The notes beneath the pieces are model-generated. The model did no database searches, had not been told where the DNA came from, and saw only the letters and a program-made list of their open reading frames with translations. From Entomortierella parvispora E1425 (Eukaryota > Fungi > Mortierellomycota), in contig BQFW01000008.1 in NCBI GenBank assembly GCA_020891255.1, positions 2,418,001-2,482,000 on the forward strand: DNA of 64,000 bases, written 5' to 3'. How positions within the stretch are numbered: position 1 is the stretch's first letter; every line of letters starts with the position of its first letter. A program made the position numbers and the translations under genes. Positions 1 through 64,000 of the stretch are shown piece after piece.

Positions 1-2039
1 ATTCTGACATAGAGTACACCTGAGAACGGTCCTGAGAATTCTGTTCAAGTGATCCGCGGCGAGAGTGAGGAGCCGATGGAGCCGAATCAAGTTTTTCAGT
101 TGGGAGCGGCTGCGTTGACCCCGCACCATCCGACAAAGAGTCAGGCACCTCGATTGTACCAGAAAGAGGGTTATCTTCAGAAGGTTCTAGTGACGATCCC
201 TGTGGTGCCAGCAGTTGGGTGCTCTCAACTCGATCCGCATCTCTCGAATTTTGGCCGAGGGATGGCTCAGAGCCTGATGACAAGGAGCTGGTAAGCAATA
301 ATGTCGGTTGATTTGTATCCAAGAGCTGTGTTGGGGCATCGGGGTCAAGATAATGTGACGACTGCGTAGAGCTTACAGGTAAAGTCAGTGCATCACTATC
401 GTATTGATTCGATGTTGTGGAGGCAGCTTCAAAATTTGGGACATGGAGTGGTTGAGTAGCGCTGACAACCTGCGATGATGCCTCTGAATCTCGCTGGCTG
501 GTTGACTGAATGTCCATACCAAGTTGGGTTTGTTGGACTACCTCGGTTGACACGCTGCCACTGATAAGTTGAGTCGGTGTGTCCTGATCAAGCAAGAGCT
601 GGGGGTACATCTGTACAACCTGCGTGGGAGCATTGCGATCATAAGACTCTGCCGAGACAACCTGAGTCGGAGCATTGCGATCATACAACTCTGCTGAGGT
701 TTTGGTGGCAGCTGGTGTTGGGGCCTTATGGTCAGGGAGCTCCAGTGAGTTATTGGCGACAACTAGCGTCGCTGCATTTCGGTCGAAAATTTGGGTGGGC
801 ATGTCGTGACGAGGAACCGCAGCTGTGGTCTCTGTATCCCAAAAGCCGTCTATGGGAGCGGTGGCGTCGAGTCGATCAGGTTCTGTCCACGTTTCGGCAC
901 GCGGCGTTGTAGATTCATCTTCAATTGGCTCATGCGGTAGGGCCATATCCCCGTATGGCAGTGTTGGGGCACACATGTCGTCAAATGGTACGTGCTGGCT
1001 CGAGGGGACAGTTAACTCCGAGGGCAGAATTCTTGTAGGTATCCGCAAAGAACGGAAGTCTTCTCCAATAACTGAATCCATCATTTCGCCGTCGTGGTTA
1101 ACATCCTCAAGAGACAGAGTCTGACCAACAGCCGATAAAGTGCACGGTATGGAGGAGTGTTCCTGCGTAGAATCACACTGACTGGAAGTCTGTAGACCAT
1201 TAAGTCCATCCTGATCAAACTCGGGATAATCTTTCCGGCTAGCAATCCTCCCCATTGTTTTTGTCCTGTAAAGGTTGGTCTTCCGTGCCTTAAGGACTCG
1301 ATCACTGATTATATGCTATAAGAAAAGGGCGGTATGACTGTGAGTGTCTTGACAATGGTTATCAATAGATGAGAGTTCAAACATGTCCCACGTACCCTGC
1401 GGTAATCACACTCTGAAGTCAATCGTTCAACTAGACAAGTTACGAGTCCCGCTAGTTTTAATATCTGATTCCCAAGGTTCATGTTCAGTTAGTATGCGGT
1501 TTTGTTATCAGCGGAAAGGAGTGCACTCATCATCCAGGCTCACTTACTCTTCCTACTGAAAACTCATAAAAACACCCTTGCTGCATTCGCATCCCGTGTA
1601 TGATAGAGGGCTCTTGATCCTAGTAAATGTCAAGAAGAGCCCTGCGGCTTTAGTTGCAACCTTTGGGCCTACAGCAGAGTCATTCGCCGTTTGGATTATT
1701 GTTGCATTATACCTCGCGCTTTGGTTCGTCCCGCACGAACGCAACTCCAACGTCATTGATATCTAGCAATGTGAATTCACATGGTCAATGGTTTCGCTTT
1801 CAATGTTTCAATCGTCAAGATGGGCATTAGCAGAAAGAGACGAAAAAGGTCATTTGCAATATACCAATTACGCAGTGGCAAGCCGAAATGAATGGCATTG
1901 GGAGCCATACGGTCGAGGTGTCAGGATTGCGACCGATAGTGTTGCTTCCAGGATAGAGGGGGTATGTGGTCTCGGGGCAGTCTCTGAATTTGCGGATGCG
2001 CAGCTGAAGCACCGGCTTTGCGGTGTCCGTAGTAGGCAT
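1..2039 (-). CDS. FHA-domain protein with SQ/TQ-rich low-complexity region (MDC1/Mdb1-like), multi-exon, 3'-truncated by the window edge
   Basis: ATG at 2039 (MPTTDTAK). The FHA signature YPLYPGSNTIGRNPDTSTVWLPMPFISACHCVI precedes a GT donor. Hand translation of the minus strand 1315->1 is stop-free and rich in PTQ/STQ/SQ (DMPTQIF, YDRNAPTQ x2, DAPTQLL). It runs off the edge, so it is absent from the ORF track. The middle exons (1395-1770) were not fully resolved. Confidence 0.75.
617..694 (-). repeat. Short tandem duplication encoding SAExYDRNAPTQVV twice
   Basis: GAGCATTGCGATCATA occurs twice about 42 nt apart. The minus-strand translation is SAELYDRNAPTQVV-SAESYDRNAPTQVV. Confidence 0.8.
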
Positions 2040-2388
2040 GGTCAGTGTCGTGGTTGGGTTGTGTGTCAATCTGTCAGTCTGGCTCTCCTGGTCCAAGGAA
2101 GTTGTGGGCAGAGAGATGCGCGCGCGCAGGAACACAACAGGGTGCAATGCATGAGAAAGGTGAAGAGGGTGGCGCACGCAGTCAGTCGAAGAAGACCTGT
2201 GGCTGATCACGTGTTTTTTTTAGCTTCGCCAAAAAAATAAAGGGCAGCACAGCCCGCTTTACTTTGCCATTTTGTACATACCATGCAGAGGTCTGTTCTT
2301 TTCTTTCTTCCTCTCTTTCTCTCTCTTCATCTCACTCTCCATATTTCCCCCCTTGACCCCATCCAAACACCATTCCAACACTATCCAA

Positions 2389-4008
2389 ATGGCCTCAACA
2401 TATAGCTCCGTGTCATCATTTGCTAGTCCTTCATCAGGGTCTGGTGCAAAGTATTTCCTCATCGAAAACAAAACGACTGGCCAGCAATACCGCGTCAATA
2501 CAGAGAGCTTTGCCTCAGGCGCTTTCAGCTCTGTCCACAGTAAGTGTACTTAGAATCTTCCTCTATGGGCTAAAAGAATATATACGCCTCTCTCTCTCTA
2601 TCTCTCTCAAAAAAAGGGCTGCTAAATATCCTTTCTCCTTACTCCCTTTGTCCTTTCGTTGTAGAGGGCATCAAGGTAACTGCAATCTATATGCAGTCTG
2701 ATGGCTGATAATTCTTTCTAGATCTGACTTCTTTTCATTGTTGACTCGGCTTTAGTGGCATGAAAACAAAAAGAGCCGCGACAAGTCGGAAGAGATCTAT
2801 GCAGTGAAAAGATTCCAACGAGGTGATTTCTTGGCCAAGGACTTGCCAATGTTGACAGACGATATTAGGGCCACCATGAGCGCTCATGAGATCAAAGAGT
2901 TTGAACAAACACGAGCGATGAACGAGCAGAAGCTGCTGGAGCAGCCCTTGCGGGAGTGCTTCGCTGTGAAGAAGCTGCATGGGCATCCTTATTTTTTGAC
3001 CTTTGTCGATGCTTGCTACGCACCAGACTATGGTAGGGCTGACCCTTACATTTTACTCCCTGGAACTGTAATTGTTACAGTTCCGTCAGGTACTGACTTT
3101 AAAAAATAGTATTTTTAGTGACCGAGCTGGCCAGAGGAGGCGACCTGCAAAGACGATTTGACAACATGACCCGACCATTTACGGAGGAGACACTCATCCC
3201 TATGGTGCGTACTATCTGTGACGCTATCAAAACGATGCATTCTGACGGCATCGTCCATCGAGGTAAGGCCTGTGCGTGCCATGGATTAGCATGGGTCGAG
3301 GGCTCTAATTCTAACAGACTTTCACATTTTTTTTATTTCACCATTACAATTTCGACCGTCGTCCAAACCTTTTTAAAAAACATAGACTTGAAGGTGAGCT
3401 TCTCAAATCATACACAGTAGAGTTGTGTCTCTGGGGCAAACAGCTGACATGTCCTTCTGCTTCCTCATACCATGTAGCCCTTAAACATCCTGTTCCGCAG
3501 TAAAACGAACGATGACTTGATCGTGGCCGACTTTGGACTGTCGAACTTCCTTGAGGAAAGAGGCTTCTTCACAACTGACTGTGGTACTCAAATGTACAAG
3601 GTATGGAAAAAAAAAGGCCAATCCTATGATACCTGGCAATGTGGGGTGGCTTTGGCAAAAAGAATGTATACTCACCTCCAGTATAATAGGCCCCGGAACA
3701 AAGCCAAGGGCAACAGTATGGATCGCCCGTAGACATGTGGGCCTTGGGAAAGATGTGCTATCACCTACTCACACGCGAGATCCCAAACGAGTCAGAGAGA
3801 CCTCTTTTCTGGGAGGGATTCTCTCCTGAAGGTACCTGCAAAAATAACTCAAAATTAACGATTATACAGCCAACAACATATATCTAACAGCCCTTGCCCT
3901 CCATTAGCTCGAGACTTCATGCAGAGGCTCATTGTTCAGAATCCACAAGAGCGTATGACGGCTGAACAAGCCCGCGCTCATCCATGGCTTTCCTTAAAGG
4001 AGATTTAA
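2389..4008 (+). CDS. Ser/Thr protein kinase, CAMK group, multi-exon with micro-exons
   Basis: The spliced model gives the Gly-loop FASGAFSSVHK, AVK, TELARGGDL, HR|DLK|PLN, DFGLS, CGTQMYK|APE, DMWALG and the C-terminus ERMTAEQARAHPW. ATG at 2389, TAA at 4006-4008. Micro-exons at 2665-2675 and 3386-3393. Confidence 0.92.
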
Positions 4009-4064
4009 GAGGGGAATATATTCTATTTGAATAAATATCCGCCATTTTTGTTGTTGCAGGCGTT

Positions 4065-7000
4065 TCACTGTTTTTGACAACAGTAACGTTGAATAAGAAG
4101 TGCCAACCCTTGAGTCAGCAGTGGTTTGGTCGCGTATTCGTCCATCCCGGCCTTGATGCATTTCTATTACAAAAAATATGAAAAAAAACAAAAGAAATAA
4201 GCGTCACATTCTTCCTTCACCCTGAACTGTTGCACTGTTGCACTGTTGCCTGTGATTACCTCTTTGGTTGAATGCTGAATGTCAGCACTCAATCCCACAA
4301 TAGGAATTCTTCCGATTCGGCAGGACTGATCACCAGCCTTACTGGAAGTTGATTGCCCTTGCGACGCTGATGTCTCTAGACTCGATTCCCGGTGTTGCTC
4401 TAGCTCCCTGATCCGTTTTGTAGCCGCAAGTCCATCCATGATTGGCATGTGCTAAAGAGTGGCAATAGAGAGTCGAATCAGTTCCATGCAACCAAGGCAA
4501 AGGCGTGCCAATCAACTGGGCCATGAACATACATGATCAAAGATTGCAATGGTATAGAAGCCCTCTTTGGCCTCCATCCACCTTTCCACGGCTTCCTGTC
4601 CATTATTCGCTATCGTAACACGCATGCCCAGCTTTAAGAGCTGCTTTTCCAGGATTTTTTGTGACACGAAATCATCCTCAGCCACCAGCACGTTCACGCC
4701 ACGACATTGCTCCCGTTCTTTCGCCGTCAGCAACAACATCAACGAGTCATTGTTCCGTGCACGCTTTGGGAAGTTTCGGTCTGTATCCACAGAGGACTGC
4801 ATGCCCAGACTTGGTCCCTTACGGCCCAATATTGAAGATGGCACGTCTCCCCGGCGTTGTCGGGCAACTTTCCCTCCCCGCTCTGTTTCAAGGGTCCTGA
4901 CTATGTCCTGGCCATTGCCAAACGATGATTCACTCTGAGTGCTATCAACCTCGGGTCCCAGGCGCTTTAGATTCGTATTCGAGGACGTCGTTGCTGACGA
5001 TAGTTTGCTCCGCTGCTCGTTCTCTTCCTCTTGCTGTACAAGAACATTGTACATTATCTGCAGCAGCTTCAGTCGCCGTACGGGCTTGATCATTCTACAC
5101 ACATGGTATGGCAGTTTCGTGGTCCTGCCCTCCGTCGATGCCAACATGGTTCCTTTGGAAGTCGTTATAGAAGCAGAGTTTCGACTTGTACAACGTCTTT
5201 TGAAAAGCAAAGATGGTCTCGCGGTTTCCCTAGATCCAGCGGTTGTTTGAACAGCAGTAGTCGCCATCAACCCTGGAGGTATGACATATGGGCTAGAGGT
5301 CAATCCAGACGAGTCCATCCTCAATCGTCCTCTGCCTCCTACATCAACTTGCCCCGAATCACGGTCATCGTCTGTCGATTCCTCGTCTTGATCTCCTTCC
5401 TGTTCCAAGCCATCTCTTAAGTCATCTTTACGTTCGTCCTTGGGCAGCTCGGGGTCCTCATTCATATCATCCTTAGACGTCCCTTGGCGTTGCCCTGGAG
5501 AGCGTCCGTCTCCAGTTCGCTGATGCTTGTTTTTTGACGAGGTCTTTTCCGCGGGAGGTAAAATCCATCGCAAGGTCTCCGTAGTCGGCTGCAGCAAGAG
5601 AACGAAGGCCACTCTCGGAGTAGGGAATAGTTGATCCAGCTCGAAAGTGTCCAGAACATTATCAACCAATATGAAGTCAAACGGTTCCAAGTCATTCTTC
5701 TCATCCCTGTCACTCCGTGGCCCCTCGTTCCCAGAAGCTTCCTCTGATCTCATCGCCTGCTCTGCTTTGAGCGAAATCAGTCCAGCATCGACTGCCAGTC
5801 GAACACTCTCATAGACTGCGTACTCCGCTCCAGGAACGATCCTGGTCAACTGCTCCGTCAGCATCTTATTTGGACTCAAAATCAAGATCCGTTTTCGTCG
5901 ACGAAGTGCTTGCCACCGAGTTTCTATGACCGTTTGGCACTCTAGAATCCTAGCCGCCTCGGTGGGATTCAATTCTCTATCCTCTTCCGCCGCAGTTCGA
6001 AGGCAGGCAGTAAAAGTAAACGTAGATCCCTTTGCTTTCTCGGATTTGACCGTGATCTTCCCTCGCATGTGGTTGATAAGCTGAGAACAAATCGAAAGTC
6101 CAAGACCTGTGCCTCCGTATTTTCGAGTAGTGCCATTATCCGTCTGTTGAAATGAAACAAAGAGCATCTTTTGCTCCTCCTGTGTCATCCCAATGCCCTG
6201 ATCCTCCACAGAGCAATGTAGAACGACATCCTCACCTAACCGACTATGTTCGGTTTCCTGATATGTCGTCGAGGCGTTCGATTGGACGCCCCCCACTGAC
6301 CCTGACTTGTGTCCTGGGGTAGATCCTTCCCTAATCGATCCTGTAGATGAGGGACTTGCAAAATTCGAAGATAGAGCAGCAGCGGCCTCCATCTTTAGCT
6401 TTTGAACCATCATGGGATGGTTCACCATGACGTTTTTGACCTTGTCCGACATTGAATCCAGTACTTCCTGAGTCGTAAATCCTCTTTTGTTCCGCGTCGA
6501 TATAGGGGCTTTGGACCCTAGTGCACTCGAGTACGGATAGATGGTGCTTCCACTATCATCAGCTACGGATGAGAAAGATAAATCAACCCCCTTCTGACCC
6601 TTTTGCTGGATCTTGTCCTGGCTGTGAAGATCCCTTCCTGCTGACGAAGGCTCAGGCTTCTCGTGCCAATACCGAATCACGACGTTGCCCGTTGTGGAAA
6701 ATTTGATGGCATTTCCTATCAAATTCATGAGAATTTGCTTCATCCTGTCTGGATCTCCAATCAACAACAGGGGCAAGGTATCGTCCACGAGGATAATCAA
6801 CTCCAGACCTTTTCTTGATGCCAAAGGAACTAAAAGATCGCACACGTCTTTAAAGGACAGAAGTAGGGCTTCATGTTAGTATTTTCTGAGAAGAATGATG
6901 ATAACTCATCCTTGCCTAATATATTTTACCTCCTAAGATCTCTTCGAAGCAGAGAGGGATGTCTTCCAAAGTTACCTTGTCCGCTTCCAACTTACTAAAG

Positions 7001-10000
7001 TTCAGTAAATCGTCCACGATTCGAATCAACATCTCACAGGAAGCTTTGGCCATATCGACAAATTCAAACTGCTCGTGTGACAACCCGCTCGAGTCCTTCA
7101 GCAAGGACAGCATTCCCAGAATTCCAGAAAAAGGTCTAAAAAATACATTTTGGCAATTGCGGTTATGTCTGTTAATGTTGGAACCCAAAATAGGCTCCCT
7201 ACGTATAGCAAGAGCGAGGATCACTTACGTTCGTAGTTCATGGCTCATATTGGCTAAAAAGTTGGACTTCAGCTGAACGGCACGTCTCTGATCGTCAATA
7301 TCGATTGTCACCGTTAGCCATTGCAGGATTTTGTTCTGCTCCGTAGTGGACATTATAGGCAGCATCCTGACGACGCCCCATCGATAGGTGCCATCCTTCA
7401 ATGCATAGCGACACTGCCTATTTTGGCAAGGTGAAGGAGGTTAGCGGATGAAATACGTTGTTACATTGATAATAATCACCACGACCATTACGAAAAATAG
7501 CGAGGTAGGCTTACCATTGACAGGATTGAGCCAATAAGACTCTTTCCTTCCATGCCAATCCATGAGTGACTAGTTCATCTGGGTGAATCAGACATCTCCA
7601 TCCTGATTCAAGGATCTCTGCCAATGTGAATCCTGTCATATCCATCCAGCTAGTGTTGATATATAGACAGTTTTCTGCTATTGCGTCCCAGATAGCGATC
7701 CCACATGGCATGTTCTCCAAAAGCCCATTAAGCTTGGTCTCTGATTGCAAGACGGATTGGTACAACAGAGCGTTGGTGATCGAGATTCCCAATTGCTGGA
7801 CCAACAAGTTCATGACGAGCATCCTCTTGTTTGCAAACGCCCTCTCGGGAAAATTCTCCATGTACAACAGTCCGACCAACGCCGACTTGTGCAAGATCGG
7901 CGCACAAAGAACAGTCTTGAGATCAGGTCGCTGTTTAAGTAGATAGTTATCGGAGCAAAATCGAGGGTCATCCTTTGCATTGGCCAATAAGCAGACGCTC
8001 GAGGTATTGTGGACGTAGTTAATCACGCTGTGGAACAGGGCCTGGCATCGACTAATCTCCTTGGCTGGCTGGACAGATTCACAAAGTCCAAGTTCGTTCA
8101 GGGACGCAGCTAGAACCATTTGGCCATGATCCTTAACAATGATCACACAGCCTCCTTGGGCCCCCACGCTTTGGTTCATAACTCCAAGAGCCTTCACCAA
8201 CAGAAGATCCAGATCGATCTCACTCGCAATGACCTGCATGGCCTCGATAACCGATGAGAAATCAAGTACGTCCAAGTCCACAACGTCTAGTTCAGGTGAC
8301 TGCGATGATGTCGAGGGTGAACTCAGCCAGGTTGAGGCCGAGAGAAGCGAAGAAGACAAGCGGCTTGAGTTGTTCAAGGGACAGTTCTCTGAGTCTTCTC
8401 CATTGCCTCCGACACCGCCAGAACGATTGGCAGTAGATGTGGGGGAGTGCTCTGAATCTAATGTCAAATCATTGCTGTTATTGTGGGAGACTGAAGCGGC
8501 CTCTGGGACCGTCGTAGATAGAGCATTGGCAATTCGAGGAGAAACCCCACGCCACTTTTCCACAAAAGCTACCGATGGGCTTGGGTGAGCCGCTCTCGGA
8601 GAACCTGCGAGCCAAGGCGATGTTGTAGATCCTGGATTAAAGTCGCGATGAACGGTATAGACCGAGTCAGAACCCGTTCTGGTTGTTGAAGACAACGAAG
8701 CGGAGGTCGAAACGGAAGGGCCAGCATTGATAACAGGGTCATTAGTGGATGAAGATCCGAAAGTGATTCCAGAGTTGAATCCTGTGAGTGTGTCATTGGC
8801 GAGAGGACAACTACTGTTATAGCTACTGCTTGCACTAGGTCTGTAAATTAACCGTCTTGAGATTCCTGTCGGGGCAACCTGTTCGGCCTTACTCGGGAAC
8901 ATGGTGGGATACATATCGTGGAACCACTGAGTCTTTCCTTTAGCACCCCACACCTGGTATCCTTGTCGAGATTTTGCCAAAAGACACCTCGCACTTGTTA
9001 TCAACCCGTGGCGAAGGTGACTCTTCCCAGCAAACTCATAGGCAAAGCACTTGTGCAGCGGAAAGTCGCCTTCGGTTGCAAAGGCGATTGCCTTCTCATA
9101 CAGCAAAAATATAGACTTGACATCTTTGCCTCCCGGTTTTGCCTGCTCCTGTTGGTCCGCAATCTCAGCTTCCAGTAAGTAAAACATGGCAGCATGGTTC
9201 GTTGGAAACTTCTTCGCCCTGAGTTCCATGAGATTCCTGATTCTCAACAACCTTTCCGTTCTGTGCATTCTCCGGCTCAGGTCCTTTTCGGTGCGGAGCA
9301 AATTCACGAGGGTCAAGCTGACGACTGTGAAGATGGTATGAGTAATCCAAGATCCCTCGAAATTCATGATAGACTTCGGGTCGTCGTGCCAGATGTCCGT
9401 TGCCTCTTCGATAAAGGCGTAATGACCAAAAATAAATGCTGCCAGGATTTTGAGCATTTGGTACGTGCTGTTGTTGTGAACAGTTGGGACGCACTCCTTC
9501 ACTGAACAGTTCGCGCCTTTAGCATCAGATCCAATTTTAGCCTTGGTAGTCGTGTCCAGCTCGGACAGAGATGGCCGTTCTGAGCAGTCAACATCATCAA
9601 AGATTGAGTCAGGGTTGGAGGCCAATGTCCTGCCCTTGAGACACTTGATCATCTGGAGTACACCTTGCATCACCTCCACTCCATGAGACTTTGGGCCGAA
9701 CTCTACATGCTTCGCCAATAAGTCGACCGTGGTGGCCATGCATTCATTGAGATTAACTCGGCCAATAAGGATGCGCATCACAGAAACATGGATCATCCCT
9801 GCAGTGTGAAACAGACGATCGCAGGTCAAGTCCACGGCTGTCAGAGTCTCTTCAAGGGCTGGGATCGAATGAGCAATATGGTCACCCCATTGCTGGACCG
9901 TCAAATAAAACAAAAATTTGACATGGTGATTGCCATTCGAGACCGCACAGGCTAGCCTAGAGTAAAAAAATAGTGAACAGGGAGCTGTTAGGAGCCAATC

Positions 10001-13000
10001 CCTCGGGCTAGAGAAGTATTTTACTGCAGTACTGTAATACAAATAACAATAGCCACTTACTTTCCGAGTTCGTAAGCATTTTCTAGGCAGCCATACCAAG
10101 TGGAGTACGTTAATGCAAACGAGACCAAGGCACGACCTGAATCCTTGGTGACTCCATATTTGCAAATGAGCTTCACAGACTGCGCAATCATACAAGCCAT
10201 GAATGGGACATTGCAATAATACAGACTGGCACTAATGTACGAGTTTTGAGAGGGGAAGGAATCAGCATTCGGCGGCGGCTTAGCCCACAAAAAAAACGCA
10301 GTATTGATTATCCATGTAAATTTTACCTTGATATCGACAAAACCTCCATCGCCATAATGATTCGGGGATCCTTGCAAGTATTTGGCGGATCCATCTGGAG
10401 TCCCGGCATGTGTTCCATGAGCAAGCAGTGAGTTTGATCAAAAATGACCCGCAGATCCTCGTCGGAAGGACAGAAGAGAGTGCCTTCAGGTATCCCAAGC
10501 TCATTCAAACACTGGATTGTGATTTCGGTCGCACGGTCGGGTGAAGAAAATGCCCAGACAGACACTTCAATCTGATGTTGGTAGGCTCGCGCCCTATCAA
10601 TGGGATCCCGCACGTTGGCAAGAACGATATCGCAGATATCCATCGCCTGTTCAAAGTTCTCGCGCCATCGCTCAGCTTCGATGCACTGAAGGTGCAATTT
10701 CAAGGCTTCATGGTATAAGTTGTGTAAACCAACGCTTCCCTGACTTTCGCAAGCCTGTGACTCTTGCTTGTTACCCAGTGGATTAGCGGTGCCTCGTTCG
10801 AATCTTTGATCCCAACAGTTTTTCGGTAGGAGTGACAAGGCGGCCTTCCAGTATGCCAGCGCCATATCCTGTGCCCCACTCTTTTGGGACTTTTCTCCAG
10901 CCTGTGAGAGGATCAATCGCAGCGAACGAAGGTCCATGTCGACATCAGAAGCTGCTGACTTCTTGATCAAATCCAAGCTCAGTAGGACGTGACTTGCCGT
11001 ACGAAAGTCCTGCCTTGAAGAATTCAACAAGACCTTAGCCATTTCGAAGTGAAGTTTTTCGGTTTCTTCGGAGTTCTGAATTAAATCGAGAGCGACTTTG
11101 CGCATCACTCCATGATGGAACCGAAGGTGGTCAGGAACTGACGTATAGACAAGTATACCTTCCTTCAGAGCAGACTGAAGTCCAGCCATAGCGTTATTGT
11201 CATCCATAACTTGGCCAGAAGCGTTTGTGCTTAAGACTTCCACTTTTGAAGTCCTAGAAACCAACTGCTGTAGATCTTGTACTGAGAAAACGTGCCCACA
11301 GATGGAGGCGCAAACCAGGGTTCTTTGGGTACGGTGATCTAGCGACCGGAATCTCTCTTCCAGAAATGAATATTCCTCTCCGGTCAACTTCCTCACAACA
11401 TCGGCCAATGTGTCAGAACATGACTGCCACTGCCATTGCCGCAAGCCATAGTGGAAATAGATCGTTTCATTCCTGTAAAGCTCCAGGACTAGCTGTCGAA
11501 TAGTCAGCCAGGACTTCCTGACAAGGATTGCGGCCAAAGACTCGGTTTCGGAAGGTTTGCGATGAAGGAGTACTCCCAGAAAATCCTGGATCGTTTCTTG
11601 ATTTGGATTGTGAAGCTGAATAAACCGAACCCCACCTCCTCCACGAACGACTAACGGCAATCCAGTTTCCAGAATGGCTGTCGATTTTGTGGTGTCCGAA
11701 AGTGTCTCAGTCGGAAGGGTTGCTGGCTTCGCATCGGCGTCACTAGAGATCCCATCGTTGGCACTGCGGTAGCCCCTGAATAGTGGGTCAAGATGTTCAT
11801 CTCCAACTGGAGCGCAAAACCCTGCGGATGGATGATAAGCCTCAGCGATTGTCCCTCCTCCCAAGATCTGCTTAATTTTCTTTGAGCAGTCGGTAGTGTT
11901 CGTATGGGTAACGATCAGTATGATTGGTAACCTTTTGTTGACATTCACAAGTGCTGCCAAAAGTTCCAGAGAGTTATTGTCCGCGTGTTGAAGGTCGTCA
12001 ATAAACCAGGTCATAAAAAAATGTGTTGATATCACTCGAATGAGCTTCAAGATGAGGGCGTGAAATCGAGCCACGGAATGAGTCAATGGTACATCTTTGC
12101 TGGCTGGTATAGAGGATCCATGAAAAAAATAGTCGAGCTCAGGAACAAGATCACAGATAATGCCAATTCCAGATGCGGGCTCAAATGCTGTCCTGATTGC
12201 GACCACTAAAGATGCTAACGCATCCGTGTGTTGGGTCAGGAGTTGTTGAAGGACACTTTGGAGACACGAGAGAATTGCCGAATATGGTGCAGAATTGTTG
12301 TCTACGAATGCTCCTCCAGCAAATAGGCCAGAATTACGTGCAGTCGCGGCTATGCTTCGCGTTAACACAGTCCTAAATAAAAGGAAAATGTATCAATTTC
12401 TGTCATCTTTCCTAGCGATGTTTAGCGCTCAATATTGACGAATGTATACATACTTTCCAACGCCGGCAGGGCCACCGACAAAGATCACTCGAACTACTGG
12501 ATCGTTTGTCTCCATGCTTCGGCGATCCGATAGTTTCCCATCAAATGATTTTGGGCCGCGAAGTAGAGTTTTTGAGGAGAGCGATATCTTGGCATGAGTT
12601 TCATTCCGAAGAGAAACGATCTCATCTTCGAATACGTATCGATCCAGCGCGTAGGGTGCTGGAATCTGAAGCTCTGATATAGTCTCCTCGACCTCTGAAT
12701 TGAGTGACTGCTGGTAAACGTTGGCTGCCTGAACGATGGTGGCCGAGATCAACTGCTGCTCCGTACACCGGCCAAAAATAGCATTGGGAAGCACGAACTG
12801 AAACGAAATATCATGTCGACACAATTCAAATTTCTCGATCTAAGGCGTAGGCGAACGACGCGGCGGATGGTCAGTCTCTCAGTGATAAAGATGAATTTTA
12901 AAGAAAAATAACCGAATCCTCACAGTTGCTGTTCTTACTTTTCCGGTGGAATGAAGGGCGTTTAGACAGCGTAAGATGTCTTGTTTGAATCCAAATGCAT

Positions 13001-14890
13001 TCTGATACCGTTGGCTTGGTTGCTAAGTAATCCCATTCGTATCCTTGAAAGTCAGCTCGCATGCGCCAATGTGTTTATCGCAGCCAAGTGATCAGGAGGG
13101 TGGCTCACCTTCTGTGTCATCTTTGCCAAGATGTCATCTAGTATAGGCGGCATATCTGGACGATATTGCCGAATAGACGGCAAATCTCGAGAAAGTACAC
13201 CTATGTTCCAAGTCATATCGGAGTGTTAATATCCTACAGTGGTTGTGAAAGCGGTCTAGAAGCTCTAGGATGCCATAATACCTTGCAATATTTGAACACT
13301 GTCGTTCCCGGAGTAAGGGAACTGCATTGTGAGCATCGAAAATAGAGAAGTGCCTAAAGAGTAGATATCTGTCCTGTGATCCATCCAGGTTTCGGCACGG
13401 CCGGTCTGTTCAGGGGCCAAATACTGCAGGTGGTACTCCAGAAAGCCTGGCGTCTGCCACTCTACTATGTTATTTGGCGCGCGAGCTCGCTCATGACTCA
13501 GGATTTTAGAATGGGTAAAATCAAAGAGGCGCAATTTGGACATGTTAATGTCCCAGCCTGACTTTGCAGGCGATGCTGCCCTCTTTGAGCGACACGTTTC
13601 CTCCTCTGTCGTTTCATCGGCCGGAGGTTTCGGAAATGGGAGTTCCATATTAGGAGGAGGCTGCCAGTGAATTGATGTTGGACAAAGTGCCAAGTGAGCC
13701 AGGTTTGCCCGTTGAAGACCTTCCAGGACGCAGGCCGCCTTAAGGCAAAATATCAAGAAGGTGTACACATCTGGAAAGGGAGAACGCGCCGTCTGATTAA
13801 AGTCGGCTTCCGTCATTGGAGCTCCGTTCGGCTCCTCCAGTCCCACGTACCGATGATGTAGTGGGGACAGAAGATTTGGCCCCATCCGTTCCAGGATCAG
13901 TACAGAGGTGTTGTCCTCAAGAATAAGAAAGTCCTCCACGACCCGATTGAAGTACCTCTCGTTTTCGACTAGCCCGTTTTCGTATTCTGCCTGCTGGTTC
14001 GACGGTACATTGTCGCAACAAGGACCGTTGATATCCTTGCGTCCATCTTCTGTGACTCCTAAATCAGTGTCTCCCAAGGGCGCAAACTGGGCTGGTGAAA
14101 TCCCTCCAGGGTCGAATCGGCCATCCATAATAGTCAATCGCTTGAGAATCCTGTGCTCATGATTTAAAAGAAACTGCGACAAATTCAGTTTTCCTGTCAC
14201 CAAGACGCCGTCGGATAGGCGCTTGCCCATCATCAACCCGATATCGCCCGCCTGCGAACATCCTGTGAATTCAAATCCTGGTATCCTTGGCGGAGAGAAT
14301 GAGCGGCTGTTATTCGGGGGTGGTGCTCGATATGGGTTATAGTGATAGGTATCATCTCCGCCTTGCATCCTAGGCAGATGAGCCTGTGTTCTCGATCCTG
14401 GTTTTGGCGCATGGGAGCAGGGGGGCCGAGAGTAGACAGGCAAGCCTGCTGAAGGATGATTCGAACCTTCATCGCCTTGCTTGGGATGATTCGACACCAC
14501 AGCTCCAGCTAGGGCGGAGGCAGCCGTTGTGTTTAATATCCCCAACATGGAAATGGAAGTGAAGTGGGGGTTGCTTGTAAACGGAGTCTCTGGCGCTGCA
14601 GGAATAAGTGCTGAGGCAGAGAGGTGATCGGCTGTTGAGATAATGTCAGAGCCAAGACCAGAGGCTAAAGTAGCAGCGGAAGGTGTCATTAGGCTGGAAG
14701 TTGCTGTGGTAATGATGGAGGATGGCTGCATGTATGGCTTGTAAAACCATTGGGCAGCATTGGACGCATTTGGACAGTCGGTGATTACTGCCATGTCGCT
14801 GTTTGCTTCGGTGAAGCAGCTGTCATCATGATCAGAGATGGCGGGTCGCGCGCTTGATTCTACTGTTGCATCAATGCTGTCATGCTCCAT
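4065..14890 (-). CDS. Giant hybrid histidine kinase (S/T-kinase-like + AAA/P-loop + TPR-like + GAF + PAS + HisKA + HATPase + receiver), Chk1/Mak2-Mak3 type
   Basis: P-loop GGPAGVGK; GAF LDFSSVIEAMQVIASEIDL; PAS (INTSW...IHPDE); H-box FLANMSHELRT|PF; N-box LMNLIGNAIKF; DQGIG; GGTGLGLSI; receiver VLVAEDD...AIFD|HMPIMDG...TKP. ATG at 14890, TGA at 4065-4067. Confidence 0.95.
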
Positions 14891-15007
14891 TGCAGGGGTG
14901 AATCGGTCGTGCTATGTTGGTTGTCAAAGTAAAGATGCAAACACGCGGTGAGAATGGACGCACAAAAAAAAGGCACGAAACGGATTTGCGTTATTTCCAG
15001 TCTCCCT

Positions 15008-16309
15008 TTATTGGTCACCCTTGACAATAATGCTCTCTGGTCGCGATGCATATTCGGTCCAACTGCCGTCAAAAACAGCTAGATTCTCGACACCCAACTT
15101 CTCTAGCACAAAGTAAAGGCCGCTGGCAGTGACACCGCTGCCACAGGAGAGGACCACTTCCTTGGTTGAGGAAAACGGAGTCTTCAAGGCAGAGACATCA
15201 ACGCCTGCACGATGGAAAGCCTCCTCAAGATGCTGGTCTGGGAAGAGCTCTCCCGTGTTTTGATCAAAGAGCTCTAGCAAGGGTACGTTCTTCGCTCCGG
15301 GCATGTGGCCGGAAGAGAGACCTTTACGCGGCTCTGCTGCTGTCCCATTGAAGCGAGCAGACGGGCGGGCATCAATCACCAACGACGGTGCACTACCTTG
15401 ACTTTGATATAACTTTGCTGTATGGAGCACTTGGTCATACTCACGAATAAGATTCCTGTCCAAGGTAGGGACATGATACGACTTGGTCTGTTCAGAGCAT
15501 AGTTGTATCAGCAACAACTCCAAAGTGAAAAAGCAGACTCTCCTCTGAAAAATCGATGTCGTAAACTACAAAACGTACCTCAACTACTGCATCTCCCTTC
15601 TCGACTGAGTATCCAGCGGACTTCCAGGCCTTCATGCCTCCATCAAGGACAGAGACCTTCTTATGTCCAAACGCCTATCAGTCACGATTATATGAGTCAT
15701 TTTTGCACTCTAGCATCCTAGTGAAGCCGCCGATCTCCTTTACCTTAAACATCCAGTAAACACGAGGAGCAGACATGAAGCCAACGGTGTCGTATACCAC
15801 CACATGATCTTCGTTTGATATACCAAGGGCACCAACCTGGGAAGCAAACTGAATGGCGGACGGCATCATATGAGGCAGAGGGTTTTCTTTGTCTTTTATG
15901 GACTCTATATCAAAGAAACGGGCTGAAAGAAAAGGAGTATCAGAAACACCGTGATAGATGCCGTGAGCCATACAAGCACACGTACCTCCAGGAATATGTC
16001 CGTCTTCCTTAAATTCCTTAAGAGGGTCCCGGCCAGAAGCAGGCATATGCCAGCTCCCATCAACCACAACAGGCTGTCCAAGTTTGGCTCTCAATTCGGA
16101 GCAGGAGAGAAGCATGGGAACGGACATGGCTAAATGAGTCATAATGAGTATGGTTAGAGATTAGCTGCTGGCAAGAGGATAAAGGAATTGAATTCTGCCA
16201 CATAGCGACGCGCATTTTGTCAGGCGGTACCTTTGGAAGCGAAAGCGCGAAGAGGCGGGGCAGGAAGATGGCGGATGAGCGGAGATGCGGCGAGGACGCG
16301 GGCGGACAT
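15008..16309 (-). CDS. TUM1: 3-mercaptopyruvate/thiosulfate sulfurtransferase (tandem rhodanese) with a probable mitochondrial presequence
   Basis: VVVDGSWHMP...GHIPG, ARFFDIE...LPHMMP, VVYDTVGFMSAPRVYWMFK, IDARPSARF, GHMPGA, active site CGSGVTA, FDGSWTEY. The N-terminus MSARVLAASPLIRHL is Arg-rich and acid-free. Confidence 0.92.
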
Positions 16310-16550
16310 GGCAAGCGGAGAAGAATGAATAGGTTGCTGTTGTCGCGCATCACTCTTCCTTTTGTTCGCGTCAGTTGGGGACTGCTTTTCACACACCTGC
16401 CTTCTGGTCGTCATGAAGATGCAAGCATGCTACATTGCATGGTAGCCTTCTCATCGATCCCCAGACTACCTTCACTCTCTTCTTATCTACCTCTATCCCC
16501 GCAGCCTCTTTTTCTTTATCTTTCTCTTTTCTCCAGTGGGAAATTTTTCG

Positions 16551-18062
16551 ATGGCTGAAACTATAACAGACCTCCAGTATCTCGAACTCCCAGCTTGTTT
16601 CTGCGGTCATCCCGCTGTCGCTATCCATCCGCCTCAACAGTTGGCAACTCGAGCTCGATCAGACGTACTCTCAGTTGACTATCCATGGTCTATAAGAGGA
16701 GCCAGTATCATTCATACGTCCAACTGGGTCTATGAGTGCCACTTCAGCCCGCAACAGCAAGACATGGCCCCAATGTTGCCTTGCCCAAAATGTACCCTGG
16801 ATACACACCGAGCCAGCGGTGACGATAAATCAATCAATGGTTTCCGAGAGACAACCGTACCAAATGTCACTTGTATTGGGGTGCCATCCGAGCTTGGACC
16901 ACGAGCGCGCTCAGTCAAGGTCTGTGGATTTCATATGCACGCGATAGAATGGCACATAGTACAGGAAATGAAGGACCAGGATGGCACGGCCTGCAAGCTC
17001 GCCTTAATCGAACGGGCAAACTGCCCGAGGTTCAACCTGTCGATGACAAGATGGCTGAATGCCGGTCTTAACTCGTTAGAGAAGCTACCTTTCACCGACG
17101 TTAACTGCTTCTGCAATATCCCGATGGCTGTCTCTTGCATGCATGCAGTGCACCCAGGTCAGGTGCAAGCCTACAATTTGGTGTGCGCAAACCGCGAGGT
17201 CAAGAATTCATCTTCAAGGCTGAACTCCTGCAGTCGAGTGATCCCTATCAACCAAATCCAATATGATGCAAGATCGATCTCTGTTCATGATGGTCCTTTA
17301 CTTAGCGATCTCTGGCTCCAAAAGGTATTCAGGAAGAATCGTCCCCCAGAAAACTACCTTTTTGCTCTAAGCACAGCAGCTGAACCAACACCTATCCCGG
17401 CGTCCAAAATTGACTTGTCTAAGATAACATCGTTTGTCCATTACGTCGATGACGACTTCTGGGCATCAGTGTCGAATGTATCTCAAAGATATGGATTGAC
17501 TTTGGCTAGGGCAAGAAGTAGCTTCAATACGGGTACGTACTCGTCTGGAAGAAGGGATATTGAATGTAGATCGGTAAACGTTTTGAATGGATACGAGCCT
17601 TACGAAATGGCCATTGAGGAGTGCACTCCGTTCGGGATTCTCATCTTGACGCAAGGGCTTTTGGACAGTCAAATCCATGGTGCCATCAACGCTATGGTAT
17701 ATTGGAATGATCAGCTGGAGACGAAGGTCCTACAGACCATCGAGGGTATGAAAACAAAACAACAAGCGAACGATGAGTTGGCCGCAATATACCGAGGGGA
17801 GCACGCTGATCTGGTGCTTCAGATGACTGATATGAAAAACAATGCGCTTTTGATGACACGGATGAAGTGCAAGGTCTGTTATGAGGGAGCTTTAACGGAT
17901 TTTTTACTCCCCTGCGGGCATATGGTTCTCTGCAAAGACTGTCTGCGCCAAGTGTTAGTTTGCCCTATCTGCCGAAGACCTCCGACGCGAACACAGCGGA
18001 TCTCATGGGGGAGCAAGTTTGGCGGTGCAGAGCTAGCCCTTAGCGAGCGTTTAGGCGAATAA
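16551..18062 (+). CDS. Intronless protein with N-terminal Cys/His (GRF-like) motifs, coiled coil and C-terminal C3HC4 RING; putative E3 ligase
   Basis: C-terminal CKVC...LLPCGHMVLCKDC...CPICR (IAP/MDM2-type RING). N-terminal PACFCGHP...YEC...CGF and NCFCNIP...LVC...CSR. First ATG at 16551. Confidence 0.8.
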   Translation: MAETITDLQYLELPACFCGHPAVAIHPPQQLATRARSDVLSVDYPWSIRGASIIHTSNWVYECHFSPQQQDMAPMLPCPKCTLDTHRASGDDKSINGFRETTVPNVTCIGVPSELGPRARSVKVCGFHMHAIEWHIVQEMKDQDGTACKLALIERANCPRFNLSMTRWLNAGLNSLEKLPFTDVNCFCNIPMAVSCMHAVHPGQVQAYNLVCANREVKNSSSRLNSCSRVIPINQIQYDARSISVHDGPLLSDLWLQKVFRKNRPPENYLFALSTAAEPTPIPASKIDLSKITSFVHYVDDDFWASVSNVSQRYGLTLARARSSFNTGTYSSGRRDIECRSVNVLNGYEPYEMAIEECTPFGILILTQGLLDSQIHGAINAMVYWNDQLETKVLQTIEGMKTKQQANDELAAIYRGEHADLVLQMTDMKNNALLMTRMKCKVCYEGALTDFLLPCGHMVLCKDCLRQVLVCPICRRPPTRTQRISWGSKFGGAELALSERLGE

Positions 18063-18872
18063 AGTGACATGTTGCACGAAACGAGTGGGAATCAGAAGAC
18101 TTGAACAACAATGCCTCGGCCCTTGCGCACACATGCAGCTACTTGCTGACTGAATGCGAATTTCCCGACTCTTCAGGAACAACTGTGCTCCTTGAGAAAG
18201 AACAATCAACGAGTTTCCACGTCGTGCATGTGCAAACTGTATTGCACTCTGCTCCCACTCCTTCTCCACATTCATGACAACAAAGCTCTCTTCTTGGTTG
18301 TCCCATCGCTCTCATTATTTACAACAACAACGGCGGTCCAATAGCTTGTCTTCCTTGTCTTCATCAACACACACACAGACAACATCAGAAGGCCGCAAGC
18401 ACTCTCTGTTTTATGGACTTTGTGCTACACACTGTATCCAGCAGGATAAACCTTTCTCTTTTGGGAGTTTTTGTGTGCACTTGACTCTTTGCAACGCCCA
18501 CACATACCTGTACACAACAAGCACAGACAGCAGCAATGGCTCTCTGACTCTCTCTCACTCCTTCACTCTCTTTCCTCTCCCTCCCTCTTTGTTTGTCTCT
18601 CTGTTTCTCTCTACTAGGGCCCGGAAGAACACTTTTTTTGCTTTGTAACGGGCAATACGCGGCGCAAGAGGACCTGTTGTATTTAAGTACCCTGTTTCCC
18701 CCATAAGCGGGATTTTTCTGTCGAGGATTCCTTCTACTCTTCCCCAGCCGCTCCCTCCACCCTCCACCCTCCTTGCTCCTTGCCGCTCGTCAATTGTTGC
18801 CCACCTCACCTTTGCCGACAACTTCTATCCATCCAACATCCTGATTGCTTTTAACTGATAATATATTTCGCA

Positions 18873-21800
18873 ATGGCATTCGATATCCGCGATGAGGATG
18901 AGGAGCACCATCCTGACGAGTTTGAAGAGTATGATGATGTGAAGCAGCCTGCCCCCCCTCCAAAGTTTTACCGTCGACGCAAGTTCTGGATGTTCTGTAT
19001 CCCAAACCTGATCATTGCCACCATCGTCGCTGTTCTCCTCGGGCTGTACGTGGTCATGCCCAAGATTGCCCAGGATCTGATGAACAAGGCCACCATCGAG
19101 TTTGACCAGATTGTAAGCGAAAGAGCATCTCTATCTATACGTTTCGAAAACAAAAATGACAAGTGCTTCATTCTCACAAGCTAGTCTCTATGTCACGGCT
19201 CCCATAGGACATTTCTAATCCCACTGCCACGACCATGGATATTGCCATGGTTGGTAATATGAAAAAGACCGGGCCTTTTACGGCCGAAATCTCTTTCCCT
19301 GGTGAAGTTACCGTATCGTGGAATGGCATTGTTCTTGGCACCACTCAGATTCCCGGCTCGAGCAAGGCTTCGTAAGTCCATCCCCTCTCTCTCGTCATTG
19401 CTGTGATGTTGATGACCTGATGACTGATTCGGTGGGATCTTCTTTCGTAGTGGTGGCCAAGGCTCTCTCAACCTGGCCAGCAGCTTCACTGTGACCAATA
19501 CCTCGGGCTTTACTGAGTTCTCGTCCTACATGCTCAATGCCCAGACATTTGTTTGGCACCTTGAGGGCAAGTTGAACGTCCATGCTCTGAGTCGTACTGT
19601 CAAGAACTTGAATTTAAACAAGGACATCACAGTCAATGGTAAACAAAACAAAGACACCAATCCTTCATCTACCATCGTTGCATCACATATCTAACCTTTC
19701 TACCTTTCTACTCCTTTGTTTTATTTTTGCTACCCCCTTTGATACAGCCTTTAACGGCCTCAATGGTATTAAGATCGACAAGTTCGCACTCCCTGGAGAC
19801 GATCCTGACGGCAAGGGTATCATCATCCAGATCGACACCACCGTCAATAACCCCTCAGCCATCCAGATGTACATGGGCAGCCTGACCCTCGCCATTTCGT
19901 ACAAAGATGTTCTCATGGGTTACGTTACATCGACCAACTTGACCATGGTCCGTGGCCCTCAGACCATGAGTATGACTGGAGTTCTGATCCCTCAGAATAC
20001 CACTGAAGGTCTCGCCATCACTTCGGAGATGATGTCCCGATACATTGGAAACGAGCTCACCAACACCACAGCCACCGGTGTTGATGTCAAGCCTGATGGA
20101 GTCAATGAACTTGGTTGGTTGTCGGACGCTGTCAAGAGTCTTAAGTTGAACGTCCCTCTCCAGAGCCCTGTCCCTCTGGAGCTCATCAAAGCCTTGAACC
20201 TTGGTGCGTTGGGTCTGGTCTTCACCCCTCCCACTGCTTATGAGCCCGTCACCACCTCGACTGGCGTCATTGCAAACTACAGCCTCCCCGATGGATTCAA
20301 CTTCAACATCTCGTTCCAACAGGTCTCTAACTCGTTCGCTTTGACCCGTGGAGGTGTCACCATTGCCAACCTCAATTCGTCCTATAACCCTTCTACCTCG
20401 GATATGGCTGCTGGCACTTTGACATTCAATCTCTTGGCCACCCCTCTCTTGGTCCCAAATGCATCGCACGAGGCTTTCCAAGAGTTTAACCGCGACTTGA
20501 CTATTGGTGCAGACCTACCGTTCAATGTGGTCGGTCAGGCTTCGGTGTACGCCAATACCTCTATCGGTGTTGTCAACTTGGTCAACATCCCCTTCAACGC
20601 CTCGACCGAATTAAGCGGCCTCCAGAGCCTTGCCAACCCAGCTCCCACCATCACCTCTCTCCAAGTCGTGTCTGGTACCACCACGGGGTTGACCATGAAC
20701 ATTTCTGTCATTATTGTCAACCCTTCGTCGATCTCGCTCAGCGCTGGAGATGTCGTCCTCGCTCTAATTTATAAGGGTGTCAACCTCGGAACTGTGACCA
20801 TGCCTAACCTGTCCATTGTCCCTGGAGCCAACACCATTGCCACCACCTCCACTATTGATCCCGCCAGCTCTCCTGAGGGTCTCGAGTTGTTGACCCTGTA
20901 CACTAGTGGCGCTGGTGCTGGGGTTAGTATTGCTGGTACTCCTACAAGCACTGCGGTCGATTCATTGAGCTTGGCATTTGGCGCGCTGAATATCCAAACC
21001 CAGATGCCTGGCCTCCAGTCCAAGCTACTCGCTGGTGCATCCCTGGAAGTGCTTAACACCACCCTTGTCAATGGTCTCGCTCAGACTGTGGTCACTGTCA
21101 ACAACCCCTTCGTCCCCGCCATGTCGATCCTGTCGATCAATTCCAAGATCACCTACAATGGAGTCGCTGTCGGCTCGGTTGTCTCGACATTCGCCACACC
21201 TCCCGTGATCCCCGGTGTGGGTCAGGGCACTATCACCGCCAGCATAGCTATGAATACCAACCCCACCGACCTCATCACTCTTATTCGCACCCAGGCTATC
21301 AAGAACGGAATGAGCACTGCTGCTTTTGACGGATTGATCTCACTCCAACACGGTGGCACCCCCCCAGCCAGCCTGTTTGTTGGATTCAATGTAGCCGACT
21401 TTACGCTCAAGGCTATGGCCGGTCTCTTGGTCGACATCACCATGACCACCACCGTCAAGGTCGGAGACTACCAGGTCACCATTCCTTACACTCAGACAGG
21501 AGTTGCCACCACTACAGATGCGTCGTTGTTGAAGCTGATTCCGCTCGTTGGAACACCAATTGCTCAAGTTCTAGTCGATGGCTCTGCTCTACAATTCGAT
21601 TCTATCCAGATCATCTCACCCACCGATACCAACTTCCAGACCGACATTGGTGGCGCCATTACAAACACTGGACCCCTGGATGCGCAGATCGTGTTCCCCA
21701 ACCCGGTCACCGTTTCATATGAGGGCAAGACCATCGGGTCTATGATGATGCCCACTGTCAATGCCATCGCCAATCAAGGCGCCACCCTCAGTCTGACCGG

Positions 21801-23985
21801 TGTCATGTTCACAATCTCCGACATTGATGCCTACACTGCCTTCACGGTCTTTGCCCTCAACAATGCCAAGTTTGAGTGGACCATTGCCACCACTGATGTT
21901 GTTGTCAATGCCATGGGTGTCCCCATCCCTGGTGTATCAATGACCAAGACCGTGACTCTCGATGGCTTCAACAAGTTGGCCGGTCTGATCTTGAACCCTG
22001 GATACATGATTGAGGAGATCGATGCTGCTGGTCTTCACATGGTGATCGGTGCCACCATCAACAATCCCTCGACCATCGGAATGACTATCCCCGTGTCGCA
22101 ATTCAACACTCAATTTCAGGGTACTGTTCTTGGACCAGCTGTTGCAGTTGGACTGACCTTGATCCCTCACGCGTCATCTGCTTTCTCGTTGAACGCTACT
22201 ATTGCGACCGGCAATGGAAATATGATCCCATACCTTGAGGGAATCTTCACCAACGCTGTCACGGGACAACCCACTCCCCTGGAGGCACAGGGTGTTGGTG
22301 CACCGGGGGTGTCGTGGCTCAATACAGCGATACAGTCTCTGACCTTGTCAACATCCCTGCCACCTCTGGTCGATCCTCCAATTGTGAGTGTGGCCATTGA
22401 CAGCATGTATATGGACTTTACGTGCGAAAGTTGCACCTGGGCACCGACAGCGGTCTCGACCATCACTGCCAAGACCAACCTTCCTTTCAGAAACGGAGCA
22501 CCCATCACGGCTCTCAGCCAGAATGTTCAAATCTTGGATACCAATGGCCAAGTGGTTGGTTTGATGAGTACCGATTACGCCGATGCAACCACGTCAGGCG
22601 ACATGGTGACCAGTACTAGTCCGGCCAACTCCACTCTTGTGATTGCGGATGACTCTCAAACGATCTACGAGGACTTTATCTGGGATCTTACCAATACAAC
22701 TCAATATACTCTTGGACTGAAGGGAACCGCAAACTCCAAGCTGGACTTGGGTGCACTCGGAGTGATTGAGGTCAAGGGAATCACCTTGGATGTACAGACA
22801 AACTTGGACGGTCTTCAAGGTCTTCAGAACATTACCTTCCTCGCTTTTCCTGATCTTGATATCCTCTTTGGCGCCACTGGTCTCATTATTGACGCGTTCA
22901 CCGACATGAACATTTACAACCCCAGCATGCTTACATTGAACATTGGAGCGATGAGCTTGTATGCAGGAAGCGACTATACTCCAGCGAACCAGATCGGCGT
23001 TGCATTTCTCCAAAATCTGACTCTCACTCCAGGGGACAACTTTGTCCTATCAGAGTTATATATGCCCCAAGCCCAGTACCCTGCCAGTGAAGCCTTTTCC
23101 GCCAATATGGAGAATGAAAACGTTACTGCCTATCTTTACGCATACCCCGGTACCTCTTCAAACGTTGCTCTGTCAGCCGGATTGAGTAAACTAAGAAGTT
23201 TTGTCCACATCAACGCAAAAACTCCGACGAACTTGATACCCCCTTATCCCCCAGTTTGGACTGCGACGATTCTTCCATCGACAATCACTGATGGCATTTT
23301 CGACATTGATGTTGAGCTTTCCAATCCATACCCTGGACTAAGACTGGAGATCACAAGTTTCATTCCTGACGTAAATCTGATCGGTGGCTCGGATTCTTTC
23401 TCGGTCGCAGAATCGCCGAGTGTAGCAAAACAAATCGCGACGTGGTATGCAGATCCCAATTTTGTTCCCATTGTCTTCGAGGCCAATGACACAGCACCAA
23501 GGACAGTGTCTATGAAAATGCAGTTTGTAGACGTTGCAGACGGTCAAATGATGACTCTAAGCGATGTCGCTGCCATCGCAAATGCCTCAGCTTCAGGGTC
23601 ATTGATAACAAACTTTGAGTTCTTGCCTATGTTTTTGCTTGGTACCAATCCCACTCCACAAAATATAGACTGGAGCTGTGCTAATTGGTACACTTTGGCA
23701 GGCACTTCTGGTTGCACCACGTCGCTCACCACAGGACCGGACTTCACAGAAGCCTTTGAGAAGTACTATCCGAAGCTTTTGAGTCCCACTGTCACGCCTT
23801 CGCCAATCTCAATCGCCCAGCCTACGCCATCTGTAGCTACAACCGCCAGTGCCTCCTCACCTTCAGGATCTGTCGCCACTAGTATGACTGCTCCCTCGTC
23901 GCCATCTTTGACCCCCGCTGCCCCATCGTCGCCACCTTCGACCTCTGTTGCCCCACCGTTGCCTTCAACACAATCAGCAGTCTAG
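18873..23985 (+). CDS. Large type-II membrane protein with tandem DUF3712/LEA_2-like repeats (Tag1-like), paralog A, 4 exons
   Basis: Exons 18873-19112, 19208-19371, 19451-19638 and 19748-23985 with GT-AG junctions. Basic RRRK precedes one TM helix. Repeated NPSxxxxxxGxxxxxxxY..xxxG modules. S/T/P-rich tail. Confidence 0.85.
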
Positions 23986-26900
23986 TACGATGGACTCACC
24001 TCTTCCGCCCTCGCAGTAGTGCTTCCAATACTCGGTGCTTTCAATACTCCTTATTAATCTTTTCATGACCCGACTTCACCACCACGCCAATCAATATTGA
24101 TCCCGTCATTCCCGTTCTTCTCATTATCCATCATCGATAATTATTTCATGTATAATAAAAGGAATTGTTGCACCTGCGTAGATATTCCGGAAGACATTGG
24201 CGATAGGCAACCAATGACCACGTAAGCAGCCACCTTTCAAGCCACCAGAAGTGCTTCGGGCGAGGGGACAGTGCGTTTAATCATATTCCTTTCACAGGTG
24301 GTGAAGATCCCGAATTCAACATTAGAAGAAAGATTGTGGGAGGAGTAAAGGCTCTTCGATTTTCATTCAATTTTGGTGGTGGTGTTGGAGGAGGGGAAGC
24401 TGGTGGTGGCGGTATTCATGCTCGCATTGGGCAAATACTTGCTAAGTGCGTCCCCAATAGCTGTTTAAGAAAAAAAAAAACTCGAAAAAAACATAGTGGC
24501 TGGGGACAATGGCCACCAGCAAATCTGTTGTCTTTGAAATAATACTGCATTATTCTCTGATGAGAACTGTCAACACGGATCATTTTAAAGGTTTATTACT
24601 AGAGTACAAGAACCATTAACCTGGCAAGTACCAATTAAGAAGTTTCATTGTTTCAAGCTGCAGAAGCTGTGGGTGTTGGGGGAGCTTCAGTAGCCGGAGA
24701 AGTAGGGGACTCTGGCGAAGGGACGGCGGATGGCTCGGTTGGAGCCACTGTAGGGGAGGGAGACGAGGAGGCATCCGTAGTCGCGGTTGGTGTAGGAGCG
24801 ATGACCGTCACCGATGCAGGCAAGGAAGGAGTGGGAACCTGGGGCACAAGAGTGGCATTTCGAACCTTTTCAAAATACAGGGCCACGTCCTTGAAATTGG
24901 CATCAGTCGTAAAGGTAGTAGTGCAGCCGAATAAACCGTCAGAGTAAAAGCTCGCACAACTCCAATCACTGACGATCGGGCTTGGGTTGGTGCCCACCTC
25001 TAGCAGGGGCATGACCATGAAAAAGCTGTTCAAAGATCCTGAAGCACCAGCGGCGACAATGGCGTCGTACACAGACTGATCCGTCAACCTCGTGGCGTCC
25101 AGTTTCAATCTCATCGTGATGACCTTTGAATTGTCATTGCCTGTAAAGTCAACAGGGTCCACAATGGAGTCTTGGTACCATAGGGCGAGCGGTACCTGGC
25201 CATAAGGGGCGGGAAGTGCCACCGAAAAGGAATTGGCAAAATCATTTGAGCTCCAGGTATCCATCTTGAACGAGACTCCAGGATATGGGTTCATAACAGT
25301 GAGCGACATCTCAAAGATACCATCATCCTTGGTCGTTGGGAGTGTCTTGAATTGCCAAGTGGGGAGGTACGGGGGATATATCACGGCGTTCAAGGCATCG
25401 ATGTGAAGCTGGGTCCTCAGTTCAGACAATCCGGCTGCCAAAGCGACGTTCGACGAGGAACCAGGGAAGCCGGAGAGTGAAATTGTGGCGGCCTGGTAGG
25501 AAATAGTAGAGGCGAGCTGGCCAGCAAGTGGGTACATATTGGTGTATAGGTTCAATTGCGCCATCACGCTGTTGACTCCAGGAACAAGGACAAGATCATA
25601 GATCGTGGTATTGCCCACCCGTCCTGAGTCCTCATAGCCAACCCCTGCATCCATGTTCATCGTTCCAATTTTCAAAGTAAGCTTGCTGGGATTGTAAATG
25701 TCGACCTGAGAAATGACCTTAGCGATACCGATCGTGTCAGTGTCGAATGCTGCGATCGACACAAATGTGAGGTTTTGTAGACCTTGAAGTCCATCCAAGT
25801 TCGTCTGAGCATCTAGGTTGATTCCCTTGACCTCAATCACTCCGAGATCACCCAAGTCCAGCTTGGAGTTTGCAGTTCCTTTCAGTCCAAGAGTGTAATG
25901 GGTGGCGTTGTTAAGGTCGCGAATAAAATCTTCATAAATCGTATGAGAGCCGTCGGCAATCACAAGAGTAGAGTTGGCCGGACTGGTACTGGTCACCATG
26001 TCGCCTGTTGTGGTTGCATCGGCGTAATCGGTACTCATCAAACCAACCACCTGACCATTGGTATCCAAGATATGGACATTTTGGCTTAGAGCCTTGATGG
26101 GTGCTCCGTTTCTGAAAGGAAGGTTGGTCTTGGCAGTGATGGTCGAGACCGCCGTCGGTATCCAGGTGCAAGTGTCGCACGTAAAGTCCATATACATGCT
26201 GTCAATGGCCACACTCACAATTGGAGGATCGACCAGAGGTGGCAGGGATGTTGACAAGGTCAGAGACTTGATTGCAGTATCGAGCCAAGACACTCCCGGT
26301 GCACCGACACCCTGTGCCTCCAGGGGAGTGGGTTGTCCCGTGACAGCGTTGGTGAAGATTCCCTCAAGGTATGGGATCATATTTCCATTGCCGGTCGCAA
26401 TAGTAGCGTTCAACGAGAAAGCAGATGACGCGTGGGGGATCAAGGTCAGTCCAACTGCAACAGCTGGTCCAAGAACAGTACCATGGAATTGAGTGTTGAA
26501 TTGCGACACGGGGATAGTCATTCCGATGGTCGAGGGATTGTTGATGGTGGCGCCGATCACCATGTGAAGACCAGCAGCATCGATCTCCTCAATCATGTAT
26601 CCAGGGTTCAAGATCAGACCGGCCAACTTGTTGAAGCCATCGAGAGTCACGGTCTTGGTCATTGATACACCAGGGATGGGGACACCCATGGCATTGACAA
26701 CAACATCAGTGGTGGCAATGATCCACTCAAACTTGGCATTGTTGAGGGCAAAGACCGTGAAGGCAGTGTAGGCATCAATGTCGGAGATTGTGAACATGAC
26801 ACCGGTCAGACTGAGGGTGGCGCCTTGATTGGCGATGGCATTGACAGTGGGCATCATCATAGACCCGATGGTCTTGCCCTCATATGAAACGGTGACCGGG

Positions 26901-28854
26901 TTGGGGAACGTGATTTGAGCATCTAGAGGTCCAGTGTTTGTAATGGCGCCACCAATGTCGGTCTGGAAGTTGGTATCGGTGGGTGAGATGATCTGGATAG
27001 AATCGAATTGTAGAGCAGAGCCATCGACTAGAACTTGAGCAATTGGTGTTCCAACGAGCGGAATCAGCTTCAACAACGACGCATCTGTAGTGGTGGCAAC
27101 TCCTGTCTGAGTGTAAGGAATGGTGACCTGGTAGTCTCCGACCTTGACGGTGGTGGTCATGGTGATGTCGACCAAGAGACCGGCCATAGCCTTGAGCGTA
27201 AAATCGGCAACGTTGAATCCAGCAAACAGGCTGGCTGGAGGAGTACCGCCATGTTGGAGCGAGAGCAGTCCCTCAAAGGCATCTGTGTTCATACCGTTCT
27301 TCTTGGCCTGTGCCATGATCAAAGTAACCAGATCAGTAGGGTTGGTGTTCATGGCCAAGCTGGCAGTGATAGTGCCCTGACCAACACCGGGGATCACGGG
27401 AGGTGTAGCAAAGGTCGAGACGACGGAGCCAACCAACGCGCCATTGTAGGTGATCTTGGAGTCGATGGATAGGATTGACATGGCGGGGACGAAGGGGTTG
27501 TTGACAGTGACCACAGTCTGAGCGAGACCATTGACAAGGGTGGTATCCAAAACAAGTAGAGATGCACCAGCAAGCAATTTGGATTGAAGGCCCGGCATCT
27601 GAGTTTCGATATTCAATGCACCAAATGCCAAGTTCAGCGAGTCGACGGTGGTACTGGTGGGAGTACCAGCAATACTAACCCCAGCACCAGCGCCACTGGT
27701 ATACAGGTTCAACAACTCGAGACCCTCAGGAGAGCTGGCGGGATCAATAGTGGAGGTGGTGGCAATGGTGTTGGCTCCAGGGACAATGGACAGGTTAGGC
27801 ATGGTCACAGTTCCGAGGTTGACACCCTTATAAATTAGAGCGAGGACGACATCTCCAGCGCTGAGCGAGATCGACGAAGGGTTGACAATAATGACAGAAA
27901 TGTTCATGGTCAACCCCGTGGTGGTACCAGACACGACTTGGAGAGAGGTGATGGTGGGAGCTGGGTTGGCAAGGCTCTGGAGGCCGCTTAATTCGGTCGA
28001 GGCGTTGAAGGGGATGTTGACCAAGTTGACAACACCGATAGAGGTATTGGCGTACACCGAAGCCTGACCGACCACATTGAACGGTAGGTCTGCACCAATA
28101 GTCAAGTCGCGGTTAAACTCTTGGAAAGCCTCGTGCGATGCATTTGGGACCAAGAGAGGGGTGGCCAAGAGATTGAATGTCAAAGTGCCAGCAGCCATAT
28201 CCGAGGTAGAAGGGTTGTAGGACGAATTGAGGTTGGCAATGGTGACACCTCCACGGGTCAAAGCGAACGAGTTGGAGACCTGTTGGAACGAGATGTTGAA
28301 GTTGAATCCATCGGGGAGGCTGTAGTTTGCAATGACGCCAGTCGAGGTGGTGACGGGCTCATAAGCAGTGGGAGGGGTGAAGACCAGACCCAACGCACCA
28401 AGGTTCAGGGCTTTGATGAGCTGGAGAGGAACAGGGCTTTGGAGAGGGACGTTCAACTTGAGACTCTTGACAGCGTCTGACAGCCAACCAACTGTGTTGA
28501 CTCCATCAGGCTTGACCTCGACACCAACGGCTGTGGTGTTGGTAAGAACATTGCCAATGTATCGGGACATCATCTCCGAGGTGACAGCAAGACCTTCAGT
28601 AGTATTCTGAGGGATCAGGACTCCTTTCATGCTCATAGTCTGAGGGCCACGGACCATGGTCAAGTTGGTCGATGTAACGTAACCCATGAGAACATCTTTG
28701 TACGAGATGGCGAGGGTCAGGCTGCCCATGTACATCTGGATGGCTGAGGGGTTATTGACGGTGGTGTCGATCTCGATGATGATACCCTTGCCGCTAGGAT
28801 CGTCGCCAGGAAGCGAGAACTTGTCAATCTTGATACCACTGAGACCGTTGAAGG
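19748..28854. repeat. Large inverted repeat: ~3 kb arms (19748-~22830 and ~25780-28854) around a divergent ~3 kb centre
   Basis: The reverse complement of 28141-28380 matches about 20220-20460 with one mismatch in the lines compared. Off-frame antisense ORFs are identical between the arms (20535-20720 vs 27882-28067). Confidence 0.9.
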
Positions 28855-29751
28855 CTGATATAAGAGAACAAAGAATACGATCAGCAACAGCACGGCTACA
28901 ATAGCCAGGAGAAACAACGACGTTCAAAGGTGAAGGGGCGTACTTCTATGTTGGCCCTGCTACTATTTACTTACCGTTGACTGTGATGTCCTTCTTCAAG
29001 TCGAGGTTCTTGACAGTGTGGCTGAGAGCATGGACGTTCAGTTTGCCTTCGAGATGCCAGACAAAGCTTTCGGCGTTGAGCATATAAGACGAGAACTCTG
29101 TAAAGCCGGTGGCATTGGTGACAGTAAAACTACTAGCAAGGTTGAGGGTACCATGACCGCCTCTACAGAAAGGATAAGAAGAAGAAATAAGGGTCGGCTT
29201 TAAGAATCATTGCAAAGCATTGTCATCATCAACCATAGAGACCAGTTCACTTACGAGGCCTTGCTCGAGCCGGGAATCTGAGTGGTACCAAGAACAATGC
29301 CATTCCACGATACGGTAACTTCACCAGGGAAAGAGATCTCGGCGGCAAATGGCCCAGTCTTTCTCATATTGCCGACCATGACAATATCCATGTTTGTCGC
29401 TGAGGGGTTGGTAATGTCCTATTGATAGCAGAGTGCAGGTTGGTTCGTAAGAATGGCTAATCCCGACATTGTCCCTCCACGATCAGAAAGATGGACAGGG
29501 TACTCTTAACATACAATCTGATCAAACTCGATGGTCGCCTTGTTCATCAGACCCTGGGCAATCTTGGGCATGATCACGTACAGGCCGAGGAGAACGGCGA
29601 CGATGGTGGCAATGATCAGGTTTGGGATACAGAACATCCAGAACTTGCGCCGACGATAGAACTTTGGGCGGTGAGGCTGCTTCACATCGTCGTACTCCTC
29701 AAACTCGTCAGGGTGGTGGTCCTCGTCCTCATCGCGGATATCGAAGGCCAT
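24648..29751 (-). CDS. DUF3712/LEA_2-repeat membrane protein, paralog B (inverted, tail-to-tail with A), 4 exons
   Basis: Exons 29751-29515, 29418-29255, 29162-28975 and 28854-24648. Same intron positions as paralog A. About 1,100 aa nearly identical to A, followed by a divergent C-terminal ~350 aa. Confidence 0.85.
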
Positions 29752-31587
29752 GGCGAAAACGTATTAGGACAAGAGGGGGGAGGAGGGAAGGAGGGTGGGC
29801 AGGATCGGTTAAGCACCTGGAGGGTTACCCGTCAATGGGGAGGGGGGGAGGAATGGGACTGGGAGAAGGGGGGCGGAGGAGCAGTGGAAAGATCTCGAGA
29901 GTGCAAACAAGAAGCAGGAGCGCAAACTGTTGGTCAGTCCTCTTATACATCTGGGCCGGCCAATTCTGGGGGGAATCGTTGCCATGCTGTCGATGGATAA
30001 ACCGCATTAGGCGTTAGTAATCGAGCATTTACTGCTCCTCGAAATGAGGTGCAAACTGGCAGGTCCCCGGCAGACACAAAGAGACAACATACCGAGAGTT
30101 GTCTTTGTTTGTGTGGAGCGTTTGTTGTGGGTGGGATGGTCTCCTCGGGGGGTGTGTGGCCCAGTCGACCCGAGTGTTTGTGCTCACACTTCTTGTTTGT
30201 GTTTCTCCGTCCTCTCTCCTGGGATGGTTGTTTTTCATGGGGGCCATTCAGCGTTGAACTCGGATAAAGCTTGGTGCTGCAAGAACGGCGAACACAAGAT
30301 GAGAGCAGTGCAACTAGTGCAGCAAGCATATACTCAAGATATTCTGCGCTGCAGGGCACATGCAGACTCACTTCATATCAAGCACCACGACTGTACCTAA
30401 CAGGACCGTTGTGCCTCGGAACAACATGCTACATTCAAGTACCACTACGCCCCTGCCCTTGCCCCTTCGACTCTCCTTGCGCGTATCTAGCGTTCGAACT
30501 GGAGCATTCTTACTTCTTTCTTCATCGCCGAGGGCGTAGATGTACACGCGCACAGTTGTTTATGTGGAGACAACAAAAGAAAAATGAGAGCAAAAAAAAA
30601 AAAAATGTGCAACACACGCTCTTCTTTTGTTGTTCCCAGATTTGAACCTCCCAAGTGAAGACACCTGTTCCTGAACAACCACACAACTCTTTTTTCTTTT
30701 TCTTCTTCTTGGCTTTCTCTGTTGGAGTCACAATAGTGCAGTGTCTTTCGCCCCTTTGCTTTTTTGTATGCACAACTTTGAGGAAAAAGTGTTGACATCA
30801 CGTGCAATGCATGCATTAGAACTTACAAAACAAAAACAAGGCAGAGAAAGAATGAACGGGACTAGCTTCATCTGGTCATGAGAAGAAGGCAGAGCGGCTT
30901 GCAAAGATGTCCTTCCGTGGAAGACTCCAAAAAGGACAGAGAGGGGGGGGATACCTTGTTCCTGCATTATTGGTTTGTGTTGCAAACCTTCTCAGCTCTC
31001 CACAGTGGGGTGATGGACATGGCGCAAGAGCAACAAAAATACATGTGGAAGCTGCCTCTTCATTTGCAAATCACAAAGTGTTGCTTTTGTTTGCAGGACA
31101 GACCTATTCTTCGAGGGTTGACACTTTGAAATATCTTCATGGTCGAACTGGCAAGGTCAACCTGCAATTGATTGTGCGACCAACGGCCATTTCCTCTCCT
31201 TCTAGAGCTACAAAAAGATCCAAACCCAATTCCCCAAAAGAATGGTGCGTCGCCGACAAAAATGCCTTCAAACAATAATCCATCAACGTCAGGAAACGAC
31301 TGTTCTTTCTTCTTCACTTTGCGCAAGGCGACATGGGCGATGCCTGTGGAGCCCCTTTCCTAAGGACAATCATGATACCCTTCATGACTCTTATGACCGT
31401 CTTGGGACTTTTATTGCTGGAAGCTTACTAGGCCTCGGCTGACCAGCTCACAACATGGCTGCTACTGCTTAGTTTATCATCAAGACACTCCAGTAACGGG
31501 CAGTCCGAGTGTTATTGTTTGGGCGTATGGAGTAGGGGAAGTGGAGTTTGAATGCGTACTGCGCACGGCTCTTTGCTTCCTGCGCTA

Positions 31588-33935
31588 CTAAGTGAACTGC
31601 CAGACTTTAACTGTGCCATCGCAATTCATGCTCACGATCTTGTCTTCGTCCGAGCCCACCCAGATCAATCCTCGACCTTCCTCCGTTGTCACCTGTCCGC
31701 TCTCTGTCCAGCTCTTGTTGATATCACTCATGGACACAATGCACTGGTGTACCCTTGTTGTTGTGATCGTTGTTGAGGAGACCGTTGGCGACTGCACAGG
31801 TTGTGATTGACTTTGACTTGACTTTGGTTGCTGCGACGGATGGTGTGAGAGTCGTCGACGTTGTAGTGTCAATGCCCACACCTTGATAGAGCGGTCCATT
31901 CCAGCACTGACAAGGCGCCCTGACCGGGGCTCGATCGCGACACTCGACACCGCCCCGCAATGACCGTAAAGGGTGGACAAGTGCTCAAACTGTAGCTTGA
32001 GCCGAGTCGCTGCACTGGCGACCGAATTGGTCTGTCGAGTCATTTGAAAGACATTCATAGTGTTGTCGCGATGGGTCGTCACCACAAATGGCCATGAGAT
32101 GTCGATCGCAGAGATGGCCCCTATCCGGACCTGGTTATCAGACAATGTGGTGCAGGATGCTGGAGACGTCATGTTGGAATTTGCCGAAAACGACTCCTCT
32201 ATGGGTATTGCGCCGCCGTTGAATCCAGATTCACTCGGCAGTACGTGTTCGTTGTTGCTGGTGACAGTGTTGTTGGTGTCTGAAAAAGGTGCGTTTTCCG
32301 TTCCAGCCTCAGTCGAGTAGTGAATAAATAAATTGTCAAATCCAATCTCCTGTAACCGTACCGTCCAGGAACCATCCAGGAGTTGCAATCCAAAACTGAC
32401 AATTGCGCGCCACTGACTTCCTCGTTCGTTTCTAGCCTCCGCTTTAGAGATGAATTCTTCCTCTTCCTCTGGCTGATCGTCATCCCTTGGCTCTTTTCCA
32501 GACTTGACAGGTTCCAGTAGAATTTCGACAGGGGATTCAGTGGCCAAACCATACAGTCGATGCAGCAACCGACACCAGGGACGTGTACCTTCGCCTCCCT
32601 GCGTTGCCTGTGAAGAATCTTGCTCCTGGATCTTATAAATAGAGATGGTGCCGTCGCTTGAAGTGGTGATCAAAATCGGGTAATGAAATGCTGCAGATTG
32701 GATGCCTTCAACGGCACTCCAGGCAGGCAATGAAGCAGTGTTTCCAATCTCCCTTAATGAAACTGACTCGACATCAATCCCATTCTCGGGGCTGGACTCC
32801 TGATAAGCGAATATAGAGAAGTGTCCTGATTCATAGCCAACCATGACTCGTTGCTCAAGGCTTGGTGAACCAGTTACGGATTTGTCCAGAGCAATATAGC
32901 TCACGCGTCCAGAGACCTCTTCTGAAGGGCTCCTGGGGACACTTGGTACATACGTTTGCCAATACTCCAGCTTCTGTGGCGCATCATCGCATCCCATTGT
33001 CCTGCTTGAAAACGAAGATTCTGCTTCTGTGGGAGATGGTGAAGGTGTTGCTGATTGCCGAAAAGTTGATGAGGGTTTCATTCTCCATAGGTGAATGAAG
33101 TCGACTGGGCTTGCCACAATGACCACCGAGCCTTTGAATCTGACGAGGGGTGGAAATGATGACTGAGTGCTCTGCTGGTTTGGCGGCAGTCCTCCCAGTC
33201 TTTCTATAGCAGCCTGGTCCTGCTTCAGCATCTCCATGATGGGCAGACTGGTGACTCTAGCCTGACCCATCAGCCAATTGTAATTCAGTCGATATACCGC
33301 TTTCCAGCACTGATAAGCGTTGGACATTTGGTACTGCTGTGCCGGATATCGCTGCTGGGGTTGCTGTCGCTGTCGCTGTAAAGTTGGCTGTTGCGATGCA
33401 GCTTTTCCCTGCGTGGACCCTGCCTGTCTCCTATTCCTTAAAAGGATCCGTCGTCCTGATCCTGCAGCATCCTGTGCGGTCCCTGATCGCTCTATGCCTC
33501 TTGGGAACACGAATTTGTTTTTTAAAAAAAGCCGCCTCCATAGCTATCAGATAGAGAGTAAGAGATAAAGTGCGTGCATGCACATACATGTGTTAAAATA
33601 CACATGTCAAAGATGCCCCATTTACTACCATTTCATTCAATGCCAGACTACTAACTTACCATTTGGTCATTGACAAGTCGATGCCACAGTTTAGAGACAC
33701 GGGCGCATTTGCCAAGGTCTGCTGGAGTCAAGTCCTCAAAGATGTGCAGAGCCAGTTCCTCCGAGAAGAATGTCATGGGATCTCGGAGCCAAGGCTCTGA
33801 GGTATGACGCTGCGGAGACATTGGAGAGCCATGTCCTGAATGGGGAAGTGTGGGGCAAGCGGTAACAAGGGAAGAGGACAAGGACGAGGAGGGTGGGAGT
33901 AGACGGGCTCGCTTTCCACCTGCTTGGAGAGCCAT
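31588..33935 (-). CDS. F-box/WD40-repeat protein, 2 exons
   Basis: F-box DPMTFFSEELALHIFEDLTPADLGKCARVSKLWHRLVNDQM|LWRRLF. WD repeats include TLYGHCGAVSSVAIEPRSGRLVSAGMDRSIKVW and terminal SMNCDGTVKVWQF. Confidence 0.88.
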
Positions 33936-34205
33936 GGAAGGGTAAGATGCGGCGGCAAGGCAAAGGGTGGTGGTGTGGGTGGTGTGAACGATTGAAATTG
34001 AAGACAATGAAGGGGTGAAAAAGTGACCAAGGGGCGGGCGCAGCACCAAGAAAAATTAATAAAAATATTTTTTATCTTCATTTTTTTATTTGTGGTTTTT
34101 TAGTAAAGAAAATGCAAAAGTGGAGAGGGTCGTCACAAGAATTGAGAAAAAGACGTATGCTAATGGCTATGAGTGAACAGCAAAGGAGATAAAAAAGAGG
34201 TAGAC

Positions 34206-36686
34206 TCACAGGCACCCACGGCATGCTCGAAGGCACTCCATGAGTCCCTTGATATGGTTGGTAAGGACCTGGCACTCCTTGGTGTTGTCTGACATCTCGA
34301 GGGCCAGTCTGTACACTTCAACTTTTGTCAGTAAAGTTGTGATGGTTCGATGAGTCGCATCAACCAATGCCTGAACTTCGGGTGCCAATGGCACCGGTGG
34401 TGGCTGTGGTTGTGATCCTGCTGCGGATCCCTGGGTATGATGGTTTTCGTGGTGGGCTGAGAGCGGCCGATGGTATCTTTCCTTGTCCAAGGGAGTATTT
34501 CCAGAAGAGTTCGAGTAAGTGGACGTTGGTCTCGAAGTGGAGTTGGCTGAGGCATGCGCTGCTGGGATGGGGGGCACAGGGGGTAGGGACCTCGAAGAAA
34601 ACTCGCTGACTTTGCTAATCAACTGAAGGTGCTTTCTAGTCTCTTCGTCCTCTGAGGCTGCTCTCTGTGTATTGAAAATAGTGATTGAGCGTTAGAATTC
34701 AGCACATGACATAACACAACATGTATCTCAACTCCCAAGCAAACCGTACATCCAAATCACTACTGAGCTGTCGGTTCATTATTTGTTGACTGGTCATGCC
34801 GAAGCTTGCATTCGACGACGCCACAGCTGGTGGGAGGACGATTGAGCTTGAAATCCGTCCATTGAGATCCCTGGTAGCTCTACCCTGGCTAGGGCTCGAT
34901 AGTGGAGATGTGGCTCTATAATGACTCGACCTAGAAGAGGCTTGAGAAGATGGTCGCGTAGATGGACCTCCTGTGCGCGTGTTTTGCTTTCTGGTGTCAA
35001 TGGGAGCAGGTATGGTGGGTCCTGTTGGAACAATTGTGTATTTTCCATGCTCCAGATCCATTTCCCGTTGATAGTAGTTTTCGCACATTACGCAAAACTC
35101 CTTCTTTTCCCGATTCCTCATGAGTGGTACCTATTCATGGTAGAAGACGGAACGACAAAGATAGATTTTTGTCAACAAAAGCTGTTCATTGAGAGGGCCT
35201 GGCCGTGAAGGGTCTCCAAGGCTTGTGAAGCCCGTTTGCCTCAGAAACAAAATGCTCTTGGTGTGACAGTCGAAGAAACATTTGGACTGTTGGTGCACAC
35301 ACACAAGACAAAGGCTCAGATTTTTCTTCTTTTGCACGAACATTCGAGTATCGAGCAATTGAAGACAAGGGATGACGATGCCCCATGCAATTTTCTTTCA
35401 TTTCACCCCATTGTCAGCCTGGGCGCGGTCCACTCCCTGAGAGCATGTCGACATGGCTCGGGAGCAACAGTGGGACGTTTGTGCACAAACACAAAGAAAA
35501 GAGCACTCTGTCTCGTTGATGGAGAAGGCAATGAATGACAAGGTACGATAATCGATATATATTAAACTTACCCCATTGCAAGTTGGATTGGGACAAGGGT
35601 CCTGAAGCATGGCCCAGCCCTGAAGCATCCTTTCACCCATCAGCTCTCGTTGAGAATCGCGCTTCTGGACTTCCTGTGCGGTCGGACGATAGACTTCTTC
35701 CTCTGCATCCTCAAACTCGTCGTGACTTTCGATGCCCTGCTCCCCATCCTGATCGTGTTCTGTAATGCCGGCCGGACTGTGAGCACCCTCATCGTTCTGA
35801 ACCGCAGCCGAATCGAGCACAGGCTCGACGTCAGAGCTTGTGTTGTTGGGTGAGGACTGACCACCACTGGCCTGCAGGTCCGCCCGAATCTGTGCCAACG
35901 TTCTTTGCGGAGGCGGCGAAGGAGAAGGCGAATCAGAACTTGGTGCAACAATGGAACTCTGAGGCGACCGTCGCCTGTCTCTTGGCGTGAGCTGAGGAGG
36001 CACTGGGGTCGATCCTGCAGGCGGCGGCGGTCCCGCGGGAAGAGGAGGGGGCCCTGCTGGTCTTGAAATAGGGGTCCCCAGTCGCAGCGGCCCTGAAATG
36101 GATTTTGCAAGCGGAGGTGGCGTCTTGGGTGGCATGGGCAGCAGTGTCGAGGATCGCGGGGCTGACATCAGCGGCGGTAACGGTGCCGAGATGCCCATCG
36201 ATCGCCCAGAGGGAGCGCGAGGTCCCTTCCGGTGTCCTGCCCCCAAGACTGTATCCAGGACGGATGATCGGTGGTTTGGAGGAGAGATGGAACGGGATAA
36301 TGCGGATGGCGGTATAGAAGGCAAGGCGGAGGTGGGTGCAGGCATGGCCATGAAAGTGTCCTCGGGCGTGGCCTCTTTATCGTCAACCTGAGATTGTTCG
36401 ACAACGGTCAATTCGGTTGGGGAAGAGGAATGAGAGCGGAGAGGTTCGTCAATGTCGACAGGAGGGTTGATTTCGCAGTTGACGCAGATTTGGCTGGTTG
36501 CTTCCTGATTGCGCATTAACGAGGTCTGAGGAAAGAGGGGAATGTTAGAATCAGAAAGAGACGAATGAGATGGATGCATTGCTTTTGTTGTTGCTACCAT
36601 TGCTAGCATACACATTCGCTCGCCTTCTGCTTTCTATTTTCGCGCATGCACTCTCGCACAGCCTCTCGCACAGCGCGATGGTACCC

Positions 36687-36780
<94 letters not shown>

Positions 36781-37359
36781 GGTCTGTCTCTCTATCTTTT
36801 ACTGTACTCTCTCTCTCATCTTAGTCTCTCCCTGCGCACAATCTCCGTCTTAAGGTTAAGGCAGATAGAGGTGCAATTCAAGGTTGGCGATGATGATGGA
36901 TATTGAGAGCGGACAAGCATGTGCGAAGCAACTCGGAGCCTCTGCGCTCGCCCATGGCCAGTGCTGCCTGGTGCTGCTAGTGCTGCTTATGTGTGCCAGT
37001 AGCGCCAATTGATAGCTCCGTCTCACAGTTGGTCAAAACATCGACTATCAATCCCCTTTTCCTTTTCAGTTCGTACCTGGCAATCAGGGCAAGTGTCATT
37101 CAAGGTGATCTGGAATTAAAATATTATTGGTGACAGGAGAACAACAAGTCAACAACAATAACAACAATAACAATAAAAGAACAACGGCGACGATCCTAGC
37201 GACGTGGTCATGGACAAGCGTTGCATGTGTGGTCATTACCCAGCCCTGTTCAAGGTAGCTATCCTTTGCAACTGAGACCGCCGCCTCAGACGAGCCAACC
37301 TTGTGAAAGTCGGTCTCAGACGCGGACTGAATGAGAGAATCAGGCTGCTCAACTGTCAT
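34206..37359 (-). CDS. Protein with two Auto_anti-p27 (SSSCA1/ZNRD2-like) Zn ribbons and Pro/Ser-rich linkers
   Basis: Spliced ribbon 1 is YLEQGW|ITLNDTCPDCQ|TSLMRNQEATSQICVNC. Ribbon 2 is MGERMLQGWAMLQDPCPNPTCNG|VPLMRNREKKEFCVMC. ATG at 37359. The last codons could alternatively be a GTGAGT donor. Confidence 0.8.
36691..36777. repeat. (TC)~43 microsatellite inside intron 36526-37076
   Basis: Uninterrupted TC dinucleotide run. Confidence 0.97.
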
Positions 37360-37633
37360 GGGACCAAGAGAAATGCAATTGCAGGTGGTAATGAGAGTAA
37401 AGGGGAAAAAAGGAATGAATGAAGGGAAAGAGAATGGGAAGGTCGGCTGAGAGGGAAACAAGGGAAAGGAGAGAATGCAATGGAGACATTCATTTGACTT
37501 CAAAAAAGAGAGGCTCAATTAAAAGGTCAAGGGACCTTCAACCACAGTCACCGTGTCGATCAGGGTGCCAAAGAAAGATATCTTTATTCCTAATCATGTC
37601 TGCATATCCTCCGCTCCTTCCGTAAGCCTTTGC

Positions 37634-38735
37634 TTATTGCTGCTTGTAATACTGCGTCTTTGAACAAGTTTCCACAATCAACTTTGCAAAATCGCCCTTT
37701 TCCGAGCATCCAACCGTTCGGATCCCTCGGTCTTCCAAGATCTGGCGCAACTCCTTGGGTCTCAATTGCATAAGCTCCTCGTAACTTTGAGTAATCACTG
37801 GCAGCGCTACAGGTTCCTTCCGGGTCGAGGATGCCTTGGCGGCATTGTCTTCCAAAGTCTTTGCGAATTGAGGGTCCATGGGATGACCAGAAAACACAAC
37901 CTTGTTGTTCACAATCACGGCCGCAAAGGGGATTCCAGTCGCACCACTAGGTTTGAAGACCTCTAAAAATAATGCATAGTTGAAAGAAGGTGTGATTTGA
38001 TGAGGACCCTGATAAAAAGCTCGAACCAAAAAACAACAACAAATGGGGCGATCGACGTACTAGATGCCAAAGACTGGTTCTTATCCATGACAACGGTATA
38101 TTCCATACTCTTGCTCTTGACAAACTCGCGGATTTTCTATTTTGGCCATCGATGATGCGTGGTGATTGCGGGACGTCAAAAATCTCAATTGCCACCAAAT
38201 GAACTTTTTATCTCCTTGTTTCCCACGCGAGACTCTTTCATTCCATGTTACCTGTTCGTCCTGTTCATTGGTAGATCCAACAATTGTCACATCCACATCC
38301 TTGTACTTGCGCTGGAGCTCTGACAAGTGAGGGATACTATCCAGAGAGACGATCAAGAGAGGAGATAAGAAGGACAAAATCGATCAGACCTTGATTGTGC
38401 TCCAATATCATTTCGATCATGGCGGATTCATGAGCCGCCCTCTGTCGACAAATACCTTTGGAGACATGGTCCGCACCATCTAATAAAGAAAAGGAGATTG
38501 ATAACATCAGAACAGGTATTGTATGGAACAAAAAAGAGTAGGTGGGGCGAGCGAAGGCAGGAGAGCAGCGTCTCCCTGCAAAAGATCCAACCCGCAGCTT
38601 TTCTTACGTGGCCCAGAACTCGAGAACCACGACCTTGGTCCGGCCTTCTGGAACAGGCTCTCCGATCGTGGTTGCGGGGTCGCCATTGATGACCAAGAAG
38701 TCGTTAATAAATGGAACAGTTGATCCGACGGACAT
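37634..38735 (-). CDS. TlpA/redoxin-like thioredoxin (WCGPC) with a C-terminal SAP-like helical domain
   Basis: Spliced VVVLEFWAT|WCGPCLQS|IPHLSELQRKYKDVDVTIVG, then GIPFAAVIVNNKVVFSGHP, then LMQLRPKELRQILEDRGIRTVGCSEKGDFAKLI. ATG at 38735. The active site lies on a 24-nt exon at about 38456-38479. Confidence 0.82.
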
Positions 38736-39277
38736 TTTTTCTTGTAATGAAGTAAAGAAAGATGAGCGAGTGGGAGGATGGATGACAAAGAATGGAATCG
38801 CGCTGCTTGGCTACAAAATAATTTTCGGTCATAAGTCTGTAGGATAAAAATTATTCTGAATTTCAATTTTATTAAACGACGGTATTTAGATGTGTTACAA
38901 AAAGTGAGTGTAGAGTGAAGACGACACAAAAAGGTATTTTTTTTCCAAAAGGGTATGTAAGTTTTAAGGTCATGACAAAGTGAAATGGAAGGGGAGAGGT
39001 GCAAAAAGTGCAAAAAGAAATAAATATGACAAGAAATGAGAAGGAAGGGACATTAATGAGCAAAAAGGTGCAGGAAGTCTACCTCTTTTGCTCGCTGGTA
39101 CAAAACGAGAAAGGGGTTGGGGTTAAACCTTCACACATGTTAAGAAAGAAGTGTAAAAGTCTGAAGAATGGTGTATGAACAAACAGAAAATAATACAGGG
39201 AAGAGGGGAGGGAGGTATCTGAACAATTGAACATGGGGGGTGGAAGGGTGGTTATGTAAAATAAATGGGAAGGTCAC

Positions 39278-40869
39278 TTATCGCACAGCGACAAAGTGGT
39301 TGTTGTACCAAGAAGAACCCGAGGACGACGACGAGGAAGCATCGGGGACAGAGACAATGGAACCGTTATCGGGGTTCACGATGGGGATCCTCGACACGGG
39401 ACGAGGAGGGGAATAAGCGCCACTGGTGGGACTGGTCATACCCATCGAGTACGCGTGCATCTGCTGCTGTTGTTGCTGCTGTTGGATCACCTGGGGAGAA
39501 AATTGATAGGCTTGAGATCCGTACATGCTGTTGAACAATTGGTTCTGCTGCTGTTGTTGTTGCTGCTGTCGAGAGGATGGTACAAGGTTGAAATAAGAGT
39601 CCGATGGGGTCATCACGGCTGCAGGCGTAGTCGCACTGGAGTATCGGCCTGGCCGTCCATGGGTTGATGGAGCCTTGTTGGGGGGAATATACAGGGGGGT
39701 GCGGCTGTTTGGGTCAACGATCGAAATGGCGCGAGAAGCCGGAATGCTCGAGGTAGGGGAGGTGGGCGACGAGGCCCCAGAAGAGGAGGACGAGGACGAG
39801 GAAAATGAAGAGGCGCGGAACTGCTTGGCCTGGCTCTCCTTCTGGGCAAGGATGGAAGCAAGGATGATCTCGGACAGCTATTGGAAGAGCAGGGCGAGAG
39901 GTGGGAGAGGGCGCACGGAATGAAAAGAGATGACGAAGACAAAGAAGGTTAGCTTTGGGTTCGGGGTGTTTGTTTGCGTTGCGCGGACAAAGTATGTGGA
40001 TGGCGCACAGAGGAACAACGTGGGGTGAATCATAAATTAGGCAGGAATGAAAATGGCGTGGTGTCTGTGTGCCGTGCCGTGGCCACACTGGCCTGCTGTC
40101 CGTGAAGAGGAAAGCCCTTGACTGGACAATTGGGCAGATGCAGTTGGGGCAAGAGGTTTGGGCAGACAAAAAACATTTGATGATGCCTGTGTGTTGACAA
40201 AGGTTTGCTTTGGCATCCCTTTCTCTTCAACACAAACAACTGTAAACAACCACTGATCGAATAGAGAGAGACCAACTGGGGAAGGACAAGCTGTTGATAT
40301 GCAGCTTTGTTGACAGTGACGAACGATGTGGTAAAAAACACACGAAAACATGAACAACTGATGCATGCCATGCATGTTTCTCTCTCCGTCTCACTCACTC
40401 CTCTTGTTACAATGCAAAAGAGCTCACTTCTCCCTGCCAATAAACCAAAGCTTGGACCCACATTGCACCCTTTCCACTCCACGGACAGCGCTGCACGTTC
40501 AGCTTTGCGTTCAAAAAAAGCCCATTGCAAGTCATAGACCCAATACGACAAATGAACGAGGCTGAGAGCTCACGCACAATAAACTGGCATCCCCCATCGA
40601 TAACAAGAAGGGACAATCACTGCTTTACCTCTTTGGCGGTCAAGGACGGGCAAAAGTCGAGGTCGTCGTCAAAGGACTTGGCTGCCTCCTGGCTGAGTCG
40701 GTACTGTTCAAGGTGTAAAACTAAAATAAAAAAAAAGTCATCGGATCGGGAAAAGGGGGAGCAGGAAGATACGCGAGCGCGTTAGTCAAAAGAGTCGACA
40801 ATTGATACTGCTTCCAAGAATATGCGTGAGAGAAAAAGAGAGAAGGACAAAGTGCGCACCTTGAGCCAT
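39278..40869 (-). CDS. Uncharacterised 233-aa protein with N-terminal SFDDDLDFCP motif, Ser-rich and poly-Q regions (3 exons)
   Basis: Exons 40869-40860 (ATGGCTCAAG), 40720-40629 and 39877-39278 join in frame with GT-AG junctions: MAQVLHLEQYRLSQEAAKSFDDDLDFCPSLTAKE|LSEIILASILAQKE...HFVAVR*. Confidence 0.78.
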
Positions 40870-41151
40870 GTTGGGAGAAGACAGTGAGAAGAAGAGAGAG
40901 GAGGAGGCTGGGCTGCTTGGAGGTGGGGAACTGCGGAGGTTGGTTTCAGAAAGAGTTGGAGAGGACGTGAAAGAATAATATTGTGTTTAAAGTAGGGGAG
41001 AGTGCGTGTAAAAGCAAGGAAGAGTGCAAAAGTGGAGGCGTCGAGAGGAAGGATGAGGATGAAGAAAGGACAAAAGCGGGATGACTTGAAGAGAGATGGG
41101 GTTGCAAAGAGAAAGAGATGGTGGGCGCATGTTGGGGGAATGCAGGGCGGC

Positions 41152-41159
41152 TTATATAT
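41152..41159 (-). promoter_or_regulatory. TATA-like box (ATATATAAG) for the 40869 gene
   Basis: It lies ~285 nt upstream of the ATG and is followed by a pyrimidine-rich leader. Confidence 0.4.
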
Positions 41160-41407
41160 CCCCGCGGGCCAGAGCAATTAGCCAGGTCAACCCCCCACCG
41201 CAGCCAAGACGCACCGTCTGTCAGCCGGTGAGCTCTCGATCGGTCAGGCAAATGAGCGCACTGGAGTGGAAGAATCGAGAGCCACAGAGAGAGAGCATTG
41301 GAACAGTGGAACACAACCACAGTACAGAGTCTGTCAGCAAGAGAAAAAAAGAAGTAAGCAAAATAAGTGTGTGTTAGAACTGAGACTAATTTCAATAAAA
41401 GTCAGCT

Positions 41408-41491
41408 CTGAGAAATACATACGTATTCTAGACCAAGTCTAGTTCGTCGCAGCATCAGTTTGATGTGACTCGGAAAGTTGTGTTCCAGTCG
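41408..41491 (-). ncRNA. Candidate omegaRNA scaffold / element 3' end of Fanzor A
   Basis: CGACTGGAAC-CAAC-TTTCC...GATGC...ATACGTATGTATTTCTCAG is shared with Fanzor B. Hairpin CTAGAC-TTG-GTCTAG. The ncRNA call is an inference. Confidence 0.4.
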
Positions 41492-42145
41492 TTGATGAGC
41501 TGGTGCTGGGAAGGGGGTGCGACCACAGTCGCTTGATGGTGGTGGAGAACGGGGCTAGCGTGCTCCGATCGGATGAAGTCAGCTGAGAATAGCCCGCGAT
41601 GGCGATGTTCAGGGATGCATTGCCGTCACGGCCTCGGATAGTGTATCCACAGCGGTACGATATGCACTTTGCATTCGTGCATTCAACCGCTCCGTTAAGT
41701 CGGACAAGCTTCATGGTCCCTTTTCGCATCCGACGGGCTCGAGCAAGTCGGATGGGCTTGAAACAAAAAGGACAAGTCTTTGAAGTGTTGTTCTCGTTCG
41801 TCTTGCAGACCGGTCCATGGTGCATGTGTCTGTGCGGGATCTCGTTCCCCCCCATTCTTGTATTGCCCTTCAGGCGTGATCCCACTCCCATACCTGCCGC
41901 CCCATGAAGAAATAATGGGATGACTTTGGGCAGAGACCGCGGGCAGTTCTGGACGTGCTTGAGGACGAGGCGTTTCTTTCCCAATGGATCCATTATTAGC
42001 TCTGGTCTGTGATGGGTTTTACACGAAGGGCAAAAACCGTTAGATTGGATCTTGTCTTGCAATTGAGGAGTCATTGCTACAGACGACGATGATACTGAAG
42101 GAAAGGGAGGCTTGACTGGTACTTGATTGCCTAGTAAGTTTATAT

Positions 42146-42179
<34 letters not shown>

Positions 42180-45100
42180 AACTTTACTGTTGTTTTCCTG
42201 TTGCACGCCAATCATTCAAAAGTTCAAACATTGTACTTGCCTTGGCCCATGTTTTTGAAGACTTGACGCTCTTTGGCGGCTACATGATCATAGGTCCTCT
42301 TTAGCCGTCGGGCGACATTGCGGCTCGCCCTGGCCATGCTTTTCGTATGCTCAAAAGCATGGACCTTGTCTCTGACGTCTCGACGACCCGTGGCAGCCTT
42401 CTTCATGTCCGCAACGGTGTTTGCTTTCAGAGGCGACATGGTCCCCAATTTGTCATACACAGATTGGATATCCAAAGTTCTTTCAATCGCCTTTTTCCTG
42501 CGCTTAGTCTGTCGCGTGAGGCCTGACAGATGGCGGATATGGGCGACCGTCGTCTTGTGCGTCTCGGGGATCTTGATTAGGGCAAGCGCCTCCTTCCTGC
42601 CAGCTTTCAATGCCATTTCTAACTCATCCTGGTCTGCAGTGGCTTCTGGCGGGTCCTCGGATTCTTCTGACAGTAGGTGGAAGCGATTTTGTAGCTTGAT
42701 GAGGGTCGACTCGGGCACCACCACAGTCTCAAAAAGAGTCTTTGCACCGGGATCAGTTCCCCCTGGAACCAGGGTGATTTGGCGGCTACCACTTTTCCCG
42801 TTGTTCTCTGCAATGTCCTTCCTGAGCTGCTTGATACAGGTTGCCTCCACGTAGTCCATCGATCCTGGCCGTGCTCCAGAAGGTGTCGAAGTGTAGGTAG
42901 GCTTGGCTGGCGCTGAAGAACTCGACTTGCTGGCAGCGGCACGGGATCTGGCACTATTTACAGCGGCAACAATCGTCGCAGATGAAGATGAAGCCGGAGC
43001 AGGAGCGACAGACTTGCCTTTCCCCTTGGAGTTGGCACGCGACGAGGTCAAAGCTTTTGCTGCAGCTTTCTTTTCCCTGGCGTATTTCTGGTAGGCGTAC
43101 CTTTCTTCTTTGAGATTCTTGATCTCGAACGCAAGGGGAGGGATCTCCGCCCGTGAATTTTGAACAAAAATCCGCTGGTCATTGAAGTTGTTGTAAGCAA
43201 TCTGGAGGGCCTCCTTCGTGATCGGTTCTGTATCACTCTCAGTGGGGTCAGTGTCCACATCCATCGCAGCTTCCATGTCCTGACCAGTGTCCAAATCCAT
43301 TTCAGCCGGGGATGAAGAGCCGGAAGTGCTTTCTTCATTGTCGACATCCATAGAGACAGTGGAGGCCTTTACGAGTGACAATTTGTCCTGCAGGATCTTG
43401 TTCAAAAGACTTTGCTGCTTCGCCTGTTTTGCAATCGCGCGGTTGAGTTTTCCAAGCTTGGCTGCTTTCTCCTTCAAAGTCTCTTCCAACTCTTTGGCGC
43501 GCTCTTCTGCCGCGTCTGCCGTTATTCCAGATTGAACAAGTTCTTGCTGGCGGGAGGGATGCTTGGACTTTGACGACGGCTGAATGTGTTTTTTCTTTTT
43601 CTCGGACCAAGCATCTTGCACCGAGTCGTTGTTCGTTTTTGAGCCCATGATCTGCACAGTCCACGGATCAACGTACACTATTCTAGAGTGCAAAGACAGC
43701 AAATTGAGGCTCCGTTTAGTTTTCAGTTTGTCATGATTGTGTTGTAGTGTTGCGCAAACCATAGTGGTCCTTACCGTTCTTCAAATCGAAGATGATGTCG
43801 TTTGCAAACGTTCATCACGAAATTCAAGTCGAAAAAGGCTCCAAGAACCTTTTTCACGTTAACGTGTTTCTTGGCCTGGTCCGTGGACAGCACCTTTCCG
43901 TCGCTCACGATTTCAAATTCCTCTTCATTTCTTGAACAAAGCACTTCTCGAATCCCAGGCGCATCCAGTACGGTCGGATGGCTCTTCCCGCAAGAAGACA
44001 TCGGGAACAACTTGCGCGCAAAATCAGGATATCCCAGTGCACGCAGTAGGTTGTTTGCCAGAAAACAGAAGGGTCCCAAGACGAGAATGTGTTCCTGCAA
44101 CTTGTTTGAATCATCTCTTTTAGGGGTGTATGGCCGAAGCTTGTTCACAATATCGACGACCGCTTTGATCTCGTCATCGCTGAACTTTTCCGGCTCATAG
44201 AGATGATCGCGAACATAGTCTGGCAAGATTTCCGCTGGACAATCAGCTTTATCAAGCAGGATACCAGTGACAGCCTCTAACGCCTGAAGGTGTTTTGAGC
44301 TTGGTTCAGGAGCTGGTTCGTCTATAGGACAAGCGGTGGTTATTATAATGACTTGGAGACTAGCGGCACATTCTCATGAGGTAACGTCATTCTTACCTTC
44401 GGCACTGGCCTCTTGTTCAGGTTCCAACTTTGGAGTGGATTCGTCTGATGGATCTTCTTGAGCACACTCCATCGCTGCTTCATCAAAACCATCGTCCTCA
44501 TCCGCCAAGTCGTCCTCGTCAAGATAATCCCGGTCGTTCTCCTCCCGCGCCAATTCTATAATGTCGACCTCGGATGGTATGCCGTCGCTGTCGCTGATCT
44601 GCTCGTCACTACCGTCCTTTTTGCGTTTGAGCTCGAGTTCAAGGATGACAATCTCCTCGTCGGCGACTTTGATCTTGTCACAGAAATCAGAGATCATGCA
44701 GAGGATATTCTGGACCCTGGCGGTCCGGGGTTGCCTCCCTTTCAAGTCGATGGGATCTCGTAGTTCCAATCTCGTGCTATTCCAAGCCGACTTGCAGGTG
44801 CTGATAGCCTCATCCAGCTGAATGAAGAGCTTTTTCAATGTCCAACGATAGGCCTTTCGACGTACATATGGAGTCTGCAGTTTCTCCGCTGCTTTTGCCG
44901 CCTTGCTTTCTGCAAACTTTTTCTTGAGATCCCGGTAACGTTGCTCTCCGAGAGGTCGAAGATGGACTCTCAATAAGTAACGAATAACCGCTCTTTTGAG
45001 ATCGAGATACATCTTTGCCTTCCAGATGTTTTTGTAGTTGGCAGCCATTGTCTTGATGTGCCCCAGCCTAGAAGTAGAGAGGCCCTTGGGACATTCGACG

Positions 45101-47312
45101 TTGTCAACATAACCAGCGTCCTTATTCCATGCCTGGCTGACAAAGGCGGCCATACTGGTCCAGAGAGGGTGGGACTGCTTCGCGTTGGCGGCAGGTCTGG
45201 GACGTTTGGTGCCTACCGATCGGGATGTTCCTAGAGAACTTGGACCAGCGACAGGATCAGAGTTGTCGTCCTCTTCCTCCTCGTCGTCTGGTTCGTCGCG
45301 ATGGCCCTGCTCTTCATCGGTAATTGGGTCCTCATCATCATGGTCATCATCGCTGCCCCGCTTCTGCTTCTTGCTCGACGCGGTCTTGTCATCTAGATTC
45401 CTCTTTAGCTGCGCAGCGATGTACTGAATACATTCTTGGGAAAACAGATCTTGGTTGTCCGTTTCGACTGCCGTTCTCTTTGCGTCCTCGTGGCAATATC
45501 TCCTCACGTCTGCCTGAAAGTCATCGGGCACCAAAGAGACTCTGAGGGAAGAGTTTTTTTTAAGATTGGCATCGCGTATCTCAAAGGCCTCTGGAAGAAT
45601 CCCGCGAATGTCGAATTCGTTGGGAGAGCATTGCTCGGAGCGAAACTCTCCTTGTAACACCTGCAAGTAATATGAAGGACAAGAGCTATTAATAACAATA
45701 TCTTTTGACTCGTCAAGGTCTCTCACCATCGTAAGGTCATTCCGTCTACTTACCCCTAGTTGGGCCATCATGATCGCCATTCGCAGCTCCTCAATATGCG
45801 ACGACATGTCTGCCTGCTTGGTGGCGAGTATCTCCTTGATCCTGCTCTTTTCATCAGCTGAAAATTCCTTCCGAAGAACATTATCAAGTGTTACTGACAC
45901 CGTACGCAACTGCAACTCGGGAACCTTTTCCTCTGGCACAGCGTCTTTCTGGGAACGGTCCTTCTTGCGAGCCATCTCGAGAGCCTTCTCGGCCATCTCG
46001 AGAGCCTTCTCGGCCTTCTCGAGAGCCTTCTCCCAAAGGTTGTCAAAGTCCTTCTTGACGATCAAACGGTATTCATGAACGGGCTTCCAGTTACTTTCCC
46101 CCTGCTTGCTTTTCTTTGCCATCATCTGGTTTGAAACGTTGTTTGCACACCATGTGCCTGGTTCCATACGATGCAAGGGCTCGATGGTAGTTGTCGTCGC
46201 TTGCATGACATTTCGAGGTACACCGATTCTTTTTTGCTCAAATCTCTTTGCCGCTTCCATTTTTTTCTTTAGAGACTCCTCGGTCATGCTCTTGGCTGTC
46301 AGCGCCTTTTTGACCGCCTTTTCAACTTGTTCCGACAAAGAATTTGAACTAGCAAATAGTGGGCAGCAATTTGTTAACAAGGACGCTTCGGTATTGCAAG
46401 GATAGAGTCACATATACACTTACAGCTCCTTCTGTAGTGCCGGCATTGCAATGTCCAATTGCAAGACAGGATAGCCTGGTTTCTGGTTCCTTTTCTTTCC
46501 TGGTCTAAACCGTGCAAGCTCATTACCCAGTTCATTATGCGGACCCTGTGGTGGATTCTGAGATGGCGTCCTTGGGGGTCCTGTTAGAAGGTTGGAGCAG
46601 GTGAGGGGTGCATATGTCGAGACCTGCTCATACGAGTTTCCAATATGTAAAATGCCGACACAGCGAGAGGGTTGTCCTGTCGTTGGCCTGTACACCTGGG
46701 TGTGCGACCGCGTTGATGGTATGACAATGGTGATGTTGAGGATTTCAGATAGTCGTCGCAGCAGTAGCCTTGTTGGGGGAAGGTCAAATCCCTTGCAAAT
46801 GGATTCGCCTTCGCAGTTGGACGCGCCGTCGCAGTGGGCTTTGCACTTCATCCAGATCCTGAATTTTGGTGCTGGAGCTCGGTTCAACAAGCTGACAATC
46901 AACGCAGCCAAGGATTCTGGCCCATTCTGAGCCACAGGTTCATCCTGGACAATGAGACCATAGGTGTCCTGGAGAGCCTGCAGTGTTTGATTAAGCTTTT
47001 CGTTGCGGGGCAATGGTACAGACTCAGCGCAGACGCTCTCGAGTTGGGGCCATAATCGAGGGTCCTGCTCAAACGACATGCATTCCTTGGCCTGGCCCAA
47101 AAAGTTTTCATCGTCTTCAAAGGTAATGGCAAGCTACAAATGGGCATTCAGTCATTAGTTTCTCATGCAAGCCTTTTGTTTGCGAATGGAGGAATCACCA
47201 TTCAAAAGAGCCTTACCTCTTCATCAGATTCCAAGAGCTTCAGTTGTTCGACAGTAAGGTCGGTGTAGGAATATGAATCCTCTGGTGTCTGGCCGTGACT
47301 ATCGGGTTCCAT
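41439..47312 (-). CDS. Fanzor A: giant (1,781 aa predicted) 7-exon TnpB/Fanzor-family RNA-guided endonuclease
   Basis: Exons 47312-47217, 47133-46424, 46348-45754, 45660-44397, 44321-43775, 43682-42241 (GC donor) and 42130-41439 sum to 5,346 nt in frame. RuvC-I GGTDPG (D 42752-54); LHGAAGMGVGSRLKG; TNENNTSKTCPFC (E 41793-95); CTNAKC; RDGNASLNI (D 41625-27). Confidence 0.9.
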
Positions 47313-47402
47313 GCTTGGTGGGAGGTATGTTATCACTGGAAAGGGGGAGGGGAGGAGGGAAGAGGGATTTCGAGTCTTTGGGCCACAGAGGCGCGCTTTA
47401 TT

Positions 47403-47415
47403 CGACGCGCGTGCA
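47403..47415 (-). promoter_or_regulatory. CGCG-core (MCB-like) motif upstream of Fanzor A (TGCACGCGCGTCG)
   Basis: About 90-100 nt upstream of ATG 47312. Matches TGCAGACGCGTCG upstream of Fanzor B. Confidence 0.45.
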
Positions 47416-47657
47416 AGTTTCGTTAAGGGGGTGGACCTGTGGTCCTGATTGTTGGGATTGTTGTGGAGATGTCCACAATGGCCACAAAGACCGCGTGTTT
47501 TTCTCTTGAAACGGACTATCCACAAGGATTGGGTCCGATCACAAAGACCTGCATCCATGGATAACATCGCCGCCAGTACCTTCTCTAGCGTCTGTGGCCA
47601 TTATGAATACGGACCTCCATATATGGGTATTGGAAATATTCCTGTTGCCGTCTGTGT

Positions 47658-49550
47658 TTGTGCGCGGGCATCCGACATTCATTGACGGCCACATATTACG
47701 ACAAGTATATATACTGTCAGCGCGATGAGATGATCCTCCTCATCTGCATTCCCTATCATCTTTTCCCCAACCATCTACCCTCTTCCTTCGTCAAGGTCCC
47801 AATTAACTCTTGGATGCAAAACACTCAGCGGGAGGCTCACGCCCCTCACTCCTCTTCATCACTACCACTTACACGGCCATCATCACCGAATATATGGTCA
47901 TCACCACCACCACTTGCACTGCCATCATCACGGCCCGCATGGCCATCACCACTACCACTTACACGGCCATCATCACCGAATATATGGTCATCACCACCAC
48001 CACTTGCACTGCCATCACCACGGCCCGCATGGCCATCACCACTACCACTTACACGGCCATCATCACCGAATATATGGTCATCACCACCACCACTTGCACT
48101 GCCATCACCACGGCCCGCATGGCCATCACCACTACCACTTACACGGCCATCATCACCGAATATATGGTCATCACCACCACCACTTGCACTGCCATCATCA
48201 CAGCTCGTATGGCCATCATCGCATCCCCTATGGTTATCATCAGACCCCTTGTGGTTATCACCACCCCCTGTATGGCCATCATCACCGACTGTTTGGCCAA
48301 CATCACAGCCGCTATGGTTGTCATCGCCGTCTGTATGGTTATCATCACCACCTGCATTGCCATCATCAGGTCCTCTATGGTTATCATCGCCGCCTGTCTG
48401 GCCGTCATCACCGCCTGTCTGGCTGTCATCACCGCAGTTATCACCGCCCGTCCGGCTGTCATCACCGCAGTTATCACCACCTGCATTATTACCGGAACTT
48501 GACAACGCTTTGATCATTCTGTTCAGTGAACCCGATGGCGGCTTTAACTCATACGAACTTGATAACGCTTCAACTGTCCTCTTCAGTGAACCCGATGGCG
48601 GCGTTAATTCATATGAACTTGATAACGCTTCAACTGTCCTCTTCAGTGAACCCGATGGCGGCGTTAATTCATATGAACTTGACAACGCTTCAACTGTCCT
48701 CTTCAGTGAACCCGATGGCGGCGTTAATTCATATGAACTTGACAACGCTTCAACTGTCCTCTTCAGTGAACCCGATGGCGGCGTTAATTCATATGAACTT
48801 GACAACGCTTCAACTGTCCTCTTCAGTGAACCCGATGGCGACGTTAATTCATATGAACTTGACAACGCTTCAACTGTCCTCTTAAGTCAGTCTAACGTTG
48901 CCTTGCAGGTGATAGATTCTGCCTCACCCTTCTTCTTAAGTTCCCTTGAAGCTGACCGGCAGGAACAACAAGCTGCTTTAACTACACTCTCCAGCGAATC
49001 TGAGGACGATTCCGTGGAGATCATGTTACGGGAATATTTAATGGAAGGTGTCGACTATCCATCAGTGCCAGCGGCGTGCCCATTGAGATATGAGGACTCC
49101 TGGGGGTCACTACTACTTGATGACTCTATCGATCAACCTCAAGGCATTGAAGGCCAAGGAGCAGCTCAGGAGGAAAGATCTTCAACAGACGGAGGCAGTC
49201 TCATGTTGATGGGAGAAGGGTCTTCAACTGACGGAGGCAACCTCATGTTGATGGGACAAGGGTCTCCGACGGACAATGGCAGCCTCATGTTGTTGGAAGA
49301 GCCCATTCACGAACCACTTGATATTCCAGGGCATGGAGGCGTTCAGAATGGAAACTTGGCCGTTTCTTACTTTGGAAATTCGCATGTACCTTCTCTACCG
49401 GATATCAACCCGTCGTCCCTAAGCTTACCAGATGCAAGTCGGGGAGATGGGTGGCTGGGTATCCTCCCCCCAACACCACCGTCATTTCCCTCAGACATGG
49501 AGTCCCACGATGGGTCAGAGAGCGATGGGTCAGAGAGCATGCATTCATAG
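47658..49550 (+). CDS. Uncharacterised repeat-built protein (Pro/Ser/Trp 30-mers, acidic 20-mers, 14-mers); true start uncertain
   Basis: 1.9-kb open frame that continues ~220 codons past the arrays into non-repetitive acidic sequence. No recognisable domain. Confidence 0.55.
   Translation: MCAGIRHSLTATYYDKYIYCQRDEMILLICIPYHLFPNHLPSSFVKVPINSWMQNTQREAHAPHSSSSLPLTRPSSPNIWSSPPPLALPSSRPAWPSPLPLTRPSSPNIWSSPPPLALPSPRPAWPSPLPLTRPSSPNIWSSPPPLALPSPRPAWPSPLPLTRPSSPNIWSSPPPLALPSSQLVWPSSHPLWLSSDPLWLSPPPVWPSSPTVWPTSQPLWLSSPSVWLSSPPALPSSGPLWLSSPPVWPSSPPVWLSSPQLSPPVRLSSPQLSPPALLPELDNALIILFSEPDGGFNSYELDNASTVLFSEPDGGVNSYELDNASTVLFSEPDGGVNSYELDNASTVLFSEPDGGVNSYELDNASTVLFSEPDGGVNSYELDNASTVLFSEPDGDVNSYELDNASTVLLSQSNVALQVIDSASPFFLSSLEADRQEQQAALTTLSSESEDDSVEIMLREYLMEGVDYPSVPAACPLRYEDSWGSLLLDDSIDQPQGIEGQGAAQEERSSTDGGSLMLMGEGSSTDGGNLMLMGQGSPTDNGSLMLLEEPIHEPLDIPGHGGVQNGNLAVSYFGNSHVPSLPDINPSSLSLPDASRGDGWLGILPPTPPSFPSDMESHDGSESDGSESMHS
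47859..48218 (+). repeat. 90-bp tandem minisatellite x4, followed by degenerate 18-21-bp subunits to ~48480
   Basis: The unit encodes PLPLTRPSSPNIWSSPPPLALPSPRPAWPS. Units start at 47859, 47949, 48039 and 48129. Confidence 0.95.
48495..48883 (+). repeat. 60-bp tandem minisatellite x6.5
   Basis: Unit GAACTTGACAACGCTTCAACTGTCCTCTTCAGTGAACCCGATGGCGGCGTTAATTCATAT (ELDNASTVLFSEPDGGVNSY). The inner copies are nearly identical. Confidence 0.97.
49179..49300 (+). repeat. 42-bp tandem repeat x3 (SSTDGGSLMLMGEG)
   Basis: Units start at 49179, 49221 and 49263. Confidence 0.85.
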
Positions 49551-50867
49551 TATCTACGGCAGTTGGGGGGGGGGGGGACTAACAATTATTGACCCGAGTC
49601 TCCTAAAAAGAAATGGAATAAATTCAAAGAAAGTTCATTTTGCAACATTCTCAGCCTGGCCGTGAATAGTAATAAAGCAATGTCAAAAGGCCCGTTCAGA
49701 TCAGGTCTGTTAACGATGGTAATGACTGAAGGCACTAGCCATCGTAGCTGCGAAGCAAAGATTCCTTCGGCTTTTACTTGTAGATCGAAGATGTTGTTTT
49801 ATTAATGACAGTATGTTGCCCAGATCGTCAAGACTGCCCCTAGAAGGCCCATTTTATAGTCCATCACTTCATTCTTGCCTTTATTTATCGCCGCTGCATG
49901 TGTGGCCTGGTGATTAACACATATTGCTGGAACGATCAGACAATGCAGGAGCAAGAAAAAGAAAGTATGGTTTAGTATGAATTGCAGGCTCGGGAACTGT
50001 AATAGGCACAGAGGGAGAATACAAGGAGGGGACCAAGGAGAGGACAAGGGCAGGGAGAAGCAGAGTTAGAGAAGTGAATGCCGTTTAATGAGTTGGAGGG
50101 AGGGGGGTATATATATATGTCTATCTGGCTATGGTACTGTAACTATGTTGGGATTGGTTGGAATGTGGGAGTGGCAGGGTTGGGGTGGAGTGGAGTGGAG
50201 TGACAAGATCACAGAAGCTGTAGACACGCGTTGCAGGAACACAGCAATAAATCAAAGAATATACTAGAAAAGGACCGGGTCTGCGTTGAGTCTGAAGGGC
50301 CTTGGAAAGCAGTTCGTATCTAAATGGATACCGATCATGCTATAGGTTAGGTCTACAGTAGACCCTTGCTCGAGGGGTACTGTTGGGGATTACAAGACAA
50401 GCCAATGGGTTTGACAAATGATCCTAGATTCGGGATCCTATGTCAGAAGAGGCGCGTACAATGGTCGACAAATCTGCTCTGTGCCCCGTCGTAGCATGCG
50501 ACAGATCAGTAGCGGATGTTGCACAGGCTGAAAACCAATGTGTGTTAAAGGCCAGTATACGAGAGGATTGAAGGGATAGTAGGCTTTAATGTCATCGGAG
50601 ACTGGGGTTCTAATACTGCCAGGTTAATCCGAAGAGCTGCAAAAGGCCGGAAAATTTGCCCTGACTTATTTGCTTTACAATTGTTTTTTCGAGTGAGATC
50701 AGTGTTCATTCATCGTAATCGAAAAGTTAAGGGGTTGTCGTCTTTAGATGACCTGCACAGTAAAATATATATCAATGAACAGTCACTCCGGTTAACTTAG
50801 AAATTTGGTGGGCTAAATGCACGTGACAAGACGGGCACGTGAACATGGACGCAGGATAAATAAAATA

Positions 50868-51066
50868 CTAGCGTGTCTGCCCGTGGCATATGCCCCGGGT
50901 CTGGCATTCTGCCACGGAAGGATTATTTTTTTTTTTGTTTTACACGGTCAAAAGTCTCCCGTAGCCAATATTGATGTGCCCATTCTCGATCAGGATCGCA
51001 AGGGGCGACATATAGTTGACCGTAGCCAAAGACTGTGGGAGGAAGATACAGTCCTACTCCTTGTAG
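50868..51066 (-). mobile_element. Helitron 3' terminus with a degenerate PIF1-like helicase C-terminal fragment
   Basis: Minus strand: LQGVGLYLPPTVFGYGQLYVA (51066-51004; compare the Helitron helicase motif VGxYLPxPVFxHGQLYVAxSR), then LAILIENG after a frameshift. This is followed by the 20-nt palindrome CCCGGGGCATATGCCACGGG (50899-50880), an 8-nt spacer, CTAG (50871-50868) and a flanking T. Confidence 0.85.
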
Positions 51067-51600
51067 GTTTTATACGCCCCGCTTTGTGTTGCCAGTAGAT
51101 CTGGAATTGAGGAAAGAGTGGAGCGGCAGAGGAGGAAGATAATCGGTGAGGAGGAAAGCCAGCATGGTCAATGGTCGATTCTTTTTTTTTTTTTCCTCCT
51201 GATATTCGCTCTTCACTCACATATACAAACTCTCCAAAAGACATCATACAATGAATGAGGGCAGCAGTCAGCTCCCTGGTGATTTTGGCGCGCCTCGCAG
51301 CAAATCTTGTTTATGCCAAGGCACCGGAAATCGTTCTAGACCTTGCATTCAAGGCATGTGCAAAAACAGGGCCTATAACCATCAATTTGTTTTCGCACTG
51401 TGGCTATGACGCCGATGGGCTGAAGGAGAATTTCGGTGCGTAGATTGGAGCATTGACTTTATTTACACTTCATCCAGCAATAAACGTGTCAATCAGAATC
51501 TGCGTGATCAAGATCTTCCATATTCTCCCGCGGGCGAGGGAGGGCAGCCTGTTGTAGATGGACAAGGCCATTCAAGCCATGCTGTGGGAGGTTAAGAGCC
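51067..51600 (-). pseudogene. Decayed unidentified gene fragment retaining an intron, fused to the Helitron tail
   Basis: A long minus-strand frame is interrupted by several stops (...IAG*SVNKVNAPIYAPKFSFSPSAS*PQCENKLMVIGPVFAHALNARSR...). A GTGAGT...polypyrimidine-CAG intron spans about 51102-51220. Confidence 0.35.
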
Positions 51601-51899
51601 GTCCGTAGGCTCTCCACATTCACAATAAGAGAAATTATTGAGTCTCAAGCTTTAATCGAATCCGTTTGAATTGTGCTCCATCAGCTTCTTCTTGAGTCCG
51701 TCGCCGTCTATCTTCCTGTGCTATTTGTGAATCCAAGTGCTGTGCTTGAACGAAAGTGGCGGTTGTTGGCATCTCTAGGCTCCTCTGGATCAGGCAATCG
51801 AGCATCTTGAGCAAGTCTCTGTGTAAACAAAAATCTTTGTAATTGGTCCTGGAGGTTGTGTTTGACCATCCTCGACTGCCTGTTAAATCCTCTGAACCG

Positions 51900-52350
51900 C
51901 CGCCGCTTTCCGTGATGCTGTTGCTCGCTGGATTGTCGATCCTGAGCCACCGCTGTTTCCTGAGGCATGAGTTTCGGGGTAGGTCAAATAAGCGAACAGA
52001 TGGAAAGCAACCTGCCCTGGATCTACTCCACGCTTCCGCTCCATGCGCTATGCTCTTTCAATAGCTTCTTCATAGGTGTTCTCCTCCAAGATCTGGAAGA
52101 GCTTTGCTGAGGAGTGTTTGGATGGTTTGACATATGGACTGGCATCAGTTGGCCAGCGCACACCAGGTAGACGAGTCGGAATGGACTCTCGAATGCGCGC
52201 ACAAATTTGATGGTGCTGCCATGGTGGCGGGTCAGGTAAATCACCGATGATTTTCCGATTGTGAGCAGCAAGAGCGGGTAGCTTCCGTAGATTCAATTGA
52301 ATGGTGAGGTTCTCTGGAAGACCATCACCATCTGATTCGATATCACCTGT
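51900..52350 (-). pseudogene. Possible degenerate retrotransposon gag-like fragment
   Basis: Frame-shifted pieces KFVRAFESPFRLVY and ENTYEEAIERA*RMERKR resemble LTR gag helices. The resemblance was judged by eye only. Confidence 0.3.
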
Positions 52351-52475
52351 AGGGGATCGGGAGGATTTTTTTTTTTTTTGTGTGGGGATCGGGGGGAAGA
52401 GTGCCGAGGGAAGGGGTATAGAGTCGAACATCGTTCAGATCACGTGTGTTTGAAGGTTTGGATGCGAGACTAGCC

Positions 52476-52488
52476 TGCAGACGCGTCG
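52476..52488 (+). promoter_or_regulatory. MCB (ACGCGT) motif upstream of Fanzor B (TGCAGACGCGTCG)
   Basis: About 110-120 nt upstream of ATG 52599. Counterpart of the motif upstream of Fanzor A. Confidence 0.45.
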
Positions 52489-52598
52489 CTCGCTCTTTGC
52501 TTTTCCCTGCTCCTCCGCCATTGCCCTTTCCCTTGTCTCTACCGCCTCTCCAATCACCAAAAGAACTCGTCTTGTCTTCATTACCTACTGCCAGCATC

Positions 52599-55500
52599 AT
52601 GGATGACATCGATGCTGATGTCCTGGAGGACATCAATGAGACTCTTACCATCAACATGGAGATTCAGGACATTGACTTTGGACGCGACATCACGGTATCC
52701 ACAGAGGTATGACTTTGAATTCCAGTTTGCAGTGGCGTTGGTGCTGTTGGTATGGTTTCCATACCCTTACTCTTATTCATGCTCTTTCCCCCGATAGTTT
52801 CCTGTTTCATTCATCGATGATACCGAGTTTCTTGCTGAGGCAAATGCACGACTTTTAGCTGAACAGGATGACGAGCTTCAGCTACGCGTTGACTACATGA
52901 TACAGGGTGCGGACGATGGACTGCCGCTTAACCAAAATCTCCGACAGACTTTGGATGTTCTCCACCATCGATACGGTCTGGTCGTAAGTACATGCTCGAG
53001 CTCCCTTTCTGCACTTGTTGCATCCGTCATGTCCCGAACATCGCTATCAGCCTTCCGAATTCAGACTCCCGGCGGCCCTGTCACTCTCCCTCCATCCCGA
53101 TTGCTGTTGAGAAGAATCTCTCAAGCTACACAGATCAAAATTGTTGTTGTATCGACTCGCTGCAAGAAACTTGTGTTCGAGCCTCTTAGCGAGCCGAAAG
53201 CGCTGGTTGTCCTTGCCCACATCGCTGATTCGTTTCAGGGAGTCAATACCTACACCGCGCTGACTTGTTCAGTAACAAGTCCCAATCGAGATTTCCGTAT
53301 GCCCTCCGTTCGACTTCCTCCTGTAATCCCGACAGCAGAAAGGGCCACATATCGAGAGGCAAAACGATCAATATCTCGCGAGATAATCGAGTTCAGCGTC
53401 TTGGAAGCCGAAGAGAGTTTTCTTTCCAGTTGGTACGTTTTCTGGTTTACCCAAAGCTATGGTAATAATTCTAGTATTAACCTTTGGACATATTATACTT
53501 AGTAAAACGACCTTGAAAAAGAGAATCAACATCGCCGTGAACAAGGTCGTCAGCAAAACAAAAGGAAAGAAAAAAGGTCCTGTGGATATCCGTGCCGCCT
53601 TGGAGAAGGAAAACGTCGACTTCATCGATGCCGAGTGTAAACTCCAGCGGCTACCAAGAGGGCTCATGCAGGACACCATATCAACTCTGGAAACATCCCT
53701 TGGAGTGAGAAAAGGTCGTATATCAAATGATGACTTTACGAAGCGTATGAGCGTGGAACAGACACACACGGCATATCGCAACTTTGTGAAGGAAAACGGC
53801 TGCCTGTTTTGGGATCATTCAGTTGAGAATAAGGACAAGAAACTCGAGCTTGAACCTGTCTCTAGTCAGTCCCATGTCCAAGAGAATCCCTCTCAGGTCA
53901 ATGATATATCCAAGACCCAAGAAATCAGGATGTGCGATGCTTCTTTGCACAGGATCCTCCGTAAAGACTTTTGTAAGGACAACATAACAAGGATCCAGGA
54001 AATCCTCGAGGAGAAACAAACGAGTATGTCAGACCACATGGATGAAATCCAAGTGGCAGTTTTGAAGGTGCACATGGAGGTAAGAAATACCTACTGTCGA
54101 TGAGACAATCTACACATGCTTTTTGCTTCCAGCACTCACTGACATATCATCCACTACATGATAGGTGTTTCGTGGTTTGCTGCACGAGACAGCAGAAGAG
54201 GTCGACATTTCTGACATTCTTCCTACAGGTTTTGAAATCCGCGACGCTCGGATCAAAAATGATCGTATCCTCAAAGTTGCGAAGGGCACCACGGTCTTTA
54301 TCGAAGAGACTATCAAAACCGACTCTGATCTTCACAACCTATTCAATCAGAGTTGTCTAGAGCACCTAGCAGCAAAGCTCAGCCCTACTTCATGGAGCTC
54401 TGAGCCTCCGCCAAAGAAACCAAGACTCGCTGGCGACGGAGGTGCAGACAGTCAAGGCGGGAGTGGATACGGAGAGCATCCAAAATGGGACAAGTTGGCT
54501 CACTTTATTCAACAGACGATGTATACAACCGATAACATCAAGTGCCCTCAAGGAATGTCTCGAACCAGAAATGAGATGCTCCGTGCTATGGCTACCAACA
54601 TCCACAACATCTGGAACGGATCAATATACAACGATCTGAAGAGAGCAGTCGTCCGCTGTCTTGTCCGGGTCTTTTTGCGACCTCTCAGTGAGGAGTGGTA
54701 CCGGCAGTTCAAGAAAAAAAAAGCCAAGGAGAGACGAGAAAGGATCGCTGCTAAGCAAGGCAAGGCGAGAAAACGACAAAAGCGATCCTGGCAGAGAACT
54801 ACATCTCTTATCAATCAACTGGATAGTACCATCGGCAGCTGCAACAGGCGATGGTCGGGAGCTACTCTCTTTCTCTCTGATCCACAGACTGGAGGTTGTC
54901 CACGTCTTACACGTATCCAGACACTGATAGGATTGCTCAATCCGGCAGAGAACGTGGCACCCCTATTATCGCTCTTTGCAGCTGTAGATGATGAGTACGA
55001 GGATGAGGCCTACATGGATATCGATGAGGATGATGACAATGATGCGGACATTTGGGAAGCAGATGACGCTGATGGCTTTGAAGAGGCAGCACAGGCAGAA
55101 ATGGGTATTGCGACACTGGGCCAGGCCATCGAGTCAACTGAAAAAGGTAACTTTACTGGTTCAATATATCGCTTCTATAAGAGATTAGAGAAAAAACATT
55201 GACACAGGTTTTTTTTTGTCTATAGCGGCCGCTCGTAAAAAAGAACCCAAGTCAAAATACCTCAAAGGCATCGAGGCTTTAATTTGCAAGCTCATCGATA
55301 TGGCTTCGTTGCCAGACCTTATCAGTGAAGCAGAGATTCGCAACCATTTGTTCTCTGGCCAAAGTTTCAAGGACAACGAAATTCAGGTGGCGGTTCACAT
55401 CGTCAATGCGTTGCGTCCGTTTGCCCCAAAGAAGGATGCCTCTGGATCCATTCCTCATCATGTTCTCGCTACTGGCCCTTTCGCCTATCTGGCAAATCAT

Positions 55501-57869
55501 CTCTTGATCGCCATGGGGTTCAGCGAATTTTCCAGACAGCTATCCCCTGTCTCGTCAGCCGGAAAGCTCCTCCCTCTGCCACTGAATTCCACTGGGATAA
55601 GTGAATCTCTGTGCGCCTTGGATCCACACCATTTCGATATCTTCGACTCAACCGGCCTACTGGTTTCAGATCAAAAACATGCGCCAGGGAACGCCCCTAC
55701 CATTTTCTCGGCGTTCTTCGACATGCAGGTGATCCATGCAACTTGTGCCAAATTTGGTCTGCGCTTCGGAGACAGGTAACAACATGTTTTGACTTTTTTT
55801 TTTTTTTTTTTTGACTGACGCAGAATCTAACATATTGACCCATTTCAATAGGCTTGTCTTCGTTGACGAGCATACTGTTAGAATTATGGGGTACGAGGCC
55901 CGACCGAACGCTCCACGCAACATGATCAAGGAGAAACGAAAGAAGCTTGGCAAAGGCCGTTCAAGGGAGCCTACGGATGCAGAACAGCGCCAAATTGTTC
56001 TCCATGAATCGAAACTATCCAAGGCGGAAGCCAAAACAAGTGCCGCAGATCATGATGTGCGTATAACGGAGCTCAACGAGGAGATAAAGGCACTAAACCG
56101 GCAGCTGGGGTTGGAAGAGATCCGGATGAAAAGCGTGAATGCAGATTTGCGACGGCTAAAAACTGAGAAACGCAAAGAGAATGACGTTAACCGAAAGGAA
56201 TGTCTGGGCGAGGAAATCGACACAGCATTCAGAGATCTGCATACGCTACGCTCAAGCGTTCACAGACTTCGGCGGAAAGCGCTTCCTATGCGAAACCAGA
56301 TCAAGGGGTTGCGGCAAAAAAAGTATGACCTTGACAAGTATGTTTCGTCCGAATCAAAGCCAAAGACGGAAAAGGAGGCGTACGGGGAGCTGAGCGAGTC
56401 GGTCACATCCAAATTCTCTTCGACACCCTCTCTCCTTCGCCGGGGATGCTTAGACTCTGTTGAATCAACCAGCATCGACAGTCTCGTCAAGGATATTGAG
56501 ACCAACAACGCGGATCAAAGGAACAGAAGGATTGTTTTAGTCCCAGGTGGGACGGATCCAGGCGCCCATGTGTTATTCAACACGGTCCCGATAACTGAAA
56601 ACAAACTGATCGAGCTTCGAAATCGTTTCGAGATACTTTTGAACGAGGAGGCAGAATCGGAGCAAGATCCGGAAGAAGAGGTGCAGTCAATTGACCAGAT
56701 ACGGTTCCCAGATCCGCACCAGGTCACTGTTAAGCACATACGCCACCATGCAGGCCTTGTGAAGCAATCGCGAGTCAGAAAGAAGCGCATTGCAGCTAAT
56801 GCTGAGGTACGCAAGGCACACGCTGATCTGGCGGATAACTCAATTCGGCGAGCAAACTCTTCGCATGCCATTGAGCAGGCCCAAGAAACACGTCGCAACT
56901 GTCGCACAACACTCCGATCTTTTGAGAAATCCAGAAGGATGAAGAACCTACGACGCCGTACTGAACTTCAACTGAGGAATACGTATGACAAAGTTGCAGC
57001 CGCGGAGCGAGACGCATTTAAGAGGGTGGTGAATGGTAAGTCAAGCACTGCTGTCTGTATTGATTTTACTGCAGCAGGTGTGCTCTATTTACAGTACTTA
57101 TTCGCATTCGTCTTTCAAACTCGACTCAGTAGACAGTAATTCATTGCAAACCTCAGGAGAGCCGTCCTATCCATCAACCGGATATTGCACAGACTGCAGG
57201 ACACACCACCGTCCAGAGTTTGTCGTCGATCCGAGTGCCCCTCGTGGGCGACGCCTCGTCTTGAAGCATGTGAACCAATGTCCAAGGGCGAGTCCCATCG
57301 TCGTGCCATTAATGCTTCACGGTGCCGCAGGTTCCGGAGTGGGTTCACGTCTCAAAGGTCATTCAAAAATGGGAGGGAACAAAATTCCTGAGAAACACTT
57401 GCGCTATACGCCGGTCCTCAAGACCAATGAACACAAAAGCTCCCAGCTTTGCCCCTTTTGCTTTTCGCAAATAAGACTCGTACGGGCAAGGCGCAACAAG
57501 AACGGAGTCATGAGGTTAGTGCGAGTACATGGAGCAATTCAATGTACAAACCCAGACTGCCCTTCCTTCAAGGTTGGATATGCTGATCGCGGGAGAGACA
57601 CCAATGCAGCGGTGAACATTGCATTGGCTGGATACGTATGCCTCACCTCTTCCGATCACAAGACCCTGCCTCCATTCGACCCACGGTGCCCTGAGTGGGA
57701 ACCTTCTTCAAACACCAGATCCATCTCGACTGGAACCTCAACCTTTCCTCTTGCACCGCAGGTCGATGCCAAGATTTTGGAATTGGGCATTCGCTCAACA
57801 TATGTAAGTACTCTCAGGTCAAATTTACTCATTCTCCTGTCAATTCTCATTGAGCTCCATATTAACTAA
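52599..57869 (+). CDS. Fanzor B: giant (~1,560-1,590 aa predicted) 7-exon TnpB/Fanzor-family RNA-guided endonuclease
   Basis: Exons 52599-52706, 52798-53432, 53503-54079, 54165-55146, 55226-55775, 55852-57035 and ~57157 (or 57130/57133)-57869 join in frame. GGTDPG (D 56555-57); LHGAAGSGVGSRLKG; TNEHKSSQLCPFC (E 57429-31); CTNPDC; RDTNAAVNI (D 57597-99). Confidence 0.9.
57727..57817 (+). ncRNA. Candidate omegaRNA scaffold / element 3' end of Fanzor B
   Basis: CGACTGGAACCTCAACCTTTCC...GATGC...ATATGTAAGTACTCTCAG. Possible ATGCC/GGCAT stem. The ncRNA call is an inference. Confidence 0.4.
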
Positions 57870-58260
57870 ATTTTCTTGGGTTATTTCCTTTTGAAAGTCA
57901 CAATAAAATGTTCATGACGTCTTTTTTCTAAAAATCTAAAATTATATTTTTGCCGAACCCTGGTGGCCTTGGTGGCCGCTGGAGTGGCGTGGTTCCCCTG
58001 TCATGGCCGAAGAATTCTGTAGCCGTGGCGTAGTTGTTGCTGTGCCACTCGTTCAAGAATCATCCCAGCCCCTTTGGATCTAGCGCGTCATTTGCACCCT
58101 CCTCACAAGCCTCTCTCAGACCACGTCAGGGCTGATTCTTGCCAAGGCTATTCAAACCCACAATCAACAGCCCTTGCACTCATCCCAAAGACAATTCTTC
58201 ATTATCCCTTCAGCGCGTACTGCGTTTAGAGAGATGCTTGTTGTATTTTGACTAGACTAT

Positions 58261-60028
58261 TTACAAAACGTTGACGTTTCCAAGATCCTTGCAGGCCTGG
58301 TCAACACGCTTGACCATGGTCTTCTCGGCCTCACGGACCCAAACACGGGGATCGTAGAACTTCTTGTTGGGCTTGTTGGGGCCATCGGGGTTTCCGACCT
58401 GGGCCTGGAGGTAACCCTATGAGACATATACAAAATTAAGAGTTGCTCAGGTGAGTAAAACGAATTGCGAAGAGCAATTGAAATGGAGGACTGGGTAGTG
58501 AAAGTAGGTGGTGCCCCTTGCTTGTTTACCTTCTTGCTCTCGTAGAAGTTCTTGATGCCCTCCCAGTAAGCCCACTGGGTGTCTGAAGAGAAAAATAAAA
58601 GATAGAAAAGATAGCGATTAGATCAGAGGAACAATGTAGATAAAGAAAGGTTATGACCTTTTTTTTTTTTTTTTTTTTTTTTTTGGTGATCCAAAGTGCT
58701 CTCGTCCAGTTGTCCGTCATTGTGTTAAAGTTGACAGTCGCTGCCTGCAAAGGCGAAAGGTGGACACGACCTTGCATTATCTCAAAAATATGAGTCTGGT
58801 CTTCATTTTTTTTTCTTTATCGGTCCTTATCTGCTTCAAGGAACCCGATTTAAGACATCTGAAGATCAAAACCCAAAAACAATTGCAGAGCTGACTGTGT
58901 GTTTCCTGTCACTGCCTAAGTCGTGTTTGTTGTTTGATCCACACTGTCGGACCACCTGCCGCGATTCACTCCAGCGAATGTCAAGAGTCATAGAGGGGTG
59001 CGAAAGGAAAGTAGTAAAAGAGGTTTCTTACCAGTGTCAACGTTCATCTTGACAACACCAAAGTCGACAGCGGTCTTGATATCCTGCTCGGTCGATCCCG
59101 AACCTCCGTGGAAAACAAACCAGACAGGCTTGTTAGACTCAAGCTTGCGCTGCTCCTTGACGTACTGCTGGTGCTTGCCCAAAAGCTCGGGGTGGAGCTT
59201 GACGTTTCCGGGAGCGTAGACTCCGTGGACGTTACCGAAGGCAGCAGCAATCGAAAACAAATCGGTGATCTTGGAGAAGGCATCGTAGATATCGAGAATA
59301 TCCTGGGGCTGAGTGTAGAGGGAAGCGTTGTCGACCTCTGAGTTGTCAACACCATCCTCCTCGCCTCCGGTGATACCGATCTCCATCTCGAGATGGCAGT
59401 TGATCTTGGCCATGCGCTCAAGGTACTTGACGCAGACCTCGATGTTTTCTTCCTTGCTCTCCTCAGAGAGATCGAGCATGTGGGAGGAGAAGAGAGGCTC
59501 GCCGTGCTTCTGGAAGTACTCCTCGTCAGCAGCAAGCATACCATCGAACCAAGGAAGAAGCTTCTTGGCGCAGTGGTCAGAATGCAGGATGACGGGGATG
59601 CCGTAGGACTTGGCAACGGCACGGACGTGGTGGGCACCGGCGACGGCACCGAGGATGGAGGCAGCCTCGCCCTTGTTGGAAATACCCTTTCCGGCGTAGA
59701 AAGCGGCACCACCGTTAGAGAACTGGATGATAATGGGCGACTTGGCGTCACGAGCAGCCTCTGTTGAGTATCAGCAGTAGTGTGTGAGTTAGAAAACAAG
59801 GGTGACAAGGAATAAACACGGCCGGGGAGCAATGGAATGCATGCATGCCAGGGAGCAATGCGAAAAGAAATGAGGGTAATGTCACGTACCGAGGGCAGCG
59901 TTGATCGTGGAGGAAGAGGTGCAGTTGATGGCGGGGATGGCAAAACCGTGCTTGGAAGCGTAGGCAAAGACCTTGCGGACGTTGTCACCGGTGATGACGC
60001 CGGCGGGGACGATATCGAGGAGACCCAT
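58261..60028 (-). CDS. FBA1: Fructose-bisphosphate aldolase, class II (4 exons)
   Basis: MGLLDIVPAGVITGDNVRK...FAIPAINCTSSST; LHSDHCAKK; FSSHMLDLSEE; EMEIGITGGEEDGV; FVFHGGSGS; KMNVDT|DTQWAYW; C-terminal YDPRVWVRE. Confidence 0.98.
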
Positions 60029-60716
60029 GGCGGATAGAAGGGAGTGAGGTGAGTGTGTTGGGGAGAGAAAGAATGGGGAACAGAAGAAGAGAAGAGAAGA
60101 AAGAAGAAGGAACCTGGACAAGTGCAGGGCGTGAGACTTGCGCGAGGTGAGATCCGAGGGTGGACTGTTCTTTTTTTTGGCTTTTTTTTTTATTCTTTTT
60201 CTCACACTCACCTTGATGGGTTCCTCCTCGTGGCCCTTGCTCACCCTTGCTTGCCTGTGATCACTGCAAAGGAAACCGAGTCCTCTCCTACCATGCACTG
60301 ACACGCGACTAGCAGATACAGAAACACCCTTTCTTTCAGCAGGGATCCGATTTGATCCATCATGTTCCCTCTGCCTGTGTTTGAATGTCAAGTCGAAGGT
60401 AAGTTTGAGCAACAGAGTCGGGTTGCACTCCGAGAGCAGAGCAGACGCGTCTGACCATATGCAAATTACACCCTTAACAACCTCTGATTCGAATCGGTGG
60501 CTTGGTTGTTTATTGAGGAAGAAGGGATCCCCTCCCTGCCACAGGCTCCAGGGGACCTACACTCACCTGGAGACGAGACAGGCACTTCCATTGCTGCACA
60601 TCTCCATTACCACCCGCCGGCTTCTTGCTCCTTTCCTCTTTTGCTCATCCTCGCCGTCGCCAGTTGCCACCCCTTTCGCATTCTTCTCCCCCATCCTATT
60701 GACGACTCTTACACAC

Positions 60717-61765
60717 ATGCTCCGCACATTCTCAAGGCCAGCGGTGGCATCCACCAAGGCAGTCCGCACTTTCCTCACCTCTCTCCCCGCTTCGGACCGT
60801 CCCCGCTCCAAGGCTTTGGGTGCTGTCCGCGGCACTGGACAATCTCAGGATATGCTGGACATCACCAACCTGGAGGAGTTTGCCTTTGATGACTCGACCA
60901 CGGTACATACTTGTGTTGGATAGGAACCCTCGCTCAGACAAGCAACCAGGATATTCAGAAGACTGATATTCCTTGTACTCTACAATGCATCATAGATCGG
61001 TTACGACCATTTGGAGGCTCAGAAGGAAGTCAGAAAGTACCTCCGTATCGCCAAGTACGAGATTCCCAAGCTCAAGGGTAAGCATCAAGCTCTAGGACAG
61101 GCACCTAAACCCGAGGCTGAACCTCTCGACTGGACATTCTCAGGAACGCCAACTTGCACTCGAAGAATTGGATATCAGGGAACGGAGGCGTGGAAATTCT
61201 ATTAGATCTTTGGGATATGAGGGTATTGGGTCTCTCCTGGGACGATACATCAATCATCAGATATCCATAGCATCCAGGACAGAGGATCACTGTCGTATTT
61301 TGCTCTCTCGGACCATTCTCTAACATTTATTTTTACAATTTCGTTCCAGCTTTCGCCAAGCCCTTCCAGCCCCCAACAAAGACTGAGATTCTCAAGTTCC
61401 GCACAACAACCTACCTGGGAGAGCCCAACCACCCTGCTGCCCCCAAGGTAGTCTTGACCATCCAGACGAAATCATTACCCTTGACCAACCCTGAATTGCA
61501 CAAGTTTTTGCTGTTGGTTGGACCTCGTTACGACCCTGTTCGGGAGGAGATCAAGATGAGCTGTGAAAAGTTCCAGGACCGGTCTCAAAACTTCAAGTGG
61601 TTGAGCGATACATTGGACAAGTTGTTGGAGGAGTCCAAGAAGGATCCCGAGGCTATGCAGGAGTTGCCCTTGGATTTGAGACATGCTGCAAAGAACATGA
61701 AGCCCAAGGTTCGTTTCCCCAAGGAGTGGAACCGCCCTGCCAAGGCTGCTGCCACCAACGCATAG
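60717..61765 (+). CDS. RSM24: Mitochondrial small-subunit ribosomal protein mS35 (Rsm24/MRP-S28 domain), 3 exons
   Basis: Arg-rich presequence; FAFDD; EVRKYLRIAKYEIPKL; KPFQPP...LKFRTTTYLGEPNHPAAPKVVL; LVGPRYDP; KMSCEKF; NFKWLSDTLDKL; FPKEW. Confidence 0.9.
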
Positions 61766-62076
61766 AATGGAATTCTCGGGGATTGTCGTACCCCTTGAAC
61801 AAAACCCTCCCTTTTTCCTCAGAGGATTTATCAAACGGGAGAACGAAGGAGATGATGAAAAGATGCACAACGTTCTGTTCCACGCCGTTATTTTGTAGTA
61901 GTGGACCAGAACAAATATTTAGAGTGCAATTGCATAGAACTACTTTGAAATATAAAAACACTACCCATCAACACTCGTAGATCTTAATGTATTGTACATG
62001 CTGATTATTGCTTCTTTGGAGAGTACTGGTGGACAGTCCGTAAGGAGAAGGAAAATCTTCTATTTGGAAAATCGAG

Positions 62077-62730
62077 CTATCCTCGCAAATAATGATCCAG
62101 ATCAAACTTCTTGCTGGCCGATATCCGAGCGTCGACACCTCTCAGATGACCAGCATCCATCTCTGCCTTGACGATATGATGTCCTGGAATCATGACCAAT
62201 CCTACAAATCTCCTCTCTATGAACAAGGAAAAAAAGGGCACAAATGTGAGCGAGACTCTTAAAAGTCGGAACGAAGACGATGCAATGAAGGATTCTTCTT
62301 CATCAGCTGTCACTGTCGTAGCTATTGCTGTTGAAGCCACTTCCATGAACCCGACTGTCCTCCGAATACCCTTTCATCTGTATTTACCTTCTTTCGACTG
62401 CCTTTGCCTTGATGAGATCGTCTCGTCCAAACTGAGACTTGTCCCTGGCGTTACTGGAGCTGTTGTTGCTGTGGAAGATTGTGATGGTTCTGAAGCGTTC
62501 GCTGCCCTCGGGTTCGTCTTGTGAGGTCGGGATTCATACGCGCCTGCGAGAATGATATTTTTGGAATGATCAATGCACATGAACTGCCCGACAAAGAGTC
62601 GTCCATCTGTAATCTCGATCCGCGTGTTTCGATTCAGAAATGAACGTAATTTGGCAACCATGATGGGATCCTCTTCCTCCACGGACGCTGTTGTCGCTGC
62701 TGTCGTTGGTAATGCTGGTGATGCTTCCAT
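62077..62730 (-). CDS. NAA38: LSM-domain NatC auxiliary subunit (NAA38/Mak31/LSMD1-like)
   Basis: Sm1 KLRSFLNRNTRIEITDGRLFVGQFMCIDHSKNIIL and Sm2 ERRFVGLVMIPGHHIVK, separated by a low-complexity loop and an intron. Confidence 0.8.
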
Positions 62731-63229
62731 TGTGAACTTGTCTTCTCTGGGTGAGGGTGTAGAGAAAAAGAGGACGGGGCTTTATTACCTCTGACCAAGG
62801 CGGGAAAAAAGTGGCCGTCACTGAACGCCACCAAAATCTTCCATTCAAGTAAGCACCATCTTGCCCCGTTTCCATAGTTGAAGGATGTTTTCTTTTAATG
62901 GTGAATAATGCGCTACTATACAAGACCAGAACGGTCTAGTGGATTATTTTTTTTGGAGGGAAAAAAAAGAGGGAAAAGAAACGAATGCTGGAGAGTAAAA
63001 TTACAGGTTTTGTTGTAAAGACAAGGTCCCAATCGATCGCTTCACAACATTGAAGCGCTCTTAGCAAAAAAAAAAAGCGAACATTTGTGAAGACGGGTGC
63101 GAGAACGACAAGTGGGTTGTACAGAGAGAGAAAAATAAAAACACAAGAGTAAAGGAATGGAAGGGGGAAAGGCAAGGAACAATAAATATCCAGCCATGGA
63201 GGGGTGTAAGAACAGTTGGATTTCTTTCC

Positions 63230-64000
63230 TCAGCACATGGCGCGGGATCTAAAGTCCTCACTCTCGACAGCATCCTGCGAAACGGCGCTGGGGCTAACCA
63301 AGTGGTGGACAGGCATGGGCACGTTCAGTCGAGGATTGGGTGCAGAACTGTACATGGCGCCTGTGGAGGCGACCCAGGCCTTCTGAGCAGCTGCAGACGC
63401 TGAGCCGTAACCGTCCGCAGAGTAGGAATGAGACATGCTCATATCCTCTGGGAGAGGAGCATCGTTACCGCCATCAGGCGAAGGGTATTGGTCCTGGTTG
63501 TTGCGAATCGGTCCCTTATACACGGGCATCACCTCGCCTTCATCCAAAGAGGGCTGGTTAGGTAAGGATGGGCGTCTCTTGAATTGCTCTTGAGGCACGG
63601 GCATCTGGATGTGCTGTGTCGTAGACTCGGTCATTCCTTGCCGACTGGACGAACCACGCTTGTTGGAGCTGGGCTGGTTCACAGGCACACCCTGAGGCAT
63701 GTAACTGCTCGTGGGAGAAGGAACGGAAGTGGCCTTTGAGACGGGAGAAGCATAGCGGCTCGAGGTCTCTGTGGAAGCAGCCGAGGCAACGGTCGTGTTG
63801 GGAGCCGAGGCATTAACGGCCGACGCAGCCTGGAGCTGCATGAAATCTTGCAAGCTCGATGCAAGGTCCGACTCTGTGATACGCAAGTCAAAGTCGAGGA
63901 GCGAGAGCAATTGCTTCTCCATCAAGTTGACCTCCCCAACCGAGAACACGGAAGAGTGAGCAGACCAATGCTTGTTCTTGGGAGACTGATCGTTCAAGTA
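63230..64000 (-). CDS. Pho85 cyclin, Pcl1/Pcl2 family, C-terminal part (5' end beyond the window)
   Basis: LNDQSPKNKHWSAHSSVFSVGEVNLMEKQLLSLLDFDLRI is the Pcl cyclin-box signature. An S/P/Q-rich tail follows. Confidence 0.88.
   Translation of the reverse strand, partial: YLNDQSPKNKHWSAHSSVFSVGEVNLMEKQLLSLLDFDLRITESDLASSLQDFMQLQAASAVNASAPNTTVASAASTETSSRYASPVSKATSVPSPTSSYMPQGVPVNQPSSNKRGSSSRQGMTESTTQHIQMPVPQEQFKRRPSLPNQPSLDEGEVMPVYKGPIRNNQDQYPSPDGGNDAPLPEDMSMSHSYSADGYGSASAAAQKAWVASTGAMYSSAPNPRLNVPMPVHHLVSPSAVSQDAVESEDFRSRAMC

Follow-up and report, generated by a model that had tools for sequence, protein, structure and literature searches.

The window, the 64-kb stretch of DNA that was analysed, contains two large spliced genes, A and B, whose features are collected in Table 1. 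The genes are divergent and stand head-to-head, with their 5' ends 5.3 kb apart and their 3' ends facing outward; the original prediction had placed them back-to-back, which does not hold. When gene A was rebuilt from the window, we found 0 internal stops and introns that are GT-AG except for one GC-AG; the GC donor is the end of exon 43682-42241, and the last acceptor is taken from the predicted model alone. The A and B proteins are 31.7% identical over 1,762 columns (BLASTP) and both ORFs are intact, in line with the earlier view of two genes that have strongly diverged yet stayed free of stops. In a phylogenetic tree, B is sister to an Entomortierella parvispora gene and A falls outside that pair (support 100/98-99). 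Alignment of the A and B 3' flanks revealed no convincing nucleotide conservation past the coding part and the terminal-intron donor. Neighbouring genes within the window are housekeeping and host genes, and neither a third copy nor a transposase gene was found within the 64 kb. Searching for repeats that flank both genes returned only poly-A/T matches, and thus gives no support for a single 16-kb element.

Table 1. Coordinates of the two genes, their parts and the associated element features in the window.
Feature	Position	Strand	Details
Gene A	47312-41439	minus	predicted splice model; 7 exons; 1,781 aa; stop codon 41439-41441
Gene A exons	47312-47217, 47133-46424, 46348-45754, 45660-44397, 44321-43775, 43682-42241, 42130-41439	minus	
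A: N-terminal extension, about residues 1-990	44019..47312	minus	alpha/beta domain, helical module with NIW...LRP block, acidic tracts
A: Fanzor1 core, about residues 990-1750	41535..44018	minus	two introns; WED/REC with coiled-coil and low-complexity insert, RuvC, zinc ribbon
A: RuvC-I Asp D1381 (GTDPG)	42752..42754	minus	conserved in 14/15 full-length relatives
A: Gly-rich segment GAAGMGVGSRLKG	41865..41903	minus	canonical RuvC-II position; after strand at model residues 635-641
A: alternative RuvC-II Glu E1664 (KTNE)	41793..41795	minus	invariant in 48 sequences; aligns on SpuFz1 E541
A: CxxC...Cx4C zinc ribbon (CPFC...CTNAKC)	41664..41774	minus	spacing as in SpuFz1 CPRC...CTNPNC
A: RuvC-III Asp D1720 (RGRDGNA)	41625..41627	minus	invariant; aligns on SpuFz1 D606
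5' subterminal region of B-clade element	50761..50866	plus	92.5% identical to E. parvispora
Upstream block, about 1 kb	51300..52344	plus	apparently non-coding; 86% identical between genera, proteins only 42%
Gene B	52599..57906	plus	8 exons including terminal micro-exon; 1,572 aa
Gene B, last intron retained	stop 57867-57869	plus	1,591 aa
B: N-terminal extension, about residues 1-880	52599..55561	plus	
B: Fanzor1 core	55562..57689	plus	
B: RuvC-I Asp D1186 (GTDPG)	56555..56557	plus	
B: Gly-rich RuvC-II segment GAAGSGVGSRLKG	57321..57359	plus	
B: alternative Glu E1446	57429..57431	plus	1,591-aa numbering
B: zinc ribbon CPFC...CTNPDC	57450..57560	plus	
B: RuvC-III Asp D1502	57597..57599	plus	
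B intron 1	52707..52797	plus	joint in X1 and X3
B intron 2	53433..53502	plus	joint in X1 and X3
B intron 3	54080..54164	plus	joint in X1 and X3
B intron 4	55147..55225	plus	joint in X1 and X3
B intron 5	55776..55851	plus	joint in X1 and X3
B intron 6	57036..57129	plus	joint in X1 and X3; acceptor 57130, alternative 57133
B terminal intron (seventh, probable)	57804..57897	plus	X3 loose end
Right end of B-clade mobile element GAAAGTCACAATAA	57893..57906	plus	holds 9-nt last exon and stop codon

Gene B is expressed, and its transcripts are fully spliced. Contigs that span the exon joints in two samples (runs X1 and X3) confirmed 6/6 of the introns predicted for B, with the correction that acceptor 57157 is replaced by 57130; B as first modelled was 1,582 aa. 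In X3, nine loose letters past 57803 are those of 57898-57906, and we therefore place a probable seventh intron ahead of a 9-nt last exon, which gives a protein of 1,572 aa. The GTAAGT donor and the acceptor of this terminal intron are conserved in E. parvispora. Between genera the intron is about as conserved as the RuvC-coding DNA, and blastn identity continues through it up to the end of the mobile element described below. The counterpart of B intron 3 in gene A is a predicted in-frame intron of 93 nt (45753-45661). No RNA runs matching the 3' half of gene A were listed in the search.

To place the two proteins, we compared their motifs with those of known nucleases and found every motif originally listed in both A and B: GTDPG, GAAGxGVGSRLKG, KTNE...CPFC...CTNxxC, RGRDxNA, NIW...DLKRAV...LRP and VDxxTVxIMG. 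The Fanzor/TnpB motif reads D-X(125,275)-[TS][TS]-X-X-C4 zinc finger-X(5,50)-RD in the C-terminal half (Bao & Jurka, 2013). B follows it (D1186, 262 residues, SS-QL-CPFC...CTNPDC, RD); in A, D1381 is followed after 285 residues, 10 above the 2013 range, by TS-KT-CPFC...CTNAKC and RD, and we count A as carrying the superfamily motif. In the Fanzor RuvC rearrangement, an inert Gly or Pro stands where RuvC-II canonically has its Glu, and about 45 residues downstream there is a conserved Glu (PMC10530073). The A/B family agrees with this published pattern, with Gly at the RuvC-II strand and Glu 36 residues downstream. The Asp/Glu/Asp and zinc cysteines are kept family-wide, and across 48 sequences the Glu, the Asp and one Cys never vary.

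Profile searches pointed in the same direction. Pfam Cas12f1-like_TNB gave weak matches in the last exons of both genes, PF07282 scored 22.5 and 16.8 bits, short of its cut-off of 26.3, and no Pfam family exceeded its cut-off across all exons and six full-length relatives. Family profiles searched against the PDB matched SpuFz1 (E 3.2e-4 and 7.5e-4) and PpFz1 (E 0.048), and otherwise coiled-coil noise; similarity to Fanzors of solved structure is weak (E about 1e-3), spanning only the ~80 residues of the Glu/zinc-ribbon/Asp stretch, where the invariant Glu and Asp of the family align on SpuFz1 E541 and D606. Single-exon phmmer searches against the PDB found nothing, or a spurious glutaredoxin/His-tag match, and a family search of 5.8 billion proteins returned only family members, with no canonical Fanzor as a bridge.

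The structural comparison used an AlphaFold model of the homologue P0009 (pLDDT 83, pTM 0.75), a protein with 29-33% identity to A and B; the alignment behind the model included the window exons. The top four Foldseek hits of this model are SpuFz (E 2e-5 to 7e-5), followed by PpFz, GtFz and then Cas12. The Fanzor2 protein ApmFz2 appears at rank 13 (E 0.13), so the family does not lie closest to Fanzor2. VIA-align placed SpuFz1 40-633 onto model residues 119-762 with Z 14.5 over 338 residues, and gave Z 13.3 for PpFz1 and about 11.7 for Cas12f. P0009 thus has the Fanzor1 fold (WED/REC, RuvC and zinc-ribbon TNB/NUC), and its model bears out the expectation that the C-terminal part folds as RuvC plus zinc finger. 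Intact rebuilt ORFs, profile matches to SpuFz1 and PpFz1 and the P0009 model together support the original prediction that A and B are giant spliced Fanzor1-type TnpB homologues in which the RuvC site is rearranged and no catalytic residue is missing. The nucleases are apparently active; for this, as for the earlier description of them as catalytically intact, the conserved residues are the sole basis.

The last ~750 residues form the complete Fanzor1 core (WED/REC, RuvC and CCCC zinc ribbon), whose limits in A were set by mapping A onto P0009, and REC carries an additional antiparallel coiled coil of ~100 residues. Ahead of the core is a conserved extension of ~900-1,000 residues composed of an alpha/beta domain, a helical module and acidic disordered tracts, and this architecture is conserved across Mortierellomycota. 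Fanzor1 proteins are typically 600-700 aa (PMC11423790), with a mean of 620 aa (PMC10530073), a range that neither A and B (1,572-1,781 aa) nor their relatives (1,285-1,823 aa) share. Size is descriptive of Fanzor1 rather than defining, so we regard the larger A and B as variants and do not exclude them from the class. Their excess length is chiefly the N-terminal extension, plus the coiled-coil insert, and not insertions in a Fanzor of normal size. The A extension is homologous end to end with the N-terminal parts of the 1,285-1,823-aa Mortierellomycota proteins and is outside the region that aligns with SpuFz1. It contains the NIW...LRP block, which consequently is not the REC/WED segment it had been taken for.

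The alpha/beta domain may have a weakly OTU-like fold: OTU domains turn up repeatedly among its weak fold matches, with Otu2 (Z 6.2) and several AFDB OTU proteins, all below reliable thresholds; the position expected for the catalytic Cys of an OTU cysteine protease is mostly Ser or variable, and Pfam found no match there. When the N-terminal model was compared with the PDB by Foldseek, no match fell below E 0.8, and an Atlas feature search with the N-terminal part did not rise above noise. The helical module is also present in AlphaFold DB proteins from organisms that we take to be Mucoromycota; these matches are 799-1,154 aa long. In the literature we found no description of a ~900-residue extension for Fanzors.

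The family comprises 483 cluster representatives. Named members are all from Mortierellomycota and all labelled 'hypothetical protein', full-length members are 1,285-1,823 aa, and 0/28 matches with precomputed domains listed had a Pfam domain. In Mortierella sp. GBAus27b, we found six copies with 97-98.6% identity and sharp ends, which define a 7.35-kb element; the ORF is intact in 6/6, and pN/pS is 0.32-0.71. A Helitron1 has 5'-TC, a 3' subterminal hairpin and CTRR-3', and inserts between A and T. The GBAus27b element is Helitron1-like, with 5'-TC (five or six of the six copies), a 3' subterminal hairpin and CTAG-3' followed by T (6/6); the base before the 5' end is A in three or four copies. 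This Helitron-like vehicle is found in the other major clade and not in that of B.

In B's own clade, E. parvispora has three copies with 95.7-99.5% identity in an element of ~8.1 kb that has no transposase gene. Terminal inverted repeats of 9 bp (TTATTGTGC / GCACAATAA) bound the element, with the stop codon in the right repeat, after the conserved terminal intron. The 3' end of B coincides with the point where the three E. parvispora copies cease to be alike, and the X1 contig departs from the window sequence at 57907, exactly at the right end of the element. The 5' inverted repeat of the B element is absent from the window, so this copy of B may no longer move. Within the ~1-kb upstream block, neither an Rfam family nor codon periodicity was found. 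We also considered that B might sit in a Helitron like its GBAus27b relatives; this idea was dropped because the E. parvispora copies end in inverted repeats, and no hairpin with CTRR was found downstream of B in the window. Five other runs with the same species label contain none of B's sequence words, and strain S2 has B in different flanks. No transposase gene or transposon end attributable to gene A was found. Multicopy elements, as expected of Fanzor1, were found for relatives in both major clades.

These observations bear on the suggestion that the two genes may be domesticated, with an ancient Fanzor exapted by the host, the extension, introns and expression reflecting a cellular role, and A and B being two fixed paralogues. 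Such a history would fit the seven introns and their correct splicing, ORFs that remain open despite 68% divergence, the housekeeping and host neighbours without a transposase in the window, and a B copy whose missing 5' repeat may have left it immobile. However, near-identical multicopy relatives with transposon ends occur in both major clades, B itself ends exactly at the right end of such an element and is missing or elsewhere in other strains, and several deeply separated lineages coexist within single genomes, as is the case for transposon families. Domestication is therefore not supported, and we consider it unlikely. We favor instead, with a probability of roughly 0.7, the reading that A and B are anciently diverged members of one giant Fanzor1 clade found throughout Mortierellomycota, that they combine a complete core with the extension, and that they are transposon cargo. 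As part of this reading, the sequence comparisons support A/B-type genes being cargo of transposons rather than host inventions.

By analogy with TnpB and SpuFz1, we infer that the nucleases are RNA-guided. An omega RNA would come from the last ~100-200 nt of the element, read out across the right end into the flank, and would guide the RuvC site of the A/B nuclease. RuvC would then cut copies of the insertion site that are free of the element, and repair would restore or spread the element. For the N-terminal extension, an added role specific to eukaryotes is probable, e.g. nuclear/chromatin targeting or partner binding. In the GBAus27b element, the 3' tail has a more stable predicted fold than shuffled sequences (z -2.64), and the consensus fold of the B terminal region has almost no covariation. 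An active nuclease that works without RNA guidance, its ~900-aa extension targeting by protein or supplying another activity, would account for how large, conserved and unexplained the extension is, and structured RNA was not demonstrated in the tests run (Rfam, covariation). We judge this less probable still than domestication, since the P0009 model has counterparts for the entire SpuFz1 chain, among them the WED and REC parts that hold RNA and heteroduplex, and since non-coding DNA at the 3' terminus is shared between genera by conservation. That A and B are decaying transposon relics with ORFs open by chance would suit the degraded 5' end of the element in the window but is highly improbable given about 1,600 and 1,800 stop-free codons across 7-8 exons, the splicing and expression of B, invariant catalytic residues and pN/pS below 1 in a sister family.

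Among known systems, SpuFz1 (Spizellomyces punctatus Fanzor1; PDB 8GKH, 9CEU-9CEZ), a single-gene element with inverted repeats and no transposase (PMC10432273), is the best profile and fold match to the A/B family, with which it has in common the order WED/REC, RuvC, zinc ribbon and CxxC...CTNPxC. In contrast to SpuFz1 (638 aa, intronless, 2.1-kb element, 30-nt repeats), the A/B family has proteins of 1,570-1,780 aa, 6-7 introns, 7-8-kb elements, 9-bp repeats and ~2-2.7 kb of upstream non-coding DNA, and adds the ~900-aa N-terminal extension and the coiled-coil insert. The second residue after the RuvC-I Asp is N385, which binds metal, in SpuFz1 and Gly in A and B, where RuvC-I reads D-P-G, an observation that stands against our preferred reading. 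PpFz1 (Parasitella parasitica, Mucorales; PDB 9CF0-9CF3), the second PDB profile match, is larger than usual, its extra mass being an FRI insertion of ~100 aa within RuvC, which binds cyclophilin (PMC11423790); descriptions of PpFz1 mention nothing comparable to the N-terminal extension. In Chlamydomonas reinhardtii, intron-containing Fanzor1 genes are the only gene of the non-autonomous Helitrons CRe-1, CRe-2 and CRe-3 (PMC3627910). The GBAus27b relatives are a parallel to these, but the CRe elements are Helitron2, whose terminal repeats are asymmetric, while the ends of the GBAus27b element are of Helitron1 type and the clade of the window uses a terminal-inverted-repeat element. TnpB (ISDra2) and Cas12f share with A and B the nuclease lobe of RuvC and zinc ribbon, and the same presumed logic of a guide RNA from the 3' end. 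These systems are prokaryotic and ~400 aa, ISDra2 has the canonical RuvC-II Glu, and their partner is the HUH transposase TnpA. Among the papers searched, none combines Fanzor and Mortierella in its text; an ordinary 677-aa Mortierella Fanzor is in a supplement of PMC10432273.

More tentatively, and with less confidence than the reading we favor, the family may be a phylum-wide, still mobile Fanzor1 clade that more than doubled in size by acquiring a conserved ~900-aa N-terminal module (pseudo-OTU and helical domain) and a coiled-coil REC insert, with an omega RNA made from the conserved terminal intron and the 9-nt last exon that is also the right inverted repeat, and with the upstream 1-kb block, which is much better conserved than the protein, serving as a second functional RNA or cis element. 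If this is true, eukaryotic RNA-guided nucleases would include a new architecture that couples splicing to guide-RNA biogenesis. In the largest Fanzor1 with a solved structure, the added size comes from a 100-aa insertion. In Mortierellomycota, intact Fanzor1 genes for proteins of 1,300-1,800 aa occur throughout the phylum, with expression seen for B. The family offers a natural experiment in how large accessory domains benefit a eukaryotic RNA-guided nuclease, in how such nucleases serve unlike vehicles (Helitron1-like ends and inverted repeats) and in whether guide-RNA production can be tied to an intron at a transposon end. Its members are candidate genome-editing scaffolds with built-in eukaryotic adaptations.

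The window has a eukaryotic look, with about 49% G+C and short GT-AG introns, and we modelled its two neighbouring giant Fanzor1-type genes, A and B, by joining open frames via canonical short introns, guided by an alignment of the A and B proteins. We found that every motif quoted in the original prediction is present in both proteins. Their alignment of 1,762 columns has 31.7% identity; a third copy was sought within the window and not found. The genes had been described as back-to-back; they are instead head-to-head, with 5' ends facing each other over 5.3 kb and 3' ends pointing outward.

Positions of features in the window (nucleotides) and in the model of the N-terminal extension (residues)
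Feature	Position	Strand	Description
Gene A	47312 to 41439	minus	seven exons, one GC-AG intron, 1,781 aa; predicted splicing
Gene B	start 52599	plus	spliced model
5' subterminal DNA of B element	50761-50866		92.5% identical to E. parvispora
Upstream block, ~1 kb	51300-52344		86% identical to E. parvispora; adjacent proteins 42%
Extension unit 1, alpha/beta domain	residues ~8-180		well predicted in model
Extension unit 2, long helical region	residues ~220-670		model
Repeat frame between A and B	47658-49550		630-codon open frame; tandem repeats, periods 45, 21, 60, 42 nt; proline/serine-rich and 20-aa repeat units; no Pfam match
Paralogous ORFs, tail-to-tail	19636-23985; 24653-28927	plus; minus	~1,430-1,450 aa, four DUF3712 repeats each

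Pfam searches of the A and B exons returned only sub-threshold Cas12f1-like_TNB matches, in both last exons, and phmmer searches of single exons against the PDB returned nothing meaningful; judged from these searches, single A or B sequences are too diverged to reveal Fanzor kinship. When 1.84 billion cluster representatives were searched with a profile built from the last exons of A and B, 483 relatives emerged at E ≤ 0.001, 232 of them at E ≤ 1e-10. Full-length relatives (1,285-1,823 aa) are homologous to A and B over their entire length, and every relative with a name, of whatever length, is from Mortierellomycota. For the ~770-aa C-terminal core, a profile made from 58 sequences had the solved fungal Fanzor1 protein SpuFz1 as its top PDB match (E 7.5e-4), and the remaining matches were coiled-coil noise; the window-anchored last-exon profile matched SpuFz1 (E 3.2e-4), a second solved fungal Fanzor1, PpFz1 (E 0.048), and no others at E ≤ 1. 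The family's invariant Glu and Asp align on residues 935 and 1000 of the MBP-fusion chain, which are E541 and D606 of SpuFz1, two of its four metal ligands (Saito et al., PMC10432273), and the zinc-ribbon pattern CxxC...C-T-N-P-x-C matches that of SpuFz1 letter for letter. The predicted rearrangement of the RuvC site, with Gly at RuvC-II and a downstream Glu, fits the published Fanzor site, which has Gly or Pro at RuvC-II and Glu ~45 residues downstream (Jiang et al., PMC10530073); in the present case the spacing is 36 residues. B fits the Bao and Jurka signature, and A fits it except for a spacer 10 residues above the 2013 range.

To model the core, we used AlphaFold2 on P0009, an 802-aa family member 29-33% identical to A and B; the input alignment included exons from the window itself, and the resulting model is confident (pLDDT 83.1, pTM 0.75). 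In a Foldseek search of the PDB, four SpuFz entries lead (E 2e-5 to 7e-5), followed by PpFz and GtFz, with Cas12 families interleaved and below, and Fanzor2 far lower. VIA-align superposed the model on SpuFz1 with Z 14.5 over 338 aligned residues, and model residues 119-762 cover SpuFz1 40-633, almost all of its 638 aa. In the model, RuvC strand 1 ends with Asp403; the Gly-rich segment comes just after the strand that bears Glu in canonical RuvC-II, Glu677 after the next strand, and Asp733 lies at the start of the last helix. Both comparisons of this homologue agree with the expectation that the C-terminal part would model as RuvC plus zinc finger.

Mapped onto P0009, the Fanzor core spans approximately residues 990-1750 of A and 880-1530 of B. 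The extra size had been attributed to insertions, and these account for the smaller part of it: the core is enlarged by an antiparallel coiled coil of ~100 residues, and that of A additionally holds low-complexity acidic and Ser/Ala-rich tracts. Besides these, an N-terminal extension of ~900-1,000 residues precedes the core and is kept in all full-length relatives. Its model (pLDDT 75, pTM 0.37) has two units. The helical region matches uncharacterised proteins in the AlphaFold DB (E 4e-8 to 1e-4), which we take to be Mucoromycota from their accession series; A0A1X2GGQ0 and A0A1X2HEI3 match the helical region and the core model alike, and the top match to the core model is a 1,154-aa protein (E 1e-27). 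OTU deubiquitinases recur as weak fold matches to the alpha/beta domain (Otu2, Z 6.2), and the catalytic Cys expected for OTU is not conserved; we treat this modelled link as a lead only. The NIW...LRP block, proposed to be a REC/WED segment, is located in the helical extension instead. Modelled as a beta-hairpin within the SpuFz1-aligned region, the VDxxTVxIMG block is plausibly WED, as proposed.

To check the splicing of B, contigs from four public runs were placed on 52400-58300. X1 and X3, two samples from two studies, yielded contigs with all six predicted introns removed at GT..AG borders, so B is expressed and spliced; X5, which shares its sample with X3, has B in unspliced genomic form. 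The label of X1, 'DNA?', is a guess only. One of its contigs has a loose end of Illumina adapter followed by GGG, typical of template-switching cDNA, and we therefore read X1 as an RNA run. The sixth intron, modelled as 57036-57156, ends at 57129 in the spliced contigs, with an alternative acceptor 3 nt downstream; with the acceptor moved, B is nine residues longer (1,591 aa). In X3, the contig's match to the window breaks off at 57803, and the next nine letters equal 57898-57906; a further intron, the seventh, is therefore probable at 57804-57897 (GTAAGT...AAAG), leaving TCA CAA TAA as a last exon of 9 nt. With this intron removed, the protein would be 1,572 aa. Entomortierella parvispora keeps the donor, acceptor and micro-exon. 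A search for RNA runs with the 3' half of A as query listed none.

X1 depth is ~200 over the last exon of B and 13-21 over upstream exons, about tenfold. The adapter and GGG end sits at 57080, inside intron 6, which suggests a capped 5' end there; the X1 signal over 57080-57907 could come from an internal transcript or from a further copy outside this locus, or it could reflect a chimeric assembly. Elsewhere in the family, P0199-P0201 and P0206 (P0170 cluster, 70 members) are full-length proteins of 1,573-1,586 aa, encoded by intronless genes on environmental contigs (JGI, ENA) of 5.1-5.5 kb; since these contigs are about the size of spliced mRNA, the family is apparently expressed in the environment.

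The original prediction considered the genes possibly domesticated; multicopy, near-identical relatives with defined ends, and a B gene that stops at an element's right end, argue against this. Mortierella sp. GBAus27b has at least 8 family proteins, >90% mutually identical, and six loci have a 7.35-kb unit in common (97-98.6% identity) with very sharp boundaries. The 5' end of this unit is TCTATATAATAAGG; at its 3' end, a 7-bp hairpin and another seven bases precede CTAG and then T in 6/6 copies. Such features are hallmarks of Helitron1 (PMC3627910), and we term the element Helitron1-like. The giant gene is its sole long ORF, intact in 6/6 copies (pN/pS 0.32-0.71), and the element's 163-nt tail folds better than all 200 shuffles (z -2.64). 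A gene called over the 5' part of this element (L005:7444-9050) matches Pif1_2B_dom and is possibly a Helitron helicase remnant. In Entomortierella lignicola, the annotated N-terminus of P0167 (1,451 aa) matches a DDE_3 (Tc1/mariner-type) transposase (E 4e-6); the match stems either from a fused gene model or from an adjacent transposase.

In the tree, the GBAus27b family belongs to one major clade and A and B to the other. There B groups with an E. parvispora gene as its sister (support 100/99), and A branches outside the two (100/98), so A and B are not a recent local duplication. Three E. parvispora loci have 8.1 kb in common (95.7-99.5% identity), with ends TTATTGTGC... and ...GCACAATAA forming a perfect 9-bp inverted repeat, and the annotated stop codon coincides with the right end. 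One E. parvispora locus has two giant family genes in tandem (L008:8465-13580 and L008:14104-19290), resembling the window's pairing of diverged members; the downstream gene (1,625 aa) has no DNA-level similarity to the first and is therefore of a different lineage.

At 57893-57906 (GAAAGTCACAATAA), the 3' end of B lines up with the right end of the E. parvispora element, so the stop of the fully spliced mRNA is the element's last three letters. A 3.8-kb X1 contig tracks the window precisely to the element end (57907) and continues into sequence absent from the whole window, which suggests a B copy in another context. Contigs from another strain, S2 (X3, X5), and from a second species (X6) break at 52473/52474, just after CTAG, and have one different upstream sequence in common on the unmatched left side; the region from the conserved upstream block to the B ATG is therefore a rearrangement breakpoint. 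The stretch 57916-58112 is without coverage in all four runs, X5 among them, which alone has unspliced genomic contigs here, and B's sampled words were absent from five further runs of the same species label. The upstream block has no codon periodicity, its indels are frameshifting, and Rfam gave nothing above threshold (a snoU83B-like match at 51994-52081 is weak, E 0.095); the block may be a cis-acting element of the transposon or encode one of its RNAs. Because the 5' inverted repeat is absent from 40-59 kb of the window, this B copy may be stranded. Element ends for A were sought and not found. Ordinary host genes surround the pair, and the window lacks a transposase. About 350 nt past the B element end lies a gene for class II fructose-bisphosphate aldolase (58258-60000, minus; Pfam E 5e-46), and other strains match the window in this region only from 58258 rightward.

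Among the papers searched, none pairs Fanzor with Mortierella. Most Fz1 proteins have 600-700 aa, and PpFz1 was singled out for a 100-aa insertion (Xu et al., PMC11423790); the Fanzor mean is 620 aa (Jiang et al., PMC10530073). The RuvC exons of the A/B family may already be inside large catalogues, uncommented. Given these sizes and catalogues, we rate the family as a variant form of a known Fanzor kind rather than a new kind. B's terminal intron and micro-exon lie at the exact spot predicted to encode an omega RNA and are conserved between genera about as well as RuvC-coding DNA; a consensus fold of the terminal region from three sequences has nearly no covariation. If the A and B proteins act as SpuFz1 and TnpB do, an omega RNA from the element's last part, reading out across the right end, would guide cleavage at element-free sites, and such cleavage would help the element to be retained or copied.
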